NCBI GenBank assembly: GCA_001791995.1
Contig: MGFR01000001.1
Location: 14,880 to 78,879 of the forward strand
Reading direction: 5' to 3'
DNA from: Candidatus Woesebacteria bacterium RBG_13_46_13
GTDB taxonomy: Bacteria; Patescibacteriota; Microgenomatia; UBA8517
Length of the DNA stretch: 64,000 nucleotides
The translations under genes were made by a program, and so were the position numbers. Shown piece after piece: positions 1 through 64,000 of the stretch. The number at the start of each line of letters is the position of its first letter. Within the stretch, counting starts at the first letter, position 1. The notes beneath the pieces are model-generated. The model was given only the letters and a program-made list of their open reading frames with translations. It was not told the DNA's origin and did not search any database.

Positions 1-225
1 GAAAGGGCTAAAATTGCGCCTGAAGTTAAAAGCAAACCGCCTCCGATGACCTGGAGACTGATTCCCGCCAAACCGGCCGGAACCGGCTCGTGGGTCTTGG
101 CACCGCAAACTACCCCGACTCCACCGCCGTAAACCTGAACCTCGACGCAGGTTTCTTCGGCATAAACGGGAGCGGCCTTAAAAAGACCGAGTGTCAAGAT
201 CGCTGCCAAAAGTAACTTTTTCATT
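1..225 (-). CDS. Partial small secreted protein (N-terminus in window, runs off the left edge). Signal peptide MKKLLLAAILTLGLFKAAPVYA, two Cys, then a Gly-rich hydrophobic C-terminal segment. Possible sortase substrate or pilin-like.
   Basis: I translated the minus strand myself starting at the ATG at 222-224: MKKLLLAAILTLGLFKAAPVYAEETCVEVQVYGGGVGVVCGAKTHEPVPAGLAGISLQVIGGGLLLTSGAILAL, open to position 1. It is not in the ORF track because it is truncated by the window edge. It lies directly downstream of a sortase gene on the same strand. Confidence 0.35.
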
Positions 226-273
226 CGAGTACGGAATTATAATCCATTATCCCATAACCTGTCAATCCAGCTT

Positions 274-972
274 CTAAACTTCCAAAAGTCTGGCGTATTT
301 AAAGATCCTGACCGACGAATTTAAGGCTTCGCAGGTATAGAGAATCAGGTCCCCGGAATAGTCGTTGATCTCTCCCCCTTCGCTTTGGGCGTAAACCTCG
401 TAGATATAGCGTCTTTGCTTCCAATAAACTTCCACCGTATCCCCGATCTTAAGCTTGGGGAGGTTATAGAAAGAGTTTTTCTTTCTAAAGGAGTTACTCC
501 AAACCAAGTATCCGTATCTGTGGGCCGCCAGGATGGTTGGTGTACTCCTGTCGGCAGGGGTCCCGAAATCGGAAACTCTCCAAGTCCCCTTTTTGAGAGC
601 CTGTTCGAAATTGTCTGCGGTTGCCTCTCCAATGGCCGTATCCACCCCGAGGGTAGGAATTTTGATTCTGGCTTCCTTGGTAATCTTGGCGTCAAAACGC
701 GGCTGAAAGGTCTTATCGATGACGGTAAAGGGTTTGCCCGGTTCGGTTACGTCTTTGACCAGAACCCTGGAGATTGCCTCCCCGGTTCCCTTGGTCAGGG
801 CAAACCAGGCCGACGGTAAGTACGAAGCCGTCAGAATGAGAACTCCGGCCACGGCGAGACCTTTAACGAGTTTTACCAGATTTTTGGGCAATGAAGTAAC
901 CACCTCGATGCTCTCAGGCAGAGGTTCGGGCTGATACGTATAGCAGTGATAGATTATTCCGTGACCTTGCAT
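274..972 (-). CDS. Sortase-family transpeptidase, membrane-anchored (track ORF 274..1137; start probably the Met at 970-972).
   Basis: N-terminal TM helix LAVAGVLILTASYLPSAWFAL. Sortase catalytic elements are present: His in TILAAHRYGY, TLXTC-like LILYTCE, and a downstream Arg. The long upstream extension of the track ORF has no support. Confidence 0.8.
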   Translation of the reverse strand: MQGHGIIYHCYTYQPEPLPESIEVVTSLPKNLVKLVKGLAVAGVLILTASYLPSAWFALTKGTGEAISRVLVKDVTEPGKPFTVIDKTFQPRFDAKITKEARIKIPTLGVDTAIGEATADNFEQALKKGTWRVSDFGTPADRSTPTILAAHRYGYLVWSNSFRKKNSFYNLPKLKIGDTVEVYWKQRRYIYEVYAQSEGGEINDYSGDLILYTCEALNSSVRIFKYARLLEV

Positions 973-1395
973 GTTTAATACCAAAATCGGCTCCACAAGG
1001 AACGGGTAGCACGCCTGCCCTACATGCCACCCGTCCCCTCTGGAGCCGAAGCTATTTATTCCATTAGGGTCTTGACAAAGTCTTTGGTTAAAGACTAGTC
1101 TATTTGTGATTTGTCTTGTAAACAAACCTGTCCTCAAGACAAGTCATCAAGAGCATTGCTGCTCGTGGCGAGTCCATCCTCTTAACACGATGAAAACCCA
1201 ACGGTAGCGATGCTCTTTTTTTGTTTAAGTACGAAAATAGTTTAACACCCGAAACCCTCTTTGTCAAAACCTATAATTTATTAGTTTTCACTAAATGCCC
1301 TTCCTATAGTAACAAGTGTTCAAAAACCGGCTTCAATCTTCGGTAATTATTTGGAGCTGAAAATAAATGTGGACAACTTGGGGAAAACCTGTAAC

Positions 1396-2700
1396 TTAGG
1401 CCAAAAGACCCTTGACAGCTTGGGAGACATACTTGTATTTTGCCTGGGTAACGGGTAGGCCGAATCCGAGGCGTCTAGCCTCCCTTACCCTTTTGGCCTC
1501 GGCAACCACTTCCCTGACCTCCCCCAATAGACCAACCTCACCTACCGCCACAACCTTGGGAGAAACCGCCTTGTCGTAAAAAGCGGAGGCAATCGAAAGG
1601 CAGATGGCCAGGTCACAGGCCGGCTCACGGACACTTATCCCCCCGGCCACGTTTACAAAAACATCGTATTCGTATAAAGGCATGCCTACCCGTCTGATAA
1701 GTACCGCCAGAAGCATTTCCAGCCTCCTGGCGTCAACCCCCTGGGCCGTGCGCTTGGGGAAGGCCATCTTGGTGGGAACCACCAGGCTTTGAATCTCCAC
1801 CAGCATCGGCCGGGTGCCGTTTAAGATGGAAGAGATGACACTTCCGGGGATTCCGGTCTTGCCTTTCTTGCTTAAAAATATCTTCTCGGCGTTATCCTGC
1901 GGGATAAGACCCTTCTCCTCCATGGAAAAGATCCCCACCTCATCTGTCGGCCCGAATCTGTTCTTGACCGCCCGGAGTAGCCTCAAAGACAGGCTTTTTT
2001 CGCCTTCGAACCAAAGAACGGTATCGACAATATGGGCCAAAACCGCCGGTCCGGCAACTGTTCCTTCTTTGGTCACATGCCCGACCATAAACAGAGGAAT
2101 ATTGCGCTGCTTGGCCAGCCTAAGAAGGCGTGAGGCACACTCCCTGACCTGACCCACCGAACCCGGAAGCCCGGTTAAATCATTGGTGTAAAAGGTTTGA
2201 ATCGAATCGATGATTACGGCCGTGGGTTGGTCTATTGTCTCGATGACCGCATCCACATCCGTTTCCTCCAACAGCTGAACGGCTTTATTCTTAATACCCA
2301 GCCTACGGCCCCGGAGGGCAATTTGCCCGGCGGATTCCTCCCCCGAGACATAAAAGACTTTTCCCAGCTTATCGGCCAACTGCAGAAGTAGAGTGGATTT
2401 ACCTATCCCCGGCTCCCCGGCGATTAAGATTACCTGTCCGGGCACAAGACCCCCGCCCAAAACCCTATCCAGCTCGGAGATTCTGGTTGAAATCCTCGCT
2501 GTTTTACTTGAAGAAATCGAAGAGAGGTTAACAGGCTTTGCCGCGCTTAGCCTTGTAGTTTTATTCTTTCCGCTTCTAGGCTCGCTGGTTACGGTTTCCA
2601 CCAAGGACCCCCAACTGCCGCAGTTGGGGCATTTTCCCGCCCAGCCCACTTGGGCATAGCCACACTGCTGACAAACATACTGGGAGTGAGCTTTGGCCAT
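1396..2700 (-). CDS. radA: DNA repair protein RadA/Sms
   Basis: N-terminal C4 zinc finger (CQQCGY...CPNCGSWGS), Walker A GEPGIGKSTLLLQ, and a Lon-like C-terminal domain. Length is 434 aa. Confidence 0.95.
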   Translation of the reverse strand: MAKAHSQYVCQQCGYAQVGWAGKCPNCGSWGSLVETVTSEPRSGKNKTTRLSAAKPVNLSSISSSKTARISTRISELDRVLGGGLVPGQVILIAGEPGIGKSTLLLQLADKLGKVFYVSGEESAGQIALRGRRLGIKNKAVQLLEETDVDAVIETIDQPTAVIIDSIQTFYTNDLTGLPGSVGQVRECASRLLRLAKQRNIPLFMVGHVTKEGTVAGPAVLAHIVDTVLWFEGEKSLSLRLLRAVKNRFGPTDEVGIFSMEEKGLIPQDNAEKIFLSKKGKTGIPGSVISSILNGTRPMLVEIQSLVVPTKMAFPKRTAQGVDARRLEMLLAVLIRRVGMPLYEYDVFVNVAGGISVREPACDLAICLSIASAFYDKAVSPKVVAVGEVGLLGEVREVVAEAKRVREARRLGFGLPVTQAKYKYVSQAVKGLLA

Positions 2701-2709
2701 TTGGGGCCA

Positions 2710-3093
2710 TTATACTACAGTGGTTTTGCCTTCGGTGGCCTCTTTTATTCTTTGCCTAATCGGAGAATTTTCGTCAAACATGGAGCCTAATCCCCTAGCC
2801 AAACTGACCCTATCCAACCTGCTGACATCATCCGTACCTTGAAATTGTCTAATAACCTCTGCCCTTCTGATAACCTCCCCCATAAATTTAGCTTCATACA
2901 TCAACTCCCCTGCCAGTTGAATCTCCCCAGAGGAAGGAAGGGGAGCAAAAATCAGGTTCCTGGCTTTAACCAGAAGATCCATTCTGAAAAGTCCAGCCTC
3001 TTCCAACATCTCGGGATCACACGCGAAATCCTTAGAGAACAAGGCTATTGCTTCTTCGTCTTCGGGTAGAAATTGAGTTGATCTTTCCGTCAT
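2710..3093 (-). CDS. Hypothetical small acidic protein, tandem paralog A.
   Basis: 127-aa ORF. It aligns with the adjacent 108-aa ORF: shared FAP...SS...EV.R.A..IRQ..G.D block. Confidence 0.5.
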   Translation of the reverse strand: MTERSTQFLPEDEEAIALFSKDFACDPEMLEEAGLFRMDLLVKARNLIFAPLPSSGEIQLAGELMYEAKFMGEVIRRAEVIRQFQGTDDVSRLDRVSLARGLGSMFDENSPIRQRIKEATEGKTTVV

Positions 3094-3097
3094 TAGA

Positions 3098-3424
3098 TTA
3101 AACCAGGGGTTCCTGGCCGATTTTATCTTGTGCCAAAAGGTGGTTACAGTAAGAGTCCATTCCTGTCAGTTGTCTTATTGCCTGTGCCTGTCGCATAACC
3201 TCCTCCATGATTGCGGCATCCTCGTTTAATCTCCTTACCAGTTCGGCCGAACTGTCGTTTTTGGGAGCAAACAGCAATATATGAGCTGCAGTGATGACGA
3301 GTCTGCCCTTGGCAGTAGCATATTCAATAAATGCTACCTCGTCCTGCCCGGCAAGTTCCCTGGCCAAAAAGGCAATATGTTCTCTTAGCTCTTCGTTAAA
3401 ATATGGTCTAGCTTGTTCTACCAT
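3098..3424 (-). CDS. Hypothetical small acidic protein, tandem paralog B.
   Basis: 108-aa ORF, paralogous to 2710..3093 (LLFAPKNDSSAELVRRL...EEVMRQAQAIRQLTGMD vs LIFAPLPSSGEIQLAGEL...GEVIRRAEVIRQFQGTD). Confidence 0.5.
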   Translation of the reverse strand: MVEQARPYFNEELREHIAFLARELAGQDEVAFIEYATAKGRLVITAAHILLFAPKNDSSAELVRRLNEDAAIMEEVMRQAQAIRQLTGMDSYCNHLLAQDKIGQEPLV

Positions 3425-3451
3425 AGTCAGGGGGTATTATATCAAACTATA

Positions 3452-4549
3452 TCACTTGTAGCCAATCGGCTTTGAAGTTAAGACCAATCCCAGGGATATT
3501 TTTTTGGTTTTTGTATCCAAATCCTGAACATAACAATCGATCTCTTCGCCTTCCGTGAATTTCTTTCCGGGAGGAATCTGGGTGATATGGACCAGCCCTT
3601 CTATCCCCGGCTCAAGTTCGATGAAGACTCCGAAGTCCGAGACCTTCACAACCTTGCCCCTAACTTTGGATTCGGCCTTGTATTTTTCTCCGATCTCTTC
3701 CCAGGGGTCTTTTTGGGCCTGCTTCAAGGACAGGGCGATTCTGCCGTCCTTGATGCCTAAAACTTTAACTTTGACTTTATCCCCCACCGAGACAATATCG
3801 GAAACTTGGATGACCTTGCCCCAGGCAAGCTCCGAAATATGGACCAGGCCTTCAACCAAAGGAGAATCCTTGCCCAAATCCAACTTGACAAAACAGCCGA
3901 AGCCGGCAACCGTGGTCACAACGCCGTCATAAAGGCTGCCTTCTTTAATCTTTTTAATCGCCTCTTTGGCTTTTTTGATATCTTCCGCCTCCGAGACCGC
4001 TTTTTCGGAAAGCACAACTTTGTTTGCCAGTTTATCCACGTCCAATACGACCGCCTTGAAATATTTCCCGACCAGTCCGTTGGTATCCTTATTGGCCTCT
4101 TTACCCAGCTGTGATCCAGGTATGAATCCCAATACTCCTTCGACATCAACCGTTACTCCCGAGGGGTTAACCCCTTTGCCGAATACCGCAACCGGCGTTC
4201 CGTCTCTCTGGGCCTGTTCGAGTCTCTCCCAAGAGGCATCAAAGGCCGCCTGCCTAAGCGACAAAAGAACCGTACCGTCTCGGGTTTCGGGAATTAAGAC
4301 CGTAGCCGTTACCTCATCCCCGATTTTAAGATTTTTAATCAAATCGCGGGCCTCGGTGAAGGCTTTCTCGGCCACTACTCCTTCGGCCTTGCCGCCGACA
4401 TCAAGAATTAAACTTGCGGGGCCTTTGGCCAGAATTTTTCCCCTGACCCTTTGGCCAGCGGAGAATGCTTTGACTTTGTTTTGGGCCATGGCAAGAAGCT
4501 CCGCCATGGTTTTCGGCTCTGAAGAGTTAGTCTTGGTAGTTTTGCTCAC
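3452..4549 (-). CDS. rpsA: 30S ribosomal protein S1, short four-S1-domain form
   Basis: Repeated S1 domains (GxV..G.V....G.FV.L ... GLVHISE). The 365-aa length is typical of CPR S1. It starts about 30 nt downstream of the 5S rRNA with an AAGGA RBS. Confidence 0.9.
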   Translation of the reverse strand: MSKTTKTNSSEPKTMAELLAMAQNKVKAFSAGQRVRGKILAKGPASLILDVGGKAEGVVAEKAFTEARDLIKNLKIGDEVTATVLIPETRDGTVLLSLRQAAFDASWERLEQAQRDGTPVAVFGKGVNPSGVTVDVEGVLGFIPGSQLGKEANKDTNGLVGKYFKAVVLDVDKLANKVVLSEKAVSEAEDIKKAKEAIKKIKEGSLYDGVVTTVAGFGCFVKLDLGKDSPLVEGLVHISELAWGKVIQVSDIVSVGDKVKVKVLGIKDGRIALSLKQAQKDPWEEIGEKYKAESKVRGKVVKVSDFGVFIELEPGIEGLVHITQIPPGKKFTEGEEIDCYVQDLDTKTKKISLGLVLTSKPIGYK

Positions 4550-4579
4550 TGATCATGTCCTTCTTTCTTTTTTGAGAGC

Positions 4580-4706
4580 ACTGTTCTGGCGATGAAGTAT
4601 TTTCGCGCCCAGTTGCCCGGGAACTATCGTCCTCGCTGAGGCGTTTGACTTCTGAGTTCGGAATGGGATCAGGTCGTTCCACCTCGCTCCAATCACCAGA
4701 ACAGTG
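4580..4706 (-). rRNA. rrf: 5S rRNA
   Basis: The minus-strand sequence contains the 5S core CCTGATCCCATTCCGAACTCAGAAGTCAAACGCC. The terminal helix CACTGTTCTGGTG pairs with CATCGCCAGAACAGTG. Ends are approximate within 5 nt. Confidence 0.8.
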
Positions 4707-4749
4707 CCCTCAACTAATGCTATTTTGTACTTTTAAATCTGAAGAGAAA

Positions 4750-7668
<2,919 letters not shown>

Positions 7669-7750
7669 TTTCTCTTCAGATTTTAAAGTACAAATCAAAC
7701 GTTAATGAGCAGTGGACAGCCCCGATATCAAATCGGGGCTCACCACTACC

Positions 7751-7827
7751 CACTGGTGGACCCGGGGAGAGTCGAACTCCCTGCCTCATCATTGCAAATG
7801 ATGCGTTCAAACCGGGTAAACTTCGGG
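7751..7827 (-). tRNA. tRNA-Ala (anticodon UGC), CCA encoded
   Basis: Minus strand: GGGCCCGAAGTTTACCCGGTTTGAACGCATCATTTGCAATGATGAGGCAGGGAGTTCGACTCTCCCCGGGTCCACCA. G3-U70 wobble pair in the acceptor stem, anticodon loop TTTGCAA. It lies about 80 nt upstream of the 23S. Confidence 0.9.
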
Positions 7828-7863
7828 CCCTCTGGGAACTTAAATTAGGCTGTTAGGTGCAAC

Positions 7864-7890
7864 TAAAAAACCGGCAATTGAAGCCGGTTT
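7864..7890 (-). terminator. Hairpin plus U-tract (intrinsic-terminator-like) in the leader of the tRNA-Ala/23S unit. It may be read through by rRNA antitermination.
   Basis: Minus strand AACCGGC-TTCAATT-GCCGGTT followed by TTTTTTAG. It is preceded by a boxA-like CACGCTTTTAAATTAAA. Confidence 0.35.
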
Positions 7891-7986
7891 AATTTAAAAG
7901 CGTGTTTGCTCCACGCAGTTTCCCGCGTGTTTATTTTGGAATATAAGAAACGCTTGTCATTAAATTTGCTTCAATTAGCAAGGCAT

Positions 7987-8016
7987 ATTATATAGGAGAA
8001 TTGCAAGAAGCGTCAA
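7987..8016 (-). promoter_or_regulatory. Strong sigma70-like promoter reading leftwards into tRNA-Ala/23S/5S.
   Basis: Minus strand: TTGACG (plus 8011-8016), 16-18 nt spacer, TATATAAT (plus 7987-7994). It lies between the end of the upstream minus-strand CDS (8092) and tRNA-Ala. Confidence 0.5.
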
Positions 8017-8091
8017 GGGGACAAAAGAACAGGGCCAGGAACCAGAAATCGCACGAGGCGAAACTGGGCCTGGCCCAAGCATCGAATCTTC

Positions 8092-8661
8092 TCACCAAGC
8101 CGCACAAACCTGATCCACAGCGCTCTCCCCCAAGACGGCACCTGCCAGTTCATCGACAAAGCAGTAGAGTGTGTCGTCTGGAAGGTGCATCGTCCAGGTT
8201 TCCCACGGCCTTCCGGGGATTTTTTCCCACTCTCTACCTGAAATTCGGTAATAGAGCTCGCCTCCCAAGCACTCGGGTGCGGGGAAATCATCCACAATGC
8301 AGTGGGCAGAATTCAACCGCCTCGTGGCTAGAAAGCGAATGGCCTCCCCCTCATCGGGTGCCTGGGAAGGGATGGCCTGCTGTCCGGCTTGCCGATGGAG
8401 ATCGAGCTCCTCCTGCTCCATGGCCAGAATGCTCTCTATCAGATCGAGCATCGCCGAATCTGAAGCAAACAGATCCGAAATGCTCTGCTCGTCGTTGGCC
8501 AGGCGCTGGTTGTTTAAAGTTATGTACTCACCTATATAGCCTAGCCCCTCGACGGTCAGACCCCTCGAGGCCTCAAGGCCTTCGACCTTGACCCACAAAC
8601 CCACAACGAACAGGGCCAAGACAATAACCGCAACTGCCAAGATCCAGGTGATCGCTTTCAT
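8092..8661 (-). CDS. Hypothetical membrane-anchored protein (N-terminal TM plus an extracytoplasmic domain of about 150 aa). GC is elevated.
   Basis: 189-aa ORF with TM WILAVAVIVLALFVVGLWV. GC is roughly high-50s percent by eye against a mid-40s background. The overlapping plus-strand ORFs 8001..8591 and 8297..8539 look like shadow ORFs. Confidence 0.55.
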   Translation of the reverse strand: MKAITWILAVAVIVLALFVVGLWVKVEGLEASRGLTVEGLGYIGEYITLNNQRLANDEQSISDLFASDSAMLDLIESILAMEQEELDLHRQAGQQAIPSQAPDEGEAIRFLATRRLNSAHCIVDDFPAPECLGGELYYRISGREWEKIPGRPWETWTMHLPDDTLYCFVDELAGAVLGESAVDQVCAAW

Positions 8662-8806
8662 GCTCCCCTCCTTTGGGAATCAGGTTTATGATTTCAGGGT
8701 GCAAGACTCCGCCAAATGCGGATGCCGAAGTATATCCTATAGATGTTATCAAATCAAACAGGGGCAGTAATCAATTCGCTTTCGCGAAAGGCACTTGCCC
8801 CCGAAC

Positions 8807-9340
8807 TTACTCTACCTGTCCATTGAAACGCTCAATGGCTACCAATATCCCCTCGCCGGTCCGGAAGAAGGCTGGAAGGCTCCATTCATCGGGAGAAACC
8901 ACATCTTGGGCACTTCCCGAGTCTGGATCGTACCAGGCGATGAGCAGATCCCCCGCTCCGATATTGGACAGCGTGGTTTCGGCGATAACCGTTCCGCCTT
9001 TCTCGCGCAAGCAGATGCGCAATTCCTCGCCAATAGGAACATTGACGTAGGTGTTGGCGTCGTAAGGCCCCACCCCCGAGTAGTCTTGCATCTCTCCGAT
9101 GGTGAAATACTCTCCCGCCTCTCCCCGGTGTCCGAAAAAGACCAACGCGTTGTTGTCTAACCCCCGGACCCGGGCCTCGAAGATCATCTGCCTAAACCAG
9201 GCAACGGCCTGCTCCCTCTCCAGACCCGAGACCCTGGCATCGACCGATGAAGCCCTCAAGCCCAGGGTGTAGAGATTGATAATCAACAACAGGAGCAACG
9301 AGTGCAGCAATATCAGGCCAACCTTCAACCACTTGTTCAT
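8807..9340 (-). CDS. Hypothetical membrane-anchored protein. GC is elevated.
   Basis: 177-aa ORF with TM LKVGLILLHSLLLLLIINLY and a GGAGGAG RBS 8 nt upstream. It sits upstream of and co-oriented with 8092..8661. Confidence 0.55.
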   Translation of the reverse strand: MNKWLKVGLILLHSLLLLLIINLYTLGLRASSVDARVSGLEREQAVAWFRQMIFEARVRGLDNNALVFFGHRGEAGEYFTIGEMQDYSGVGPYDANTYVNVPIGEELRICLREKGGTVIAETTLSNIGAGDLLIAWYDPDSGSAQDVVSPDEWSLPAFFRTGEGILVAIERFNGQVE

Positions 9341-9434
9341 TCTTCTCCTCCGGTTTTTAAAGGGCGAATTCGGCGTGGCTCAATATACACCCAAATTGTT
9401 TTCGAGGCAAAATTGTGCTAAATTATGCCAATCC

Positions 9435-9508
9435 CGGGCGATTGGTTCAGCGGTAGAACGCTTTCCTGATAAGAAAGAGGTGGATGGTTCGACTCCATCA
9501 TCGCCCAC
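9435..9508 (+). tRNA. tRNA-Ile (anticodon GAU)
   Basis: GGGCGATTGGTTCAGCGGTAGAACGCTTTCCTGATAAGAAAGAGGTGGATGGTTCGACTCCATCATCGCCCACC. Anticodon loop CTGATAA. This is the canonical rRNA-spacer tRNA, but it is on the opposite strand to the rRNA genes. Confidence 0.9.
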
Positions 9509-9571
9509 CCCATATCCCACGGGGAGTGTGCACTACAATTTAGCCAAACTCGCATATATAATAGAAATCGT

Positions 9572-11704
9572 ATGACCAACCTGACCACCCTACTTCTTAG
9601 GCTTCCCCGTAATATCGAAGTCACACCGGAGGCCGCGCAAACCTTCCTCTCCGCCCTGACCCAGATTAACGGAGTTTCCTTTTTTCAAAGAATAACCGGG
9701 ACTTCTTCTCAGCCTCTTTCTCTCGAAATTGCCCTTATCAACCAACAAATCCAGTTTCTGATTACCTGCGATACGGAGCTGGTTCCGTTTGTTACCACCC
9801 AGATTCAATCCAACTACCCACTGGTAATCACCGAGAAAGTCCAGGACCCGATTGCCCAAAGGCAATTGTTTGTTACCAACCTGACTCTCAGAAACGGCAG
9901 CTATTACCCTTTGGCAACCTACGCCAACTTCACCGACATCGACCCTTTGGCCTCCATTCTTTCAGTTTTATCCAAAAGCAACCCCGACGATGTGGCAATA
10001 GTCCAGGTCGCACTGGAATCCACTTCCTCTTCTTGGCAATCGGCAGGAGCCTCTTTTGCCGAAAAAGGCAGGAAAAACGAGGATGGAACATATGCCCCAA
10101 GGCAGGACCAAAACGTAATTAAAGAGAAGATTTCTTACCCAGGCTTCAAGGTCTCCATTAGGGTTGCTGCCAATACGAATGAAACCCGAAAGGAGATGGT
10201 TTCCGCTTTCGGTGTTTTTTCCAGGGCAGACGGGAATTCTTTTAAGGCCAAGGGTTCTCCCCTGTTTAATAAGTCCGCCCTTTACCAAAATCTTTTCTCC
10301 CGAAAGGTTACCGACAATCAAATTTTAAACATCGTCGAGCTGGCAACTATCTGGCACCTTCCTTCCGACAAAATCAAAACACCAACTATAGCTTGGGGCC
10401 AGGCGGTTCTATCCGAACCTCCTGAAAACCTGCCGGTTGCCCTGGATGCCAACGAAGAGGAGAAAAAGCATATCAACTTCTTCGCCAAGACGCTTTACAA
10501 AAACCACGAAACGATTTTCGGAATTAAAGACATCGACAGAAGAAGACACATTTGGACAATCGGAAAAACGGGTACGGGTAAGTCTACCCTAATTGCCAAC
10601 ATGGCCATCGACGATTTGAAAAAGGGCCGGGGTTTGGCAGTCATTGACCCGCACGGAGACCTTTGCGAGATCATCCTGGACTACATTCCCAAAAGCAGGA
10701 TAGCTGATGTGGTCTACTTTAACCCGGCGGATAAGGATTACCCCATTGTCATCAACCCCCTGGAGGTCACCAACAAGGAGGAGGCGGAACTGGTGGTTTC
10801 AGGAATAGTTTCCATTTTTAACAAGATCTTCGGTTTCTCCTGGGGGCCAAGACTCGAGTACATCTTGAGAAACTCTTTAATGACCCTGGCCGAGATGCCC
10901 GATTCCACCTTAAAAGACGTGCCGCTTCTTCTTACCGACAGGGGCTTTAGAACCCGAGCCGTGGAAACCATCAATGATACGGTGCTGAAAGACTACTGGA
11001 CCTACGAATTTAACAAAATGACGGAAAAGCTGCAGCAGGAAGCCATTGCCCCGATCTTAAATAAAGTCGGGCAGTTTGTGACTTCCCCTTTAATCAGGAG
11101 CGTCATCGGCTCCCCCAAAAGCACGATTCAACTCGATGATGTTATGAACGGAGGCAAAATCCTTTTGGCCAACCTTTCCCAGGGACGCTTGGGAGAGGAT
11201 AACGCGGCCCTTTTAGGAGCAATGCTGATTACCAAACTCCAACTCGCCGCCATGCACCGGGTAGATATGCCGGAGGAACAAAGGCGGGATTTCTATCTTT
11301 ACGTCGACGAGTTCCAAAACTTTGCCACCGGGAGCTTTATCAAGATCATGTCCGAAGCCAGAAAGTACCGCTTAAACATTATGCTGGCGAATCAATACAT
11401 GGCCCAAATTCCCGAAGAGGTCCAAAAGGCAATTTTGGGAAATGCCGGGACAATAGTTTCGTTTGCGGTCGGGGCCTCCGACGGAGAAATTCTTTACAAA
11501 GAGTTTGCGGAGGTCTTCTCCCAAAACGATTTGGTCAATCTTTCCAATTACCAGGTCGCCATCAAAATGACCATCGACGGCTTAACTACCCGGCCGTATC
11601 TTGCCCATACCCTACCCCTGCCGATCTCCATCAACCAAAACAGGGAGAAGGTCATCCGTATCTCGCGCGAGCGCTGGAGCAAGAAGCTCGCAGGCAACCT
11701 ATAA
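9572..11704 (+). CDS. VirD4/TraD/TrwB-like (FtsK-HerA superfamily) P-loop ATPase, a type IV coupling-protein-like protein. Copy 1, with no N-terminal TM.
   Basis: Walker A IGKTGTGKST, then DPHGDL, Walker B FYLYVDEFQNF, and ANQ motifs. 710 aa. It aligns along its whole length with the ORF at 46725..49049 but lacks that ORF's roughly 35-aa N-terminal TM segment. Confidence 0.85.
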   Translation: MTNLTTLLLRLPRNIEVTPEAAQTFLSALTQINGVSFFQRITGTSSQPLSLEIALINQQIQFLITCDTELVPFVTTQIQSNYPLVITEKVQDPIAQRQLFVTNLTLRNGSYYPLATYANFTDIDPLASILSVLSKSNPDDVAIVQVALESTSSSWQSAGASFAEKGRKNEDGTYAPRQDQNVIKEKISYPGFKVSIRVAANTNETRKEMVSAFGVFSRADGNSFKAKGSPLFNKSALYQNLFSRKVTDNQILNIVELATIWHLPSDKIKTPTIAWGQAVLSEPPENLPVALDANEEEKKHINFFAKTLYKNHETIFGIKDIDRRRHIWTIGKTGTGKSTLIANMAIDDLKKGRGLAVIDPHGDLCEIILDYIPKSRIADVVYFNPADKDYPIVINPLEVTNKEEAELVVSGIVSIFNKIFGFSWGPRLEYILRNSLMTLAEMPDSTLKDVPLLLTDRGFRTRAVETINDTVLKDYWTYEFNKMTEKLQQEAIAPILNKVGQFVTSPLIRSVIGSPKSTIQLDDVMNGGKILLANLSQGRLGEDNAALLGAMLITKLQLAAMHRVDMPEEQRRDFYLYVDEFQNFATGSFIKIMSEARKYRLNIMLANQYMAQIPEEVQKAILGNAGTIVSFAVGASDGEILYKEFAEVFSQNDLVNLSNYQVAIKMTIDGLTTRPYLAHTLPLPISINQNREKVIRISRERWSKKLAGNL

Positions 11705-11706
11705 TC

Positions 11707-11734
11707 TTGCAATCCTTGCATTCTGTGGTATAAT
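11707..11734 (+). promoter_or_regulatory. Sigma70-like promoter TTGCAA-N16-TATAAT upstream of the GC-rich gene, with a 5' UTR of about 240 nt.
   Basis: TTGCAA at 11707-11712, a 16-nt spacer, and TATAAT at 11729-11734. Confidence 0.5.
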
Positions 11735-11799
11735 ATCGCAGTTCCCAATTGGCCCTTAAGCGGGCTTCAGATATGGGGTTTTTAGGTTCCTAGTACATT

Positions 11800-11815
11800 A
11801 ACAACGGGAGAACAA
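11800..11815. repeat. Left copy of a perfect 16-bp inverted repeat, AACAACGGGAGAACAA.
   Basis: It is the exact reverse complement of 13224-13239. It lies in the 5' UTR of the GC-rich gene. Confidence 0.6.
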
Positions 11816-11977
11816 AAACAAACGCCATCCCTGGCGATAATCAGGGAAACGCACGGTTTGCCTTAGACGGAGAAGTCTCTTGAGACTGCTAGCATGCAAA
11901 TCTCATGAGGAGCAGTCTCCCAAGGAGATCTATCCGCCAAGGGCAATCCTATTTCAAACGCACAACGGAGGTGCACA

Positions 11978-13159
11978 ATGAAAGGTCGCGGAATCAAGCT
12001 TCTGGCTTTGTTCGCGATCCTCGTTTTGGCTCTCGGCGCCACCGGCGCGGCCTTCGCGGCCCCGCCTCCGGCACCGAACGCCACCGGTCAGGACCAGGTC
12101 TGTCCGCACGACACGGATGGTTGGTCGTCCCATCAGGATCCCGGAACCTTCGGGGCTGTTGAGGGCGCTACCAACTACTGCGTCAAGGGCGGCAGTGAGC
12201 AGTCCGAATGCACCGGCTACCTCGAGATCGGCTCCTTCGAGTTTGTCTCGGGGATCCTCGGCGCTGAAGGCGCCTGCGGCCTTTCCCACTGGTCCTACCA
12301 GATGGAAGATGAGCCGGAGGTGGCCAGCGTTAGCGTCGACCCCGGCTCGTGTTACTGGGATGGCGCGTCCTACACGGACGTCGTCGTCGACATGACCGGC
12401 GCCGGCACGCTGACCATCACCGGGCCTGGCGGGCCGTACACCCGAACGGGTGACGACACGCTGACCTTGGGACCCGGCAGCTACAGCTGGACTTTCGTTC
12501 CGGCCGAGGGCTACGAACTTGAAGGACCCGGCTCGGGTTCCTTCGAAGTCGGGACGTGTGAACCCGAAACGGATCCCGCCTCGGTGAGTGTCGAACTCGG
12601 AACCTGCCGCTGGAGCGAGCAGTCAGGGTCTCAGACCCCACTGTCTTTCACCATCAGCGGCGAGGGCACGTTCTCGATCAACGGTTCCGACTACACCTCC
12701 GACGACGAGATCCTGCTCACGCCGGGAACCTACGGCTGGACTTTCGTTCCGGCCGAGGGGTATCACCTGGTTGGGCCGGGCTCCGGGAGCGTCGAAGTGC
12801 TCTCTTGTGAGCCTCCGCCTCCTGGCGGGGCATCGGGTTCGTTTGCGCTGTACTGCGGTGGCGGGATCAACGTCGCCCTGTCCAATGCCCAGCTCACGAT
12901 CGACGACCTGGACCCGATCCTCGAGAACGGGTCGTACGGGCTGAGCCTCGGTGAGCACACCTTCCTCTGGGAGGCTTTGCAGGGGTTTGAATTCCCTGAG
13001 GGCTTCCTGCTGCGAGGCGTCTTCACCATCGTCCCGTGCGGACCGCCCGACGAGCCGCCTACCGGCCCCGAAGGAGCTCTTCCCATCGCGGAAGGACTCG
13101 CTTTCCTGGCCTTCAGCGGCCTTGGAGCGCTCGGCATCCGGCGCATGAAGAAGCACTAG
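11978..13159 (+). CDS. Secreted Cys-rich repeat protein. Strongly GC-rich and compositionally foreign.
   Basis: 393 aa with signal peptide MKGRGIKLLALFAILVLALGATGAAFA. Two copies of a module of about 75 aa (PGSYSWTFVPAEGYELEGPGSGSFEVGTCEP / PGTYGWTFVPAEGYHLVGPGSGSVEVLSCEP). C-terminus is LPIAEGLAFLAFSGLGALGIRRMKKH, a hydrophobic helix plus a basic tail. Codon usage is dominated by GCC/GGC/CCG, with GC roughly 60-65% by eye. RBS is GGAGG. Confidence 0.8.
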   Translation: MKGRGIKLLALFAILVLALGATGAAFAAPPPAPNATGQDQVCPHDTDGWSSHQDPGTFGAVEGATNYCVKGGSEQSECTGYLEIGSFEFVSGILGAEGACGLSHWSYQMEDEPEVASVSVDPGSCYWDGASYTDVVVDMTGAGTLTITGPGGPYTRTGDDTLTLGPGSYSWTFVPAEGYELEGPGSGSFEVGTCEPETDPASVSVELGTCRWSEQSGSQTPLSFTISGEGTFSINGSDYTSDDEILLTPGTYGWTFVPAEGYHLVGPGSGSVEVLSCEPPPPGGASGSFALYCGGGINVALSNAQLTIDDLDPILENGSYGLSLGEHTFLWEALQGFEFPEGFLLRGVFTIVPCGPPDEPPTGPEGALPIAEGLAFLAFSGLGALGIRRMKKH

Positions 13160-13177
13160 CTTCTCTCTGCCGCCCAA

Positions 13178-13220
13178 CTGAGGGGCACCTGCACCTTTTG
13201 GTGCCCCTCAGTTTCAGTTT
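13178..13220 (+). terminator. Rho-independent terminator of the GC-rich gene.
   Basis: Perfect 12-bp stem CTGAGGGGCACC / GGTGCCCCTCAG with a 10-nt loop, followed by TTTCAGTTTC. Confidence 0.7.
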
Positions 13221-13223
13221 CTC

Positions 13224-13239
13224 TTGTTCTCCCGTTGTT
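13224..13239. repeat. Right copy of the 16-bp inverted repeat, TTGTTCTCCCGTTGTT.
   Basis: Reverse complement of 11800-11815. It lies immediately after the terminator. Confidence 0.6.
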
Positions 13240-13262
13240 CTACTTCATCTGCTAAAATAACC

Positions 13263-14267
13263 ATGAAAGAACAAAAACCAATTCATATGTCCGAACAGAA
13301 TAAATCATCCCTCGATTCTTGGCGCAGCAAACCCGCCGAGACCCCCAAACCCAAACTCTCAAGAAGAGGTTTTCTCAAAGGCGCCGTTTTGGGCGGAATC
13401 GGTCTCGGAGGAGCAGTCTATTCGGGTTTGAAGTTTTTGGAAGGATTGGGGCTTGAGCTGCCGCATAACTCCTTCGAACAAGAGCTACAGGCTCTTCCCA
13501 GGGAAGCTACGCCTACCCCCTTTCAGCCACGGGAGACCACTCCCGCGTCTTCGACTCAAACTCCTGAAGCAACGCCTGAACCATCCCCTACTCCGGAGGC
13601 CATCAATTATTGGGCTTTTGCCAAGGCGGATTTTTCCGATTCCGAACACTTAATTGACATGATGATTACCCTGAGGGATTCTTCCAGCCTTTTGGTTCCA
13701 TCCTTCATCCCCATCTCCTGGCATGATGGTCTTCAGCTAAGCGTAGATTTTGATCGGAGAAGAAATACCGGCCTTACCTATCTTGACGAGGACAGACGAA
13801 AAATACTTAATTTACACTCAGGAAGAGAAGGACCTTTGCACTCCGGCTACACCATGTGGGAAACCCAACTGGCTATTGAAACGGATGGACGGGGCAATAG
13901 AATTTATCCTGCCCAAGCCGACGAAAAACTTAGAACCCAGTTTATGGGAGCGGATGTCTTAATAAGACAAACCGAGGCAGGACTTGCCAAGATAGTAGCC
14001 GCGGTCAGGGTCCCCCCCAGCCTGGTCTACGAATCCACCCAGCACGTCTATGAAGAAACAGACCCTTCAGGTAGTGTCACCAACGAAGGGATAATCCCCT
14101 GGCTGGCAGCCAACTTCCCGGACAGCGGATTTGCGGATGTTGTCAACGACCGGGAGGTTTTAATTATTAAATTCTGCGGCAGAATCTTAAGCGGAGAGCG
14201 GGAGGATACCAGAATCGATTCGCCTTATCAGCAGGCACGCTTCTTCTTTGCCCTAAAGCAAAGTTAA
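13263..14267 (+). CDS. Hypothetical exported protein with a twin-arginine (Tat)-type signal, a PT-rich linker, and a C-terminal domain of about 200 aa.
   Basis: The track ORF is 13224..14267; the likely start is the ATG at 13263 (MKEQKP...). Signal SRRGFLKGAVLGGIGLGGAVYS matches S-R-R-x-F-L-K. The linker is rich in P/T/E. Confidence 0.7.
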   Translation: MKEQKPIHMSEQNKSSLDSWRSKPAETPKPKLSRRGFLKGAVLGGIGLGGAVYSGLKFLEGLGLELPHNSFEQELQALPREATPTPFQPRETTPASSTQTPEATPEPSPTPEAINYWAFAKADFSDSEHLIDMMITLRDSSSLLVPSFIPISWHDGLQLSVDFDRRRNTGLTYLDEDRRKILNLHSGREGPLHSGYTMWETQLAIETDGRGNRIYPAQADEKLRTQFMGADVLIRQTEAGLAKIVAAVRVPPSLVYESTQHVYEETDPSGSVTNEGIIPWLAANFPDSGFADVVNDREVLIIKFCGRILSGEREDTRIDSPYQQARFFFALKQS

Positions 14268-14281
14268 CTTATTTTCCCACT

Positions 14282-14312
14282 AAAAAACCACCTCATTAAA
14301 GGGTGGTTTTTT
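14282..14312. terminator. Bidirectional intrinsic terminator. It ends the plus-strand CDS and lies about 100 nt beyond the 16S 3' end on the minus strand.
   Basis: AAAAAACCACC-TCATTAAAG-GGTGGTTTTTT, with A-tract and T-tract on either side. Confidence 0.7.
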
Positions 14313-14411
14313 GTTGTCTTTGACGACCAGGAAATGACTAGGAGGAAGCCCGTTTTCTTAACAGTGAAACGGCGAATTTAAAACTGGGGTGTAAAATACC
14401 ACACTCCTTAG

Positions 14412-15869
14412 AAAGGAGGTGATCCATCCGCACCTTCCAGTACGGATACCTTGTTACGACTTAATCTTCATCGCTGGTGTCACCTTCTGCCCGAACATCG
14501 GACATTCGGGTGCCCCCAACTTTGCTGACTTGACGGGCGGTGTGTACAAGACCTGAGAACGTATTCACCGCGACATAGCTGATTCGCGATTACTACCAAT
14601 TCCGCGTTCATGAGGGCGAGTTGCAGCCCTCAATCCCTACTGAGAAGCCGTTTGATGGGATTAGCTCCGTGTTACCACTTGGCAACCCATTGTCGGCTTC
14701 ATTGTAGCATGTGTGTTGCCCCGGACATAAGGGCCATGCTGACTTGACGTCGTCCCCACTTCCTCCTCGCAAAGCGAGGCTGTACCATATGAATATTCAA
14801 CATATGGAAGGGGTTGCGCTCGTTACCCCACTGAAGGGAACACCCCACGGCACGAGCTGACGACAGCCATGCAACACCTGTGCTATCATCCTTACGGATC
14901 GGTCTCCGTTTCTGGAGACTTAAACGATAGCATGTCAAACCCGGGTAAGGTCCTTCGGTTCGTCTCGAATTAAACCACATGCTCCACTGGTTGTGCAGGT
15001 CCCCGTCAATTCCTTTGAGTTTTAAGCTTGCGCTCGTACTCCCCAGGCGGCTCGCTTAACGCGTTAGCTTACGGAACCCCCGATAAATCGAGGATCCCTA
15101 GCGAGCAAAGTTTACGGCTAGGACTACAGGGGTCTCTAATCCCTTTCGCTCCCCTAGCTGTCGTTCCTCAGCGTCAAAGATTCCCTAGCTACTTGCCTTC
15201 GCCCTTGGTGTTCCTCTCGATATCAACGGATTTCACCCCTACACCGAGAGTTCCAGTAGCCCCGAGAACTTTCAATCTAAGTAGTATTACACCCCTTCCC
15301 AAGGTTAAGCCCTGGTCTTTGAAGTGTAACTTACCTAGTCGCCTACGAAACGCTTTACGCCCAGTAAATCCGGATAACGCTTGCACCCTCTGTATTACCG
15401 CGGCTGCTGGCACAGAGTTAGCAGGTGCTGATTCTCCAAGCTCATTGGTGCTTGGCAAAAGAGGTTTACAACCCGAAGGCCTTCATCCCTCACGCGGCGT
15501 CGCGGCGTCAGACTTTCGTCCATTGCGCACGATTCCCAGTTGCTGCCACCCGTAGGTGTATGGGCCGTGTCTCAGTCCCATTCTGGGGGGTCACGCTCTC
15601 ACGTCCCCTACCCGTCATAGCCTTGGTAGGCCATTACCCTACCAACAAGCTGATGGGAGATAGGCTCATCCCTCGGTGCGCAGTTACGCGCTTTCTCCTT
15701 GCGGACTTATGCGGTATTAGCCCGTCTTTCGACGGGGTATTCCCCGCCAAGGGGTAGATTCCTATCTTATACTCAGCCGTTCGCAACTTGCCTCTTGCGA
15801 GGCCCGTTTTACTTGCATGCTTAAAGCACGCCGCCAGCGTTCATCCTGGACCAGGATCAAATCCTCAAA
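14412..15869 (-). rRNA. rrs: 16S rRNA, about 1.46 kb, no intron apparent
   Basis: Minus-strand 5' end GAGGATTTGATCCTGGTCCAGGATGAACGCTGGCGGCGTGC. The 3' end is ...GTAACAAGGTATCCGTACTGGAAGGTGCGGATGGATCACCTCCTTTC. Confidence 0.95.
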
Positions 15870-16201
15870 TTGTGACGGAAGGAAAACCACACGAACGTGG
15901 CTCTCCCGTCCTATATAAAGCACTCCTAGTCATTTCCTGATTGCCGAATATTAGCATTCGGTCCCGCATGGCTCCCGTTAGAGCCTGGTGGGATCAAGAA
16001 ATATTAATTGCTGTCTTTAATTGTTAAGGTTCAAGCTAAAAGTAACAGGAAACAAGCTATAAGTAGGCAGAAAAGACGAAAAATCAAACTAATGAAAATA
16101 AACTAAGCCTTTCTTTACTTGTAACTTGTTGCCTAATACTTTTAAGGTCCTGAAGTTGTTACCCTAAAGGGAAGTTAACCTCTACTGAAGAAAATTTTGA
16201 C

Positions 16202-16226
16202 TAAAAAACCCACCGGATGGTGGGTT
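16202..16226 (-). terminator. Intrinsic terminator ending the minus-strand kinase/small-ORF transcript, upstream of the 16S promoter region.
   Basis: Minus strand AACCCACC-ATCC-GGTGGGTT followed by TTTTAG. Confidence 0.6.
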
Positions 16227-16330
16227 GCTCGACTGCCTTTCGGCCCATCTGGTCAAACTTTTCTCATCTGTGGAGCTATCATATCCCAATTTTTGCTCCT
16301 CGTCAATGCCCTTCCTTTGTCAAATTTCTC

Positions 16331-16528
16331 TTAGGCGGCTTTTTTAAGAGGTTGTTCTTGAATAGAAGCAGTTGGGGCCATCGGTTCCAGAAGTTTTTGC
16401 GTCTGTCTTCTTGCTTCCTCGGGCGGGAATTTCATCTCCAGAGCCTCCTCCATCAGTAACTGCTCGACACGACGATAGGCCTCAATTTCCCTATTGCCCA
16501 TCGGACTCTCAACCATATCCTCACTCAA
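16331..16528 (-). CDS. Hypothetical small acidic protein, 65 aa.
   Basis: An ORF between the kinase gene and a terminator. No recognisable motif. Confidence 0.3.
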   Translation of the reverse strand: MSEDMVESPMGNREIEAYRRVEQLLMEEALEMKFPPEEARRQTQKLLEPMAPTASIQEQPLKKAA

Positions 16529-16576
16529 TCGTTGCTCTAAACAAGGTATAAGTCAAGTTTCCCCAAAGAGGAAGAG

Positions 16577-17185
16577 TTAGCGACGCTCGCTCCCCCGCCT
16601 GCGGCGGGAGCCCTCTTTACTGGCCACTATGGTTTCTTTGAGAATCTTTCTTAAGTTATCCATTAAATCATCGGCCGTTCCTTCGTTCGTTATCACATAA
16701 TTGGCCATTTCAAGACAACCCGTCACGTTTATTTTCGAGGGATCGCTGCATTTTTCGGTTTCGCGCCTGTCCATGGCCAAAAAATCCTCCCAGCTTTTGG
16801 GTTCACCCTCCCTGGCTCTTGCCAAGACACGCTTAAATCTTGCCTCGGGAGAGGCTGTAACTCCAATAATTATTGCCCCCAGATGGCTTCTGAGAAGTTC
16901 TATCTCGGCGGGATTCCTGATACTATCTATTACTACTTTTGTTTGGGAAGAGATGTCCACTTTCTCCCCTGTTCGTATCGCCAAGACCCCATCTCCGAAT
17001 TCTTTTCTTAGCTCATCACCCATATCCTGGAGGCTCTCGCGGTTTATCGGAAGACCTCTTTTTTTGAGTTCCTCCCGGATTACATCCGAGAGCGAATAAT
17101 ATTCAAATCCAAGATCTTTTAAGATCTGTCCAACGCTACCTTTACCGCTGGCAATGGGACCTACCAAACCAAAAACTTGGCGCAT
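16577..17185 (-). CDS. P-loop nucleotide/nucleoside kinase-like protein (dephospho-CoA kinase / NMP kinase fold).
   Basis: Walker A GLVGPIASGKGSV at the N-terminus. 202 aa with a basic C-terminal tail. Confidence 0.7.
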   Translation of the reverse strand: MRQVFGLVGPIASGKGSVGQILKDLGFEYYSLSDVIREELKKRGLPINRESLQDMGDELRKEFGDGVLAIRTGEKVDISSQTKVVIDSIRNPAEIELLRSHLGAIIIGVTASPEARFKRVLARAREGEPKSWEDFLAMDRRETEKCSDPSKINVTGCLEMANYVITNEGTADDLMDNLRKILKETIVASKEGSRRRRGSERR

Positions 17186-17190
17186 GAGGA

Positions 17191-17409
17191 TTATTCTACC
17201 ACAGGGCTAGGATGCCCGGGGGCTACATTGGCAGAAATTCTATCAAGCCTACGCGAGACTCTTTCTAAATCCCTACTTCCCCTGACCGGCCTGATGCTTT
17301 CTCGTAAGCTAGCGGCAACCGAAGATAGCTCGCCTGCAATTTTCTGAAGCCTTCCTTCCACCAAAGACAATCTGCTTCCAATTTCTTGTGCTTCGTGTCT
17401 TTCGTGCAT
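17191..17409 (-). CDS. Hypothetical small coiled-coil protein of about 72 aa, translationally coupled to the upstream gene.
   Basis: Its ATG overlaps the stop of 17409..17651 in a TAATG arrangement. The track lists a longer ORF, 17191..17607, that would overlap the upstream gene. Confidence 0.35.
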   Translation of the reverse strand: MHERHEAQEIGSRLSLVEGRLQKIAGELSSVAASLRESIRPVRGSRDLERVSRRLDRISANVAPGHPSPVVE

Positions 17410-17651
17410 TACTTCTTGCCTTTTTTTTGGAAAAAGGCAAGGTAAATGATCGGGAGGATCCCTACGCTGTTGACGATCAACAGCGCCAGAAACCACCCTT
17501 TCTGTGCTTTTCTGGCGGATTTCCAAAGCGCCATCCCCCTCCAAACGAGGTCCCAGAGGATGACGGGAACCATTACCCACCAGAAATAAAAGGGCATATT
17601 CGCCCAATTATTGTAATTCATGGCCCAAAACATAAATATATTATAGAACAA
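17409..17651 (-). CDS. Small membrane protein, PLDc_N-like (cardiolipin synthase N-terminal-like) family.
   Basis: 80 aa with two TM segments and the W-rich motif WDLVWRGMALWKSARK. Confidence 0.6.
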   Translation of the reverse strand: MFYNIFMFWAMNYNNWANMPFYFWWVMVPVILWDLVWRGMALWKSARKAQKGWFLALLIVNSVGILPIIYLAFFQKKGKK

Positions 17652-17659
17652 GAAGGATA

Positions 17660-17720
17660 AAAAAGAGAAGCCCTGGAGAGATTCGACGAGTTGCGTGTCG
17701 AAATTTCCCTCTCCAGGGCG
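17660..17720 (-). terminator. Strong intrinsic terminator at the end of the GC-rich non-coding region.
   Basis: 11-bp perfect stem (plus 17671-17681 with 17710-17720) and a 28-nt loop. On the minus strand it is followed by CTTCTCTTTTTTATCC. Confidence 0.6.
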
Positions 17721-18072
17721 GAAACAATGGTGGTCGCCAGGGCGATATCGGGGTCTTTTTCAACGGGGGCTGGCGGTTTTGCCACCTACGAACTACGCTT
17801 CCTGCGGCCTTGCATCTCCCGCGAAGGGTTTCGACTAGGCACCGCGTTGGCGCCAATGTCGAGCATAAGCCGCGACTGACCCGGCGGTGTATTTCTTGTG
17901 CCAGATCTTGCCTTATCCGCGCAGACCCGATGTCAAACCACGAATGTGCTGCTTCCCCGCAGCAGACGGAATGGCCCCTCGGTAACTCCCGTGTCGCCCT
18001 GACGACCCCGAGAAACCAGCAAGAATTATGTAAGCTTCTCGGGGGCGTCAGTTAAACAACAAAATCAATGTG
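17660..18072 (-). ncRNA. Candidate structured non-coding RNA of about 410 nt, GC-rich, identity unresolved.
   Basis: There is no credible ORF in any frame. GC is roughly 60% against a mid-40s background. On the minus strand there is a near-consensus promoter TTGACA-N16-TAAAAT (plus 18080-18107). Then multiple GC-rich hairpins, for example TGCTGC-GGGGAA-GCAGCA and CCCGAGAA...TTCTCGGG. It ends in an 11-bp perfect stem GCCCTGGAGAG/CTCTCCAGGGC followed by TTCTCTTTTTT. Confidence 0.4.
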
Positions 18073-18079
18073 CGCAATT

Positions 18080-18107
18080 ATTTTAGCAAGAATAGGAAAG
18101 TTGTCAA
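18080..18107 (-). promoter_or_regulatory. Near-consensus sigma70 promoter TTGACA-N16-TAAAAT reading leftwards into the GC-rich non-coding region.
   Basis: Minus-strand -35 TTGACA is plus 18102-18107. The -10 TAAAAT is plus 18080-18085. Confidence 0.5.
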
Positions 18108-18130
18108 TTCCCTACCTAAAATGGTAAAAT
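18101..18130 (+). promoter_or_regulatory. Candidate promoter TTGTCA-N18-TAAAAT for the tRNA Glu-Lys-Gln cluster. It is back-to-back with the minus-strand promoter.
   Basis: TTGTCA at 18101-18106 and TAAAAT at 18125-18130. tRNA-Glu starts at 18149. Confidence 0.4.
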
Positions 18131-18148
18131 AACTCGCTTCCTGGGTTT

Positions 18149-18221
18149 GACGCCATCGTCTAACGGCTTAGGACGAGGCCCTTTCAAGGCCTAAATACGA
18201 GTTCGATTCTCGTTGGCGTCA
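18149..18221 (+). tRNA. tRNA-Glu (anticodon UUC)
   Basis: GACGCCATCGTCTAACGGCTTAGGACGAGGCCCTTTCAAGGCCTAAATACGAGTTCGATTCTCGTTGGCGTCA. Anticodon loop CTTTCAA. Confidence 0.9.
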
Positions 18222-18232
18222 CAGAAGAGCTT

Positions 18233-18304
18233 GGGCCCATAGCTCAACGGCAGAGCAAGTGCCTTTTAAGCACGTGGTTGGGGGTTCGAATCCCTCTGGG
18301 CTCA
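18233..18304 (+). tRNA. tRNA-Lys (anticodon UUU)
   Basis: GGGCCCATAGCTCAACGGCAGAGCAAGTGCCTTTTAAGCACGTGGTTGGGGGTTCGAATCCCTCTGGGCTCA. Anticodon loop CTTTTAA. Confidence 0.9.
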
Positions 18305-18309
18305 CATAA

Positions 18310-18383
18310 TGCGGGATCGTCTAATGGTAGGACAGTGGTCTTTGGAACCATCAATCGGGGTTCGAATCCCTGTCCCGCAGCCA
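18310..18383 (+). tRNA. tRNA-Gln (anticodon UUG), U1-A72 pair, CCA encoded
   Basis: TGCGGGATCGTCTAATGGTAGGACAGTGGTCTTTGGAACCATCAATCGGGGTTCGAATCCCTGTCCCGCAGCCA. Anticodon loop CTTTGGA. Confidence 0.9.
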
Positions 18384-18403
18384 AACAGGACACTCCAAAA
18401 GGC

Positions 18404-18940
18404 TTATTTTTTGCTTCGACCGTTTGGCGTGTTTCCTTTTCTTGGACCATTTGGAATATCGTTTCCTTGATTTTCAATTCCCTGATAAAACTTTCTCATC
18501 ATGCCCCGACGTGACCAAACATCATTCAGTCCCAACTGATCGATGACAAATCCGGCAATAATTATCGAAGCTATAAAACCGGCAGTTATGACCAAGAAGT
18601 TTTTCTTGTATGAAAAATCGTATTTCTTTAATAACCACACGCCCAAGGAAATTCCCAAGATTGCCAATATCGGTATCCACAACGGGAAACTTTCCAGCAT
18701 TGCCTCAAGTCTCCACTGGCCCATCGGACCGTGCTTACGAAGCGAAAACATGATAATGTTGACCAGGAATACGGATGCAACGCTTAAGGCCGCAAGTCCG
18801 CCAATTGAAAACACAGAACCGAGGACAAAATACCACTTCGGTTTCATGGTGATTTGACCGGAAGTTACTTTTGACATAACTTCTTTTTCAAAATCAACCA
18901 TCTTTTGTTTCTTTGATATTATTTTTTTATTTTTTGACAT
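18404..18940 (-). CDS. Multi-pass membrane protein co-transcribed with an ECF sigma factor. It may be an anti-sigma or regulon partner. AT-rich.
   Basis: 178 aa with a short cytoplasmic N-terminus then 4 TM segments. It overlaps the sigma gene's end by 22 nt. GC is clearly lower, roughly mid-30s percent by eye. Confidence 0.5.
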   Translation of the reverse strand: MSKNKKIISKKQKMVDFEKEVMSKVTSGQITMKPKWYFVLGSVFSIGGLAALSVASVFLVNIIMFSLRKHGPMGQWRLEAMLESFPLWIPILAILGISLGVWLLKKYDFSYKKNFLVITAGFIASIIIAGFVIDQLGLNDVWSRRGMMRKFYQGIENQGNDIPNGPRKGNTPNGRSKK

Positions 18941-19467
18941 ATGTTTTTCATTATAATTTTGGCACGGTTGATTCTTGTTCCCACCGTGCCTATCGGAATC
19001 CTTAAGACATCACTAATTTCTTCATATGATTTTTCTTCTAGATAGTAAAGCGATAGGGGTTCTCTATAAGATACGGCCATCTGGCTTAGACAGTTGTGGG
19101 CACGGGTTTTTAATTCCTTTTTAATGAAATCGTCCTCAATATCTATTCCGCTGTCAAAATCTTTCTCTTTATATAAAGAAACCTGTTTTTTCTGTTTATT
19201 AATTAGGTTCATCGCTTGGTTATGGACAATCCTATATATCCAACTACTGAACTTCTTTCTTGTATCAAAGCCGTTTAAGTTTATGTAGGCCTTGATAAAA
19301 GACTCCTGAACGATGTCGGCCGCATTATTTTCATCACCGATTAAATAATTTGCATACCTCATAAGCTTATCCTGATAGCGTTTAATGACATGAACATAAA
19401 GTTCCTTGTCTTTTTTGCAAATCAGCTCGATTATTTTCTCGTCCGATAATGTCGATGGGTCTTTCAT
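18919..19467 (-). CDS. ECF-type RNA polymerase sigma-70 factor
   Basis: Region 2 (DIVQESFIKAY, FSSWIYRIVHNQAMNLI) and region 4 HTH (SYEEISDVLRIPIGTVGTRINRAK). 182 aa. Confidence 0.85.
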   Translation of the reverse strand: MKDPSTLSDEKIIELICKKDKELYVHVIKRYQDKLMRYANYLIGDENNAADIVQESFIKAYINLNGFDTRKKFSSWIYRIVHNQAMNLINKQKKQVSLYKEKDFDSGIDIEDDFIKKELKTRAHNCLSQMAVSYREPLSLYYLEEKSYEEISDVLRIPIGTVGTRINRAKIIMKNICQKIKK

Positions 19468-19569
19468 AATTTCCTATTTTAGTATAAATCCCGTACATCT
19501 ATTCTCCTGTTTACTTCCATTACCAAAACCCCACTTTCGAGGTGAGGTTTGGTAATTACTCTCTGGCTT

Positions 19570-19953
19570 TCAGCGGTTAGCGTTTCGGCCATAACCCGAC
19601 CTTTGTCCCTGGCCCTGTCCTGAACCGTCTCTAAGACCGAGTCCAAGTTCGGTTCTGATTTTATTTGCTTCTTCGGTTTTACCCTCAAGCATTAACTTAT
19701 GCATTTCGGCAAACCTGGCAAAATTACCTTCGTTAACCACTTGGGTAACCCTACCCTTGCCCAGCATCAGTTCTTTCCAGGCATTGTAATCCCTATTTTC
19801 AAACGCCTTGGTCATCGCCTCGTGCCTCTCGGGAGAGTAGTTAGGACCCTGAACATTGGGGTCCCCCCTGTAGGCCAACGCACTTGATGTGGTGGCAAAT
19901 AATACCCCTGCCCCAAGTGCAATTGCAGATAAAGTTAAAATTGTTTTATTCAT
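19570..19953 (-). CDS. Secreted hypothetical protein with a signal peptide and a Gly/Gln-rich tail. It heads the ECF sigma cluster.
   Basis: 127 aa with signal peptide MNKTILTLSAIALGAGVLFATTSSALA. A strong SD, AAGGGGGTG, sits 8 nt upstream, which is unusual for this window. Confidence 0.6.
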   Translation of the reverse strand: MNKTILTLSAIALGAGVLFATTSSALAYRGDPNVQGPNYSPERHEAMTKAFENRDYNAWKELMLGKGRVTQVVNEGNFARFAEMHKLMLEGKTEEANKIRTELGLGLRDGSGQGQGQRSGYGRNANR

Positions 19954-20141
19954 ATTTTTTCACCCCCCTTCATTTTGTTATCCACATGTAATACAAATGA
20001 GGAGAGAATTTTCTTTCAAGGAAATTTATAAGACCTTTTATGCTGTCCCAAATATCTCATTTAGCTTTAGATGTGGTACACGAATCCAAGAAGTTATGGG
20101 CTAAAACGGGTCTAGACCGAGCTGCTCAGCAATAGCGAAGA

Positions 20142-20891
20142 TTACTTCAAAGCCTCTTCAATGGTGACCTTCAGGCTCTCAAAAGGAACCGCTCCGGGGA
20201 CAAGCCAAACATCGCCATTTTTGTTCATAATATAGTTACCCGGTGTACCGTTGACCCCAGCATTTGAACCGCTTTGATAATCCGCATCGACAATGTTTTC
20301 GTACTTCTTGGCCGCATAGCAGGAAGAGAAATCCGCTGCTTTGACTCCCGCTTTGGTTGCTGCAGTTTTTAAACCAGCCTCGGAAAGGGTTGTTTCTTGG
20401 TTGGCAAATACATAGTCCGAAAATTTCCAGAAAGCATCGTTCCCCCCAAGGGCCGAGACGCACTCCGCGGCATTGGCCGCGGGTCTGGCCCAGGGATGGA
20501 GTGTATCCAGAGGAAAGTGTCTATAAACCCAGGCCAACTTGTCTCCGTATTCGGCCACCGCCTGTTGAGCGGTTGTATCGAAAGTTTTACAGAAAGGACA
20601 CTGGTAATCCGAATATTCGATTAAGAAGACTTCAGCATTCAAAGACCCCCTGATGTGATCTTTGTCGCTGGGTTTTTCTAACTTAGAGGCCTCATCGGCG
20701 GTTAGTTTGCCGCTGGTATCCCCAACCGTATCCGTGGGGCTGCCCGTAGATGGGGTGCCTTTTTCCAAGACCGTTACTTTTTGCCACAAAGCCCCAACCG
20801 CTCCGGCAAGAATAATGGTCAAAACCAGAAGCACGGGAACAAATTTATCCAGAAGACCCTTGTTGGAAAGTTTCGGAAGCGATACGGACAT
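20142..20891 (-). CDS. DsbA-family thiol:disulfide oxidoreductase, membrane-anchored
   Basis: N-terminal TM helix, thioredoxin-fold CPFC active site (YSDYQCPFCKTF), 249 aa. Confidence 0.8.
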   Translation of the reverse strand: MSVSLPKLSNKGLLDKFVPVLLVLTIILAGAVGALWQKVTVLEKGTPSTGSPTDTVGDTSGKLTADEASKLEKPSDKDHIRGSLNAEVFLIEYSDYQCPFCKTFDTTAQQAVAEYGDKLAWVYRHFPLDTLHPWARPAANAAECVSALGGNDAFWKFSDYVFANQETTLSEAGLKTAATKAGVKAADFSSCYAAKKYENIVDADYQSGSNAGVNGTPGNYIMNKNGDVWLVPGAVPFESLKVTIEEALK

Positions 20892-20923
20892 GGAAACTAT
20901 TCTTCACCAAAAGCAAATACTTG

Positions 20924-21880
20924 TCAACCCTTAAGTTCGGCGAGGTAACTTAATACATCCATGCCTGCCATGCAGCCGTATCCTGCAGCTGTCACCGCCT
21001 GGCGATAGTGCCAATCGTGCACATCTCCGGCAACAAAAATGCCCGGGACGTTGGTTTTGGAGTTCTCGTAAACTTTGATATATCCCTTCTCGTCAAGCTC
21101 AATGGGGCCTTTAAAAAGCTCACTTTCCGGTCTATGACCGATTGCAATAAATATCCCGTCTAGGGCAAGTTCAGAAGTTGTATTGTCCTTGTTGTTTTTT
21201 AAGATTGCCTTCTCCAGTTTTTGCTCACCTTTCGCTTCAACTACCTCGGTATTCCACAATATTTTAACTTTGGGGTTAGCCATCACTTTTTGCTGCATGG
21301 CCTGGGAGGCCCGGAATGCATCCCTGCGGTGGATAATCGTGACCGAGGTTGCATACTTTGTCAGAACCAAAGCCTCCTCCATTGCAGAATCCCCTCCTCC
21401 GACCACCGCCACGTTCTTGTCCTTGAAAAAAGGAGCATCGCAGGGAGCGCAGGAGGAAACCCCCCTGCCGATAAGTTTGGAGATTCCGGGAGCATCGAGC
21501 CAGAGTGTTGCTGCACCGGTTGCGATGACTATCGTCTTGGCCAGATATTTCTCTCCGGCTGAGCTAATCTCGAAAGGTTTCTTGCCCAGATCAACGCTTT
21601 GGACATTGGACTGGATAAACTCGGCCCCGAACCTCTCGGCTTGTTTCCTCATGGCCATCATTAGGTCGGGCCCCTGAATTCCGTCGGGAAAACCGGGAAA
21701 GTTATCAACGCCGGTTGTGAGCATTAGCTGTCCGCCCCACTTTTCTCCTCCAAGAATAACCGATGAAGCAGCACCGCGAGTGGTATAAATTGCGGCAGTT
21801 AAGGCAGCCGGACCCGAACCAATAATCGCAACATCCCAAGCTTCCCCCTCTTTTGGTTTGAGAGCAAAAACTTCGTCCAT
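20924..21880 (-). CDS. trxB: Thioredoxin-disulfide reductase
   Basis: FAD motif IIGSGPAALTAAIY, a redox-active CAPC pair, NAD(P) motif VVGGGDSAMEEA. 318 aa. Confidence 0.9.
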   Translation of the reverse strand: MDEVFALKPKEGEAWDVAIIGSGPAALTAAIYTTRGAASSVILGGEKWGGQLMLTTGVDNFPGFPDGIQGPDLMMAMRKQAERFGAEFIQSNVQSVDLGKKPFEISSAGEKYLAKTIVIATGAATLWLDAPGISKLIGRGVSSCAPCDAPFFKDKNVAVVGGGDSAMEEALVLTKYATSVTIIHRRDAFRASQAMQQKVMANPKVKILWNTEVVEAKGEQKLEKAILKNNKDNTTSELALDGIFIAIGHRPESELFKGPIELDEKGYIKVYENSKTNVPGIFVAGDVHDWHYRQAVTAAGYGCMAGMDVLSYLAELKG

Positions 21881-21890
21881 TTTTCCTTGA

Positions 21891-22163
21891 CTACATTACG
21901 GGAGCTGCCGGCGGTGTACCACCGGTAGATCCAGTCCCTTCTTCCTTGGCTGGTTCCTCAGCGGTCGTAGCTGTCGGCTCCTCTGTGGAAGCGGGCACTG
22001 TCGGTTCAGGTGTTACAACCGGTGTCTCCGGAACAACTGTCGGCTCGGGAGTAACTACCGGTGTCGGCATAGGTGCTTGAACTGGCGTATCTACCGCCGG
22101 TGCGGCGGGAGTGTCAGTTGGAGCTCCTGGTACTTGCGGGTTCTGTGTTTGATTCGGATCCAA
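21891..22163 (-). CDS. Low-complexity Pro/Thr/Glu-rich ORF filling the trxA-trxB gap. It may use a TTG start, and may not be coding.
   Basis: 90 aa; PT-repeat composition only. Confidence 0.3.
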   Translation of the reverse strand: MDPNQTQNPQVPGAPTDTPAAPAVDTPVQAPMPTPVVTPEPTVVPETPVVTPEPTVPASTEEPTATTAEEPAKEEGTGSTGGTPPAAPVM

Positions 22164-22487
22164 TTAACTCACCCCCTTTTTCAATAAATCTGCGAATGCT
22201 TGTTTTCCGGCAAAGCCCACCTGGCGGTCCAACTCTTTTCCTTCTTTAAAAAGAATCGTTGTGGGGATACTCATCACTCCGAATTTCTGAGCAATGGCTG
22301 GGTTTTCATCAACATTAAGCTTGGCTATGCCTATTTTTCCTTTGTATTCATCGGAGAGCTCCTCAAGGACAGGCTCGGCCATCTTGCAAGGACCGCACCA
22401 GGAAGCCCAAAAATCTACAAGTACCGGAGTTGCGCCTTTTATGACCTTCTCTTCAAAATCTTTCTCGCTGGTATCAAAGGTTGCCAT
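22164..22487 (-). CDS. trxA: Thioredoxin
   Basis: WCGPC active site (FWASWCGPCKM). 107 aa. Confidence 0.9.
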   Translation of the reverse strand: MATFDTSEKDFEEKVIKGATPVLVDFWASWCGPCKMAEPVLEELSDEYKGKIGIAKLNVDENPAIAQKFGVMSIPTTILFKEGKELDRQVGFAGKQAFADLLKKGVS

Positions 22488-22542
22488 GTCGTTTCAATAT
22501 AACGATTGGTGTATAGCTTAGTCAACCTTCAATTTTCACAAT

Positions 22543-24723
22543 CTAAATCTTTTTCAGCTTTAACCTTAAGGAGTTCCCGACCACGGAGACGGAACTGGCG
22601 GCCATCGCGGCCGAGGCAAACATGGGGTTAAGCAACAATCCGAAAAAAGGGTAAAGGACTCCCATGGCAACCGGAATTAATAGCACGTTATAGCCAAAAG
22701 CCCAGAACAAATTTTGCTTGATAATTGCCAAGGTGGCCCTGCTTAAATCCAGAGCGGAGAGAACACTACCAAGATTGCTGTTAACCAAGGTTATTCCCGA
22801 TGTTTCGATGGCCACATCGGTTCCGGTACCCATGGAGATGCCGACGTCGGCAGCCGCCAAGGCCGGGGCGTCGTTGATACCATCCCCCACAAAAGCAACA
22901 CCACCCGTAAACTCTCGAACTTTTTGGGCTTTTTGAGAAGGTAAAACGCCTGCCAAAATATTCTTTATTCCGATTTTTCCCGCAATTCCCTTTGCCGTTC
23001 TCGGGTTATCCCCCGTTACCATCCAAACGTCAATCCTTCTCTTGTCTAATTCCCCGATGACCTCCTTGGCCTCCGGTTTTTCGGTATCGGAAATGGCGAT
23101 AGCCCCCATCGCTTTTCCGTTTACCCCTAAGAGGGCTACTGTTTTCCCCGTTTCTTCCAAGAGTCTGATCCTGTTTTCAAATTTGCCAAAATCGATATTT
23201 TCCTTTTCCATCAGGAGTCTATTTCCCAATACCGATTTTTTCCCGTCAACAACCCCGACTACTCCCATCCCGGAAAAGGATCTAAAACTCTCAACTTTGG
23301 AAAGTGCTGTTTGTTTGTCTTTGGCATACTCCAATACCGCCTCGGCCAAGGAATGCTCCGAACCTTGCTCCAGACTGGCTGCAACTCGGATAATCTCCGC
23401 AGCGCCGATTATCCGGGTAACCCGAGGTTTACCTTGGGTCAATGTTCCGGTTTTATCAAAAATCAAGGTCTTGGTTTTGTTGAGTATTTCAAGCGATGCC
23501 GCGTCTTTAATCAGAATTCCCCTGGAGGCTCCCTTACCGATGGCAACGATAATTGCCGTGGGGGTTGCCAAACCCAGTGCGCAAGGACAAGCGATAATCA
23601 GTACCGAGATCATGCTGACAATGGCCTGGTCCAGGGTTCCAAAACTAATCCAGACAAGAAATGTAAGAGCGGCCAGAGCCAAGACAACCGGAACAAAATA
23701 CGAAGATACCGAATCCGCCAGTCTTTCTATCGGAGCTTTTGAGCCTTGGGCTTCGGAAACAAGCTTGATAATGCCTGCCAACACAGTATCTCCAGCATTA
23801 CTTGTTGCCTTAACCAGCAAGGTTCCGTTGATATTTAAAGTCGCCCCAATTACGTTTGAGCCGATTTGTTTATCAACGGGCAAGCTCTCGCCGGTAACCA
23901 TGGCTTCATCGATGCTGGCCTCTCCCTGAACGATAATTCCGTCAATGGGAATTTTCTCCCCTGGCCTGATGCGCAGCAAATCCCCCACTTTCACCTCTTC
24001 GATGGGGATATCTATCTCTTCTTTACCCCGAACGACACGGGCGCTTTTAGGCTGAAGCATGCCCAGTTTTTTAATCGCATCCGAAGTTCTGGCTTTGGCT
24101 TTGGCCTCCAAATAGCGGCCCAAGAGTATCAGGGTAATAATTACCGCCGAAGTGTCGAAATAGAGATTACCCCCGGGGAATATTTTCGGAAAAAAGAGGT
24201 TGACTATGGAAAATCCGTAGGCGGCGGTAGTTCCCAGCGCCACCAGGGTATCCATACTCGCTGTTTTGTTTTTGAGTCCCGACCAGGCCGCCAAATAAAA
24301 GTCTCTGCCTCCCCAAAACTGGACCACCGAAGCAAAGATGAAGGTTGTGTAGACTTCAAAAAATATTTTCGGTATAAAGGAGAAAATGCCGGGAAAAGTT
24401 CCCGCCATAATAAAAAGGCTTAATATCACCGATACCAGAAATTTAGCCCTCAGCCCCTTAAGCTCCTTGACTTTCTCAGCTTCCTTGATCTTCTGTGTGC
24501 CCTGGGCGGTATCGGTAATGATTGCTCTATAACCCGCTTTGGCTACCTCAGCCGCAAAATCCTTGGGTTTGGCAATCTTGGCATCATATTCCAGAATCGC
24601 CTGCTCGCTGCCGTAATTTACCGAAGCCGAAAGTACCCCTTTTGTTTTTGTAAGATGCTTCTCGAGGAGTTTCGCGCAGGAAGCGCAGTGCATTCCGACA
24701 ATCGGAAATGAAGTTTTTGTCAC
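22543..24723 (-). CDS. copA: Copper-translocating P1B-type ATPase
   Basis: N-terminal HMA domain GMHCASCAKLLE, CPC in TM6 (IIACPCALGLATP), DKTGTLT, and GDGINDAP. 726 aa. Confidence 0.95.
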   Translation of the reverse strand: MTKTSFPIVGMHCASCAKLLEKHLTKTKGVLSASVNYGSEQAILEYDAKIAKPKDFAAEVAKAGYRAIITDTAQGTQKIKEAEKVKELKGLRAKFLVSVILSLFIMAGTFPGIFSFIPKIFFEVYTTFIFASVVQFWGGRDFYLAAWSGLKNKTASMDTLVALGTTAAYGFSIVNLFFPKIFPGGNLYFDTSAVIITLILLGRYLEAKAKARTSDAIKKLGMLQPKSARVVRGKEEIDIPIEEVKVGDLLRIRPGEKIPIDGIIVQGEASIDEAMVTGESLPVDKQIGSNVIGATLNINGTLLVKATSNAGDTVLAGIIKLVSEAQGSKAPIERLADSVSSYFVPVVLALAALTFLVWISFGTLDQAIVSMISVLIIACPCALGLATPTAIIVAIGKGASRGILIKDAASLEILNKTKTLIFDKTGTLTQGKPRVTRIIGAAEIIRVAASLEQGSEHSLAEAVLEYAKDKQTALSKVESFRSFSGMGVVGVVDGKKSVLGNRLLMEKENIDFGKFENRIRLLEETGKTVALLGVNGKAMGAIAISDTEKPEAKEVIGELDKRRIDVWMVTGDNPRTAKGIAGKIGIKNILAGVLPSQKAQKVREFTGGVAFVGDGINDAPALAAADVGISMGTGTDVAIETSGITLVNSNLGSVLSALDLSRATLAIIKQNLFWAFGYNVLLIPVAMGVLYPFFGLLLNPMFASAAMAASSVSVVGNSLRLKLKKI

Positions 24724-24968
24724 CTTTTTTTAAGTACCTGCATCACCTCGGATATGGCTTCTCTGCTTTTACCTGCTTTTATCGAATCCGAGACGCAGGT
24801 CTCGAGATGGTTTTTAAGAACAACCTCGTCGGCTTTCCTCAGGGCAGCCTGAACTGCTATGGATTGATGAACAACGTTGATGCAGTACTCCCCTTGCTCC
24901 AGCATCTTCACCACTTTATCCAAATGGCCCCGGGCAATCTGGTAACGATGTAAGGCTTGGCTTTTCAT
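24720..24968 (-). CDS. csoR: CsoR/RcnR-family metal-sensing transcriptional repressor
   Basis: 82-aa all-helical protein with conserved Cys/His positions (C...H...C). It lies immediately upstream of and overlapping copA. Confidence 0.8.
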   Translation of the reverse strand: MKSQALHRYQIARGHLDKVVKMLEQGEYCINVVHQSIAVQAALRKADEVVLKNHLETCVSDSIKAGKSREAISEVMQVLKKR

Positions 24969-24969
24969 C

Positions 24970-24997
24970 TTGACACTAAAATCGGATATACTATACT
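24970..24997 (+). promoter_or_regulatory. Sigma70-like promoter TTGACA-N16-TATACT for the plus-strand copper operon. A mirror-image TTGACT/TATACT promoter for csoR-copA is on the minus strand, about 24991-25026.
   Basis: TTGACA at 24970-24975 and TATACT at 24992-24997. On the minus strand TTGACT is plus 25021-25026. The palindrome sits between the two -10 and -35 elements of both. Confidence 0.5.
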
Positions 24998-25001
24998 AGT
25001 A

Positions 25002-25020
25002 TATCCCCCCAGGGGGGATA
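25002..25020. promoter_or_regulatory. CsoR-type operator: 19-bp palindrome TATCCCCCCAGGGGGGATA.
   Basis: A perfect inverted repeat around a central A, with AT-flanked C6/G6 tracts. It resembles known CsoR operators of the ATACCC...GGGTAT type. It overlaps the predicted TSS of the plus-strand promoter. Confidence 0.6.
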
Positions 25021-25037
25021 CAGTCAAGAAGAATAAT

Positions 25038-26033
25038 ATGCAGCAAATCTGGTTGGCATTTCTGACGGGCCTGACAAGTGGAGCGATTTCTTGTTTTGCC
25101 ATTCAAGGCGGTCTTTTGGCCTCCTCTCTGGCTCAAGACAAAGAGCCCCAAAAGGATAGTAAATCTCTTAAGATTCTGATTTTCCTGGGTTTTAAAATTC
25201 TTTTTTACAGCCTTCTTGGTTTGGGTTTAGGACTTGCGGGTTCAAAATTGGCGATTTCAACCAATATCCAGGCCGCTCTGCAAATCTTGGTCGGACTATT
25301 TCTCTTGGCAACGGCCGCCAGAATTGTAAATTTGCATCCCCTATTCCGTTATTTTGTAATTCAGCCCCCAACTTTCCTTTACAAAATTATCAAGAAACAA
25401 ACCAAGCTGGGTTCCTATTTTGCCCCGGCGACATTGGGCGCAATGACAATACTTATCCCCTGCGGGGTAACCCAAGCTATGATGCTTTTGGCAATTGCAT
25501 CAGGAAGTGCTCTCTATGGGGCAGCCATTATGTTTGCCTTTAGTCTGGGTACCTCCCCCGTATTTTTTGCCCTCGGTCTGGCAGCCGCCGAAATGTTAAA
25601 AAGGAAGGCCTTCGTTGTAGCCTCCGCAATTCTGATACTCCTGCTCGGCGTGCTCTCATTCAACGCGGGCCTGGCCATCCTCGGCTCAAAATATACAATT
25701 CAGAACCTTTATAAGAGTTTGTTTTCCGTAAATGGCTCCGCCAAACAGGCCAGAATCATCCAGGGTAAACAGGAAGCAACGATTAATGTGACTGCGACAG
25801 GATACAGAGCTGACGTGGACACCCTCAAAGCCGGAGTTCCGGTGAGCCTAAAGCTGGTTAGTCAAAATTCATATAGCTGTGCCAGGGCTTTTGCCATACC
25901 GGAAATGGGAATATCAATACTGCTTGCCCCGACCGGAACCAGGGTTTTGGAGTTTACTCCCACAAAAACCGGCTCTCTTGTCTACACCTGCAGTATGGGT
26001 ATGTATACCGGAAGCTTTAATATCGTTCCATGA
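25038..26033 (+). CDS. Polytopic membrane protein with a DsbD_2/TauE-like TM region carrying Cys, plus a C-terminal cupredoxin-like domain. A putative copper-handling protein.
   Basis: The track ORF 24957..26033 overlaps the promoter and operator, so the start is probably MQQIWLAF at 25038. TM Cys motifs are SGAISCFAIQGG and ILIPCGVTQAMM. The C-terminal beta-domain ends PTKTGSLVYTCSMGMYTGSFNIV. Confidence 0.65.
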   Translation: MQQIWLAFLTGLTSGAISCFAIQGGLLASSLAQDKEPQKDSKSLKILIFLGFKILFYSLLGLGLGLAGSKLAISTNIQAALQILVGLFLLATAARIVNLHPLFRYFVIQPPTFLYKIIKKQTKLGSYFAPATLGAMTILIPCGVTQAMMLLAIASGSALYGAAIMFAFSLGTSPVFFALGLAAAEMLKRKAFVVASAILILLLGVLSFNAGLAILGSKYTIQNLYKSLFSVNGSAKQARIIQGKQEATINVTATGYRADVDTLKAGVPVSLKLVSQNSYSCARAFAIPEMGISILLAPTGTRVLEFTPTKTGSLVYTCSMGMYTGSFNIVP

Positions 26034-26227
26034 GCGGAAAAACTTACAAAATTACGGGCATGGATTGTCCCAGTTGCGCAATGTATATCCAGAGCGAACT
26101 TGAAGATGCGGGGGTTGATGCCGAGGTAAATTATGCATCGCAAAAGCTAATCCTAAAAAATGGAAATCTAAGCTTCTCCGAGGTAAAAAAACTGGTTGAA
26201 AAGGCGGGTTATAAGCTTATTCCATAG
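26030..26227 (+). CDS. copZ: Copper chaperone, HMA domain
   Basis: 65 aa with the GMDCPSCAMYI (MxCxxC) metal-binding motif. Confidence 0.85.
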   Translation: MSGKTYKITGMDCPSCAMYIQSELEDAGVDAEVNYASQKLILKNGNLSFSEVKKLVEKAGYKLIP

Positions 26228-26897
26228 TCTTTTCTGGACCATGGTCGTGGAAAGCCTGGATAAAGGCCACTATTCGGGCCTCATCTACAGATTCCAGTCT
26301 GTCTATCCTCCCCCAGGCTGTTAGGGCCAGGGCGGTATCCATGCCCACTCTGGGGGTCACTATCACCAGCTTGGCTACCTTTGTAAACTCCGAAAGCCTG
26401 CTAACCAGCACCTTACAACTCTCCGTATTGAAGGATTCCGGGAGCGCAACTTCCTTCTCGGGAGGGTTGGCTGGTGTAAACCAACTTATATCCCCTACCG
26501 GCTGGACCTTCATATGCTTTAACAGTTCCCCACTGTCAGTAGACTGGGTAACCGGTTCGTCGTGGGCATATGCCCTGCCGACCGCAAAAGGGCTATATCC
26601 GGAACTTAATTTGGAGCAGTCATACCAAATAACGACGTAGCCGTGTTCCATGGAGTGAATAAAGTAGCCATCGGAAATAAGCCTGTCGTAGACTCCCGGC
26701 TTGGCCCAAACGGCAAAATGCGGGCCCGACGTGGGCGGGTTGGAATTATAGTCAACACCGGCAATATCGGTTACATGATCCCTGCTCAAGGAAGGAACCG
26801 CCTGGCCGGGCAGCGGTTTGGTGACCAATTTATAGATTCCGTAGGAGGCCAAAACAATTACCAAGAAAAACACAAATACGATTTGTCTTTTGCGCAT
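26217..26897 (-). CDS. DUF3105-like membrane-anchored protein
   Basis: N-terminal TM helix, with SGPH and HSMEHGYVVIWY (HxxEHG) motifs. Confidence 0.65.
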   Translation of the reverse strand: MRKRQIVFVFFLVIVLASYGIYKLVTKPLPGQAVPSLSRDHVTDIAGVDYNSNPPTSGPHFAVWAKPGVYDRLISDGYFIHSMEHGYVVIWYDCSKLSSGYSPFAVGRAYAHDEPVTQSTDSGELLKHMKVQPVGDISWFTPANPPEKEVALPESFNTESCKVLVSRLSEFTKVAKLVIVTPRVGMDTALALTAWGRIDRLESVDEARIVAFIQAFHDHGPEKTME

Positions 26898-26907
26898 TTC
26901 AAATACC

Positions 26908-27438
26908 CTACAGCAAAAACGCGAAGATTAAAAGTAGTGCCAGATTTGCCAGCCAATACTGTTTCTCCCTGCCCTCGAGGATGAGCGGAAAATTTCTAAA
27001 CCAGGTCGCAAGATTCCCCGTCTGGGTCAGATCCACGATTTGATCAACCAGCATATGCAGCAGAAAAGCCAAAACCAAACCCCTGCCCAAAATGCTTCCC
27101 GAGGAGGTTAAAACCCAAAAAGCCAAGACCGTAAAAATAAGCTGAAAGGTGGCGGTATGAAAGATAATTTTGGTTCTTTCGTACCTGGTTTCCGCCAAAA
27201 GCTGGAGTGTGGCCAGAATGTTTTTCCTATCCAGCATTGAGCTTGCCCTTTGCGAAGAAAGCTCATAGGGTCTTAAGAAAAAGATATATATAAAATGGTC
27301 GACATCGGGCAGAATCGTTCCCAGTATTCCACCTACCCAAAAAGGCCAGAAGGAAAGATCCAGATAGCCTTTGATTAAGGAGACAAAGATTAAAAAGGAG
27401 ATTAAAAAGGCAAAATGGATGAAAATTTCTTTCTTCAT
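26908..27438 (-). CDS. Membrane protein, possible membrane-bound metal-dependent hydrolase (YdjM-like)
   Basis: 176 aa, 4-5 TM segments, His-rich motifs HFIYIFF and LLHMLVDQIVD. Confidence 0.5.
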   Translation of the reverse strand: MKKEIFIHFAFLISFLIFVSLIKGYLDLSFWPFWVGGILGTILPDVDHFIYIFFLRPYELSSQRASSMLDRKNILATLQLLAETRYERTKIIFHTATFQLIFTVLAFWVLTSSGSILGRGLVLAFLLHMLVDQIVDLTQTGNLATWFRNFPLILEGREKQYWLANLALLLIFAFLL

Positions 27439-27464
27439 TGGCAGGATAAACTCATTTTACACTA

Positions 27465-27740
27465 TTACCTAATTTCAAAATCAGAAAATTCACCCGTTGC
27501 TTTTTCGAAAACTACGTCGACGTGGATAACCTTGGCCAACCTGGGTCCAGCCTGGCAACTTTTAACCATTTCTTTTACTTTTCCTTTAGAGCCTTCCAAA
27601 ACCGCTTCGACCTTGCCGTCCGCAAGATTACTAACCCAACCAGTTAATGTTAATTCTTGGGAGCGTTTTTTGGTCCAATCACGAAAAAATACTCCCTGGA
27701 CCCTACCCTCTACATAGAGATGTGCCCTTATGGAGTCCAT
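27465..27740 (-). CDS. acyP: Acylphosphatase
   Basis: VQGVFFR signature and GWVSNLADGKVE. 91 aa. Confidence 0.85.
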   Translation of the reverse strand: MDSIRAHLYVEGRVQGVFFRDWTKKRSQELTLTGWVSNLADGKVEAVLEGSKGKVKEMVKSCQAGPRLAKVIHVDVVFEKATGEFSDFEIR

Positions 27741-28027
27741 AAATGTTTTTTCAAATCAACTTCCCCCTTTTTGTTAAATGTCACACCCTCTTTTAGGAGT
27801 CTGATTTTTTGTTCTTTCTCTCCATCAAAAGCAAAATTGGCGGCAAGCCCACCTTTTCTGTTCACCACCCTGTGGCAGGGAGTGCCCTCGTCGCGGTTGG
27901 CATGTAGCGCCCAGCCCACCCTTCTGGCATCTTTTGTTCCCAACATCTCGGCAATCTGACCGTAGGTGGCAACCTTGCCTTTGGGGATTTTCTTCACTAT
28001 TTGATAGATCTTCTCAAAAAAAGCCAT
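27728..28027 (-). CDS. Methylated-DNA-protein-cysteine methyltransferase DNA-binding domain protein (MGMT/Ogt C-terminal-domain-only)
   Basis: VATYGQIA HTH and PCHRVV active-site motif. 99 aa. Confidence 0.75.
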   Translation of the reverse strand: MAFFEKIYQIVKKIPKGKVATYGQIAEMLGTKDARRVGWALHANRDEGTPCHRVVNRKGGLAANFAFDGEKEQKIRLLKEGVTFNKKGEVDLKKHLWTP

Positions 28028-29004
28028 TAATCGCTAAATACCTGAACAAACATTTTTCCGTAAAAACCGTTGTCGATTACCCCGATTCCTACTTTTTTAA
28101 ATTTGGCCTCAAGGATGTTTGCTCTGTGGCCCGGTGAATTTAACAACCCGTTCATGGCCGTTACAACCGTTGGGGCCAAAGCCAGGTTCTCTCCGGCAAA
28201 ACCATAGTCTATCCTGGCCTTGTTCAGCCTGTCCCCGACATCGTCTCCTTCCGGGGAAACGTGCCCAAAATAGTGCCGAACCCACATATCGGCGGCGTGT
28301 TTGCGGGCAACCACCACTATCTCCACCGACCAGGCAAGTGGCGCTACCCCGTTTTTGGCCCGTTCAGCATTTACCAAGGAAAACATTTCGCTCTCGCTTT
28401 TCTCGTCATCCTTAAGGGTTCCGACTACACTATTTAAAGTAATCCTCTCCCGGCTACCCGGCTTGACGGTCAGGTAGGTTAAGGAATCCTCGATTACTCC
28501 CCCGAAGACTTCGTTAATCGCGGTCTCCACGTTTGAGGTTTTGTTAAGAATCAAGCTCCCGATTTTTGATTTGGCGATATCGGTTTTTAACGACGGCTTA
28601 ATGGGAAGGCCTAACGCCAGGGTCAAAAGAAAGGCAATCAAGACGAGTCCTTCCCCCAGGGCCGGAATAACTGCCAGAACTTTGTTCAGCCTGCCTTTCC
28701 AATACTTCTTGGGAATTCTGACTATCAAATGCGCCAAAACAAATCCCAAAACACCCTCGATCACTATTGCCGAAACCAAAAAACCCAAAGCATTGGCAAC
28801 CGAATGAGGCAGGGAAAAATTCGAACGCAAAATCTCGGCGCCAAACTTATACGTTCGCAGTGAAATTACCAAGGACCCCAAGAAAGCCGCAAAGTCCGCC
28901 AGAATAACCCAAAAACCGTGTCGGATGGCCTCGCTGGCGAAATAAACAAGAACGACAGCTATTATTAAGTCTATATAGTTGGCCCCCAGGGAAGGCAGAT
29001 TCAT
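28027..29004 (-). CDS. CvpA-like membrane domain fused to a CAP/SCP (PR-1-like) extracellular domain
   Basis: Four N-terminal TM segments. The C-terminal domain carries CAP motifs (HYFGHVSPEG, GENLA, SPGHRANIL). Confidence 0.7.
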   Translation of the reverse strand: MNLPSLGANYIDLIIAVVLVYFASEAIRHGFWVILADFAAFLGSLVISLRTYKFGAEILRSNFSLPHSVANALGFLVSAIVIEGVLGFVLAHLIVRIPKKYWKGRLNKVLAVIPALGEGLVLIAFLLTLALGLPIKPSLKTDIAKSKIGSLILNKTSNVETAINEVFGGVIEDSLTYLTVKPGSRERITLNSVVGTLKDDEKSESEMFSLVNAERAKNGVAPLAWSVEIVVVARKHAADMWVRHYFGHVSPEGDDVGDRLNKARIDYGFAGENLALAPTVVTAMNGLLNSPGHRANILEAKFKKVGIGVIDNGFYGKMFVQVFSD

Positions 29005-29279
29005 TTGGATTTCTTAAGTTTAGCTTCTTCTTTTAATTGGGCAAGTTTCCACATAAAAAGACGCGGCCGCGACTTTACCTGATATGCATCTTTAACGAAG
29101 TTCCTCGCGGTTTCAAGAAAGCCTCTCGAGTTGGTTTTGGCCAGCTTGATATATAAAGACTTGTTCTTTAAATCTCCGAGCTCTTTGGCAAGTTCATAGC
29201 CGTACTTTTGGAACTCGAAAGAGATGTATTTATCCTCGTCGGAATCAAACTTTTTTAAGATGTCGCTAATTTTTTGCAT
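29001..29279 (-). CDS. Hypothetical Lys-rich small protein
   Basis: 92-aa ORF with no motif. It overlaps the pth end by about 25 nt. Confidence 0.4.
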   Translation of the reverse strand: MQKISDILKKFDSDEDKYISFEFQKYGYELAKELGDLKNKSLYIKLAKTNSRGFLETARNFVKDAYQVKSRPRLFMWKLAQLKEEAKLKKSK

Positions 29280-29728
29280 ATTTCCTGGCTTACCTTATCC
29301 AGAATATTCTTCTCTTCTTGGCTAAAATCCTGCAAAACATATTCCTCTCCAGTTGTCCTGTCGTTTGGATTTCGATTATCAACCCCAACTCTTACTCTCC
29401 AGAACTCGTCCGACCCCAATTCCCTTTCTATGGAGTTGACCCCGTTATGAAGTTTGGGGCCTTTGCCTTTCTGGATTTTAAAGCTTCCCAGGGGGATATC
29501 CAAATCATCATGAATGACCCATAAATCCGATGTGTTTGTGTGGTATTGTTCAACTAATCCCTTCACAAATAGACCCGAGTCGTTCATAAACGAGTTACAC
29601 TTTTTTACCATAAAATCGCCAACTGGAGATTTTGCAAGGAAGGCTTCGACAACCATATATCCAACATTGTGGCGGTTGTTTTTGTATTTATCCCCGGGGT
29701 TACCGAGTCCGACAATCAGTTTTTGCAT
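29255..29728 (-). CDS. pth: Peptidyl-tRNA hydrolase
   Basis: MQKLIVGLGNPGDKYKNNRHNVGYMVV N-terminal signature. The track ORF extends to 29761; the start is probably the Met at 29728. Confidence 0.85.
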   Translation of the reverse strand: MQKLIVGLGNPGDKYKNNRHNVGYMVVEAFLAKSPVGDFMVKKCNSFMNDSGLFVKGLVEQYHTNTSDLWVIHDDLDIPLGSFKIQKGKGPKLHNGVNSIERELGSDEFWRVRVGVDNRNPNDRTTGEEYVLQDFSQEEKNILDKVSQEICKKLATS

Positions 29729-29764
29729 TTCCTCTTGTATCTTAATATCTTGGCAGCCCAATAT

Positions 29765-30385
29765 CTACTCCTCAACGAAGGGCACGAAGTGAAAGATGCC
29801 GTATTGTTTTTTGATAATCTTTTTGCCCCTTTTACTGTACTTTATCATCACCTTATCCATTCCCCTACCAACGGGTGCTACCAATACTCCCCCGTCTTTA
29901 AGTTGTCTAAAAAGCTCCTCCGGCACCCACTCCAGCCCGGCCGTTACCAGAATGGCATCATATGGAGCCTCTTGGTTCCACCCGTACTCTCCACTCCCCG
30001 TTTTTACCTCAACGTTTTTATAACCCAATCGTCTGAGCCTTTTCCTGGCCTCTCGGGATAACGCATCGATTCTTTCAACGGTAAACACTTTTCCGGCCAG
30101 AAGTGATAACAGTGCCGCCTGATAACCGGAGCCTGTTCCAACCTCCAAAACTTTTTCGTCTCCTTTTAAACCCAAGAGATCGGTCATAAAGGCAACCGTA
30201 TAGGGCTGGGAGATTGTCTGCCCGTGGCCAATGGGAACGGGGCCGTCGGAATAGGCAATTTTACGAAATTTGTCTGCAATAAATTCCTCACGGGGAATAC
30301 GAAGCATAGCGGCAAGAACCTGGGGAGATTTAAGGCCATACTTTTCCCTAATCTCTCCGACCATCATCTCCCCCTTACGATTCAT
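29765..30385 (-). CDS. pcm: Protein-L-isoaspartate O-methyltransferase
   Basis: SAM motif VLEVGTGSGYQAALLS, and the ISQPYTVAFM motif. Confidence 0.85.
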   Translation of the reverse strand: MNRKGEMMVGEIREKYGLKSPQVLAAMLRIPREEFIADKFRKIAYSDGPVPIGHGQTISQPYTVAFMTDLLGLKGDEKVLEVGTGSGYQAALLSLLAGKVFTVERIDALSREARKRLRRLGYKNVEVKTGSGEYGWNQEAPYDAILVTAGLEWVPEELFRQLKDGGVLVAPVGRGMDKVMIKYSKRGKKIIKKQYGIFHFVPFVEE

Positions 30386-30394
30386 CCTAAAAAA

Positions 30395-30712
30395 TTACAC
30401 TTTCTTTACAAGATTCTTGGCGATTTTCCCAAGAACAGGAACCGACCACTCCTCACCTTGCCAAGCTTTGTAAATAAGAATCAACCAAAGGACGAAGCTT
30501 ACTATACCGATTATCGGTACCAAAGGAAGCAAGATTATCGTAAAGCCCAATATCCACTGCAGGATGAAAAGCCCTACAAAGACCACGGTAGACTGCATAG
30601 CGTGGAAGCGTACGAAAGGATCTTTATCGATAATCAAGAAAATTATTCCGGTGATTGGACCCAAGACGTAAGCAAGCGCTCCTGCCGTGGTTTTTTTAAG
30701 TCCAGATGCCAT
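30395..30712 (-). CDS. Small membrane protein (DUF4870-like)
   Basis: 105 aa with 3 TM segments. Confidence 0.5.
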   Translation of the reverse strand: MASGLKKTTAGALAYVLGPITGIIFLIIDKDPFVRFHAMQSTVVFVGLFILQWILGFTIILLPLVPIIGIVSFVLWLILIYKAWQGEEWSVPVLGKIAKNLVKKV

Positions 30713-30772
30713 TATTTATCACCCCCTATTCCACTTTCATGATTTCAGAAAGAGAGGGGGCTGTCAAGCAAA

Positions 30773-32077
30773 TCAAAATAGCATTCCCTGATCGGTATCA
30801 TCCTCTACCACCTCTTCCTCTTCTTTCCAAATCTTAACCTTCCCGAATACCCCGTCGTATCCGGGTGCAATGGTAATATCCCCGCTTCTGACTTTGGCAA
30901 TCGCTTCCGAAACTCTCTCCCCTGCCACCCTTTCGATGTCGGCTAAGGACGAGCTCAGAAGTGTGGAAAATTCGCTGCCGCAAGAGGCAATCAGCTGTTC
31001 ATAGACCAAGAGTACCTTTTGGCTACCCACTCCCGACTCAAGCGCTTCGGCCAATATCTCCAGAAGCGGTACCAGCATGACATATGGAGGTCTTTTGCCT
31101 TCTTTATCTCCTATCCACCTCACCCCGTACTTATCGAACCAGCTTTTGGTCTCGACATCCCCCGTTGCCAGCGCTTCTACTCGGCTAGACACCCCCAGGG
31201 TCAGCTCCCTACCGCAAACGGGGCAGACTGTACCCAGCTTCCTGGCTTCGTTGGGAGAATAAACCACCTTGCAGTTTCGGTGACCCGTATAGTGGTATTT
31301 GCCCTCTTCGGGGTAAAACTCGATAGTGTAGGCGATTTTTTCTTCGGCCTGACCGCTAATCGCTTTACGGATATTCTCGAAGCTGACGGTGCTTAGATCG
31401 AATACGGTTGCCTCTCGGCCGAGTTTACTCGGGGAATGTGCATCCGAAAAAGAAACTATTCTGCGATTTGTAAGCTCGCCTACCCTCCAATTCATTGCCG
31501 GATCGGATGAAAGGCCGGTTTCTATCGCATAGATATTCGGGGAAAGCTCCTCAAAACACTCCTCAATGCTGTCAAAGCCCGACATGGCCCCGTAGATGGA
31601 AAAATGGGGCGTCCAGGCGTGGGCCGGGATTATTAGGCACTTTTCATCCACCCCCAGGGCAATCTCCGCGACATTCTTGGCCGTTAAGCCCACTATCGGC
31701 CTGCCGTCGGAGAGCAGATTTGCCCCCCGTAAAACCAGTTCCCGGTTAATTTTTTCAACAACCGTAAAGCTTGGGGCAAAAACTAGGGTGTGTACTCGTC
31801 TGCCCCGACCGCCTTGGGTGTAAATTGAGCTGATCTCGGTTGAAAGTAAAAAGTTGGGTGCATACTCGCCGGCATCTTTAGCCCGATATATTCCCTGGCC
31901 GATCTCATCCAGACTGGCCTGAAGCTCTCTCAGCCAAATGGGGTGGGTCCAATCCCCCGTTGCCACCAGGTCTATGCCTTTTTTTCCGGCCCACTCCGAG
32001 ATAACCGAGACCGTCATCTGTGGTGAAACCGCCCGGGAAAAACGCGAGTGAATTTGGAGATCAGCCAATACCTGCAT
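30773..32077 (-). CDS. PHP-domain protein with a C-terminal zinc ribbon, endonuclease Q-like
   Basis: N-terminus ADLQIHSRFSRA (PHP His motif). Length about 430 aa. C-terminal CPVCGRELTLG. The architecture matches EndoQ / TIGR00375. Confidence 0.55.
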   Translation of the reverse strand: MQVLADLQIHSRFSRAVSPQMTVSVISEWAGKKGIDLVATGDWTHPIWLRELQASLDEIGQGIYRAKDAGEYAPNFLLSTEISSIYTQGGRGRRVHTLVFAPSFTVVEKINRELVLRGANLLSDGRPIVGLTAKNVAEIALGVDEKCLIIPAHAWTPHFSIYGAMSGFDSIEECFEELSPNIYAIETGLSSDPAMNWRVGELTNRRIVSFSDAHSPSKLGREATVFDLSTVSFENIRKAISGQAEEKIAYTIEFYPEEGKYHYTGHRNCKVVYSPNEARKLGTVCPVCGRELTLGVSSRVEALATGDVETKSWFDKYGVRWIGDKEGKRPPYVMLVPLLEILAEALESGVGSQKVLLVYEQLIASCGSEFSTLLSSSLADIERVAGERVSEAIAKVRSGDITIAPGYDGVFGKVKIWKEEEEVVEDDTDQGMLF

Positions 32078-32095
32078 TGTGCAGGCATTGTAGCA

Positions 32096-33073
32096 TCAGA
32101 AGAATTCCGCGACAACAAAGCCGATATAAAGAAGGAGCAATATCCCCGCCTCCCAGCGATCGAGTCTCAATTTACTTCTCACAAAGAACCAAAATGTCAA
32201 AAAGACCACTACAAAAGCGGCTGCTGCTATTGAAACTTCTTTTACGGCAACAACCTCGATGGGATAAATCGTGGCCGCCATTCCCAGTATCAAGGTTGAG
32301 TTGGCAATTATCGAACCCAATAGGTTGCCGAGAAACATGGTAGGCTCCTTGTCTTCCAGGCTCCTGATGGAAAAAGCCAGCTCGGGCAGAGTTGTACCGA
32401 CCGAAAGCAATATTAAACCAACCAGAAATATGGGAAAGTTAGAAATTATCGCAATCTCTTTGGCAACTTTAACGATGACATCGGCTGAAAAGATAAGCAG
32501 GGCAACGCCGATAAAGAGTTTGGCAAATTCTCGAGCCTTATGAATATCCATTTGCGGATTGGTAAAATTCCTCAGGAACCGATGAACATAACCTTCTTTT
32601 CTGTGCTGATGTGCGATCTGCAAAAAACGCTCTTTAAAGAAACTTGTCACATAGGCGCCATAGACAGCCAGCAGAATCAAGCCGTCAACTCTGCTAAGAC
32701 TCCCGTCTATGAGCATGACCAGCGGAATAATTCCGGCAACCAGAGCAATCCCTACTTCCCTTCTGATAAACTCGCTGTGAACATTGACTCGACCGATGAT
32801 AAACGCGGAAAGGCCGGCAACGAGAGTAATGTTGGCAATGTTTGCGCCAAGCACGTTGCCCAAAGACAGATGCGGCGCTTCCTCAAGGGCGGAGGTTATT
32901 CCCACGAACAGCTCGGGAAAAGAAGTGGCCATGGCCAGAAGAACCGCGGACAAAGCAAATACTTTGGTATGTGTTTCGACACTCAATCTCTTTAGAGACA
33001 CAACCACAATATCAGCTGACCTAATCAGAAGAAGAACAAACAGAAAAAATAAAATTACCAAACCCGGTATCAT
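32096..33073 (-). CDS. Na+/Ca2+ exchanger (CaCA family) membrane protein
   Basis: Two alpha-repeat motifs, GNVLGANIANITLVAGL and GNLLGSIIANSTLILG. About 10 TM segments. Confidence 0.8.
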   Translation of the reverse strand: MIPGLVILFFLFVLLLIRSADIVVVSLKRLSVETHTKVFALSAVLLAMATSFPELFVGITSALEEAPHLSLGNVLGANIANITLVAGLSAFIIGRVNVHSEFIRREVGIALVAGIIPLVMLIDGSLSRVDGLILLAVYGAYVTSFFKERFLQIAHQHRKEGYVHRFLRNFTNPQMDIHKAREFAKLFIGVALLIFSADVIVKVAKEIAIISNFPIFLVGLILLSVGTTLPELAFSIRSLEDKEPTMFLGNLLGSIIANSTLILGMAATIYPIEVVAVKEVSIAAAAFVVVFLTFWFFVRSKLRLDRWEAGILLLLYIGFVVAEFF

Positions 33074-34791
33074 TTTTTCGACAGAGACTTCTGCATTTCA
33101 AACAAGGTATTTAGTTCTGTAATGGAAGTTGCCTGCTCAGGGGACTTCTCGTCCCTGAAACGGATCAGCCGGGGAAACCTCAGGGCCAACCCGGCGGTAT
33201 GGATGGGGCTACGGGTTATCTCGTCGGCCAAAATCTCCACAACCAAAGACGGCTTGACCCACGCATCCGGAGTCAGATTCTTGGGTACCTCATATTCTTT
33301 AGGTCTATCCTTTATCTTAAGACTCCTGGCTCTTTTGTCCATTTCCCGCCACTGCTCATCCGTTAAGCCCGTTCCTATCTTGGAAACGGACAAAAACCTG
33401 GTACCCTCCTTTACCCCTACCAAAAATGCGCCAGCCCCGAAACCGGCTCTTTTGCCCCGACCTTTATATATTCCCAGCACCAAACAATCGACGGTATCCG
33501 CCAGACCACCTTCCGTGGTTTTTTTGTATTTGACCCAATGGTAGCCCCTACCCCCGGCTTTATAGGGGGCATCAATCTTTTTAATCAGAGCCCCCTCCAA
33601 ACCCTCCGCCAAGTATTTTTTGATCAGGTCCCGGATGACCTCTGCCGAGGCAACCTTCTCCTGCCGGGTGATCTCGATCGCCTCCCCTGCTTCGGGGATT
33701 ACCCCCTCAAGAGTCTTTCGCCTTTGGTCAAAAGGGACATTGAGAAAGCTTTTGCCGTTGAGATAAAGGACGTCAAAGATAAAAAGTTTGAGGGGGAAAT
33801 CCTTGACCGCCTGCTCGATGCCGTGTTTTCTCTTCCTCTGAACCGTTTCCTGAAAAGGCAGGAATCTCTTGCTCTTGGGTTCATAACCGATTGCCTCACC
33901 GTCGAAAATCGCGTTTTTGACCTTTAAACCTTTGGCGGCTGCCACCAAATCGGGAAACATCGGGGTAGTGTTTTCCAAATTCCTGGAGAAGATGGCTACG
34001 GTTTTTGCCCCGTCTTGCTCGTAAATATGCACTTGGGACCTAAACCCGTCGTATTTGGGTTCAACGTAGACCTCGCGGCCGACCTTTTCCAGTATTTTCT
34101 CGGCCGAGGGCAGCCTCTCCGCCAAAGAGGGTCTAATCGGGGTCCCGGGCTCTGGAACAATCGCCTCAAGGGAGGATAGCCCCCGGGCTTTGACTTTTTG
34201 GGCAATTTTGCCGATATCGGCCGTGACGTTGAAAGCGTGTTCGATCTCAACCCGGGCACCTTTGTCGCCCTTAACCATATAAGAAAGGGCATCCAGAATC
34301 GTCATGTCGGAAAAACCGAGCCTGAGCTTGCCGACGGGAATTCTGGCCACGAATCTGGCGCTTAAGGGATCTAGCTCTCCCAAGAGTTTTGCGGTTCCGC
34401 TGACCTTTCTTTCCTGGCTACCCGCACCTGCCTCCCTGGCAATTTCCATTAGCTTGTCATAGACAGCACTCACACTTAAGGCACCTCCGTCGGCGATGGC
34501 CAAACTCTGGGCAACATTACCCAAATCACCCATCTGTTTGTATAAGGCTTTGACTTTATTGATATCCTCGTCGTAGGCCTGGGCAATAACTCTCAACATC
34601 ATCCTCTCGGCGATATTTAGGGTTATGGCCATGTAGTTGGGTGCCAGCTGCCCCAAAAGCAGATAGATAACCTTGTCTATTTCTTCCTTGTCTGCGGTTT
34701 TGAAAAGTTGGGATAGTATCTGGGTGATTTCGTTTCTCGAAGCAGTTTTTTCTAGTTTGTCCAGGTATTGGGAGAGTGCTTTGAAAGTCAT
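33070..34791 (-). CDS. ATP-dependent DNA ligase
   Basis: KxDG motif EPKYDGFRSQVHI, plus an OB-fold and a DNA-binding domain. The track ORF extends to 34896; the start is probably MTFKALSQYLDKLE at 34791. Confidence 0.85.
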   Translation of the reverse strand: MTFKALSQYLDKLEKTASRNEITQILSQLFKTADKEEIDKVIYLLLGQLAPNYMAITLNIAERMMLRVIAQAYDEDINKVKALYKQMGDLGNVAQSLAIADGGALSVSAVYDKLMEIAREAGAGSQERKVSGTAKLLGELDPLSARFVARIPVGKLRLGFSDMTILDALSYMVKGDKGARVEIEHAFNVTADIGKIAQKVKARGLSSLEAIVPEPGTPIRPSLAERLPSAEKILEKVGREVYVEPKYDGFRSQVHIYEQDGAKTVAIFSRNLENTTPMFPDLVAAAKGLKVKNAIFDGEAIGYEPKSKRFLPFQETVQRKRKHGIEQAVKDFPLKLFIFDVLYLNGKSFLNVPFDQRRKTLEGVIPEAGEAIEITRQEKVASAEVIRDLIKKYLAEGLEGALIKKIDAPYKAGGRGYHWVKYKKTTEGGLADTVDCLVLGIYKGRGKRAGFGAGAFLVGVKEGTRFLSVSKIGTGLTDEQWREMDKRARSLKIKDRPKEYEVPKNLTPDAWVKPSLVVEILADEITRSPIHTAGLALRFPRLIRFRDEKSPEQATSITELNTLFEMQKSLSKK

Positions 34792-34796
34792 TCGGG

Positions 34797-35000
34797 TTAG
34801 CCTTTTTGTCCGAGATAGGTCGAAAAGAAAAGATAAGCAAAGACAACAACGGCCAGAAACATCAGTCCAAAAAGGATGCTGATGACCCCGCTCCACTCCT
34901 CGTGGATTATTTTGTTTAAGCCCTCACCAATTAAAGTCAGCCCGAAAAGCGAAGGCAAAACCAAAATCATATATAAAAATTGTGGGTCGGTTGCGCTCAT
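34797..35000 (-). CDS. Small 2-TM membrane protein
   Basis: 67-aa hydrophobic ORF between fic and the ligase. Confidence 0.35.
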   Translation of the reverse strand: MSATDPQFLYMILVLPSLFGLTLIGEGLNKIIHEEWSGVISILFGLMFLAVVVFAYLFFSTYLGQKG

Positions 35001-36061
35001 GTTCGTGCGATCACATACCTTGACGCCTTGGTGCTTCCTTCTTTTTTGATTATACCTTTATCCCAGAGGTCTTTAAGATCCCTTAAAACCGTGTCTTCCG
35101 AGACCATGGACAAAACTTTCTTGAGCTCCTGCATGTTGGCCGAACCTTGATCGCTAAGATATTCCACCAGCCTCATTTGACGCTCCGAAAGGGCTATCTG
35201 CTCACCGATCTTGACCTTCAAGCGTGTATCGATGGAAAGTTTTCTGACCCTCTCTTTTATTTTGGAGAGTTCAGCCGCCACAACCTGGGTAAAATACTCA
35301 AGCCAGGGGGTCAAATCCCTGGCCGCGATATTGCGAGACTGTTTATCCACCACCGAAAATGCCTGATAATAGCTTTCCGGGTCGCTGTCGAAGTGTTCCT
35401 CCAAAGAGAAAAATCTTTTAATGTTGTAGTTCTCGCGCATCAGAATTAAAGTGGCAAAAGCCCTGGCGCTTCTGCCGTTTCCCTCCACAAAGGGATGGAT
35501 CGCAACCAGGATATAGTGGGCAATCCCGGCCCTTAAGATGGGGTGGACCTCGAGTGCCCCCGGAGAATTAAGCCAGGCAAAAAAATCGTCAATCAAATAC
35601 GGCACTTCCACAAAGGGAGGCGGCTGAAAAATAATTTCCCCTGTCCCCTCCTCCTTAACTACCACCTGGCTGGTTCTGAATACTCCTATCTTTTCCTCGG
35701 CAACAATTTTATATACGGTAGTTTTATGAATATCTTTAAGCATCTCGGACTCATAACCCCCTCTTTTGACCGACAATTCCTCAAGTAGGGTTACCGCGTT
35801 GCGGTAGTTGACCACCTCCTGGATATCTCTGGCCCTGCCGTAAACCTCTTCTCCTTCCAGCACTTTCTTGGTCTGGATTAAGGTCAGGTCATTGCCCTCA
35901 ATATGGGTTCCGTGGTAAATGGTCCTGACGATGGCATCGGATTGAAATTGTTTTTCGAAAGAAGGAACCAGGGGCGCATTTTCGATAACTTCCTTGGCCG
36001 CCTCTATCTCGCCGATGCTCTTTAAGATTTTATTGGAGATTGCGAATTTGGGAGAATACAT
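34997..36061 (-). CDS. Fic/DOC-family protein (AMPylator-type) with a C-terminal winged helix
   Basis: Fic motif HPFVEGNGRSARAF, which matches HxFx(D/E)GNGRxxR. 354 aa. Confidence 0.85.
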   Translation of the reverse strand: MYSPKFAISNKILKSIGEIEAAKEVIENAPLVPSFEKQFQSDAIVRTIYHGTHIEGNDLTLIQTKKVLEGEEVYGRARDIQEVVNYRNAVTLLEELSVKRGGYESEMLKDIHKTTVYKIVAEEKIGVFRTSQVVVKEEGTGEIIFQPPPFVEVPYLIDDFFAWLNSPGALEVHPILRAGIAHYILVAIHPFVEGNGRSARAFATLILMRENYNIKRFFSLEEHFDSDPESYYQAFSVVDKQSRNIAARDLTPWLEYFTQVVAAELSKIKERVRKLSIDTRLKVKIGEQIALSERQMRLVEYLSDQGSANMQELKKVLSMVSEDTVLRDLKDLWDKGIIKKEGSTKASRYVIART

Positions 36062-36100
36062 GGCAATCTAATTATCGCAATTTTTGCGGAAAAAACAAGG

Positions 36101-36946
36101 CTATTTCGTAAGTTCATGCAGGACAGAAGGAACCAAATCGGCCAAGTCGTCGGCACTATAGTTGGGCCCGACACTCCCGAACAATTCATCCCCCGCCGCT
36201 TTTGTTACATATGAGGCAGCGCAAGCCGCCAAAAACGGTTCGTTTTTGGCCAGCAGGGCAACACTTAGCCCCGCCAGGACGTCCCCGGTTCCGCCCTTGG
36301 TCAGACCGGCGTTTCCGTTGGAAATTTCAACCAGCTTTCCTTCCCCGGCCACCAGCGTCTTTGGGCCTTTCTGGACAACGATGCAGTGGTTTTTCTCGGC
36401 TGCCGATGAAGCATCCAGACCTCCGAATAAAAGCTCAAACTCTTTTTTATTAGGAGTAACTATCGCACCTTCAGGAATCCAGTCTGCATCCATGACCTGG
36501 AGGGAACCGGCATCGATTACCCATTTTTTGTGGGGAAATTCTTGCAGTAATTTTTTGGTCAGCTCTTTTGTAACTTGGCAGGCCTCATCGCAGACATGGC
36601 TTCTTTCCCCGTGAGGAGTTTTTTCGCTTCTGAAACGCATAAAACCGGGGCCAATCAAAACCGCCTCGGACTTTTCGATATAGTCCCCTACCTCTTCCCA
36701 GGGAACCCAAATGAAAGAAGAAAGCCGGGATTTCAGCTGTTCGGCAACCGGGCCGAGGGAGCCCTCCGGGGAAGAAAAGAAAACCATATCAACTATTCTT
36801 GCGGCAACTTTTAAGGACAAAAGAGGAGCGCCGTGGAAAAGTGACGAGCCTCCGATTATCGTAACCTGACCGTTGTCCTCACCGGCGGATTCGCGGGCGG
36901 GTTGATAGAGTCTCTTCAGAAGTTCCTTATCGAATATTTGCCCCAT
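36101..36946 (-). CDS. ADP-dependent NAD(P)H-hydrate dehydratase (YjeF C-terminal-domain / carbohydrate-kinase-like)
   Basis: GGTGDVLAG motif; 281 aa. Confidence 0.8.
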   Translation of the reverse strand: MGQIFDKELLKRLYQPARESAGEDNGQVTIIGGSSLFHGAPLLSLKVAARIVDMVFFSSPEGSLGPVAEQLKSRLSSFIWVPWEEVGDYIEKSEAVLIGPGFMRFRSEKTPHGERSHVCDEACQVTKELTKKLLQEFPHKKWVIDAGSLQVMDADWIPEGAIVTPNKKEFELLFGGLDASSAAEKNHCIVVQKGPKTLVAGEGKLVEISNGNAGLTKGGTGDVLAGLSVALLAKNEPFLAACAASYVTKAAGDELFGSVGPNYSADDLADLVPSVLHELTK

Positions 36947-36949
36947 TTA

Positions 36950-37258
36950 TCAATCCAGATCGCCTCTCGGTACTCCACCCATAGGCACGTTTTCCCGAGG
37001 AGGCTTATCAGTCGGGAACATGGAGGAACGGCGGTTTCCCGGTTGTGGCTCCTGTGGAGGAAGCTCCCCCAGCGTCGGCGGCTCTGTGTCTAACTTCTCG
37101 AGTCTCCATCTTAAAGGATAGTTTTTGTCAAAGTGTTTTTCTACGACCACCCATCTGTGCCCTTCCGGAGTGCGTTTCGGAGGCTTATACGGACTATAAA
37201 GAATGTCTCCCGCTTCCAGTTTTTTTCTTTTTGGGGGTTTTTCTCCGAATTCCGGCAT
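36950..37258 (-). CDS. Hypothetical Pro/Lys-rich protein
   Basis: 102-aa ORF with no motif. Confidence 0.4.
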   Translation of the reverse strand: MPEFGEKPPKRKKLEAGDILYSPYKPPKRTPEGHRWVVVEKHFDKNYPLRWRLEKLDTEPPTLGELPPQEPQPGNRRSSMFPTDKPPRENVPMGGVPRGDLD

Positions 37259-37270
37259 TCTTGGACTATT

Positions 37271-38329
37271 CTACCCTCCTATACTTATTTTTTCTACCCC
37301 TTTTAAGCCTTTAACAAAATGCGGGTCGGCGGTGGTAATAATCGTCTGCTGGTCCAAAGCAGATTTGACGACTATCTCCCTGTGTTCATCGTCAAGCTCC
37401 GAGAAGATATCATCCAGTAGAAGCGTCGGCCTCTCGCCCGACTTTTGTTCAATGAAGGCAAGCTCCGCCAACTTCAACCACAATACTCCCATCCTTTGCT
37501 CTCCCCGGCTGCCGAACCTGGCCAAATCCCTATTCTTCAATTTAAAAATAAAATCGTCCCTGTGGGGCCCGACCAGGGTGGTGGCTGCAGCAACTTCTTC
37601 TTCCGCGTATTGCTCCAGCCTTGCCTCGCTGATCGCGCTTTTATCGTAATAAAGCTCCAGCTTTTCTTTATTTAAGGCGTGAGTGCTGTTGATAAATTCA
37701 ATCAGCCCTTGTCTTGCAAGCGAGATATAATCGCCGTTTTTGATCAAGAGCTTGTCCCAAAAAAGAAGTTGATTTCTTGAAAGGCCTTCCTCTCTTATCC
37801 TCAAAAGCAGCCTGTTTCTTTGCCTTAAGCCTTTTTCGTAAGATAAAGAGGCGCGCCGATACTCCCTGTCCACCTGGGAAAGTACCGTGTCTAAAAAATT
37901 ACGCCTTAAAGACGGTGACTCCGTCACCAAATCCAAATCCCAAGGCCCAAAAAGCGTAACTTTAAAATTGCCGGCAAAATCCACCAGGCGCTTGGCAACC
38001 CCGTTGACCAGAAGTTTTTTCCTGGCAATCTTCTCCGGAGCGGATTTGCCGATATCGATAAGGCCCCTGGTCAAAACCGCCTCCAAATCAGACTGCGCAC
38101 CCCCCACCGTTACCCTACATTTTACCCTGGCGATCTCGGCATCGTAATTGACCATCTCCTCCTCGATCCTGGCTCTGAAGCTTTTACCTGTTGCCAAAAC
38201 AAACATGCTCTCGAGAATGTTGGTCTTGCCCGAAGCGTTGGGTCCCACGATAACCGTAATCTTTGGAGAAAATTCCAAAAGTTTGGTTTTGAAATTCCGA
38301 AAATTATTTAACCGAAGTTTGGAAATCAT
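37271..38329 (-). CDS. recF: DNA replication and repair protein RecF
   Basis: N-terminus LRLNNFRNF plus Walker A GPNASGKTNILES; 352 aa. Confidence 0.9.
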   Translation of the reverse strand: MISKLRLNNFRNFKTKLLEFSPKITVIVGPNASGKTNILESMFVLATGKSFRARIEEEMVNYDAEIARVKCRVTVGGAQSDLEAVLTRGLIDIGKSAPEKIARKKLLVNGVAKRLVDFAGNFKVTLFGPWDLDLVTESPSLRRNFLDTVLSQVDREYRRASLSYEKGLRQRNRLLLRIREEGLSRNQLLFWDKLLIKNGDYISLARQGLIEFINSTHALNKEKLELYYDKSAISEARLEQYAEEEVAAATTLVGPHRDDFIFKLKNRDLARFGSRGEQRMGVLWLKLAELAFIEQKSGERPTLLLDDIFSELDDEHREIVVKSALDQQTIITTADPHFVKGLKGVEKISIGG

Positions 38330-39145
38330 CTATTTCTGGCAAACGGGGCAGGCATACGTTCCTCGACCTCCAAGAAAAAACTTTTGCATCTTGGCTTTGC
38401 CGCAGCGGACACAGAGCTTACCCTGTGTCCCGTAAGCCAAGAAGTGCTCCTGATAGCTTCCTTTTTTGCCTTCGGCGGTTACATACCATTGGTCCGAGGC
38501 CCCCTGATACTTAATCCCGTCTTTCAAGACCTTAAGTATCGCCCCAAAGAGGGTTTCGGCTTCCTTGGAGGCAAGGCCATTCGCCGGGCGCCGAGGATCA
38601 ATCTTTGCCAACCACAAGGCATCGTTGGCGTAGATATTCCCTACCCCACTCATCTTGGTCTGGTCCAGGAGCAGGATTTTAATCGGTCGGCGGGAGGCGG
38701 AAAGAAGTTTGACAAATCGCTCCAAGGTCAGATCGCGCAAGGGCTCGGGGCCGAGCTTGGCCACAAAAGCTTCTTTGGCGACATCGGTTGTTTTTTCCAC
38801 CTTAATCCAGCCAAATTTGCGTGAATCGTTAAAAAAGAGCTTGCTGCCCTTATCCAAACTAAAAACGACATGGGTGAATTTGTTGGGCTGGTTTGGAAAT
38901 CCGGGGGAAGAAAAGACGACCTGACCGGTCAATTTAAGATGGACCAAAAAGGAAAAGCCGTTGTCCAAATCGACAATCAACACTTTACCCAGGCGGCGTA
39001 CGGAGATAACATTGCCCCCTACCAGTTTCTCTTTTCCCTGGGGAAAAATTTTGGCAACACTGACCTCCACACCTAAAATCCGATGACCGATCAGGTGCTT
39101 CTCCAAACCCGTTCTGATGGTTTCAACCTCTGGTAGTTCCGGCAT
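38330..39145 (-). CDS. mutM: Formamidopyrimidine-DNA glycosylase
   Basis: MPELPEVE N-terminus (catalytic Pro2 and Glu3) and a C-terminal zinc finger CVRCG...CPVCQ. Confidence 0.9.
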   Translation of the reverse strand: MPELPEVETIRTGLEKHLIGHRILGVEVSVAKIFPQGKEKLVGGNVISVRRLGKVLIVDLDNGFSFLVHLKLTGQVVFSSPGFPNQPNKFTHVVFSLDKGSKLFFNDSRKFGWIKVEKTTDVAKEAFVAKLGPEPLRDLTLERFVKLLSASRRPIKILLLDQTKMSGVGNIYANDALWLAKIDPRRPANGLASKEAETLFGAILKVLKDGIKYQGASDQWYVTAEGKKGSYQEHFLAYGTQGKLCVRCGKAKMQKFFLGGRGTYACPVCQK

Positions 39146-40244
39146 ATCTGGTTATATATTTTTTAATCTGCTCGACAAATCTTTCTTTGGCAAACCTTCT
39201 GGCATTAGCAAGAAGTTTATCTTTATCCCACCTTGTGCTCTCCAACCGCCCGATGGCCTTTTTTATGGTTGCCTCATCGGTTGCGTCGATTAAAATTCCC
39301 GTTTCTCCGTCAACGACCGATTCCCTAAACCCTCCCCCGTTAAAGGCGATCACCGGTGTTCCCGCGGCTTGGGCTTCAACAACACTCATGCCGAAATCCT
39401 CGTCACGGGCCAGGGCGATAAAGCCCTTGGCCTTCCCGTATAGTGCGTAAAGTTCTTTGTCCGGAACCCTGCCCAAAAGTTCTATCTTGCCCCCGCTTAA
39501 CTTTTCCAACTCCTTCTTAACTCCCGCATAGCCGTGGGTTTCCCCCACTATCTTAAGTTTGAAATTGAGTTTTTTTGCCAACCTGGCCGATTCCTCCAGT
39601 CCCTTGGCCCCTACCAATCTGGAGACAATCAAAAAATAATCTTCTTTTGCCAAATCTTTGGTGGCTCTGATTATTGCTTCGACATCTACAGGGGGGTAGA
39701 CCACCTCCGAGGGCTTACGGTAAAACTTCTCTATTCTGGCCTGAACGTTTTTGGAATTTGCCAGCCAATAATCTACGGCCTGGGCGGAGGTAAAATCGTA
39801 CATCCTGAGAAAATGCCCCACGATGGCGGCATAGACCTTAACCGGCCAGTATTTGCCAAATCTGACGCTGGTTTCGTATCCGTAGAGCCATCTGGGAGGG
39901 GTATGGCAGTAACAAACTACTTTTGTCTTGGGAGAAACCTTAAATCCCCGGGTTATATACCAGCTGGATGAGGTGATTACCAAATCGTACCCGGATAAAT
40001 CCATGTTTTTCCAAATGGCGGGAATTAAAAACCTCAAAGGGCTATATAAATTGTCAATTTTTAGGATCGGGGCCAAGGCACTCTCGATAATTTTTTTGCC
40101 TTTAAATTCTTTGTCGGCGGTTGAACCCTTAACCCTAAAGGCCGTATAGATTGGGGCTTGGGGAAATATCCCGGTTAAGGTTTTTAAAACCCTCTCGGCT
40201 CCGCCGTACTCCCGGATATAGTCGTGAACCAAAGCTATTTTCAT
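39123..40244 (-). CDS. Glycosyltransferase family 4
   Basis: GT-B fold with the EDFGMSVVEAQAAGTPVIA (E-x7-E-like) motif. Confidence 0.8.
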   Translation of the reverse strand: MKIALVHDYIREYGGAERVLKTLTGIFPQAPIYTAFRVKGSTADKEFKGKKIIESALAPILKIDNLYSPLRFLIPAIWKNMDLSGYDLVITSSSWYITRGFKVSPKTKVVCYCHTPPRWLYGYETSVRFGKYWPVKVYAAIVGHFLRMYDFTSAQAVDYWLANSKNVQARIEKFYRKPSEVVYPPVDVEAIIRATKDLAKEDYFLIVSRLVGAKGLEESARLAKKLNFKLKIVGETHGYAGVKKELEKLSGGKIELLGRVPDKELYALYGKAKGFIALARDEDFGMSVVEAQAAGTPVIAFNGGGFRESVVDGETGILIDATDEATIKKAIGRLESTRWDKDKLLANARRFAKERFVEQIKKYITRYAGTTRG

Positions 40245-41135
40245 TTAAAGAAGAGGTATTTGTTTTTCTTGGTCGAGCTCCTTCCCGACCTTTTTAACCC
40301 TTTCCGTTAAGGTTTTAAATCCAAATTCCGCAAACAAATCCAGAACTTTCTTGCCGTCTACGTCCCAACGGGAACACTCCTCTATTTTAAAACCGATCGG
40401 CACGTCTTTAACAATGGTTGCCAGTTTTTTGGAAATTTCGGAATATTTTCTGCCTTTAGTAAGCTTCTGCCCTGTTGCGGCGGGAATTTCTTTTAGGTTC
40501 TTGTAGATATTATCCAGGGTTCCGTATTTCTCCAAAAGGGAGACTGCCGTTTTCGGACCGATTCCGGGAACCCCGGGATAGTTATCCGAGGGATCCCCCA
40601 CCAAAGCCTTGTAATCATCAATTAAGCTGGGGGCAACGCCCATTTTTTCTTTGACTTCCGCCTCTCCCATCAGCTTGGCATTCGCCAAACCCACAATCGG
40701 CATATAGACCTTAACCCGGCCGTTAACCAGCTGCAGTTGGTCTTTGTCTCCGGTGACGATAACCACGTCCTCTTTAACCAGGGTTGAAATTGTCCCGATA
40801 ACGTCGTCGGCTTCAAACCCCGCTTTGTCGTAGATAGGAATGCCAAAGGCTTCGACTACCCGCCTAGCTTTAGCAAATTGACTGATAAGTTCATTGGCCG
40901 TCGCCGGTCTTTGGGCCTGATACTCCTTAAAGGCTTTATGTCTAAAGGTTGGTTCCTTCCTGTCGAAGGCCACGGCAATATGGGTCGGTTTTAAATCTGT
41001 GATAACCCTTAAGAGCATTGAAACCAAACCGTAAACCGCGTTAATCGGCTCCCCGTTTTTGGTGGTTAAAGGAGGCAGTGCATGGAAAGCCCGGTGAAGG
41101 ATGGCGTTCCCGTCGATTATTACAAGTTTGCTCAC
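40245..41135 (-). CDS. 5'-3' exonuclease (FEN-like; Pol I N-terminal-domain homolog)
   Basis: LVIIDGNAILHRAFHA N-terminus, DKDQLQL, and an H3TH domain; 296 aa. Confidence 0.85.
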   Translation of the reverse strand: MSKLVIIDGNAILHRAFHALPPLTTKNGEPINAVYGLVSMLLRVITDLKPTHIAVAFDRKEPTFRHKAFKEYQAQRPATANELISQFAKARRVVEAFGIPIYDKAGFEADDVIGTISTLVKEDVVIVTGDKDQLQLVNGRVKVYMPIVGLANAKLMGEAEVKEKMGVAPSLIDDYKALVGDPSDNYPGVPGIGPKTAVSLLEKYGTLDNIYKNLKEIPAATGQKLTKGRKYSEISKKLATIVKDVPIGFKIEECSRWDVDGKKVLDLFAEFGFKTLTERVKKVGKELDQEKQIPLL

Positions 41136-41136
41136 G

Positions 41137-42981
41137 CTATTTTTCCGAACTCTTTTTGCCTACAATTCTTTCAAATTCTTCCCTGTCTATGGTCTCTTTG
41201 GTAAGCAGTCTAGATACCAATTTATCCAGCCTTTTTTTGTTTTTCTTAATGATTGCCAGTGCTGCTTTATAGCAGGAGTCGACCAATTTTTTTACCTCGA
41301 CATCCACTTTTTCTTGCATGGCGGGAGAAATCTGGGCCGGCTCATACCAGTCGGGTGCGCCGAATTCTCCCATTTCTATCTGTGGTCCCAGATTAATTGG
41401 GCCCAGGTTACTCATGCCAAAATCGATTACCATGGCCCGGGCCACCTGTGTTGCTTTCTGGATGTCGTTTGACGCTCCGGAGGTCATCTCGTTAAAGATA
41501 ATCTCCTCCGCAGCACGTCCGCCGAGTATGGCAGTTATCTGGTCTAAAAGACGGCTTTTGGTCTCGTGAGATCTATCGGAAGCTGCTGGGATAAGCGTAT
41601 GGCCCAGACTCATGCCCCTGGCAACAATTGAGATACGCTCAACCGGGTCGGTCTTGGGCAAAACGTGGGACACTACCGCATGTCCCGCTTCGTGGTAGGC
41701 CGTAATTTTCCTGTCCTCTTCGGATTGAAGCTTTTTCTTAGCAGGGCCCAACTTGACCTTGGTGGCTGCTTCTTCAACATCTTTGGTCTCGATAAAGTTC
41801 TTGTCTTCTCTGGCTGCCAAGATTGCGGCTTCGTTTAACATGTTTTCCAAATCCGCTCCTGAAAAGCCCACTGTTCTGTCGGCGACCTTTCCCCAACTTA
41901 TCCCTCTGATAAACTTCTTCCCCCTGGCGTGAATCTTGAGTATGGCCAGTCTGCCTTCCTTGTCCGGCATATCCAAAACCACTCTTCTGTCAAACCTGCC
42001 TGGCCTTAAAAGCGCGGGGTCGAGTAAATCCCCTCTGTTGGTTGCGGCGATAACGATCACGTTGTCGTTGGGGGTAAATCCGTCCATTTCGACCAATATC
42101 TGGTTTAGGGTCTGTTCCCGCTCGTCGTGCCCGCCGATAAAACCCCTCCCCCGCTGCCGTCCTATGGCGTCAATTTCGTCGATAAAGATAATCGCGGGGG
42201 CACTGGCTTTAGCCTGGGCAAAGAGATCCCTGACCCTGGATGCCCCGACTCCGACCAGCATTTCCATAAATTCACTTCCCGCCATGGAAAAGAAAGGAAC
42301 ATCCGCCTCTCCGGCAACCGCGCGGGCCAAAAGGGTTTTGCCTACCCCGGCGGGCCCGAAAAGCAGCGCTCCCTTGGGTGTACGGGCGCCTATTTTGCGA
42401 TATTTACCTGGGTTTTTGAGGAAATCGACCACCTCTTCTAATTCCTTTTTGGCTTCATCCACGCCGGCAACGTCGGCGAAACTGACCGGCTGCTTACCTT
42501 TGGCAAAAAGCTTGGCGCGGCTCTTGCCGAAAGAAAAAATATCCTGTGCTCCCCTATTTTGGGCCCGGATAATAAAGAAGAAGAAGGCCGCCATCAAAAG
42601 AATCGGTAAAACTATACCCAAGACGCTACCGATTGCCTTGGTGATTGTCTGGTCGGTAATGTTGTAGTTCACACTCGTCGGGGCTATTCCGGATTTCTCA
42701 AGCAGGTCGGTAAAGGTTTCGTTGGGTTCCTTGCTGGTGAGCTTGGTCGAACCGTCTTTATAGGAGAGAAGCAGGTTATCGTTTTCAACCACAACCTTCT
42801 CGACTTTCCCGTCCTTGATGTCAACCAATGCCTGGGAAAGCTCCACCTTGCCCTTGCCGCTCTGGGTATCAAAAAGGGAAAGCAAAAAAGGAGCTATAAA
42901 AATCAGAATAAAAAAGCCGAAGATTATCGTCCAGAGATTAATCTTCAACTTCAGCCCAAACCGCTTCGAGTTTTTCTTCAT
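41137..42981 (-). CDS. ftsH: ATP-dependent zinc metalloprotease FtsH
   Basis: 2 TM segments, Walker A GPAGVGKTLLARA, SRH, and Zn motif HEAGHA. Confidence 0.95.
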   Translation of the reverse strand: MKKNSKRFGLKLKINLWTIIFGFFILIFIAPFLLSLFDTQSGKGKVELSQALVDIKDGKVEKVVVENDNLLLSYKDGSTKLTSKEPNETFTDLLEKSGIAPTSVNYNITDQTITKAIGSVLGIVLPILLMAAFFFFIIRAQNRGAQDIFSFGKSRAKLFAKGKQPVSFADVAGVDEAKKELEEVVDFLKNPGKYRKIGARTPKGALLFGPAGVGKTLLARAVAGEADVPFFSMAGSEFMEMLVGVGASRVRDLFAQAKASAPAIIFIDEIDAIGRQRGRGFIGGHDEREQTLNQILVEMDGFTPNDNVIVIAATNRGDLLDPALLRPGRFDRRVVLDMPDKEGRLAILKIHARGKKFIRGISWGKVADRTVGFSGADLENMLNEAAILAAREDKNFIETKDVEEAATKVKLGPAKKKLQSEEDRKITAYHEAGHAVVSHVLPKTDPVERISIVARGMSLGHTLIPAASDRSHETKSRLLDQITAILGGRAAEEIIFNEMTSGASNDIQKATQVARAMVIDFGMSNLGPINLGPQIEMGEFGAPDWYEPAQISPAMQEKVDVEVKKLVDSCYKAALAIIKKNKKRLDKLVSRLLTKETIDREEFERIVGKKSSEK

Positions 42982-43014
42982 GAGTTTTACCCCGAAATTA
43001 TAGCACTAACAACA

Positions 43015-43353
43015 CTAATGCACTTTTGTCCCCGGGGCAATGGGTTTATCAGGGATAAGAAGGACACAGTTTTCGCTGGCATCATCCTCGGCCGCCATAA
43101 TCATGCCTTGAGACTCCTCACCCAACATCTTTTTCGGTTCCAAATTAAAAACAAAGATAAAACTGCCCCCCTTAAGGTCTTTGGGTTTATACCATTTCTT
43201 TATCCCGGAAAGGATAACCCTTTCCCCGAGAGATCCGAAATCTACGGTTAAGCGCATCAGGGTATCTGCTCCCTCAATGTTTTCGGCCTTAACCACCTTG
43301 CCCACCCTGAAGTCTATCTTGGAAAAATCGTCAAAGGAAACCGAGTCTTTCAT
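43015..43353 (-). CDS. tRNA-binding domain protein (CsaA/EMAP-like OB fold)
   Basis: DFRVGKVVKAE ... LLIPD motifs; 112 aa. Confidence 0.75.
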   Translation of the reverse strand: MKDSVSFDDFSKIDFRVGKVVKAENIEGADTLMRLTVDFGSLGERVILSGIKKWYKPKDLKGGSFIFVFNLEPKKMLGEESQGMIMAAEDDASENCVLLIPDKPIAPGTKVH

Positions 43354-44343
43354 TTAGATAAGTCCCATCGCTTTCTTGGTCTCGGCGAGGGTTTCTTTGG
43401 CAACCTTGCCGGCCTTAACGGCTCCCTCTTTGAGGATTCTATCTACCAACGAGGAATCGTTCTCAAAAACTTTTCTCTTCTCCTGTAAAGGCTTAAGTTC
43501 GGCAAAAATGGCCTCTGCTAGCTCACCTTTTAACTCGGAGTACTTGATACCTTCCCCAATATAGGCCTCTTCGTAATCTTTCTTTTTGGTCTCTCCCAAA
43601 AATAGCCCTACCAGCTTTAAGAGGTTGGCTACTCCTCCTTCGGCTGGAACTTTCTCTCCCTTTCCCGAATCTGTCGGGGCTCCAGCCAGGGCCTGTCTGA
43701 TACTTGCCAAATCGTCGGTGAGGTTGATATAGCTGCCCTCGACGGTTTTGCTCATCTTTCCTTCCCCTTTGAGGCTGGGAATGTATTCGCTGCCTTTAAT
43801 TGTGAATCTTTTCGGCTCGGGAAACGAAAGCCCGTACGCTTCGTTCATTTTTCCGGCTATTTCCCTGGCGATTTCCAAATGCGGCTCCTGGTCGATCCCG
43901 ACCGGTACGGAATCTGCCTTATAGGTCAAAATGTCAGCCGCCATCAAGACCGGGTAATGCAAAAGGGCCATCGAGTTGGCCTGGGGATATTGTTTGACCT
44001 TGTCCTTGTAAGTCGGTAAATGCTGCATTCTGGCAATTGTGACCACGGTGGAGAAAAGATAGGCCAGCTCAACATGTTCCGGAACTTGGGATTGGACAAA
44101 AATTACCGACTTTTCTGGGTCCAGCCCGGCTGCGAGGTAGTCCAGAACCACTTCGCGTACACTATCTTTTAGAGTTTTGGCATCATAGGGAGTGGTTAGG
44201 GTATGCAAATCGGCAACCATATAAAAAGTTTCGTATTCGGGGTTATCCTGCAGGGCCAGCATGCCTTTGACCGCACCTAAATAGTTGCCTATATGTAGGC
44301 GGCCTGTTGCTCTGATGCCTGATAAAACTCGCTTTTGAGCCAT
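43354..44343 (-). CDS. trpS: Tryptophan--tRNA ligase
   Basis: HIGNYLGA (HIGH) and KMSKT (KMSKS) motifs. The start is probably MAQKRVLSGI. The track ORF extends to 44361. Confidence 0.9.
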   Translation of the reverse strand: MAQKRVLSGIRATGRLHIGNYLGAVKGMLALQDNPEYETFYMVADLHTLTTPYDAKTLKDSVREVVLDYLAAGLDPEKSVIFVQSQVPEHVELAYLFSTVVTIARMQHLPTYKDKVKQYPQANSMALLHYPVLMAADILTYKADSVPVGIDQEPHLEIAREIAGKMNEAYGLSFPEPKRFTIKGSEYIPSLKGEGKMSKTVEGSYINLTDDLASIRQALAGAPTDSGKGEKVPAEGGVANLLKLVGLFLGETKKKDYEEAYIGEGIKYSELKGELAEAIFAELKPLQEKRKVFENDSSLVDRILKEGAVKAGKVAKETLAETKKAMGLI

Positions 44344-44363
44344 ACATTCGGATTTTACCACTG

Positions 44364-44392
44364 TTGAGGCTAAAGATGAAGCGTGTTATAAT
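44364..44392 (+). promoter_or_regulatory. Sigma70-like promoter TTGAGG-N17-TATAAT for tRNA-Met
   Basis: TTGAGG at 44364-44369 and TATAAT at 44387-44392. The tRNA starts about 95 nt downstream. Confidence 0.45.
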
Positions 44393-44487
44393 ACTGGGCT
44401 GCTACATGCGGGGTAGTGTACGGCTGCACGGAAGGCTCATAATCTTCCAGGCTAGGTTCAACTCCTAGCCCCGCAACACGGATTTGA

Positions 44488-44559
44488 GCCAACGTAGCTC
44501 AGCGGTAGAGCAAGGATTTCATAAGTCCGAGGCCAGAGGTTCGAATCCTCTCGTTGGCA
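44488..44559 (+). tRNA. tRNA with CAU anticodon (elongator Met or Ile2-lysidine type; G1-C72 pair, so not an initiator)
   Basis: GCCAACGTAGCTCAGCGGTAGAGCAAGGATTTCATAAGTCCGAGGCCAGAGGTTCGAATCCTCTCGTTGGCA. Anticodon loop TTCATAA. Confidence 0.85.
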
Positions 44560-44561
44560 CT

Positions 44562-44951
44562 TCAAAGGAATAACTTCAGCCACTTTTTCCAGGTCGGGTC
44601 AGGCAGCTCCTCCTCCTCTTCCGCCGGTGCCGGAGCAATCTGTCTTAGGGTCTCGGCATCGGGCAAGACGACTATTATCTCCTCGTCTTTGGACAAACCC
44701 AGCTTGTCCCGCAACTGGGTTTCGATATAGGTTTCGGATTGGGCCTCTGCCAACCTTCTTTTTAGATCCTCGTTTTCATCCTTTAGTTTCTCTACCCTGC
44801 CTTTGGCTTCGTCTATCCTTTTTGAGGCCGCCAGGATTCTGAAGATGTTTCTAACCAGGGAAAGACTGAAGAGCAAGGCCAAACCCAGCAGCAGATATTT
44901 CCAGTATCTGCCCAGCTTTAATTTGAACCCTTCCCCCTTATTTTTGTGCAT
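44562..44951 (-). CDS. Septum formation initiator (FtsB/DivIC-like) cell division protein
   Basis: N-terminal TM segment, a coiled coil, and RDKLGL; 129 aa. Confidence 0.65.
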   Translation of the reverse strand: MHKNKGEGFKLKLGRYWKYLLLGLALLFSLSLVRNIFRILAASKRIDEAKGRVEKLKDENEDLKRRLAEAQSETYIETQLRDKLGLSKDEEIIVVLPDAETLRQIAPAPAEEEEELPDPTWKKWLKLFL

Positions 44952-45044
44952 AGTTTGCGTTATTCGAAATCTTCGCCTATAATACGTTGACTATAAAGAT
45001 ATTTGTGTTATTATTATAGTCCGCCGACTGCTCCATAAACTAGA

Positions 45045-45911
45045 ATGGCCCAAGAAGCATTAAAAACTCTGCTCCCAAAATTTATCGACAGCCTGAAAGA
45101 AAAAGGCCGCTCTCCTGCTACCGTGCTGGCCTATAGAGCAGACCTTGAACAGCTGATCGTTTTTCTGCATGGAAAGAACAAAGTTATGCCCGAAGGCATT
45201 ACCTCTTCCGACCTTGAGGCATTCCGCGACACCCTTTTGGCGGAAAAATACACACCCAAATCGGTCTCCAGGAAGCTAAATGCCGTCAAGACTTTCTTTA
45301 GATGGCTGATCTCTGAGAATCACCTCACCTCCGACCCTTCCGTTAATGTTGCCCATCCCAAAATCGAATCTTCGCTGCCGAAGTTTCTCTCGCAGCTGGA
45401 GTACCGCGCTCTAAGGGACGTGGTCAGAGCCGACACCAGAATTGCCGCGATCGTGGAATTGATCCTTCAGGCCGGATTGAGAATTTCCGAGGTGGCAAGT
45501 CTGAAAACGGAAAATGTCAAAGCGGATAGCCTTAAAGTTGAGGCCTATGCCACCCAGCCGGAAAGGACTATTCCCTTAAACAGGCCCGCCAAGGATGCGC
45601 TTGCCGGCTATATGTCCGATCGACCCACCAAGATTGCCTCCGTCTATGTTTTCATCAGCAAAAACGGCAAAGCCTTGGCGGTCAGGAATATCCGGGCCGC
45701 AATCGACAGATATATGCAGAGGGCAGAAATTCCTAACTATTCGGTTAACGATTTAAGAACCACTTTTATGGTCGAAAATATTAAATCCGGTGTGGATTTG
45801 GTACTTCTTTCCCAGGTTTCCGGACACAAGCGGCTTTCAACTACGGAGCGCTATTTGGAACTGGCGCAGGTTAAAGAACCCGGCAAGAGACAATCTTTGA
45901 TTGAGCTTTAA
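45045..45911 (+). CDS. Tyrosine site-specific recombinase, XerC/XerD-like
   Basis: N-terminal SAM-like domain. Catalytic domain with R...HxxR...Y (LSQVSGHKRLSTTERYLEL); 288 aa. Confidence 0.85.
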   Translation: MAQEALKTLLPKFIDSLKEKGRSPATVLAYRADLEQLIVFLHGKNKVMPEGITSSDLEAFRDTLLAEKYTPKSVSRKLNAVKTFFRWLISENHLTSDPSVNVAHPKIESSLPKFLSQLEYRALRDVVRADTRIAAIVELILQAGLRISEVASLKTENVKADSLKVEAYATQPERTIPLNRPAKDALAGYMSDRPTKIASVYVFISKNGKALAVRNIRAAIDRYMQRAEIPNYSVNDLRTTFMVENIKSGVDLVLLSQVSGHKRLSTTERYLELAQVKEPGKRQSLIEL

Positions 45912-45913
45912 GC

Positions 45914-46615
45914 CTATTCGAAGGTTTTGGCCAACTCCCCTATTTGTCTGCGTCTGATTACCAATTTCTCGTCGCTAGCGGCAATTTCCTGGGCCAGCTT
46001 GAGGTGTTTTTTGGCCTCAAAGGGGTTATCCTCCCTTAAAAGCTCCGCCAATCTCATGTGTACCCCGGATTCCCAGACGTGGATCAAAAAAGGATCCAGT
46101 TCGCTGGCCCCTTGTTGAATTTCGGCCAGTCCGGCCAGTATGGTTGACTTCCCTTCCTCTTTCTGGCCGTTACGGTACTGCGCCTCCCCCAGGTGATAGC
46201 GAAAATCTCCCTTTTCCGAGATAGGCCCCTGATAAACAACCAAGGCCTTCTGGTAAAAATTGATGGCGGTCGGATAATCCTCAAAAAGCATTGCTACCTC
46301 CCCCAACCTGAAATAGGAGGTGTCGAGTTTATCCTCCAAATGATATTCCTGAGATATCGACAGCATCGCCTCCGCGTCTTTTTGAGCCAAAATCGCATAA
46401 GCTTTATCGTTGCTGGTTAAAAATAGATGCTTCCAGGTCAGGGTTCTGTCTTTTAAGGCATCTATCAATCCCCGATAGTTGCCTTCTTTCTGGTAAGCCA
46501 CAACGGCCAGTGTCAAATACTGAAGTGCCTCAAGGTGTTTATCCTCTTCCCGGAGTTGCCCCCCTTTTGAATGCAACTCCTGTCCGCTTAGTTCCTCGAT
46601 CTTTTTCTCTTGCAT
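45914..46615 (-). CDS. TPR-repeat protein
   Basis: 233 aa, repeated 34-residue TPR-like helical motifs. Confidence 0.6.
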   Translation of the reverse strand: MQEKKIEELSGQELHSKGGQLREEDKHLEALQYLTLAVVAYQKEGNYRGLIDALKDRTLTWKHLFLTSNDKAYAILAQKDAEAMLSISQEYHLEDKLDTSYFRLGEVAMLFEDYPTAINFYQKALVVYQGPISEKGDFRYHLGEAQYRNGQKEEGKSTILAGLAEIQQGASELDPFLIHVWESGVHMRLAELLREDNPFEAKKHLKLAQEIAASDEKLVIRRRQIGELAKTFE

Positions 46616-46619
46616 ACTG

Positions 46620-46690
46620 TGGGCTCTGAGAGAGTCGAACTCCCGCGTCGACTTTATAAGAGTCGTGTCCTGCCGTTAAACGAAGAGCCC
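46620..46690 (-). tRNA. tRNA-Ile with the unusual UAU anticodon (the AUA decoder)
   Basis: Minus strand: GGGCTCTTCGTTTAACGGCAGGACACGACTCTTATAAAGTCGACGCGGGAGTTCGACTCTCTCAGAGCCCA. Perfect 7-bp acceptor stem, perfect 5-bp anticodon stem, loop CTTATAA. Confidence 0.8.
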
Positions 46691-46724
46691 CTGAAGCTGA
46701 ATTATATCATTTTAGCCTTGAAAA

Positions 46725-49049
46725 TTAAAGCTTGGCCCTTCGGGTAATCTCTGCTTCCACCAGACGCATATCGCGACCGTAGCGTAATTTGCTCATTTCT
46801 TTGATTATCTGGGCAACCCTCTCGTTTTCCACTTCCTTGAGTTTCCCCATATCGCGGGTCAAATCCATTGAAAAAGGCGGAACCGGCTCGTTATTGACAG
46901 TAGTTTTGGCGTAGACGTGGTAGCGCTCGATATTTAAGAGGTCATCCTCGGCGAAGGTCGGGGTAAATTCATGAGCCAGGTAGGAAGCGTCGGTTACCCC
47001 TACCCTAAAGGCGATAATCGTTCCGACGTTGCCGAAGACGGCATTTTTAACCTCTTCTTCTACCTGACCAATAAATTGGTTGGCAACAGTGAGGTTAAGC
47101 CGATACTTTCTGGCTTCGGAAAGGATCTGGGCGAAGTCCGGAGTGGCAAAGTTTTGAAACTCGTCAACATAAAGATAGAAGTCCCGCCTTTTATCCTCGG
47201 GCACATCTTGCCTGCTCATGGCCGCCATTAGAATTCTCGGGACCAAAACCAGGCCCAGGAAGTTCGAGTTTTCCTCCCCAATCTCGCCTTTGGCCAGATT
47301 GATAAGGAGGATCTTGCCGGAATCCATCACCTCGCGGAAAGAGAATGAAGACTGGGATTGCCCGATGATGTTTCTGATCATCTTGTTGGTAACAAACCTG
47401 CCGAATTTGGAAACAATGTAGTCCAAGACCTCGGACTTGTGGAAATCCGCCGTCTGGGCGATTTGGTCGGTCCAATAGCGCCGGACAATGGGGTCGGTTA
47501 CTTTTGGCAGGAGTTCGGCCACAAACTGGGAGTCGGTCAGAATCCTCATGACCTCGACAAAAGTTGAGCCCTCGTCGCTCATGGCCGTCAGCATGGCATT
47601 TCTGACCGCGTGTTCAAATCTGGGTCCGACAATGCCGGTCTTATATGGATCGAAGAGCTTGTACATCATGTTAATCACCGAGGTGGCCACAAAGTGTTTC
47701 TCGTCTTCGGTATGGGCCTCAAGCAAATTTAGGCCCATCGGCCGTTCGGTATCCCCGGGGTTAAAGTAGATGACATCCTCGGCGCGCTCGGGCGGGATAA
47801 GCTTTAGAAGGTCCTCGATGGCATCTCCGTGCGGGTCCATAAAACAAAGGCCGCGTCCGGCGCGGATATCCTGCATAATCAAATCCTTCAAAAGTTCGGT
47901 CTTACCCGTCCCGGTTTTACCGATGATATAGACGTGTCTTCTTCTGTCGTCGTCTCCGATATAGACCGGTCTTTTGATTCCCCGGTAACTGCTTAATCCC
48001 AAATAAAGACCTTGCGAGGGAATCTCCGAGGGAGCCGGGGCTGTTTTGGAGTAGAGCCAATAAATATGGGGGGTGGTAACCTGCTTGTTGGGAAAATGAT
48101 AGACGGTGGAAAGTTCCTCGGAATTAAGTATCGATGAATGGCTACCTAAGACATGGAACATCGGCTGATACCTGTAGAGAAAGTCTTCCATAAAAGCACC
48201 CTTGCTTCTTATTTTTCTGCCTTTAAAGCCGTTGGCTTCCGAGCTGAACTGTTCAAAACTGGAGGCGATATTCTCGATATGCATTTTGGCAACCTCGATG
48301 GTTGGGGCCGTGGTTACAATTCTGGTTGAAACCTCGAATCCGGGCTTACCGATTTTTGCCTCAACCGCTTCCAGAGTTTTGGCCGAGGTGGAAAACTTGG
48401 CCTTTTGAGGATCGGATTCCTGTTTTTTGGTGTCTGAAATAAAACTTCGTCCTTCTTTCTGCCAGGAAGAATCGGCGGGAGAAACCAAAATTTGGATTGC
48501 GGCTGCCTCACCCTCCCCCATTTTTGCTAACGCCGATGTCAAAAGAGCCAGAGAATCGGTGGGTAATTCCTTATAAGTCTTGATCGGATAAAAATTGCCC
48601 CGGGAGAGCTGGAAAGATTTATAGGCAACCTTACCCTTTTCCGGAAAGATATTATATTCTTCGACCTCGACAACCTCTGCCTCCGGGTAGGCCCCGTGGA
48701 TTTGTTTTTCCACCAAATCCTTAAGTTTTCTTGATGTCCAAACGTAAAAACGGATGTCTTCTTTCTTGGCTACAATCTCGAACGAAACCGTCGGCTGAAC
48801 CGAGAATTTTTGTTTAAAGCCTCCCTTTTTAATTGAATAAAGCGAGGCGAAGAGCTGTTCCATGGCATCGATCTTTATTTCATTCCCGCGTGGAACCGCC
48901 ACCTGCAGTAAAACGGAGTCCAAAGACCTGCCCTCCCTGCCGCGATTGCGGAATAAGGTAAAGGCGACATAGCCCGTAAAAGCCACCAAAAGGGATCCCA
49001 GTCCCAAAAGGATTAGGGCAGCTACGATCGTATTTAAACTAGGCAGCAC
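46725..49049 (-). CDS. VirD4/TraD/TrwB-like type IV coupling-protein-like ATPase, copy 2, with an N-terminal TM anchor
   Basis: 774 aa. N-terminal TM segment IVAALILLGLGSLLVAFTGYVAFTLF. Walker A IIGKTGTGKTELL, DPHGD, Walker B FYLYVDEFQNF, and ANQ. It is a full-length paralog of 9572..11704. Confidence 0.85.
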   Translation of the reverse strand: MLPSLNTIVAALILLGLGSLLVAFTGYVAFTLFRNRGREGRSLDSVLLQVAVPRGNEIKIDAMEQLFASLYSIKKGGFKQKFSVQPTVSFEIVAKKEDIRFYVWTSRKLKDLVEKQIHGAYPEAEVVEVEEYNIFPEKGKVAYKSFQLSRGNFYPIKTYKELPTDSLALLTSALAKMGEGEAAAIQILVSPADSSWQKEGRSFISDTKKQESDPQKAKFSTSAKTLEAVEAKIGKPGFEVSTRIVTTAPTIEVAKMHIENIASSFEQFSSEANGFKGRKIRSKGAFMEDFLYRYQPMFHVLGSHSSILNSEELSTVYHFPNKQVTTPHIYWLYSKTAPAPSEIPSQGLYLGLSSYRGIKRPVYIGDDDRRRHVYIIGKTGTGKTELLKDLIMQDIRAGRGLCFMDPHGDAIEDLLKLIPPERAEDVIYFNPGDTERPMGLNLLEAHTEDEKHFVATSVINMMYKLFDPYKTGIVGPRFEHAVRNAMLTAMSDEGSTFVEVMRILTDSQFVAELLPKVTDPIVRRYWTDQIAQTADFHKSEVLDYIVSKFGRFVTNKMIRNIIGQSQSSFSFREVMDSGKILLINLAKGEIGEENSNFLGLVLVPRILMAAMSRQDVPEDKRRDFYLYVDEFQNFATPDFAQILSEARKYRLNLTVANQFIGQVEEEVKNAVFGNVGTIIAFRVGVTDASYLAHEFTPTFAEDDLLNIERYHVYAKTTVNNEPVPPFSMDLTRDMGKLKEVENERVAQIIKEMSKLRYGRDMRLVEAEITRRAKL

Positions 49050-49383
49050 TTTGTTCTCTCCTTCCTGTAACTATCCTCCAGCCAAAATGGACGGCCCTTT
49101 TAAAGACCCTCATCCAAAAGGCCGCAAACCAGGTGATGGCCTCGTCCGGAGTTCCTTTGGACAAAGCCGAAAGCTGATCTTTTTCCCCGGGAAGTTCGAT
49201 GGTAACGGGCTCCGTTGCCGAAGTTCCGATGAGGGCCCTACCGCTATCATCCGTTACCTGGGCCTTAAATTGGCTGGGAGTTGGAACTACTACCCCCTTA
49301 TTCTCAACGGTAATGGGAATCTCGGGAAATTCCTCTGCCCTATCTTCGACCGGTAAATGCTCTCTTTCTGGAGATGCAACCAT
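49039..49383 (-). CDS. Hypothetical protein immediately upstream of and overlapping the VirD4-like gene. The C-terminus is amphipathic and Trp-rich.
   Basis: 114-aa ORF ending AITWFAAFWMRVFKRAVHFGWRIV. It overlaps the downstream gene by 11 nt. Confidence 0.45.
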   Translation of the reverse strand: MVASPEREHLPVEDRAEEFPEIPITVENKGVVVPTPSQFKAQVTDDSGRALIGTSATEPVTIELPGEKDQLSALSKGTPDEAITWFAAFWMRVFKRAVHFGWRIVTGRREQSAA

Positions 49384-49398
49384 GACAAATTCATTGTA

Positions 49399-49935
49399 TC
49401 ACTTCCCCCTGCCTCTCCAAGCCTCCTCTGTCATCCCGTCCCGGTGATTGACCTGCCGCCCCAGCATAAATAAATAGTCGGAGAGCCTATTGATATAGAC
49501 CAAAAGCTCCGGCTTAAGCGGGGTTATTGCGTTTAAGCGAACTAGGGCCCTCTCGGCTCTTCTGACCAGAGTCCTGGCAAAAAAAAGCCTGGCCCCTACC
49601 CCAGAGCCTCCCGGAAGAATAAAGTTTTTAAGAACAGGTAAGGCTCCTTCAATCTTATCAATCGCCCTTTCGATCTTTTTGGTTTTGGATTTGGCAAATC
49701 TTAAAGGAGCTCCTGCCAGAATGGAGCCCACCGTAAAAAGATTCCTCTGCACCTCCTTCAGCTCTTGCAATCCGGAATCTTCAGCCAGAATTATACCGAG
49801 GTAGCTGTTGGCCTCATCGATGGCTCCGATTGCCCGAATCCGCAAGGAAGATTTATCTACCCTGGTTCCCCGAAAAAGTGAAGTCTCCCCTTTATCCCCC
49901 TTCTTGGTGTAGACGGCCATGGCAAATTCTATCAC
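49399..49935 (-). CDS. PduO-type ATP:cob(I)alamin adenosyltransferase
   Basis: Signature VYTKKGDKGETSL near the N-terminus; about 175 aa. It lies directly downstream of the two B12-dependent RNR genes. Confidence 0.85.
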   Translation of the reverse strand: MIEFAMAVYTKKGDKGETSLFRGTRVDKSSLRIRAIGAIDEANSYLGIILAEDSGLQELKEVQRNLFTVGSILAGAPLRFAKSKTKKIERAIDKIEGALPVLKNFILPGGSGVGARLFFARTLVRRAERALVRLNAITPLKPELLVYINRLSDYLFMLGRQVNHRDGMTEEAWRGRGK

Positions 49936-52074
49936 TCAGAGCTCACAAGTGGAAAACCCGCAGCGTTCACACTTATAGCACTTTCCGTCTTTGATTAAAT
50001 CTATGTCGCAGTTGGGGCATTTCATTTTCTTTTGCGAATAATTCTGGCTGCCGCCGAATTCAAATACCTGGTTGGCCTTGGTCCGGTCGCGGTAGACGGT
50101 TAGACCTTTGCAGCCCAATTTCCAGGCTAGGATATAGGCCTCCTCGATTTCTTTGGGGGTCACGGTTGAGGCCATATTGATGGTTTTGGTAATGGCATTA
50201 TCGGTTGCGCTCTGGAAAGCGGCCTGCATTTTGATATGGTCCCGCCAGGAAATATCGTGGGCAACCCGAAAAACTCTCTGTAGGGATTTAGGAACTCCTT
50301 TGACCCCCTGCACGCTGCCGTGGTTGTCTATAATTTTCTGGATAAGATCCTCGGAGAAAATTCCTTTTTCTTTGAGCTTTTCCACAAAAAGAGGGATAAC
50401 CGTTTTAAGCCTCACGCCCTCCAGCACGTTTTGCTCGTAGGCAACCGCAAAATAGGGTTCAATCCCAAATGAGGTATCACAGATTACAGCGTTTGAGGAG
50501 CTTGGGGGGAAGGTTAATAGGGCAACATTCCTGGGCTTCCTTTTGGTCTTCGCCCAGATGGAATCCTTAACCAGAGGAAAGGAGCCCTTCTCTTTCGCCA
50601 GCTTACAGGATTCATCGAATGCGTTGGTATACATAGTCCCAACCACTTTTTTGGCCAGGGCGAAAGCGCGGGGGCTGTCGTAAGGAATGTCAAGCCGGCT
50701 TAAAGTCTCCGCCCAGCCGACGGCACCTATTCCGATTCTCCTGTGCTCCCGAACGGCTTTTCTGACCTCGGCTACCGGAAACCACGAGGCCGTAATCACG
50801 TTATCCATCAGTCTTACCGCAACCCTAATAACCCTGGCCATTCTCTCAAAATCGAATCTTTTGCCTTTGACGAAATTCGCAAAATTAAGATAGCCCAGGT
50901 TACAGGACTCATAAGGATATAAAGGCACTTCCCCGCAGGGATTGGTGGCTGTAATCGGACCCTTTTTGGCCAAGAGCGGATTGGCCTGGGCAGTGCCTCT
51001 GTTCATCGCCGAAAGATTGATTATTCCGGGATCCCCCGTTGACCAGGCCATGTTGGCCATCAAGTCAAGAATGCTTTTGGCATCGACGGTGTTTACAATT
51101 TGAGCGGTTCTGGGGTTAATTAGATTCCAGCTTTTACCGGCTACCGCCGCTTTCATAAACTCATCGGTTACCCCTACCGAAATATTCGTCTTGGAAAGAT
51201 ACCCATCCGAGGCCTTGGCCGAGATAAAATTGAAAATGTCGGGATGGTTGGCGTTTAAAATCGCCATATTTCCGCTTTCGTATTTGCCTTCCTGTCTAAA
51301 AAGCGAGGTCATCAGGTTAAACATCTCAATCATCTTGACCGGCCCCGCGGCCAAGTCCGGAATGCCGCCGACGATATCCCCTTCGGGTCTGATACCGGAA
51401 AAGTTATAGCCGCAACCACCCCCGTGTTTTTTGATCAGGGTGGATTTATGCAAGATGGCAAAGATATCGTTGATATCATCCTTAATCGGCCAGACAAAAC
51501 AGTTGGCCAACTGGGCAGAAATCTTGCCGGCATTGGCCAAGGTTCTGGAGCCCGGCAGAAAATCGAAAGAAGTCATCATTTCTTTGAATTTAAGGTACCA
51601 CTCATTTACTTTCTCTTTGCCCTTTTCTACCCTTGCCAGGGCCTTGGCCACCCTGTCGATCATCTCGGCCGGGGTTTCAACGATTTCCCCATCGGCATTT
51701 CTTTTGAGGTACCTCTGTTTGAGGATATAAAGGGTGTTATAGGGAAGACCGATATCATCCTTAATCCCTAAAGAGCTTTTGTCCTGATGCAGATGTTTTT
51801 TGTTTTCTCTATAAACGATAAAAGCCTTGGCGGTTCGGGCATGTCCGTTTTCGATCAGAACTTTTTCAACCAGGTTTCCGATCTCGGCGGTTGAGACAGT
51901 CTCGCCGTTGGTAAATTTAACTTTTAATAGCTTTAATACCTGGTTAGCCAAAACCACCGAGAGGCTTTTGTCCGTTCCCCCGACATTCTGGGCAGCCATA
52001 AAAATACTGCTGGAGATTTTTTCCGGCTTAAACTCTTCCTGGCTGCCGTCGAGTTTGGCTACTTTTTTGAGCAT
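49936..52074 (-). CDS. nrdJ: Class II (adenosylcobalamin-dependent) ribonucleotide reductase, 712-aa paralog
   Basis: Active-site NPCGEVPLYPYESCNLGYLN, a glycine-rich B12 region, and a C-terminal Cys4 ribbon CPNCD...CYKCERCG. Confidence 0.9.
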   Translation of the reverse strand: MLKKVAKLDGSQEEFKPEKISSSIFMAAQNVGGTDKSLSVVLANQVLKLLKVKFTNGETVSTAEIGNLVEKVLIENGHARTAKAFIVYRENKKHLHQDKSSLGIKDDIGLPYNTLYILKQRYLKRNADGEIVETPAEMIDRVAKALARVEKGKEKVNEWYLKFKEMMTSFDFLPGSRTLANAGKISAQLANCFVWPIKDDINDIFAILHKSTLIKKHGGGCGYNFSGIRPEGDIVGGIPDLAAGPVKMIEMFNLMTSLFRQEGKYESGNMAILNANHPDIFNFISAKASDGYLSKTNISVGVTDEFMKAAVAGKSWNLINPRTAQIVNTVDAKSILDLMANMAWSTGDPGIINLSAMNRGTAQANPLLAKKGPITATNPCGEVPLYPYESCNLGYLNFANFVKGKRFDFERMARVIRVAVRLMDNVITASWFPVAEVRKAVREHRRIGIGAVGWAETLSRLDIPYDSPRAFALAKKVVGTMYTNAFDESCKLAKEKGSFPLVKDSIWAKTKRKPRNVALLTFPPSSSNAVICDTSFGIEPYFAVAYEQNVLEGVRLKTVIPLFVEKLKEKGIFSEDLIQKIIDNHGSVQGVKGVPKSLQRVFRVAHDISWRDHIKMQAAFQSATDNAITKTINMASTVTPKEIEEAYILAWKLGCKGLTVYRDRTKANQVFEFGGSQNYSQKKMKCPNCDIDLIKDGKCYKCERCGFSTCEL

Positions 52075-52080
52075 ATGAAA

Positions 52081-54672
52081 TCAACACTCCGAGTGACCAC
52101 AAGCGTGACATTTGGAGCAGCCCTCTTCATAGACGAGGGCAGAAGCACCGCAGGAGGGACAAATATCACCTGTCGCCTCCTGTATTCCGAAAGATAAGTT
52201 CGAACTTTTTGTTGTTTCTAGGTCAAGGACGGCTTTTACTCCGTTGGCGTGGGTCTTGCCATTTGCTAAGTGGCCATTAGTATAGCCTCCGTTGGGGGCC
52301 TCTGCAGCACCGTCATACGCGGCCGAAGCCATTGTGGGGTCGGATGAACCCGTTAGGGTTTGTTCCGCAGGGGCAGAACTACTCGCCGCCATAACAGCTC
52401 CAGCCACGTGTGACGTGGCTTCAGAATGACCGTTGCCGTTGATTCTAAATCCATAGTGGGTCGAAAGAGCAACGCTGATAGCATCGGGCAGGGAGCGGAT
52501 TTTATTCGGACCAAATCCAACCGAACGCCTACCCCCGATTCCGGAAAGCTGGTGCGCAATTTCCTTGGCTTTCTCCCTCGGATTAAGACTACCACGAAAA
52601 CGCAGGGCCGTGGAGATTGTCCTGCCTAAAGCCTCGGCCATGGCGGCGACATCGCTACCCGCCTTGCCGACATTGATAAATACCTCCAAGGGGTCTCCGG
52701 TTGCGTCCTGATTGATGGTCACAAAGGCGCTTCCCACCGGAGTCATGAGCTTATAAGTTACTCCCATCACCTTCAGGGGCCGCTCCCTCAAAGGTGCGCT
52801 TCCTTCTTCGACGGTATCCTTGACTCCCAAATTTAATACTTGGGCATCTTTGGAGCCGTCCCGAAATATGGTTATACCCCGACAGCCCGTCTCCCAGGCC
52901 GAAAGGTAAGCTTTTTTGACATCCTCAACCGTAGCGTCGTGGCTTAGGTTGATAGTTTTGGAAACCGCATTTTCGGTATATTTCTGGAATGCCGATTGCA
53001 TCTTTACATGCCAGGTCGGATCAATTTCGTGGGCCGTACCGAAAACCTGCCTGACATCTTCGGGAATTTCGGCAATTTGCCTGACTACTCCCTCCTCTCC
53101 CACCTTTTCTCTTAGCCCGTCCGACCAAAATCCCTTTTTCCTGGCAACTTCCTCAAATTTGGGATTAACAAAAGACAGTTTTCTCTCCAAGTGTTTGTCC
53201 TTGACGATATGCTGATAGGCGATGGCAAAAAGAGGTTCTATCCCCGATGAGGCTCCGGCAATAATGGAGATCGATCCTGTTGGGGCAATGGTTGTCACCG
53301 TAGAATTTCTCCTCGGAGCACTACTTTTGTAAATACTTACCGGCCAGAGAGGGAACGGACCCCGCTCGCGGGCTAGCTCAATTGTTTCCGCTTCCGCTTC
53401 TTGCTGAACGGTTTTCATAATCTTTTCCGCCAGGGAAAGCGCTTTCTCGCTATCGTAGGCAATTCCCAAGGCAACCAGCATGTCTGCCCAACCCCCGACC
53501 CCCAGCCCGACCCTTCTGATCGCCAGGGTCGTGCGACGGATGGACTCAAGAGTATAGGGGTTCATCTCGATGACCCCGTCCAAAAACCTGACCGCAAGTC
53601 TGGAGGCCTGCTTTAGCTTTTCCCAATCGACTTCGGCTTTCCCGCCATCTTCTTTGACAAAATAAGTCAAAAAGATACTTCCCAAATTACAGGAGTCGAA
53701 AGGGTAAAGCGGCTGTTCCCCGCAGGGATTGGTGCTTTCCACCGGTCCCAGGCTCGGAGTCGGATTGGCACTACCCGCGTTAATCCTGTCGATAAAGATA
53801 AGACCGGGGTCTCCTGTTCTCCAGGCGCCGTTGACGATTTCCTCAAAAACTTTTCGGGCCGATACCTCCCCCACCTTCTCGCCGTTTTTCGGATTTATCA
53901 AATCGTAATTTTTATCTTTCTTGAAAGCCTCCATGAACTTGTTGGTAATGGCAACCGAAATGTTGAAATTGGTTATTCCCCCTTCTTCCTTGCAGTGGAT
54001 AAACTCCATGATGTCGGGATGGTCCACCCTTAATATCCCCATATTGGCCCCCCGGCGCTTGCCCCCTTGTTTGACTTCGTTGGTGGCGGCATCGAAGATG
54101 CGCATAAAGGAAACCGGACCTGAAGCCGTACCTTTGGAAGACTTGACCATTGAGCCCTTGGGCCTTAAACGGCTAAAGGAAAAGCCTGTTCCTCCCCCGG
54201 TTTGATGAATCAGGGCTTGCCACTTTAAGGCATCGAATATCCCGACCAAAGAATCCTCAACGGGCAAAACAAAACAGGCCGAATACTGCAGGCGGTTACC
54301 CGTCCCGGCATTCATCAGGGTGGGTGAATTGGGCAGAAATTCGTGGCTGGCCAAAAGCAGATAATACTTTCTGGCAATTTCGATCACCTGGCTTTTGTCT
54401 TTCCCCCAGAGAACCTCTGCCGAGGCGATTTCCCAGGCAACCCGCCAACACATCTCTTCTGGGGTTTCAATAATTGCTCCTTCTTTATCCTTATAAAGAT
54501 AGCGTTCCGAAAGCACCCTTAAGGACTGTTCGGTCCAGGCGCCCTTGGGCAAATCCTCGGGCAAGCGGGGTCTTTTCCCCAGCTTTTTATCGATTTGGGT
54601 CCTGACCTCTAAATATGGAGGAAAATTCAAATCTTCGAGTTTTATTTCTTTTTTGGCTTTTGTTTTTGGCAT
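52081..54672 (-). CDS. nrdJ: Class II ribonucleotide reductase, long (about 860-aa) paralog with an extended C-terminal domain
   Basis: NPCGEQPLYPFDSCNLGSIFL and C-terminal CPSCG...CSKCHACG. The start is probably MPKTKAKKEIK at 54672, 7 nt after the nrdR stop. The track ORF runs to 54744. Confidence 0.9.
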   Translation of the reverse strand: MPKTKAKKEIKLEDLNFPPYLEVRTQIDKKLGKRPRLPEDLPKGAWTEQSLRVLSERYLYKDKEGAIIETPEEMCWRVAWEIASAEVLWGKDKSQVIEIARKYYLLLASHEFLPNSPTLMNAGTGNRLQYSACFVLPVEDSLVGIFDALKWQALIHQTGGGTGFSFSRLRPKGSMVKSSKGTASGPVSFMRIFDAATNEVKQGGKRRGANMGILRVDHPDIMEFIHCKEEGGITNFNISVAITNKFMEAFKKDKNYDLINPKNGEKVGEVSARKVFEEIVNGAWRTGDPGLIFIDRINAGSANPTPSLGPVESTNPCGEQPLYPFDSCNLGSIFLTYFVKEDGGKAEVDWEKLKQASRLAVRFLDGVIEMNPYTLESIRRTTLAIRRVGLGVGGWADMLVALGIAYDSEKALSLAEKIMKTVQQEAEAETIELARERGPFPLWPVSIYKSSAPRRNSTVTTIAPTGSISIIAGASSGIEPLFAIAYQHIVKDKHLERKLSFVNPKFEEVARKKGFWSDGLREKVGEEGVVRQIAEIPEDVRQVFGTAHEIDPTWHVKMQSAFQKYTENAVSKTINLSHDATVEDVKKAYLSAWETGCRGITIFRDGSKDAQVLNLGVKDTVEEGSAPLRERPLKVMGVTYKLMTPVGSAFVTINQDATGDPLEVFINVGKAGSDVAAMAEALGRTISTALRFRGSLNPREKAKEIAHQLSGIGGRRSVGFGPNKIRSLPDAISVALSTHYGFRINGNGHSEATSHVAGAVMAASSSAPAEQTLTGSSDPTMASAAYDGAAEAPNGGYTNGHLANGKTHANGVKAVLDLETTKSSNLSFGIQEATGDICPSCGASALVYEEGCSKCHACGHSEC

Positions 54673-54679
54673 TTCTAAT

Positions 54680-55123
54680 CTAAGCTTTATCGATGGCCTT
54701 TTCAAAATCGCTGGTATCCTCAAACTCCAAGTAAACACTGGCAAATCTTAACCAGGCTACCTTGTCAATTTTTTTAAGTCTTTTTAAGACCGCGTTGCCT
54801 ATTATCTTGGACGAGACCTCTTCGGTCCCGCGTCTGAGCATTTCTCTTTCGATATCGTTGACGATGTCATCCACCAGCTCCAGGGAAACCGGTCTTTTCT
54901 CGATGGCTCTTAATATTCCCCTTTTGACCTTCTCCCTTTCGAACGGTTCTCTCCTACCGTTTTTTTTGATTACCCACAAAACCGTTTCTCTGACTTTTTC
55001 GAAAGTGGTAAAACGTTTACCGCATTTGCCACACTCGCGTCTGCGTCTGATCGCTGTTCCTTCATCGACAGTCCTGGATTCTAATACCTGACTGTCTTCC
55101 CCTGCACAAAAAGGACATTTCAT
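54680..55123 (-). CDS. nrdR: Transcriptional repressor NrdR
   Basis: N-terminal zinc ribbon MKCPFC...CGKCGKRF plus an ATP-cone; 147 aa. Confidence 0.9.
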   Translation of the reverse strand: MKCPFCAGEDSQVLESRTVDEGTAIRRRRECGKCGKRFTTFEKVRETVLWVIKKNGRREPFEREKVKRGILRAIEKRPVSLELVDDIVNDIEREMLRRGTEEVSSKIIGNAVLKRLKKIDKVAWLRFASVYLEFEDTSDFEKAIDKA

Positions 55124-55157
55124 ACAATAATTTCCATTTCACAAATGTAAACAAAAA

Positions 55158-55207
55158 TCACTATTACTAGGGACAGGCTAGATATTCCAACACTAGATAT
55201 ATTCAGT
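55158..55207. promoter_or_regulatory. Two imperfect NrdR-box-like palindromic elements upstream of nrdR: TCACTATTACTAGG and ACACTAGATATATTCAGT
   Basis: Both have ACACTA...TAGT-type half-sites about three helical turns apart. The second overlaps a candidate minus-strand promoter TTGACT-N17-GAATAT. The match to the ACACwAtATaTwGTGT consensus is only partial. Confidence 0.25.
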
Positions 55208-55356
55208 CAACTAGCAACTTTTGTGTCAAAAAATATCACCCTACGCATACCCCGAAGCTGTAAAATCTTGTCCGAAAAATATTTTTTGCTTTTTGGAAAG
55301 GAGTCTTTCCTCAAAAAGTTAAAAGGCCAAATTATTTTTTATCCCAAAAAATCTGT

Positions 55357-55974
55357 TTAGTCCCCATTAAAGGGGTTTTCCGGGGCGGGTATTCCGCGGG
55401 AGAGAAGAGAATTTTTACAGAGGGTATAGGCTTCTTTGGAATAGCTAATCGATTTGACGATATCCGGTTTAGCGTCTTCGGGGGCAATATTTAACAGTTG
55501 CTCCTGGACCTGTCGGTGTTTAAGGGCGGCGAGGGCCACCTGTTTGGATAAATTTTTGCTGTCTACCCCACTCTTCCAGCACTCATCAACCAGGGTGCTG
55601 GCCATTTCCAAATATTTCTCGGCTTTGGTCAGAGTTGAGTAAGCCAGACCGGCCTTGCCGTTTTCAAATAAAATCTTGCTGGAAACCAATCTTTTGTCGG
55701 CAAAAAGAAGCATCAACTCCGCCTGGCGTGAGCGGTTGAGTGTGACCAAAAGCCAAAGTTTATCTCTTAGGGCCTTGAGTGGCCAGAGAGGATTGTCGGG
55801 TAAAATTCTGCCCGGATAAGGCAATTGATACTCTATCTCGGGAATAACACCGTTATCTTTATTGGCCCCCTGGTAAAAGGAATATTTAATGGAGGCGGCC
55901 TTTAAAACCGATACGGAAAGAATAAAAAAGGCCAAGAGTATGGTGGAGAACGTTACGGCCAGCTTTTTGTACAT
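55357..55974 (-). CDS. Secreted or membrane-anchored hypothetical protein (DUF5667-like)
   Basis: 205 aa with signal/anchor LAVTFSTILLAFFILSVSVLKAAS. Confidence 0.5.
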   Translation of the reverse strand: MYKKLAVTFSTILLAFFILSVSVLKAASIKYSFYQGANKDNGVIPEIEYQLPYPGRILPDNPLWPLKALRDKLWLLVTLNRSRQAELMLLFADKRLVSSKILFENGKAGLAYSTLTKAEKYLEMASTLVDECWKSGVDSKNLSKQVALAALKHRQVQEQLLNIAPEDAKPDIVKSISYSKEAYTLCKNSLLSRGIPAPENPFNGD

Positions 55975-56023
55975 CGGGTAGAAATCATACTACAACAAAC
56001 CAGCCTCAAAAACAATTCTTGGG

Positions 56024-56680
56024 TTATCTGAACAAAATTATTGGCCAGGCCCAGAGGACATGCAGGAAGATGGAGGAAGCAATGTTTCTGGTTCTGGCGA
56101 AGACAAACGCCGAACCAACTCCGAAGGCTCCGGTCACCAGCAGGTTGATAACAAGTGGTCCAGGTCCGAGTCTTTGGACAAAAAGGAGCCAGGGAACGTG
56201 GATTAGGGTCCAAACGGCATTGGTCGTCAAGTTGGCCAGCCACTCGTTGCCGGTTGCAGACCAAACTCGGCTAAAAATATAACCCCTAAACGTAATCTCT
56301 TCGGAAATTGCCGTGGCAAAGGACAGTCCCAAAGAAAGAAACAGGACACTATCGCCAATGTTGGCGCCGAAATTTAAGCCCCCGTGTTTAAAATAATTCA
56401 GGATTACGGCCTCGATAACAAAGAGCGCGCCCAACCCCAAGGCAAAATAGACCGAGGGGAATAGGTTCTTGAGGGTAATTCCAATCGAGGCCAAATCCAG
56501 TTTTTCTCTGCCGAGTAAGACAAAAACCGGCAGCAACCAAACCAACGGTTTGACTATCAGTTCCTCTATCTCGTCGGGGAGCTTAAACATCAAACGGTAG
56601 AACCCCCAAACGATTAAAAGATAGGCCGCGATGGCGGTTGCGTGCTTAAGCGACTTCTCTTTGGACAGTTTTTTGGCCAT
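56024..56680 (-). CDS. CPBP-family intramembrane metalloprotease (CAAX protease / Abi-like)
   Basis: EEITFRGYIFSRV (EExxxR) plus conserved His motifs; 6 TM segments. Confidence 0.8.
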   Translation of the reverse strand: MAKKLSKEKSLKHATAIAAYLLIVWGFYRLMFKLPDEIEELIVKPLVWLLPVFVLLGREKLDLASIGITLKNLFPSVYFALGLGALFVIEAVILNYFKHGGLNFGANIGDSVLFLSLGLSFATAISEEITFRGYIFSRVWSATGNEWLANLTTNAVWTLIHVPWLLFVQRLGPGPLVINLLVTGAFGVGSAFVFARTRNIASSIFLHVLWAWPIILFR

Positions 56681-57169
56681 CTATCTTTCTATTTTACACT
56701 CTTTGAAAGCCGCGTCTAAAGAATCAAGAATCATATTGCAGCGCTGCCTGGCTTCCTCCAGGGTAATTGCGTTTCTCTCTTTGGGAAACCAATGAAAGAT
56801 CAGGTTTCTTGAAAGCCTCCAGGTGTCCCAAAGCTGATCCGCGAGTTCTTTGCCTCCGCAAAAGCCTACCAGTTTGTCATAAACACTTTCGTTTCTTAGG
56901 TCCGTTTCCAAATTCGGGTTTAGGGCCTTACCCACCCTGAATCTTTTGCCAAAATAGTCCTCCTCACTGATAAAGCCCAGGTCCAGAAAGAGTTTTTTCA
57001 AAAAACCCTCATAGGCCTTAGCCGCAGGAAAAACCACAAAAGCGTAATCGTGGAATTTTTCTTCCCAACCGGAGGTTATGGCGGAGAGTTTTTGGGATTC
57101 CTTAAGAAGCTCTTTTAAATCGGCTTCTATATAGCCCCACCAGGCTTTCTGTTCCAGAGATTCTTGCAT
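56681..57169 (-). CDS. Hypothetical cytoplasmic protein
   Basis: 162-aa ORF, co-oriented with and abutting the CPBP protease gene. Confidence 0.5.
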   Translation of the reverse strand: MQESLEQKAWWGYIEADLKELLKESQKLSAITSGWEEKFHDYAFVVFPAAKAYEGFLKKLFLDLGFISEEDYFGKRFRVGKALNPNLETDLRNESVYDKLVGFCGGKELADQLWDTWRLSRNLIFHWFPKERNAITLEEARQRCNMILDSLDAAFKECKIER

Positions 57170-57172
57170 ACT

Positions 57173-57619
57173 TTATTCTATCCCTAAAGTTACCGAGATT
57201 GCAGTCGTTCCTTTCTCCCCTACTCCTACTCCGATGAATCCCTTTACCAATTCTTTCTCAAAAGAATAGTTAGAAAATCCTTTCCCGCCAAAACTGTTGG
57301 TTATCTTCCAACCCAAGGCTTCTAGGTTACTCTTAAAAAACTCCGCTACTTTGTCCTGGGGATCTGCCGTAGTCCAAAGAGCCGAAATACCTTTTTTCCC
57401 GTCAGTCTCGGTAGACGAGGAACTTTTAAGAGTCGCTCCGGGGTAGATTGGAAAGTCATCGGGAAAATCCGCAGAAATATTATTCTCGGTTTTAGGAGTT
57501 GAATGAGTTTCCTCGGGAGTGACTTTGCCTAAATAGCCGAATTTCCAAACAGCAAGCGCAAATCCGATTGCGATAACAAGGATCAGGCCAACAATTATAA
57601 ATTTCCTTTTTCCTTTCAT
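57173..57619 (-). CDS. Membrane-anchored hypothetical protein
   Basis: 148 aa with N-terminal TM segment FIIVGLILVIAIGFALAVW. Confidence 0.5.
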   Translation of the reverse strand: MKGKRKFIIVGLILVIAIGFALAVWKFGYLGKVTPEETHSTPKTENNISADFPDDFPIYPGATLKSSSSTETDGKKGISALWTTADPQDKVAEFFKSNLEALGWKITNSFGGKGFSNYSFEKELVKGFIGVGVGEKGTTAISVTLGIE

Positions 57620-57679
57620 CCCAGCTTACTGCATGATAGATTCCCCGCATCTAGCCGTCAATATGTCTCCAGGCGCATT

Positions 57680-59917
57680 TTGGGTTATACTTTATCCATG
57701 AAATCACCGCCCGAGTTAAAGAAATTGGGTTGGCTGGCTAGATTTAAAGCTTCCTTGAGGGATATTCATTTCCGCAAAAAAATTGTCTTTTTTTCGGTTT
57801 TGACGATTATTTTTTCCTGGCTTTTTTGGGGAATCCCCTTACCTACCAATTTATCCTCCGAGGAAATGCCGGTATCCACAAAGCTTTTCGACAGAAACGG
57901 AAAACTCATCTACGAAATATATACGGACAAGCGCAGGACCCCGATAAAACTTGCGGACCTCCCCCCTTATGTCCGCGAGGCCACAATTTCGATTGAGGAT
58001 AAGGATTTCTACAAGCACTACGGATTTTCCTTAACCGGAATCACCCGGGCAGCCTACAATATTGTCTTTAAAGGTAAACTCCAGGGGGGCTCCACCCTAA
58101 CCCAACAGCTGGTAAAAAATTCCCTGCTGACCCCCGAAAGAACCGTACGCCGAAAAATCAGGGAGTTTGCCCTAACCCTTTTGGTGGAGGCCATCTATTC
58201 CAAAGACCAGATACTGGAGCTTTATTTGAATCAGATTCCCTACGGCTCAACCGCCTACGGGATTGAGGCGGCTTCGGAGCTTTATCTGGACAAAGCCGCC
58301 AAAGACCTCACCCTCGGGGAGGCGGCTCTCTTGGCGGGATTGCCCCAATCTCCCACCCGATACTCTCCTTTCGGAGCCAACCCCGACATGGCCAAGGGCA
58401 GACAAGAAACGGTTTTAAAGCGCATGGTTGAGGATAAATATCTTACCCAAGAAAAGGCTGATGCTGCTAAAGCCGAGGTAATTAAATATGCAGAGATTAC
58501 CCCGCCCAAAGCGCCGCATTTTGCCCTCTGGATTAAAGAAGCCCTGGCGGAAAAATACGGAGAGGCCCTGGTCGAAAAAGGCGGTCTAAGGGTCACAACC
58601 ACCCTGGATTTGGATTTGCAGGAATTTGCCCAAGACGCGGTAGCCACCGAGGTGGCGAAGCTTAAGAAACAAAAAGTCGGTAACGGTGCGGCCATCGTCA
58701 CCCGCCCCAAGACCGGTGAGATCCTGGCGATGGTCGGGTCCAAAGATTATTTTGCCCAGGACGAGGACGGAAAAGTAAACGTCATCCTGGCCAAAAGGCA
58801 ACCCGGCTCTTCCATCAAACCCGTAAATTATGCGTTGGCCTTAAGCGATAAGAAGATTACTCTGGCCACCGCCCTGGCTGATGTCCCGTCCTGTTTCGCC
58901 GTAGCCGGACAAGCCTTATATTGTCCGGTCAACTATGACGGGACTTTCCACGGATTGGTGCAGGCACGTTTTGCCCTGGGCAACTCGTACAACATCCCTG
59001 CGGTTAGGGTTCTGGCAGTAAACGGCATAGAAAATTTTGTTGATTTCGCCAAGAAAATGGGTTTGTCTACCTTAACCGACCCGTCCGATTACGGCCTTTC
59101 TTTAACCCTCGGTGGAGGAGAAGTCAGGCCCTACGACATGGCGGTTGCCTTTGGGGTTTTTGCCAACCAGGGGATAAAGGCACCTTTGGTCTCAATATTA
59201 AAAGTCGAAGACTGGAAGGGTAAGGTATATGAGGAAACCAAGCCCAGCGAGACTGAAGGAGACAGGGTTCTCTCAAATGAGGTTACGTTTTTAATCTCGC
59301 ATGTTCTGTTGGATAACAATGCCCGCTCCGCGGCTTTCGGAGAAAGTTCATTTTTAAACGTCAAGGGACATCCCGAAGTCTCGGTAAAAACAGGCACCAC
59401 CAATGACAGACGGGACAACTGGACCGTGGGCTACTCCTCTTTAATTACGGTGGTAACCTGGGTCGGAAACAACAACAACACCCCCATGGGTGGAGCGGTA
59501 TCCGGGGTCTCTGGTGCTTCCCCTATCTTTAATAGAATCATCAAAGAGGCTCTCGATAAAGCCGAGAAAGGAACCTACAACAAGGAAGATGACGGGCATT
59601 CCTGGCCAAGACAACCCGAGGGGGTAATCGGCAAAAATATCTGCACCACGGACGGACTACTGCCCCCCGGCGGCGATGACAACCCGGGCTGCCCTACCCG
59701 GTTTGAATACTTTCTCAAAGACGCCCTACCGAAAACAACCGAAGGGGAAAGAAGGGATGTCCTCATCAATAAAACCAACGGCCAACTGGCGGCTCCGGAT
59801 ACTCCGCCCGAGCTAATCGAAACCCAGAATCACCCTATCTATACCGACCCATTGGGAACCATTTACTGCCTGGATTGCCCGATTGCCTCCGCCTCGGCAA
59901 CCATCCGCTACCCCTAA
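57680..59917 (+). CDS. Class A penicillin-binding protein, bifunctional glycosyltransferase/transpeptidase, copy 1
   Basis: GT51 motifs EDKDFYKHYGF and GGSTLTQQLVKN. Transpeptidase motifs SSIKP, SYN, and KTGTTND. Confidence 0.9.
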   Translation: MGYTLSMKSPPELKKLGWLARFKASLRDIHFRKKIVFFSVLTIIFSWLFWGIPLPTNLSSEEMPVSTKLFDRNGKLIYEIYTDKRRTPIKLADLPPYVREATISIEDKDFYKHYGFSLTGITRAAYNIVFKGKLQGGSTLTQQLVKNSLLTPERTVRRKIREFALTLLVEAIYSKDQILELYLNQIPYGSTAYGIEAASELYLDKAAKDLTLGEAALLAGLPQSPTRYSPFGANPDMAKGRQETVLKRMVEDKYLTQEKADAAKAEVIKYAEITPPKAPHFALWIKEALAEKYGEALVEKGGLRVTTTLDLDLQEFAQDAVATEVAKLKKQKVGNGAAIVTRPKTGEILAMVGSKDYFAQDEDGKVNVILAKRQPGSSIKPVNYALALSDKKITLATALADVPSCFAVAGQALYCPVNYDGTFHGLVQARFALGNSYNIPAVRVLAVNGIENFVDFAKKMGLSTLTDPSDYGLSLTLGGGEVRPYDMAVAFGVFANQGIKAPLVSILKVEDWKGKVYEETKPSETEGDRVLSNEVTFLISHVLLDNNARSAAFGESSFLNVKGHPEVSVKTGTTNDRRDNWTVGYSSLITVVTWVGNNNNTPMGGAVSGVSGASPIFNRIIKEALDKAEKGTYNKEDDGHSWPRQPEGVIGKNICTTDGLLPPGGDDNPGCPTRFEYFLKDALPKTTEGERRDVLINKTNGQLAAPDTPPELIETQNHPIYTDPLGTIYCLDCPIASASATIRYP

Positions 59918-59959
59918 GGCTCTTTGTAAGGAAGCTGCGACCTGATAAAATACCGTGCA

Positions 59960-62200
59960 GTGGCGAAAAAAGCCAGAAAGATAACCAATGTCTACCTTGC
60001 CCCAAGAGTAAATAAACAAGTCCCCACTTTCATTGCGGGACTCTTGAGATTTGTCGGAAAACCTTTCTACTACATTCTCTCCGGTCTAATTCTGGCTCTC
60101 GCATTTTTCTTCTCCGTCTGTGTCAGGCTGGCCAAAAAAATTCTGGGCATCAGGATAAAGATTCCCAGACCCAAACCTGTATTGTTGTTGCCGGTTCTGT
60201 TTATTGTTGTCCTTGTTCTTTCCTTCTGGTTCTATGTGTTAAGGGCTCTACCCTCCCCCATAGAGCTTGTCACCCGCAATCAGGAAATCTCCACCAAGAT
60301 CTATGACCGAAACGGAGTTCTGCTGTATAAGATATACAAAAATAAGAATAGAACCCCGGTTGAGCTTGCCCAAATTCCCGCTCAAGTCCAGGCAGCAACC
60401 CTGGCAGCCGAAGATGCGGAATTTTATAACCACATCGGTTTTTCCCCACGCGGAATATTTCGCTCGCTGGTCAAAAATATCAAAAAAGGAGAACTTTCCG
60501 GAGGCTCCACTATCACCCAGCAACTAGTTAAAAACGCTCTCTTATCCCCCGAGAAAACCTTAACCCGAAAACTCAAAGAGCTGATTCTTTCCGTCGAGGT
60601 TGAGATGACCTTTACTAAAGCAAGTATTCTTGAGATGTATTTGAACGAAGTTCCCTACGGGGGTACCGCTTATGGAATCCAGGAGGCCAGCCGTCTTTAT
60701 TTCGGCAAAGACGTAGGCGCCCTCACCCTGGCCGAGGCGGCCCTTCTGGCGGGACTACCCAAATCTCCCACCAAGTTTTCTCCGTTTGGACCCAATCCGG
60801 AGCTGGCCATCCAAAGGCAAAAAGAGGTGCTCTCCTTAATGAGAATCAACGGTTTTATCAACCCCCAGGAAGAAGAGGCGGCCTTAAAAGAAAAGATTGT
60901 TTTTGCTCCCAATAGAATCGATATCAAAGCGCCGCATTTTGTGATGTTTGTCCGAAGCGCCCTGGTTGAGAAATACGGCGAGGAACTGGTCGAGCAGGGC
61001 GGGCTTGAGGTGACCACCACGCTGGATTATTCGATCCAAAAACTCGCCGAGGAGGCGGTTGCCCAAGAGGTCAGGGGGCTAACCTCCTTAAACGTCAAAA
61101 ACGGAGCCGCCCTGGTTCTTGACCCAACTACCGGTGAGGTATTGGCCATGGTGGGTTCGAAAGATTATTTCGATACCTCCTCCGACGGCAACGTCAATAT
61201 TCTAACCTCTTTAAGACAACCCGGCTCCTCTATTAAAGTCGTCAATTATGCCTATGCTTTGGGACACGGCTATACCCCGGCCAGCCTACTGGATGATTCG
61301 CCCGTCACCTTTTCGGTCTCCGGACAGCCACCCTATACTCCCAGAAACTATGACAGCAGATACCGGGGCAGAATTCCTCTACGTTCGGCTTTAGCCGAAT
61401 CAAGGAACATCCCGGCCGTTAAGGTCCTTGCTTCCTACGGTGTGGGCAAAATGATTGAATTGGGCAAGGCCATGGGTATCACCACCTGGAACGATCCTTC
61501 CAGATACGGCTTATCTTTAACTTTAGGGGGAGGCGAAATAAAGATACTGGATTTAGCCAGGGTTTACGCCACCATCGCCAACTACGGAGTCAGGCCGGAG
61601 ATTGCCACAATCGCCAAAATCAGCGATTACAAAGGCAGAATCCTTGAAGAAAATTCCTGTAACGGGGATTGCCAGGGCAAAGCGGTTCTTGATGCGCGGA
61701 TTGCCTTTAGCCTGATCGACATCCTCAAAGACAATGTAGCCAGGACTCCCGCCTTCGGGGCCCGCTCTTCCTTGGTAATTCCGAATCATCCGGAGGTCGC
61801 GGTTAAAACCGGGACAAGTAATGATCTGAAGGATAATCTGACCCTGGGTTTCACCCAGAAATATTTGGTTGCGACCTGGGTAGGCAATAACGACAATTCT
61901 CCCATGGCGAGAATTGCCTCGGGTGTGACCGGTGCGGCCCCCATCTTTAATCGGATTATGACGGCAATCCTAAAGGATAAAGACTCGGTTTCCTGGGACG
62001 TACCGGTCGGGATAGACAAAGTCACGATTTGCTCCTTAACTGGGACTCTGCCTTGTTCGGGATGTGCGCTTTACTCCGAGTGGTTTCTCAAAGAAAACGT
62101 TCCCCAAAAAGCCTGCAGTCCCGAACAGATAGGTAAAATCAAAGAAGAGAAAAAGTCGGAGGGAAAAATATTAGAGCCAGCAGCCGCAACCCAGCGCTAA
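59960..62200 (+). CDS. Class A penicillin-binding protein, copy 2 (tandem paralog)
   Basis: EDAEFYNHIGF, GGSTITQQLVKN, SSIKV, and KTGTSND. It is collinear with copy 1 throughout. Confidence 0.9.
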   Translation: MAKKARKITNVYLAPRVNKQVPTFIAGLLRFVGKPFYYILSGLILALAFFFSVCVRLAKKILGIRIKIPRPKPVLLLPVLFIVVLVLSFWFYVLRALPSPIELVTRNQEISTKIYDRNGVLLYKIYKNKNRTPVELAQIPAQVQAATLAAEDAEFYNHIGFSPRGIFRSLVKNIKKGELSGGSTITQQLVKNALLSPEKTLTRKLKELILSVEVEMTFTKASILEMYLNEVPYGGTAYGIQEASRLYFGKDVGALTLAEAALLAGLPKSPTKFSPFGPNPELAIQRQKEVLSLMRINGFINPQEEEAALKEKIVFAPNRIDIKAPHFVMFVRSALVEKYGEELVEQGGLEVTTTLDYSIQKLAEEAVAQEVRGLTSLNVKNGAALVLDPTTGEVLAMVGSKDYFDTSSDGNVNILTSLRQPGSSIKVVNYAYALGHGYTPASLLDDSPVTFSVSGQPPYTPRNYDSRYRGRIPLRSALAESRNIPAVKVLASYGVGKMIELGKAMGITTWNDPSRYGLSLTLGGGEIKILDLARVYATIANYGVRPEIATIAKISDYKGRILEENSCNGDCQGKAVLDARIAFSLIDILKDNVARTPAFGARSSLVIPNHPEVAVKTGTSNDLKDNLTLGFTQKYLVATWVGNNDNSPMARIASGVTGAAPIFNRIMTAILKDKDSVSWDVPVGIDKVTICSLTGTLPCSGCALYSEWFLKENVPQKACSPEQIGKIKEEKKSEGKILEPAAATQR

Positions 62201-63264
62201 CGGATTTCCGCCTCGTAGATTAACCTGGCCAGCTCGGGAAATAACGTGTCGGCTTCCTTCTCAATAATTCCCTTGGTCATAATCACCAAGACAAACGGTT
62301 TATCGCTAAAGACGATTCCCGCGTCGTTAATCACGTGGACTTCCCGACCGTACTTATGGGCAACCCTAACCTGGGGAATTCCTTTGACCAGCCAGTCGTT
62401 ATAGATAGTATCGGTCAGGTAGTTTAAGATTTCATCCCTGGAATCTTCCGTTACTATTTCTTTGTTCCAAAGTTTCTGAAAAAAGAGGGCAATATCGGCC
62501 GGGGTTGTTTCGTTTTCGGCAAGCGACGTATCCACCATACCTATTTTGGCTATTTCTTGATTGATGGCCCCATCTCCCAGGGTTCTTTTGACTATTCCGA
62601 AGGCCGTATTGTCCGATTGCTTACCCATCAACTCTGCCATCTGCCGATAAGTAATTACTGTCCCGGCCGGCTTGGCCGCTAAGCTCCCTGCTCCGGCTAT
62701 CTTGTCGGAGGCCTTGAGAGTGTATTTAGCGTCAAGATCAATTTTGCCGGCTTCGGCTTGTGAATAAAGGGTTGCCAGAATCGGAAGTTTAATGAGTGAG
62801 GCCGCTTGCATAATTTTATCTTGGGATACCCCGTAGGAAAATCCGTCGCCGAGTCTTAATACCTCAAAGGCATAGATGCCAGAGAACTCATCCGTTTTCC
62901 CTTCGAAAGCGGTAACTGTTTTTTCGGCCTTTTCTTTTTCGGATTTATTGGCGGTAATAATGATTACCTCTTCCTTAAAAGAAGGCCAACTAATTTTTGG
63001 AAAACCCGGCAGTTTCCAACTTCTGGCCGAAGCGGCGAGGGTTAGGGAGAGGATTACGCTTCCCAATAAAAACCCCAACACCAGATAACGTTCTTTTTTA
63101 CCCCAAGGCTTGGGCGGTTCTTTACGTTTTCTCCTGTTTTCGGGTTTTAAATCTTTTATCCTTCTTAAATTGCGTCTGCCTTTGCCCGAAAAAGACTCTT
63201 CGTCTTCATCGAATTCGTCTTCTTGGTAATCATCTTGTCTTTTGGAAAAAATAGACATGGTCAA
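62197..63264 (-). CDS. Membrane-anchored serine hydrolase of the class A beta-lactamase / PBP-like fold
   Basis: SxxK (ASLIKLP), SDN (QSDNTAF), and KYG (a KTG variant) motifs. Basic/acidic N-terminal tail plus a TM segment. Confidence 0.65.
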   Translation of the reverse strand: MTMSIFSKRQDDYQEDEFDEDEESFSGKGRRNLRRIKDLKPENRRKRKEPPKPWGKKERYLVLGFLLGSVILSLTLAASARSWKLPGFPKISWPSFKEEVIIITANKSEKEKAEKTVTAFEGKTDEFSGIYAFEVLRLGDGFSYGVSQDKIMQAASLIKLPILATLYSQAEAGKIDLDAKYTLKASDKIAGAGSLAAKPAGTVITYRQMAELMGKQSDNTAFGIVKRTLGDGAINQEIAKIGMVDTSLAENETTPADIALFFQKLWNKEIVTEDSRDEILNYLTDTIYNDWLVKGIPQVRVAHKYGREVHVINDAGIVFSDKPFVLVIMTKGIIEKEADTLFPELARLIYEAEIR

Positions 63265-63283
63265 CTTTATTACCCAAAAGGAG

Positions 63284-64000
63284 TTATTTCCTTCGTTTCT
63301 CCCAAACTTCTTTATTAACTAAATTTTGGGGTTTTTCTCCTGCCAGGCAATCTAATATTGCCCCCACGGCATCCTCCCCCATTTTGTTCCTGGCCTCCCA
63401 AGTTGCCGAGGCAATGTGCGGAGTGGTGATGGTATTGGGCATTACCAAAAACTCGGGGTCGATATTCGGCTCGTTGTCGTAGACATCCAGGGCGGCTCCT
63501 GAGAGCTGACCGGCCTTAAGTGCCTCAACCAAATCGCGCTCATCCACAATCGGACCCCTGGCGGTATTTATCAAAAAACTACCCTTCTTCATTTTGGCCA
63601 GAGACTCTTTATTTATCATATGTCGGGTCTCCTCCGTTAAAGGAACATGCAGGGAGACAAAGTCGCTTTTGGCCAAAAGCTCATCCAGGGGTGCAAAGAC
63701 TACGCCCAAATCTTTTTCGGCCTCGGGGTCGGGTTCGTGTTTATTATAAAGGACCGTCATGTTATAACCCCTGGCGCGCCGGGCAACCATCGACCCGATT
63801 CTGCCCAAACCGATAACCCCCAGTGTCTTGCCGATTAAATTAACACCCAGAAAGATATCTGGTTCCCAGCCTTTGTATCCGCCCCGCCTGGTTGCCTCAT
63901 CCGCTTCCACTATTCTTCTGGCGATGGCAAGAGCTAACGCCCAGGTATGCTCGGCAACGGCTTCGTTAACTTCCTCCGAAGGTGTATTGGCAACTACTAT
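63284..64000 (-). CDS. D-isomer-specific 2-hydroxyacid dehydrogenase (C-terminal part; N-terminus beyond the window end)
   Basis: NAD-binding GVIGLGRIGSMVARRA. The catalytic region has R (ARGP), E, and the His in HIASAT. The ORF remains open to position 64000. Confidence 0.8.
   Translation of the reverse strand: MVVANTPSEEVNEAVAEHTWALALAIARRIVEADEATRRGGYKGWEPDIFLGVNLIGKTLGVIGLGRIGSMVARRARGYNMTVLYNKHEPDPEAEKDLGVVFAPLDELLAKSDFVSLHVPLTEETRHMINKESLAKMKKGSFLINTARGPIVDERDLVEALKAGQLSGAALDVYDNEPNIDPEFLVMPNTITTPHIASATWEARNKMGEDAVGAILDCLAGEKPQNLVNKEVWEKRRK

Follow-up and report, generated by a model that had tools for sequence, protein, structure and literature searches.

The window, by which we mean the whole stretch of 64,000 nucleotides analysed here, contains a short segment at 18384-20140 that lies between a tRNA cluster and the gene of a DsbA-like protein. 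Its three genes encode an ECF sigma factor, a membrane protein and a small secreted protein; all are read from the strand opposite to that of the tRNAs, towards tRNA-Gln, and the last of them stops 20 nt short of the tRNA-Gln 3' end. In the direction of transcription the order is ECF promoter, small secreted protein, terminator hairpin, ECF sigma factor and overlapping membrane protein. The individual features are given below.

18149-18383, plus strand: cluster of tRNA-Glu(UUC), tRNA-Lys(UUU) and tRNA-Gln(UUG), from ARAGORN and Rfam; insertion boundary
18384-18403, no strand: junction from the 3' end of tRNA-Gln to the membrane gene's stop codon, 20 nt, read from the sequence
18404-18940, minus strand: membrane protein of 178 aa (open reading frame), candidate anti-sigma factor, overlapping the sigma gene by 22 nt
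18919-19467, minus strand: ECF (group 4) sigma factor of 182 aa, closest to SigW, with Pfam Sigma70_r2 and r4_2
19476-19486, minus strand: TATACTAAAAT, likely housekeeping-type −10 element of the sigma and membrane genes, conserved in Woesebacteria-type loci
19519-19556, minus strand: hairpin of terminator type following the small gene, ATTACCAAACCTCAC…GTGGGGTTTTGGTAAT, from base pairs and compensatory changes
19570-19953, minus strand: secreted protein of 127 aa (open reading frame) with signal peptide and helical core
19960-19970, minus strand: ribosome-binding site of the small gene, AAGGGGGGTGA, from the duplex energy with the 16S 3' end
19989-20018, minus strand: predicted ECF-type promoter, −35 TGAAAGAAAA at 20018-20009 and −10 TGTATTA at 19995-19989, from motif conservation
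20036-20130, minus strand: DNA element of about 97 nt with the palindrome GGTCTAGACC, on the side of the island that faces DsbA, from repeats in relatives
20142-20891, minus strand: DsbA-like thioredoxin-fold protein (Pfam), host flank (Trx-TrxB-DsbA)

The three proteins of the cassette

The ECF sigma factor that had been predicted from the sequence was confirmed. Pfam matched Sigma70_r2 (E 5e-16) and Sigma70_r4_2 (E 2.8e-12) and gave no match to r3, and the length of 182 aa lies within the range of about 180-200 expected for ECF sigma factors. The protein, which is rich in Lys, Ile, Asn and Glu, scored 90 bits against TIGR02937 (sigma70-ECF, cutoff 42.9). Its best matches were NCBIfam SigW (E 2e-34) and SigW in the PDB (5wuq, E 1.6e-25); the scores against the SigW equivalog models NF007223 and TIGR02948 stayed below their cutoffs (119.1 vs 209 and 106.9 vs 243.1 bits). 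With 3599 homologues of the sigma factor, and the cassette in 44 GTDB species representatives, the assumption that ECF sigma factors are uncommon in CPR bacteria does not hold for this family. In the literature we found no description of ECF sigma factors in CPR, and the main text of the ECF re-classification paper makes no mention of CPR phyla (PMC7826278).

The membrane gene had been thought to encode a co-transcribed protein with four transmembrane segments. Its overlap with the sigma gene agrees with the first part, whereas three hydrophobic helices, not four, are predicted (residues 36-66, 85-104 and 115-135). The predicted cytoplasmic N-terminus comprises only about 35 residues, and a positive charge on the C-terminal tail as well leaves the topology ambiguous. 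Profile searches against Pfam, NCBIfam and PDB sequences, including the suggested check for remote homologues, yielded no significant match, and generic membrane families gave weak, sub-threshold matches only. The AF2 model was poor (pLDDT 61) and unusable for a fold search. As to the features of ZAS or RsiW-type proteins, the three-helix protein lacks the ZAS motif, contains no cysteine and matched neither zf-HC2 nor RskA. The family comprises 1457 representatives, some of which bear C-terminal DUF2202-like or DUF5666-like extensions, and even its distant members are still placed after a sigma gene.

ECF sigma genes are usually followed at once by the gene of their anti-sigma factor. From such a position here and from the gene overlap, which measures 13-25 nt across all loci, with translational coupling of the two genes throughout, we infer that the membrane protein is probably the anti-sigma factor of the adjoining sigma factor. 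It could instead be a co-expressed effector or transporter, with the sigma factor under some other control, such as that of the secreted protein or a purely transcriptional one. The lack of a detectable anti-sigma domain, the very short cytoplasmic N-terminus and the restriction of the weak matches to generic membrane families are all in keeping with such a role. We nevertheless consider it possible but less likely, given the general coupling, the pairing with sigma that persists in those distant members whose small gene has been relocated, and the C-terminal domain swaps within the family, which resemble modular sensor ends.

The third protein carries a Sec-type signal peptide (…SSALA/YRGDP), and its ribosome-binding site is the strongest among the 58 open reading frames of the window (−17.5 kcal/mol vs a mean of −3.4, sd 4.1), in agreement with the predicted secreted protein with a strong Shine-Dalgarno sequence. 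The mature protein would comprise residues 28-127, among which E42, R43, H44 and H85 are conserved. AF2 modelled a helical core at residues 40-105 with pLDDT 80-90. None of its 884 homologues has a Pfam domain. The search for remote relatives gave nothing significant with its profile against PDB sequences, and comparison with PDB folds gave no match with E below 4. Membership in the CpxP/Spy/ZraP (LTXXQ) group was not supported by any Pfam or PDB fold match of the protein itself; with the LTXXQ and Metal_resist models, one faint Metal_resist match was obtained in 1 of 50 family members. The equivalent secreted protein of locus L136 has an LTEDQ motif and ends in a GYGRG tail. A Rosetta-stone link between the small protein and the C-terminal extensions of the longer membrane variants was rejected (hhalign probability < 1%). 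As judged from these comparisons, the secreted protein and its membrane partner fall within no described family.

Regulatory signals and conservation

A promoter motif, TGAAAGAAAA-N14-GTATTA, was found upstream of the small gene in 43 of 43 loci, with fixed spacing in 42, and the surrounding upstream DNA is otherwise unalignable among them. The window contains a single perfect site, and none occurs elsewhere in the flanks of the loci. This predicted promoter combines an AAC-type −35 with a short −10, as cognate promoters of ECF sigma factors do, and lies upstream of its own locus, as these often do; it replaces the GGAAC-N16-CGTC type that had been proposed. In L013, L015, L016, L021, L034 and L136 the motif also precedes the sigma gene; in the last of these, where the gene order differs, it stands both there and before the downstream secreted-protein gene. 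The small secreted protein is apparently the main target of the sigma factor.

The hairpin behind the small gene comprises 15 predicted pairs, 8 of which show compensatory changes (16 loci), and hairpins of differing sequence occur at nearly all loci. Between the hairpin and the sigma gene, TATACTAAAAT likely serves as a −10 element of housekeeping type.

The loci that were fetched come from throughout the Patescibacteria and bear the labels Woese-, Levy-, Nomura- and Zambryskibacteria, Microgenomates and Paceibacteria; all complete ones showed the identical gene order, and protein identities were 55-90%. Gene order, gaps and overlaps were alike in 44 of 47 genome loci, and a dN/dS of about 0.1 reflects purifying selection. 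In other Woesebacteria-like genomes the cassette resides in a different, recurrent context, DAGK-PAP2-Lon … GreA-LysRS.

Insertion site, composition and origin

The cassette is missing from all 80 related loci that carry Trx-TrxB-DsbA. In at least 8 of these the tRNA Glu-Lys-Gln cluster follows DsbA; the same three tRNAs were found on the same strand as DsbA in L056, L063, L064, L069, L071, L074 and L082, and the distance was about 50-110 nt in L056, L064, L069, L071, L074 and L082. L056 matches both flanks of the window, with the site empty, and is the one syntenic relative to span both. In a BLASTN comparison of orientation with these relatives, the tRNA block of the window proved to be inverted with respect to DsbA. 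No remnant of the 631-aa gene of L056 was found in the window, and the sequences downstream of tRNA-Gln are not conserved among the relatives. Conservation of the gene cluster together with synteny in relatives would have spoken against an island; the cluster is conserved in them, yet it is not syntenic at this site. These data support a discrete insertion between DsbA and the tRNA cluster.

Two other accounts of the arrangement can be given little weight. The genome comes from a metagenome assembly, and mis-joins are common at tRNA clusters, so that a chimera of unrelated contigs might be suspected here; both junctions, however, are reproduced by two independent assemblies, L137 and L138 spanning 16636-19498 at 99.7-99.9% identity and L139 spanning 19525-21403 at 99.6%, which refutes an artefact for all practical purposes. 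An ancestral position of the cassette here, followed by its loss in the relatives, is very improbable. It would profit from the fact that L056 alone covers both flanks, and it would have to accommodate the complete absence from the 80 loci, the close apposition of tRNAs and DsbA in six of them, and the different DAGK-PAP2-Lon … GreA-LysRS setting of the cassette in other Woesebacteria-like genomes.

The 97-nt element lies towards the DsbA side of the segment. In L140-142 the cassette is bordered by direct repeats of this element, 86.6% identical; a full and a partial copy occur in L051-53, a partial one in L007 and a solitary one in L124. A stretch of non-coding DNA further upstream, about 100 nt long, is common only to the window, L051-53 and L140-142. 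The element was also considered as a structured RNA and rejected as such, showing no covariation, no RNA structure and no Rfam match. In this Woesebacteria lineage the cassette and its flanking element would have been inserted between DsbA and tRNA Glu-Lys-Gln, with inversion of the tRNA block.

The original prediction regarded a compositional island next to a tRNA as a hallmark of horizontally acquired DNA. The segment does share with integrase-mediated tRNA islands the adjoining tRNA 3' end, the deviant overall composition and the absence of a counterpart at the syntenic site of relatives (80 loci; L056). Unlike them, it measures only 1.75 kb and its genes converge on the tRNA. Pfam and PHROGs revealed no integrase or transposase among its three open reading frames, and the last 26 nt of tRNA-Gln have no second copy in the window even when up to 3 mismatches are tolerated, so that the duplicate expected near 20.1 kb is absent. 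A search for att-like or other boundary repeats at the ends of the island also found none, and the repeat that borders the cassette in relatives is not derived from a tRNA. PADLOC returned nothing for the island, PHROGs gave generic sigma families only, and viral contigs scanned for the sigma factor yielded no match. The discrete insertion stands, and the resemblance to a tRNA island is only superficial.

At a GC content of 0.401 vs a mean of 0.488 for the window (z −3.3), 18384-20140 is the lowest of all segments of its size, with 0.08% equally low. The drop to the mid-30s that had been estimated applies to the sigma gene only (0.346), vs 0.397 for the membrane-protein gene and 0.479 for the small secreted-protein gene. 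DNA homology to the closest cassette copies spans 18409-20132, nearly the limits originally given. The AT-rich island is real, yet it had been overstated. The deficit of the sigma gene resides chiefly at codon positions 1 and 2 (GC12 0.32, z −3.3), whereas the GC3 values of the sigma, membrane and small genes are 0.40, 0.44 and 0.47 (z −2.0, −1.4 and −0.9) vs a host mean of 0.537 (sd 0.069), the sigma gene lying close to the lower limit of the values in the genome. In every genome compared, GC12 of the sigma gene was 0.30-0.38. The AT-richness is largely an amino-acid effect, displayed by the sigma gene in every genome. Across 42 loci the GC3 of the cassette follows that of its host (slopes 0.75-0.86, r about 0.8), which points to mainly vertical inheritance within the phylum, and the copy in the window is offset from this trend by only 0.5-1.6 sd.

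For this particular copy, a lateral origin appears likely. Its DNA is 84% identical to copies in genomes of 39% GC, with a dS of 0.64 (range 0.64-0.85), vs a dS of 1.77 for TrxB to the nearest syntenic relative, a genome of about 51% GC against which host genes are near saturation; the two values refer to different genomes. On the branch leading to the window we counted 32 synonymous changes from AT to GC and 14 from GC to AT, whereas the two relatives were balanced. The divergence and the bias of the substitutions both speak for a lower-GC relative as the source, and most likely the cassette is now drifting towards the composition of its host. In some pairs of loci, module and flank also differ in identity (91% vs 76% for L039-L041).

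An old, vertically inherited resident that moved locally within the genome, its AT-richness a by-product of the sigma protein sequence, would explain much of the compositional record, namely the uniformly low sigma GC12, the GC3 that follows the host and lies inside the range of host genes here, and would fit the absence of mobility genes. Cassette and flank are equally identical in many pairs of loci, and the DsbA/tRNA junction is prone to rearrangement in relatives too (L086). We still regard such a local move as unlikely, in view of the low dS to a 39% GC genome compared with at least 1.77 for host genes to the nearest syntenic 51% GC relative, the confinement of the AT-to-GC bias to the window branch, and the upstream non-coding DNA shared exclusively with L051-53 and L140-142.

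Relation to known systems and proposed working

The closest parallel is SigW-RsiW of Bacillus subtilis: SigW is the best match of the sigma factor, and the membrane gene is likewise directly downstream and coupled. The SigW promoter consensus in B. subtilis is TGAAAC-N16-CGTA, which the predicted promoter of the cassette, written as TGAAAG-N17-tGTA, resembles. The sigma factor nevertheless scores far under the equivalog cutoff (119 vs 209 bits). RsiW crosses the membrane once and has a zinc-binding HxxxCxxC domain; the partner found here has three hydrophobic helices, contains no cysteine and shows no recognisable domain of an anti-sigma factor. SigW controls a large regulon, and the conserved target of the cassette is apparently one secreted protein. 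Escherichia coli RpoE-RseA-RseB and Cupriavidus CnrYXH similarly unite a sigma factor, a membrane anti-sigma factor (a candidate in our case) and an extracytoplasmic helical protein at one locus. The small protein has no sequence or fold similarity to RseB or CnrX, however; it is the predicted target of the promoter and not merely co-transcribed, and the gene order differs. With CpxP, Spy and ZraP the cassette would share a small secreted helical protein as main output of an envelope-stress regulator, although that regulator is a two-component system there and an ECF sigma factor here, and no fold match was obtained.

Taken together, the island is probably a self-contained three-gene ECF signalling cassette, conserved across CPR bacteria and inserted here, likely from a lower-GC relative. 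Sigma factor and membrane protein would be made together from their overlapping genes, probably via the housekeeping-type promoter. The membrane protein may keep the sigma factor inactive at the membrane by means of its lysine-rich N-terminal helix and a conserved KKYDFSYKKNF loop until an envelope signal sets it free. The freed sigma factor would then steer RNA polymerase to TGAAAGAAAA-N14-GTATTA, and the chief product would be the small, efficiently translated and Sec-exported protein encoded just upstream of the sigma gene, with the hairpin curbing read-through into the latter.

For genome scanning, the locus illustrates that an AT-rich patch next to a tRNA can be a true insertion even though its compositional signal stems mostly from the proteins and not from foreign origin. 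CPR bacteria combine a very small genome with a limited set of regulators, and a conserved sigma circuit whose promoter is invariant probably plays a central part in the sensing of their surroundings. Promoter, sigma factor and membrane partner form a compact circuit that could be rebuilt in a model host though the organisms cannot grow alone. More tentatively, the cassette may represent an undescribed unit found throughout Patescibacteria, in which a new polytopic anti-sigma family is paired with a new family of secreted effectors, the near-only target of the sigma factor, and which moves between CPR lineages bounded by the repeat of about 97 nt with its GGTCTAGACC palindrome. If so, it would be an exchangeable envelope-sensing module in organisms where regulators are almost absent, possibly tied to their attachment to host cells.

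Gene content and composition of the cassette

The three cassette genes share the minus strand and converge on tRNA-Gln. The features are:

18149–18383, plus strand: tRNA-Glu(UUC), tRNA-Lys(UUU), tRNA-Gln(UUG)
18404–18940, minus strand: membrane protein, 178 aa, overlapping the sigma gene by 22 nt
18919–19467, minus strand: ECF sigma factor, 182 aa
19519–19556: terminator-type hairpin 3' of the small gene, 15 pairs, 8 with compensatory changes, ending in a T-run
19570–19953, minus strand: signal-peptide protein, 127 aa (small gene)
19995–19989 (−10) and 20018–20009 (−35), minus strand: predicted ECF-type promoter
20036–20130: DNA element of ~97 nt with the palindrome GGTCTAGACC, in the first ~100 nt of the island

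These gene calls agree with the original prediction except in the number of transmembrane helices, given there as four: the AlphaFold model of the membrane protein, which is poor (pLDDT 61), places three long hydrophobic helices after an N-terminal one. The strong Shine-Dalgarno sequence proposed for the small gene was confirmed, its ribosome-binding site ranking first among the 58 ORFs compared. A record of Candidatus Woesebacteria bacterium RBG_19FT_COMBO_47_8 matches the sigma protein at 100% identity. Searches of Pfam, NCBIfam and PDB gave no relatives for the small protein, which has 884 homologues, or for the membrane protein, with 483 homologues in a word search and 1457 cluster representatives in a full HMM search. 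AlphaFold models the small protein with a confident helical core (residues 40–105, pLDDT 80–90), for which a PDB fold search found no match.

The GC content of 18384–20140 is 0.401, against a mean of 0.488 for the window (z −3.3), the lowest among all windows of that length. The predicted low-GC island is thus present, but the signal is modest and in part an amino-acid effect. The deficit is unequal (sigma gene 0.346, membrane gene 0.397, small gene 0.479), with values around the predicted mid-30s percent in the sigma gene, where it lies mainly in codon positions 1 and 2 (GC12 0.32, z −3.3 relative to 54 other ORFs). The sigma, membrane and small genes have GC3 values of 0.40 (z −2.0), 0.44 (z −1.4) and 0.47 (z −0.9), respectively. 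Since cassette GC3 tracks flank GC3 over 42 loci (slopes 0.75–0.86, r ~0.8) and sigma GC12 is low in all of them, inheritance within the phylum appears to be mostly vertical; the window copy lies 0.5 to 1.6 sd under the GC3 trend.

A compositional outlier far beyond the island is a 393-aa ORF at 11978–13159 (plus strand; GC 0.648, GC3 0.78, z +5.1), with a signal peptide, internal repeats and, at the C-terminus, a hydrophobic anchor that ends in RRMKKH; a Pfam search with it gave no match. It adjoins a gene for a TraG/VirD4-like coupling protein (9572–11704, plus strand) within the 6.7-kb gap separating the 16S (14412–15872) and 23S (4751–7666) rRNA genes. ARAGORN further detected two adjacent tRNA-Met genes (44407–44560) and a tRNA-Ile with anticodon UAU (46619–46690, minus strand), an unusual bacterial way of reading AUA.

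Evidence for insertion at the DsbA-tRNA junction and likely origin of the cassette

A scan for relatives of the adjacent TrxB gave 80 loci (TrxB identity 57–83%). Trx-TrxB was present in nearly all, a DsbA-like gene in most and CopA-like, DsbD_2/cupredoxin and DUF3105 genes upstream in many; the cassette was found in 0/80. In seven loci (L056, L063, L064, L069, L071, L074 and L082) tRNA Glu-Lys-Gln lies 3' of DsbA on the same strand, six of them with a gap of ~50–110 nt; the contig of L057 is cut after tRNA-Lys. In the closest relative by TrxB, L056 (83%), the tRNAs are followed by a 631-aa gene and then by DUF5652 and AAA_17 genes, which occupy the far side of the tRNAs in the window. Compared with this syntenic locus, the window has an inverted tRNA block, carries the cassette between tRNA-Gln and DsbA and lacks the 631-aa gene. 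Comparative synteny thus supports the predicted insertion. An assembly artefact was ruled out because independent contigs of other assemblies reproduce both junctions at 99.6–99.9% identity. In another lineage (L086, 9873–11847) two unrelated genes are inserted and tRNA Glu-Lys-Gln is inverted at the same junction, which is therefore a rearrangement-prone hot spot.

The conserved redox/metal neighborhood at 20142–26897 (DsbA-like, TrxB, 90-aa Pro/Thr-rich ORF, Trx, CopA-like P-type ATPase with HMA domain, DsbD_2-cupredoxin fusion, DUF3105) is found again in many relatives that lack the cassette. Near the cassette itself, TrxB, Trx, SOD, rhodanese or CopA also occur in the unrelated loci L001, L008, L024, L028, L035, L036 and L046. 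On the other side, upstream of the DUF5652 gene, 17652–18043 (GC 0.59–0.62, no convincing ORF) is ~70% conserved with L056 4018–4394; a 16-bp hairpin lies at 17999–18051.

The closest cassette copies, L051–53 (Parcubacteria group bacterium GW2011_GWE1_40_20, GC 0.39), share 84% DNA identity with the window over 18409–20132, nearly the predicted extent. Cassette dS was 0.64 against L051 and 0.85 against L001 (GC 0.39), compared, in a different genome pair, with host-gene values against L056 of 1.77 for TrxB, 2.24 for DUF5652 and saturation for AAA_17. L056 and the window have a common GC of ~0.51. Synonymous third-position changes on the window branch comprise 32 AT-to-GC and 14 GC-to-AT, versus balanced numbers for L051 (20 and 16) and L001 (20 and 21); this bias fits arrival from a lower-GC relative and drift towards host composition. 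A lateral origin of the window cassette, the proposed horizontal acquisition, is likely but unproven; a caveat is the mostly vertical inheritance in the phylum. Cassette and flank identities are equal in many locus pairs, and outliers in both directions (L039–L041, 91% versus 76%; L005–L008, 78% versus 85%) suggest occasional replacement. Around the cassette, L003/L004 and L005/L006, from bins labeled Woesebacteria and Nealsonbacteria, show long synteny at ~82% DNA identity, with lysyl-tRNA synthetase of class II in one and class I in the other at the same position.

The ~97-nt element is a possible vehicle. In L140–142 it forms direct repeats, 86.6% identical, on both sides of the cassette (L140 160–256 and 1926–2024), L051–53 have a full copy upstream and a partial one downstream (L051 15–123 and 1779–1823), L007 has a partial downstream copy (3215–3248) and L124 a solitary copy with no cassette (11952–12049). 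Tests of the element for RNA structure and against Rfam were negative. The island ORFs and boundaries contained no integrase and no tRNA-derived repeat, including the partial tRNA-Gln 3'-end duplication sought near 20.1 kb, and searches for viral and defense systems returned no relatives of the island. The region 3' of the cassette in L140 (2080–5047), a close relative, is of variable defense or mobile type, with HTH_17/DUF5677, Mrr_cat-like and Abi_C genes.

Conservation, promoter and proposed circuit

Of 3599 homologues of the sigma factor, the 120 best ones are 65–86% identical and carry the names Woesebacteria, Nealsonbacteria, Gottesmanbacteria, Parcubacteria or Microgenomates group. Cassette loci were sampled by protein identity and as one genome per GTDB species. 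The three-gene order was kept in 44/47 loci, the exceptions being contig-end cuts or distant loci. In the fetched loci a small gene of 120–134 aa is followed, after ~60–120 nt, by a sigma gene of 179–183 aa, overlapped by 13–25 nt by a membrane gene mostly of 150–190 aa and longer in a few. This recurrence indicates that such ECF sigma factors are common in the candidate phyla radiation, where the original prediction had wrongly held ECF sigma factors to be uncommon. Cassette dN/dS is ~0.1. An alternative recurrent context in other Woesebacteria-like genomes is DAGK-PAP2-Lon … GreA-LysRS.

A motif TGAAAGAAAA-N14-GTATTA was found 5' of the small gene in 43/43 loci, with identical spacing in 42/43, amid upstream sequence otherwise unalignable among loci. 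It resembles the Bacillus subtilis SigW promoter, TGAAAC-N16-CGTA, and by sequence, too, the sigma factor matches SigW best, at a score far under the equivalog cutoff. The 64 kb contain one perfect match; looser ones are at chance level (6 found, 10 expected). Among the fetched loci the motif is confined to the 5' side of the small gene, joined in a few lineages by a copy 5' of the sigma gene. In the distant variant L136, where the small gene is not upstream, it occurs twice with perfect spacing: one copy precedes the sigma gene, the other a gene located downstream, whose ribosome-binding site is strong and whose product is a secreted helical protein with a comparable glycine-rich tail. The hairpin 3' of the small gene closes in a T-run as intrinsic terminators do, and TATACTAAAAT, between hairpin and sigma gene, is conserved in the window's clade. 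Parcubacteria-type cassettes show no obvious ribosome-binding site; their 5' leader, between ECF promoter and small gene, has a conserved AGGTCGA, 5–8 nt and TATTAA (L018, L022, L024, L025, L027, L029, L030, L033, L035, L036, L039–L042, L044, L047 and L048).

The most economical reading is a three-part circuit, in which sigma factor and membrane partner would be produced constitutively, the secreted small protein would be the main, perhaps the sole conserved, sigma target and the membrane protein would act as anti-sigma factor. The latter is a candidate for this role because translational coupling is seen in all loci and the pairing is kept in distant members, and because some family members have swapped C-terminal domains (DUF2202/rubrerythrin-like or DUF5666-like); the general rule for ECF loci points the same way. 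We found no description of the cassette in the literature that could be searched, and both its membrane partner and its secreted target are undescribed. As judged from sequence, it is a compact putative ECF circuit with an invariant promoter and phylum-wide conservation, and we consider the cassette itself a more interesting result than the compositional island.

Follow-up and report, generated by a model that had tools for sequence, protein, structure and literature searches.

A perfect 19-bp palindrome between two divergent copper operons is a probable operator of a CsoR-family repressor

The DNA analysed here, which we call the window, is a stretch of 64,000 nucleotides from a Woesebacteria (CPR) genome. 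Within it, the genes of a CsoR-family regulator and of a membrane protein diverge from a short control region. The start codons of these two genes are 69 bp apart (24969-25037), and a G/C-rich palindrome lies inside this gap. The genes relevant to the analysis are the following.

24720..24968, minus strand: csoR, 82 aa, PF02583 (E=2.4e-20)
22543..24723, minus strand: copA, Cu(I)-exporting P1B-type ATPase with HMA, E1-E2_ATPase and Hydrolase (HAD) domains
25038..26033, plus strand: DsbD_2-cupredoxin fusion, 331 aa, ATG at 25038, with PF13386 and a C-terminal PF13473 (Cupredoxin_1)
26030..26227, plus strand: copZ-like metallochaperone, 65 aa, PF00403 (HMA), CxxC motif, 4-bp overlap with the fusion gene
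26217-26897, minus strand: DUF3105 gene, converging on copZ with an 11-bp overlap
22525..22496, minus strand: promoter-like site TTGACT-N18-TATATT, before the thiol-redox cluster
22487..22164, minus strand: thioredoxin, downstream of copA
22163..21891, minus strand: Pro/Thr-rich ORF of 90 aa, no Pfam match
21880..20924, minus strand: thioredoxin-reductase-like flavoprotein of the thiol-redox cluster
20891..20142, minus strand: DsbA-like protein of the thiol-redox cluster
15872..14412, minus strand: 16S rRNA
7666..4751, minus strand: 23S rRNA
4700..4584, minus strand: 5S rRNA

The csoR and copA genes form one operon, as copA begins 4 bp before the end of csoR and overlaps its stop codon. The copA product scores 632.8 bits against the TIGR01511 model (ATPase-IB1_Cu; cut-off 397). 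The divergent operon starts with the DsbD_2-cupredoxin gene, whose product is a membrane protein matching no NCBIfam family, and continues with the copZ-like gene, whose product has weak matches to the CopZ family. An initial annotation, made from the sequence, had named csoR, copA, a membrane/cupredoxin gene and copZ, and all these identities hold. When the fusion protein is aligned with 52 orthologs (53 sequences in total), C19, C142, C281, C318, M320 and M322 are strictly conserved, and H100 almost so (0.98). A NicO-type nickel exporter likewise matches the DsbD_2 model; the membrane domain of the fusion might therefore act as a metal permease instead of a conduit for thiol electrons.

The surroundings of the copper genes deserve a brief description. 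A thiol-redox cluster (20142-22487) follows copA directly on the same minus strand, and the copper genes and the disulfide-stress genes may be functionally linked. At least six related genomes (L026, L035, L036, L056, L059, L061) also have a DUF3105 homolog next to the copper locus, which hints that DUF3105 acts in the same process. Further away, the rRNA genes are unlinked within 4584-15872: the 23S and 5S genes lie about 6.7 kb from the 16S gene, and between them are tRNAs and a segment where the GC content rises (0.585 at 12-14 kb). With the Rfam models, the 64-kb window gave matches to rRNA and tRNA genes and to nothing else, and the csoR locus gave none.

The closest solved relative of the window regulator is the CsoR of Mycobacterium tuberculosis (2hh7, E=5e-18), and an exact match to the csoR-locus protein is found on a record from Candidatus Woesebacteria bacterium RBG_19FT_COMBO_47_8. 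Residues Y28, C29, H54, C58 and E74 align with Y35, C36, H61, C65 and E81 of the M. tuberculosis protein and are invariant in 29 homologs. The fingerprint is thus x-C-H-C with a Tyr/Glu second shell, that of Cu(I)-sensing CsoR. Sensors of nickel and cobalt are set apart by the N-terminal W position, the fingerprint of RcnR being H-C-H-H (PMC11672702). The window protein has no residue at the W position because its ORF, which starts 13 residues before the GHL anchor, cannot exceed 82 aa, and its Z position is Cys, not His. No Ni/Co exporter adjoins csoR in the window: its neighbours are copA and copZ, not genes of the NicO, MFS or CDF types. One feature of the protein counts against its acting at the palindrome. 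Helix 1 of the Streptomyces lividans CsoR carries an RLXR motif, of which the second Arg is essential for DNA binding, and the window protein reads R-Y-Q-I at this place. Its residues 7-11 are H-R-Y-Q-I, with H7 nearly invariant in the clade. The NreA-like relatives that share the TCC-N9-GGA dyad described below retain RLKR, and the dyad change is therefore not simply explained by the RLXR motif.

Four elements can be delimited in the control region.

24970..24997, plus strand: promoter of the DsbD_2-cupredoxin/copZ operon, TTGACA (24970-24975), N16, TATACT (24992-24997), scan score 11/12
24998..25027, minus strand: promoter of csoR-copA, TTGACT (25027..25022), N18, TATACT (25003..24998), scan score 10/12
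25002..25020, no strand: predicted CsoR operator, TATCCCCCC-A-GGGGGGATA, a perfect 9+1+9 inverted repeat
24992..25003, no strand: TATACTAGTATA, TATACT and its reverse complement, i.e., back-to-back -10 hexamers

The two promoters, whose hexamers are consensus matches, are the two best promoter-like sites found by the scan in 22000-27500. Both had been described in the initial annotation with the same hexamers and spacers, its element ending at 25026, one base short of the minus -35 hexamer, which reaches 25027. Transcription of csoR-copA would start around 24991 on the minus strand and that of the divergent operon around 25004 on the plus strand. The palindrome fills the whole 18-bp spacer of the csoR promoter, touching both hexamers, and covers positions ~+1 to +16 of the predicted divergent promoter, just downstream of the plus -10. 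It overlaps core promoter elements (as defined by consensus), including those of the regulator's own gene, as is usual in the family. Contrary to the initial annotation, it is not centred between the promoters: its centre (25011) is 13 bp off their mirror axis (~24998).

Other symmetries in the gap have simpler origins. The AT-only palindrome TATACTAGTATA, listed in the initial annotation as a second palindrome, is present and overlaps the -10 boxes, but its symmetry arises because two TATACT boxes abut, and none of 79 aligned related control regions has a counterpart. We therefore rejected it as a second operator. A 10-nt inverted repeat with a 3-nt loop (GGATATACTA / TAGTATATCC, 24984-25006) overlaps the plus -10 and the left edge of the operator, and its left arm echoes the GGATAT end of the operator half-site. 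This repeat and the repeat TTCATCTTGAC/GTCAAGAAGAA reflect the mirror-image promoters and have no counterpart in the other related loci. Sites of MerR/CueR-type activators consist of a dyad in an over-long spacer of 19-20 bp, with a merR-family gene nearby. The spacers in the window are of 16 and 18 bp, and the flanking genes that were examined showed no MerR-family domain. The operator box of CopY/CopR, TACANNTGTA (PMC7253601), is absent from 24969-25037 by direct reading.

The sequence TATCCCCCCAGGGGGGATA at 25002-25020 consists of two arms (25002-25010 and 25012-25020) that are 100% complementary and 1 nt apart, as found by direct reading and by a repeat finder. This agrees with the perfect 19-bp C6/G6 palindrome of the initial annotation; the 19-mer differs from its reverse complement at one position because of the odd central base. 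Operators of the CsoR/RcnR family are pseudopalindromes with a run of at least four G or C (PMC10318464), and the window has C6-A-G6 inside its perfect repeat. The assignment to the ATACCC...GGGTAT class has to be corrected: the half-sites read ATCCCC/GGGGAT. The core ATCCCC-N5-GGGGAT lies at 25003-25019, and the dyad, TCC-N9-GGA and not TAC-N9-GTA, at 25004-25018. The palindrome is the only site of its kind in the window. Searched with up to three mismatches, the 19-mer matches only itself in the 64 kb, with 0.06 matches expected by chance.

To place the site in a comparative context, we gathered 80 related loci with a homolog profile. Each comes from a different species-level genome, and all are Patescibacteria-like; their CsoR proteins are 56-79% identical. 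Many of these Patescibacteria-type loci (L006, L009, L012, L013, L016 and others) belong to metagenome-assembled genomes (MAGs) titled 'uncultured Gammaproteobacteria bacterium', one to a MAG titled 'Actinomycetota' and one to a MAG titled 'Alphaproteobacteria'; these are probably mislabelled bins. Searches by tblastn with the window proteins revealed copA downstream of csoR in 68 of the 80 loci, the divergent DsbD_2-cupredoxin gene in 55 and copZ downstream of the latter in 50, the full divergent order of the window (copZ and the fusion gene on one side, csoR and copA on the other) being kept in 50. In seven loci (L012, L014, L017, L046, L054, L055, L074; ~3300-3600) csoR and copA are separated by a small ORF for a stand-alone cupredoxin-like protein. 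In the first six it comes besides the divergent fusion gene where this is present, and at L074 no fusion gene was detected.

The palindrome is conserved in these loci. A loose scan for C4+ N0-6 G4+ gave a match at most 250 bp upstream of csoR in 64 of the 80 loci, against 15 matches in the remaining ~450 kb. The upstream matches always show the 13-bp core with AT...AT flanks, although the pattern did not require them. A position weight matrix (PWM) built from the related sites has the consensus ATATCCCCCCAGGGGGGATAT and exceeds 12 bits within 260 bp upstream of csoR in 76 of the 80 loci; it was seeded on exact ATCCC-N7-GGGAT, which makes its outer columns circular, and the loose scan is the unbiased evidence. 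With this matrix the window site (ATATCCCCCCAGGGGGGATAC) scores 32.7 bits out of a maximum of 35.3, nothing else in the 64-kb window exceeds 8 bits, and shuffled sequences give 0.135 matches above 12 bits. Conservation falls on the outer ATCCCC/GGGGAT, and the five bases in the middle vary, with a preference for extended tracts. Absence of the palindrome upstream of orthologous copA genes had been named at the outset as an observation that would speak against an operator, and the 76 loci show the opposite.

Only five PWM matches lie elsewhere in the ~450 kb of related loci, and four of them head a longer operon that contains csoR. In L037, L064, L077 and L080 (e.g., L080:622-3873) the operator heads such a long operon, with csoR internal. 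The order is DUF1573, a Cys-rich protein of 326 aa, a membrane protein of 281 aa, csoR, DUF5676, a stand-alone cupredoxin and copA; the 326-aa and 281-aa proteins have no Pfam matches. In L013, a second site with the perfect consensus ATATCCCCCCAGGGGGGATAT (976-992) is found inside a perfect TTGACA-N17-TATAAT, 2 kb from csoR. A thioredoxin gene begins ~90 bp from this site, and no convincing ORF follows the promoter in its own direction.

Wherever the divergent DsbD_2-cupredoxin gene is present (55 of 55 loci), the site falls between the start of this gene and that of csoR. At the related loci the site invariably coincides with core promoter elements; three or more geometries can be told apart, and they differ between lineages. 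In ~23 loci it occupies the spacer of the csoR promoter, some of these promoters being perfect TTGACA-N17-TATAAT. In a second arrangement it occupies the spacer of the divergent promoter, and in a third it is bordered directly by a TTGACA at one edge, a TATACT standing 7 bp beyond the opposite edge. The sequence of the site is kept while the promoter geometry shifts, which is the behaviour of a protein-binding operator and not of a transcript feature.

We then scanned metagenome contigs for TATCCCCCCNGGGGGGATA and found at least 120 loci, with GC contents of 0.33-0.72. These loci are not a random sample, and all figures on them hold among the matches listed. A CsoR-family ORF is present in 95 of the 120 contigs with the 19-mer, mostly adjoining it. 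The linkage with PF02583 holds from both sides: the site is present in 76 of the 80 loci found by the protein, and the protein in 95 of the 120 loci found by the site (among the matches listed). The residues C-H-C occupy the X-Y-Z positions in 64 of 74 adjacent regulators. Loci of the Patescibacteria type, with copA, the fusion gene and copZ, are only ~8 of the 120 listed, and the 'CopA' tblastn matches on these contigs may include non-copper P1B ATPases. Most of the other regulators among the matches listed have His-rich N-termini (e.g., MSDHEHPHPHTHQTHDAIIKRLKRADGHL) and precede exporters of the NicO/RcnA-like, MFS, CDF, RND or EamA types. By a crude count on stop-to-stop ORFs, two or more His fall in the N-terminal tail of 60 out of 83 listed regulators; such exporters adjoin 36 of these 60. 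We therefore rejected the motif as a copper-specific marker, given that the identical 19-mer mostly fronts Ni/Co-type relatives among the metagenome matches listed. As far as these sequences tell, the palindrome is a mark of the CsoR/RcnR family, not of copper. Since the 19-mer is used mainly by Ni/Co-type relatives, the assignment of the window system to copper rests on the protein fingerprint and the gene neighbours only.

Taken together, these results lead us to propose, with a probability of about 85%, that the palindrome serves as operator for the 82-aa CsoR-family repressor encoded beside it and switches the two divergent copper operons. The best of the alternatives accepts the operator but gives its CsoR-family protein another inducer, either nickel or cobalt, as in NreA and InrS, or a thiol-reactive signal. 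The identical 19-mer mostly accompanies His-rich regulators next to NicO, MFS, CDF and EamA exporters (among the matches listed), the nickel sensor NreA also uses a TCC-N9-GGA dyad (PMC12724321), and the C-H-C triad is common to the nickel sensor InrS, of fingerprint H-C-H-C (PMC11672702). Some relatives in the clade also have one His in the N-terminal tail. Against this, the window protein lacks W-position residues even in its longest ORF of 82 aa, its second-shell Y28 and E74 match those of the M. tuberculosis CsoR, no Ni/Co exporter is adjacent, and the putative targets are a TIGR01511 copper ATPase, a CopZ-like chaperone and a cupredoxin with a C/C-x-M-x-M cluster. We thus regard a non-copper inducer as improbable.

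It is less probable still, indeed very unlikely, that the palindrome is a 5' GC hairpin stabilising the plus mRNA, a DNA cruciform or the site of an unlinked regulator. The predicted plus transcript would open with a 6-bp GC hairpin of -10.3 kcal/mol, but this fold is no better than expected from composition (z=-1.0; 32 of 200 shuffled sequences folded equally well or better). Many of the related sites lie in the untranscribed -35/-10 spacer, in one or both directions, and are equally conserved; the conserved outer ATCCCC/GGGGAT with a variable centre is typical of recognition by a protein. The poor fold and the variable promoter geometry across loci led us to reject a function at the RNA level. 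An unlinked regulator fits poorly with the tight linkage of the motif to csoR-family genes, and neither the CopY box (TACANNTGTA) nor a MerR-type spacer of 19-20 bp is present in the gap. A functionless chance repeat in a promoter-rich gap, for which only the short length of the element speaks, is effectively refuted by conservation: 0.06 matches are expected, 76 of the 80 loci keep the site with CsoR proteins only 56-79% identical, and the ~450 kb of background hold ~5 matches.

If the palindrome is the CsoR operator, the switch might work as follows. Without copper, apo-CsoR would occupy 25002-25020, as a tetramer or a pair of tetramers by analogy with characterised members of the family. 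Because the operator fills the csoR spacer and covers the divergent start, the bound repressor would block both promoters, with RNA polymerase either excluded or trapped at each. Binding of Cu(I) by C29, H54 and C58 would then release CsoR from the DNA, a response established for CsoR proteins (PMC3902906, PMC10318464). Release would allow expression of csoR-copA, i.e., of the autoregulated repressor and the Cu(I) efflux ATPase, and of the DsbD_2-cupredoxin-copZ operon, i.e., of a membrane protein with a predicted Cu(I) site and a chaperone. The binding of CsoR, copper as the inducer, the start sites and the stoichiometry are what we infer from sequence and from better-known relatives. The presumed targets are those expected of such a switch, copper efflux and chaperone genes (copA, copZ) and the gene of a cupredoxin protein, the position of the operator being what suggests their control.

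To our knowledge, almost no transcription-factor sites have been defined in CPR bacteria, and we found no relevant paper on the regulation by CsoR in Patescibacteria. The locus provides a concrete cis-regulatory prediction for these uncultivated organisms: one 19-bp site and one 82-aa repressor for two operons, within a region of 69 bp. It also flags the conserved DsbD_2-cupredoxin fusion as a probable member of the copper regulon. The odds lean slightly towards a broader proposition, namely that the copper-type CsoR of Microgenomates-type Patescibacteria uses the TCC-N9-GGA operator, often the identical 19-mer, of Ni/Co-type relatives in other phyla, and that the DsbD_2-cupredoxin protein belongs to its conserved regulon. 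If true, DNA recognition in the CsoR/RcnR family would be conserved independently of metal specificity, and the fusion protein, with its invariant C...C-x-M-x-M cluster, would be a new copper-handling component of minimal cells. We know of no TCC-N9-GGA operator characterised for a repressor other than the nickel repressor NreA. The dyad is widespread and common to copper-type and Ni/Co-type members, which calls for caution when inferring the metal from the operator.

Among the known systems, the M. tuberculosis CsoR is the closest solved protein, with identical copper ligands and second-shell residues. Its cso operator, GTAGCCCACCCCCAGTGGGGTGGATAC, is likewise a G/C-tract pseudopalindrome overlapping the -10 and -35 elements (PMC10318464), but it is longer, with interrupted tracts and an inverted GTA...TAC dyad, and lacks the divergent two-operon layout.

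The type-2 CsoR operators are more similar. The S. lividans consensus, ATATACCCCTNAGGGGTATAT, has a conserved ATACCC-N5-GGGTAT; the TAC-N9-GTA dyad is common to CsoR sites of S. lividans, Bacillus subtilis, Staphylococcus aureus and Listeria monocytogenes, and a complement swap of any base of this dyad abolished binding of the S. lividans protein (PMC3902906). The window shares the centre-aligned 6-N5-6 geometry, the C-tract followed by a G-tract and the AT-rich flanks. It also has copZA-type genes, an x-C-H-C protein predicted to sense Cu(I) and, by prediction, autoregulation. The difference is one base per half-site, TAC/GTA in the type-2 operators and TCC/GGA in the window, and helix 1 reads R-L-x-R in S. 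lividans and R-Y-Q-I here. The N9 geometry is kept, but the canonical TAC-N9-GTA dyad is absent from the window and from practically every related locus, L053 and L057 having hybrid sites whose right half is of the GTA type (GGGTAT).

The closest operator is that of NreA, a Ni-responsive CsoR/RcnR-family repressor of Mesorhizobium, and the paper describing it was the sole relevant match of a literature search with the strings ATCCCCCC/GGGGGGAT (PMC12724321). NreA controls the putative nickel efflux genes nreXY from the operator TATCCtctcgggggGGATA, located in a -35/-10 spacer, and changing either TCC or GGA to AAA makes expression constitutive, which shows that both triplets are essential (PMC12724321). 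Both are present in the window, at 25004-25006 and 25016-25018. The two systems share the 19-bp frame TATCC-N9-GGATA, the G/C-rich centre and the location in the spacer of the regulator's own promoter: 25002-25020 fits this frame exactly, in the 18-bp spacer of the minus promoter. They differ in the centre, a single G7 tract (type 1) in NreA and a symmetric C6-A-G6 in the window. The NreA relatives have His-rich N-termini, whereas the window regulator has no such tail and lies next to copA, copZ and the cupredoxin protein gene. The palindrome is, in conclusion, a well-supported yet ordinary case of a known type of bacterial switch, and it leaves the general picture of CsoR regulation unchanged. 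What is modestly new is a clade of copper-type CsoR with an NreA-type dyad, and a 19-mer that is common across metal specificities.

Follow-up and report, generated by a model that had tools for sequence, protein, structure and literature searches.

A conserved nrdR-nrdJ-nrdJ-pduO operon of Candidatus Woesebacteria with two probably non-redundant class II ribonucleotide reductases

The window analyzed here, a stretch of 64,000 nucleotides from Candidatus Woesebacteria bacterium RBG_13_46_13, carries two class II ribonucleotide reductase (RNR) genes in tandem, preceded by nrdR and followed by a gene for a PduO-type ATP:cob(I)alamin adenosyltransferase. The reading that we consider probable is that this operon provides two non-redundant RNRs from different NrdJ lineages (a long one, NrdJ-L, and a short one, NrdJ-S), which are controlled by NrdR and supplied with cofactor by PduO, and that NrdJ-S reduces triphosphates or has a relaxed phosphate preference. 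The RNR field has yet to explain why some organisms keep two B12-dependent reductases and why both diphosphate and triphosphate reducers exist, and the operon would be a compact natural test case with a single promoter, a repressor and a cofactor-activating enzyme. NrdJ-L and NrdJ-S differ in every module thought to govern phosphate preference, base selection and overall activity.

Organization and conservation of the operon

All features with coordinates in this text lie on the minus strand. The first gene, nrdR (55123-54680), encodes a 147-aa transcriptional repressor of ribonucleotide reductase genes with a Zn_ribbon_NrdR domain and an ATP-cone. It is followed by nrdJ-L (54672-52081, 863 aa), nrdJ-S (52074-49936, 712 aa) and the pduO gene, which ends at 49399 and encodes 173 aa if read from ATG 49920 and 178 aa if read from GTG 49935. 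These four gene identities and the operon layout had been assigned correctly in an earlier sequence-only reading of this DNA. Neighboring genes are separated by 7, 6 and 0-15 nt. The mechanical open reading frame of nrdJ-L begins at TTG 54744, within nrdR; ATG 54672, which yields the 863-aa protein, is placed exactly 7 nt past the nrdR TAG, and with this start the 7-nt spacing given in that reading holds. The start of nrdJ-S is 6 nt beyond the nrdJ-L TGA, and GTG 49935 abuts the nrdJ-S stop, the more likely pduO start being ATG 49920. Judged by its sequence, the nrdR-nrdJ-L-nrdJ-S-pduO unit is probably co-transcribed from one promoter. A gene for a 114-aa protein without a family match (49383-49039) begins 15 nt past pduO and overlaps a gene for a 774-aa TrwB/TraG-like ATPase (49049-46725), which has weak Pfam matches and is annotated with DUF8128 in relatives. 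These two genes are syntenic in nearly all related loci, in some of which insertions of 2-3 kb precede them, and they are probably outside RNR function. A terminator search returned no convincing candidate.

The operon is a conserved arrangement of Candidatus Woesebacteria, a lineage of the candidate phyla radiation (CPR). In statistics drawn from 80 loci, obtained by a metagenome scan with an alignment query, an nrdJ paralogue is found directly upstream of the S gene in 46 of the 48 related loci with enough flank, nrdR is present in 41 of 45, and in 40 of 45 a co-directional pduO follows the S-type nrdJ. Tandem arrays in relatives comprise two to four NrdJ paralogues, whose loop 2 differs from one paralogue to the next. 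The partners of the S gene are of at least four unrelated types, namely the L-type with PNSP, another PNSP type, a PAGR plus C-S-G-K type and a monomeric class II enzyme, and in one locus (L081) the S gene has no adjacent nrdJ. Literature searches returned no paper on the RNRs of Woesebacteria or CPR bacteria.

NrdR and the control region

NrdR scores above its curated family cutoff (TIGR00244, 200.5 bits; cutoff 124.65), with the two modules of the repressor in place, that is, an N-terminal Zn-ribbon with two CxxC motifs (PF22811, 75.3 bits) and an ATP-cone (PF03477, 69.6 bits). A putative promoter and NrdR operator is found at 55158-55210, upstream of nrdR. By sequence reading it comprises a -35 element TTGACT (55210-55205), a candidate NrdR box 1, TGAATATATCTAGTGT (55205-55190), which overlaps the -35 element and whose left half, where the overlap lies, is the weaker match, a -10-like element GAATAT (55187-55182) and a candidate box 2, TCCCTAGTAATAGTGA (55173-55158). 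The two predicted boxes are offset by 32 bp and overlap the promoter; their spacing and a conserved C/G pair 9 bp apart agree with the published NrdR box logo (PMC9110341), and, of 43 distinct related loci, most have the layout AGTTGAC.. / ..TAGTGT / CACTA-N4-TAGTG in front of nrdR. A consensus promoter scan, with no more hits than in shuffled sequence, missed this conserved TTGAC(A/T) promoter, and an Rfam search for a cobalamin riboswitch or other RNA gave no hit anywhere in the window at the gathering score, and 49000-55500 had no hit even at E<=1.

Two palindromic boxes about three helical turns apart over the promoter of an RNR operon are the mark of the NrdR regulon, and the region upstream of nrdR displays them. 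A similar described arrangement is nrdRJ of Streptomyces coelicolor (Borovok 2004; Rozman Grinberg 2022, PMC9110341), in which nrdR likewise comes first, followed by nrdJ, and two such boxes overlap the promoter; unlike there, two nrdJ genes and pduO follow nrdR in the present operon, whose boxes are predicted. NrdR would repress the operon by binding two boxes that overlap the -35/-10 region.

Two class II enzymes of different architecture

Both NrdJ proteins exceed the curated NrdJ equivalog cutoff (TIGR02504, 399.95 bits), NrdJ-L with 696.5 bits and NrdJ-S with 579 bits, and keep the first active-site Cys, the TNPCGE motif and the second Cys; the catalytic Cys motifs previously noted in both are borne out by motif reading and alignment. 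The catalytic sets are Cys133, TNPCGE at aa 314-319 and Cys328 in NrdJ-L, and Cys192, TNPCGE at aa 377-382 and Cys391 in NrdJ-S, in the latter case invariant among 29 S homologues. The Tyr-Tyr pair of class I enzymes is absent from both (VYRD and IFRD). Family membership, the missing Tyr-Tyr pair and the linkage to pduO indirectly support the prediction that both enzymes depend on adenosylcobalamin. For both proteins the best PDB match is the dimeric enzyme of Thermotoga maritima, and neither matches PF21995, the monomer-conferring insertion domain, which is found in the partner gene of one related locus (L063).

The two proteins had been described as collinear, which is true of the catalytic core; they differ in an ATP-cone that only NrdJ-S has and in a TSCPD domain and linker that only NrdJ-L has. 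NrdJ-L consists of the Pfam domains lgN, lgC and TSCPD without an ATP-cone, and also exceeds the cutoff of NF006417 (1000.3 bits; cutoff 961). Its TSCPD/IscU-like domain (aa 647-740; PF12637, 47.6 bits, cutoff 22.8) has no conserved Cys, is placed between the barrel and the zinc finger, and is followed by a low-complexity linker and a six-Cys tail, C-x2-C-x10-C-x2-C-x2-C-x4-C (aa 838-863, 52084-52161). NrdJ-S contains an ATP-cone (aa 4-93; PF03477, 62.1 bits, cutoff 25.8), lgN and lgC but no TSCPD domain, and its tail, C-x2-C-x9-C-x2-C-x2-C-x4-C (aa 686-710, 49945-50019), directly follows the barrel. What had been taken for a C-terminal Cys4 ribbon is therefore a six-Cys array in both proteins, predicted to hold four Zn ligands and a redox pair at the very C-terminus, and the extension of the long copy, which was to be compared with known NrdJ C-terminal domains, corresponds to the TSCPD/IscU-like domain plus the zinc tail. 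A six-Cys array is shared with NrdJd of Stackebrandtia nassauensis (C-x2-C-x9-C-x2-C-x2-C-x5-C; Loderer 2017, PMC5704485), for which thioredoxin did not work as a reductant (PMC5704485). [quoted passage not shown] Pseudomonas aeruginosa likewise has two adjacent genes annotated as nrdJ, but its NrdJa and NrdJb are one enzyme split into barrel and tail (PMC4520616), whereas both genes here encode complete enzymes.

Substrate loops and phosphate preference

In class II RNRs, an apical loop PNSP marks reducers of ribonucleoside diphosphates (NDPs) and P-[A/S/G]-G-R, with the variants PSMR and PQGSP, marks reducers of triphosphates (NTPs), the last two residues being decisive (Schell et al. 2021, J Biol Chem 297:101008; PMC8365446). 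NrdJ-L carries the published NDP signature PNSP (aa 114-117, 54322-54333), as do 120 of 120 members of its family, together with a canonical loop 2 (KQGGKRRGAN, aa 201-210) and the distal loop APTGSIS (from aa 463). T. maritima NrdJ (PDB 1XJE and related entries; dimeric and NDP-reducing), its best PDB match (E=4e-119), shares with it PNSP, KQG.(R/K)RRGA, APTGSIS and NPCGE, and NrdJ-L is predicted to be a canonical dimeric enzyme that reduces ribonucleoside diphosphates.

NrdJ-S lacks the NDP signature. Its three substrate-contacting loops are remodeled, and throughout the S family they are conserved as PG[S/T]R, QEGKYESGN and FPPSSxNAV; the loops of the present protein are PGSR (aa 174-177, 51544-51555), RQEGKYESGN (loop 2, aa 260-269, 51268-51297) and FPPSSSNAV (distal loop, aa 522-530). 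Relative to T. maritima NrdJ, it has PGSR for PNSP, Y265/E266 for R207/R208, PPSSSNA for APTGSIS and the additional ATP-cone. In family counts taken from pairwise alignment of sequences, 119 of 120 members have PG[T/S]R (PGTR in 89, PGSR in 30), and YESGN in loop 2 is invariant. The published NTP motif is missed as well, with Arg present at position 4 and Ser/Thr in place of Gly at position 3; canonical PGGR is carried by one member of the S clade (L063). By its motifs, NrdJ-S is placed near the NTP-reducer type but not in it. Arg at position 4 reorients the loop in NTP reducers, Ser at position 3 excludes the gamma-phosphate in NDP reducers, and a G-to-S exchange left an NTP reducer with its preference for GTP (PMC8365446); since all characterized NTP reducers have Gly (or Met) where the S family has Ser/Thr, the phosphate preference of NrdJ-S is uncertain. 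The loop is a natural hybrid of two published signatures, and NrdJ-S would test how far both residues determine specificity. Of all differences between the copies, the contrast of PNSP with PG[S/T]R, overlooked in the sequence-only reading, carries the most information.

Normal allosteric substrate selection by NrdJ-S is in doubt as well, because its loop 2 has lost the Arg pair of both types. In ATP-cones the triphosphate is bound by basic residues, a Lys-Arg dyad and a C-terminal Arg/Lys. The ATP-cone of NrdJ-S has K7-L8 in place of the dyad, and across the S family the position of the dyad Arg is taken by L, A, I, V or N, the five commonest residues and none of them Arg, in at least 109 of 119 members; K7, K19, R89, K92 and K93 are conserved. 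The suggested allosteric difference between the copies finds direct support in the ATP-cone confined to NrdJ-S and in its non-canonical loop 2. NrdJ-S probably belongs to the Arg-type lineage (PGGR-like, on the triphosphate-reductase side), with an ATP-cone and a remodeled substrate pocket; most likely, it would reduce triphosphates or be relaxed in its phosphate preference, and its allosteric control would be different. The motif PG[S/T]R is absent among those classified or tested in the 2021 survey (PNSP, P-[A/S/G]-G-R, PSMR and PQGSP; PMC8365446), and the S-type appears to be a new, uncharacterized NrdJ subclass that is essentially confined to Woesebacteria.

Lineage and selection of the two copies

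NrdJ-L and NrdJ-S are 40% identical over 575 aa. In a neighbor-joining tree both families receive 100% bootstrap support without being sisters; the S family groups with PGGR sequences and the L family with PNSP sequences, the deep nodes being weak (60% for S plus the sequence P0247, less than 10% deeper). A recent tandem duplication was rejected because of this identity and because each family has closer kin among other lineages than in its neighbor. Purifying selection on both copies is strong, with dN/dS values, measured against the close relative L015 as dS to more distant relatives is saturated, of 0.058 for nrdJ-L and 0.031 for nrdJ-S, alongside 0.012 for nrdR.

The duplication had been called unusual, which does not agree with the published record, as genomes with several nrdJ genes have been described: more than one is found in 1108 of 24,059 GTDB genomes, of which 760 (69%) mix predicted NDP and NTP types (PMC8365446). 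The pairing of L and S is expected, since such mixed genomes are already published, and the likeness extends to two full-length NrdJ proteins, a PNSP and an Arg-type loop, and selection on both. Neither a tandem, NrdR-controlled operon with pduO nor its restriction to Woesebacteria is described there (PMC8365446). If NrdJ-S is an ordinary triphosphate reducer, the operon would be one further example of the published pattern.

Alternative explanations

The two enzymes could instead be ecoparalogues that both reduce NDPs and differ solely in regulation or reductant coupling, with dATP switching NrdJ-S off through its ATP-cone and NrdJ-L serving as an unregulated housekeeping enzyme. The restriction of the ATP-cone to NrdJ-S, the NDP-type state of Ser/Thr at apical position 3 and the nearest 50%-identity representatives of NrdJ-S by overall similarity, which are mostly PNSP-type, agree with this explanation. 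We regard it as unlikely, in view of the Arg that is invariant at position 4 and reorients the loop in NTP reducers, of an ATP-cone without the canonical Arg, and of three substrate loops that all differ from those of NrdJ-L and are conserved, which would not be expected from a difference in regulation only. Less probable still is a hetero-oligomer, for example a heterodimer or the S ATP-cone or tail acting in trans, for which the tandem would ensure stoichiometric co-expression. The 6-nt gap and the adjacency in 46 of 48 loci would suit such a complex, as would two loci (L061 and L065) in which three upstream paralogues have no Cys tail and the S-type alone has one; inter-subunit electron transfer by a Cys-rich tail is documented (PMC5704485). 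However, each protein retains a full catalytic set and a tail of its own, and the S gene occurs beside partners of four or more unrelated types or, in L081, is unpaired.

The loops of NrdJ-S, remodeled and then frozen with YESGN invariant, and relatives with three or four paralogues, each with its own loop 2, might also reflect an enzyme that is not a general RNR and acts on a restricted or non-canonical nucleotide with unchanged radical chemistry. This is very unlikely for a protein well above the NrdJ equivalog cutoff and within an NrdR-controlled nrd operon, and it has no precedent. RNR genes are often transferred, and redundancy can be transient (PMC3019208), so one copy could be a recent horizontal or phage acquisition being lost, or else a pseudogene or an assembly chimera; this we hold to be scarcely credible. 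A tblastn search of 50,697 phage records gave best identities of 36% (NrdJ-S) and 47% (NrdJ-L), and a scan of IMG/VR with S-family peptide patterns found no S-type relative, so that a phage origin was rejected and the suggestion of a phage-derived copy is not borne out. Inactivation, for which the invariant catalytic residues and dN/dS of 0.03-0.06 leave no room, and a chimeric assembly, at odds with identical gene order in dozens of independent contigs, had been named as grounds for abandoning the earlier reading, and neither was found. GC content is unremarkable, and each family comprises more than 120 clusters at >=64-68% identity.

The preferred reading, of two non-redundant enzymes with NrdJ-S reducing triphosphates or relaxed in preference, has a speculative extension. 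Published work infers that NrdJ phosphate specificity changed only once; the S-type could have arisen by a second, independent change or could reduce both NDPs and NTPs, and, given the tandem arrays of relatives, these CPR bacteria may divide ribonucleotide reduction among specialized enzymes and not rely on one allosterically reprogrammed enzyme, a proposal that we put forward as improbable.

Cobalamin supply

The PduO protein is full-length and consists of the N-terminal catalytic domain only (TIGR00636, 157.5 bits, cutoff 108.45; PF01923, 168.5 bits). It resembles the PduO N-terminal family of the human MMAB type in this full-length domain match, and differs in lacking a C-terminal DUF336 and in being linked to nrdJ, not to diol or ethanolamine utilization or methylmalonyl-CoA mutase. 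The enzyme would adenosylate salvaged cobalamin to provide the cofactor for both NrdJ proteins; local AdoCbl synthesis had been proposed before and is a sound interpretation, given the position of pduO after the S gene in relatives. In these small-genome CPR bacteria, the dNTP supply would depend on salvaged cobalamin. For B12 transport, the 64-kb window has no DUF6580 or DUF4430 homologue, and ten further window proteins have no Pfam match to a cobalamin transporter. In one relative (L001), genes for DUF6580 and DUF4430 proteins, the latter presumably transcobalamin-like, are located next to pduO.

Organization of the predicted nrdR-nrdJ-nrdJ-pduO operon

Four genes follow one another in a single direction on the minus strand, encoding NrdR, two class II (adenosylcobalamin-dependent) ribonucleotide reductases (RNRs; NrdJ) and a PduO-type cob(I)alamin adenosyltransferase. 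The nrdR product (55123-54680) consists of a Zn-ribbon and an ATP-cone (TIGR00244, 200.5 bits; cutoff 124.65). The ATG of the long NrdJ (L, 863 aa, 54672-52081) lies 7 nt past the nrdR TAG, and that of the short NrdJ (S, 712 aa, 52074-49936) lies 6 nt past the L stop codon. The adenosyltransferase gene (TIGR00636, 157.5 bits; cutoff 108.45) starts at GTG 49935 or, more likely, at ATG 49920. Exact protein-database matches are annotated as Candidatus Woesebacteria. The finding holds and its annotation is correct; every factual point in the sequence-only reading stands except the "Cys4 ribbon", as the tail is a six-Cys array in both NrdJ proteins.

S represents an NrdJ subclass restricted to Woesebacteria and marked by a hybrid phosphate loop, a loop 2 that departs from the canonical form, and a modified ATP-cone. 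Its gene is kept in this fixed, putatively NrdR-controlled operon alongside a canonical, predicted NDP-type NrdJ (L) and a cofactor-activating enzyme. Substrate, ATP-cone function and co-transcription are matters that we infer from sequence.

Domain architecture of the two NrdJ proteins

Both proteins exceed the curated NrdJ cutoff of TIGR02504 (399.95), with 696.5 bits for L and 579 bits for S, and in both the redox Cys pair and the finger loop TNPCGE are intact. The closest solved structure for each is the dimeric NrdJ of T. maritima. Every accessory module differs between L and S. L has no ATP-cone, and its C-terminus runs from the barrel through a Cys-less TSCPD domain and a low-complexity linker to the six-Cys array. 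When this extension was compared with known NrdJ C-termini, as had been proposed, it proved to be the long "IscU-like domain plus zinc finger" type known for class II enzymes (PMC9669993). S carries an ATP-cone at its N-terminus (62 bits), and its six-Cys array stands directly behind the barrel. The Cys spacing of both tails agrees with that in NrdJd of S. nassauensis, whose array is functional (PMC5704485). In characterized ATP-cones, the Arg of a Lys-Arg dyad touches the triphosphate. The ATP-cone of S is strongly conserved across the S family (the homologs of S); the Arg of the dyad is replaced by Leu, Ala, Ile, Val or Asn in at least 109 of 119 members, and none of the frequent residues at this position is Arg.

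Substrate pocket and phosphate specificity

Alignment of 115 L-family and 119 S-family homologs, with residue-by-residue mapping of 390 sequences, revealed that the substrate pocket of S is remodeled. The apical phosphate loop is PNSP throughout the L family (120/120), and in the S family it is PGTR (89/120) or PGSR (30/120). Loop 2 reads KQGG[KR]RRGANMG in the L family and [RK]QEG[KR]YESGNM in the S family, where the residues aligned with T. maritima R207 and R208 are Tyr and Glu. The distal phosphate loop is APTG[ST]IS in the L family and FPPSS[GS]NAV in the S family.

The apical loop sets phosphate specificity through its last two residues, S-P denoting NDP and G-R denoting NTP reduction (Schell et al. 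2021, PMC8365446). P-G-[S/T]-R matches no motif named or tested in that study. The S loop is a natural hybrid of the Ser of the NDP type and the Arg of the NTP type, so that S would sit near the NTP type, not within it, and its substrate assignment is putative. More than one nrdJ gene occurs in 1108 of 24,059 GTDB genomes, 760 of which combine predicted NDP and NTP types (PMC8365446). As L is of the PNSP and S of the Arg type, the pair fits this mixture, and the duplication in itself is therefore not unusual; the view that it was has been overtaken by these published genomes of mixed type. What stays of interest is narrower, namely the S subclass in this operon and the arrays of three or four paralogs in relatives.

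Origin and conservation

The suggestion that one copy is phage-derived is not supported, as no close phage relatives were found for either L or S. Among 1.84 billion representatives at 50% identity, a single full-length cluster reaches 66% identity to S, and all others are at or below 45%; the nearest proteins sharing its architecture are archaeal (Bathyarchaeota, Woesearchaeota). A bootstrapped neighbor-joining tree built from the catalytic core recovers S and L as monophyletic groups (100% in both cases) that do not form a sister pair. The L group branches with PNSP sequences (85%) and the S group with PGGR sequences, with 60% at the first node and weak values deeper.

At 90% identity, each family forms more than 120 clusters, all of them at least 64-68% identical to the window protein. 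Against a close relative (locus L015), the dN/dS values are 0.058 (L), 0.031 (S) and 0.012 (nrdR); for farther relatives, dS is saturated and dN is about 0.12. Across 75 distinct related loci, a same-strand nrdJ paralog stands directly upstream of S in 46 of the 48 with enough flank (L-type in 40), nrdR lies upstream in 41/45, and pduO lies downstream in 40/45, within 300 nt in 32. These data indicate that both nrdJ genes are functional and that the pairing is ancient and stable. S does not always have the same partner: besides the L-type PNSP enzyme, it may be another PNSP type, a monomeric class II enzyme, PAGR and C-S-G-K types (three genes) or three aberrant tail-less paralogs (four genes), and an S-like gene may lack any partner (locus L081).

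Regulation, cofactor supply and reductant

Upstream of nrdR are found, in order, a conserved -35 element AGTTGAC(A/T), ..CTAGTGT (box 1), a -10-like hexamer and CACTA-N4-TAGTG (box 2). These putative NrdR boxes (55205-55190 and 55173-55158) are 32 bp apart; the layout is kept in most of 43 distinct relatives and agrees with the NrdR operator of the S. coelicolor nrdRJ operon (PMC9110341). Between box 2 and the nrdR start codon lies a palindrome, TTTACATTTGTGAAA (55137-55151, minus strand), represented in relatives by TTTCAyNNrTGAAA about 20 nt upstream or by the perfect palindrome TTTCATATGAAA with the nrdR ATG inside. This element might bind a second regulator or fold into a hairpin that hides the start codon. 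Within the operon there is no outstanding terminator candidate, and no riboswitch or other Rfam family is matched within the window.

The proposed search for cobalamin transporters, run within the window, gave no B12 transporter homolog; in one relative, DUF6580 and DUF4430 genes adjoin pduO. Starting 15 nt past pduO, genes for a protein of 114 aa that matches no family and for a TrwB/TraG-like ATPase of 774 aa (called DUF8128 in relatives) span 46725-49383 (minus strand). This order is kept in nearly all relatives, and function or conserved synteny are both conceivable.

Thioredoxin and thioredoxin reductase genes lie 27 kb from the operon. Thioredoxin reductase (20924-21880), a 90-aa ORF (21891-22163) and thioredoxin (22164-22487) are close together on the minus strand, near a P-type ATPase-like ORF and a DsbD-like membrane protein. 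These genes are candidates for the system that reduces the RNR tails. The only characterized six-Cys NrdJ, from S. nassauensis, is not reduced by thioredoxin (PMC5704485).

Variant arrays in relatives and other features of the window

Three or four nrdJ paralogs stand in tandem at four related loci (L061:1930-10139, L065:1973-10139, L001:2919-10154 and L076:3176-10160). The first three paralogs of L061 and L065 have no C-terminal Cys tail; their apical loops (SGT-, VTRS and PGGS) and finger loops (NQCGE and NICGE) are unusual, and there are three distinct versions of loop 2. A six-Cys tail is encoded by the last gene alone, which is of the S type. In L063 (1678-4092), a NUDIX gene separates an S-type gene with a canonical PGGR loop from its partner, which encodes a class II RNR of the monomeric type that includes an ATP-cone (RNR-II_ins_dom and RNR_Alpha). 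NUDIX and MazG-type nucleotide pyrophosphohydrolase genes occur in or near the nrd cluster at L001:10157-11017, L063:4052-4549, L023, L026, L065 and L070; the window contains none. L-type orthologs of about 1230 aa (P0124, P0129, P0160, P0218; L062:1354-5049) carry an intein that includes a LAGLIDADG endonuclease (PF14890, PF14528), and L of the window has no intein. Two loci titled "Candidatus Saccharibacteria" and "Gammaproteobacteria" (L003 and L004) have the nrdJ, S-type nrdJ, pduO order of Woesebacteria, in L004 also with nrdR and flanking genes, and encode S-type proteins that share 71-75% identity with S; these MAG labels are probably wrong.

Elsewhere, an rRNA region (4584-15872, minus strand) holds the 16S (14412-15872) and 23S (4751-7666) genes about 6.7 kb apart with several ORFs between, and its GC content reaches 0.585 at 12-14 kb. 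This bacterial window also encodes an ATP-dependent DNA ligase with DNA_ligase_A_N, _M and _C domains (33070-34896, minus strand).
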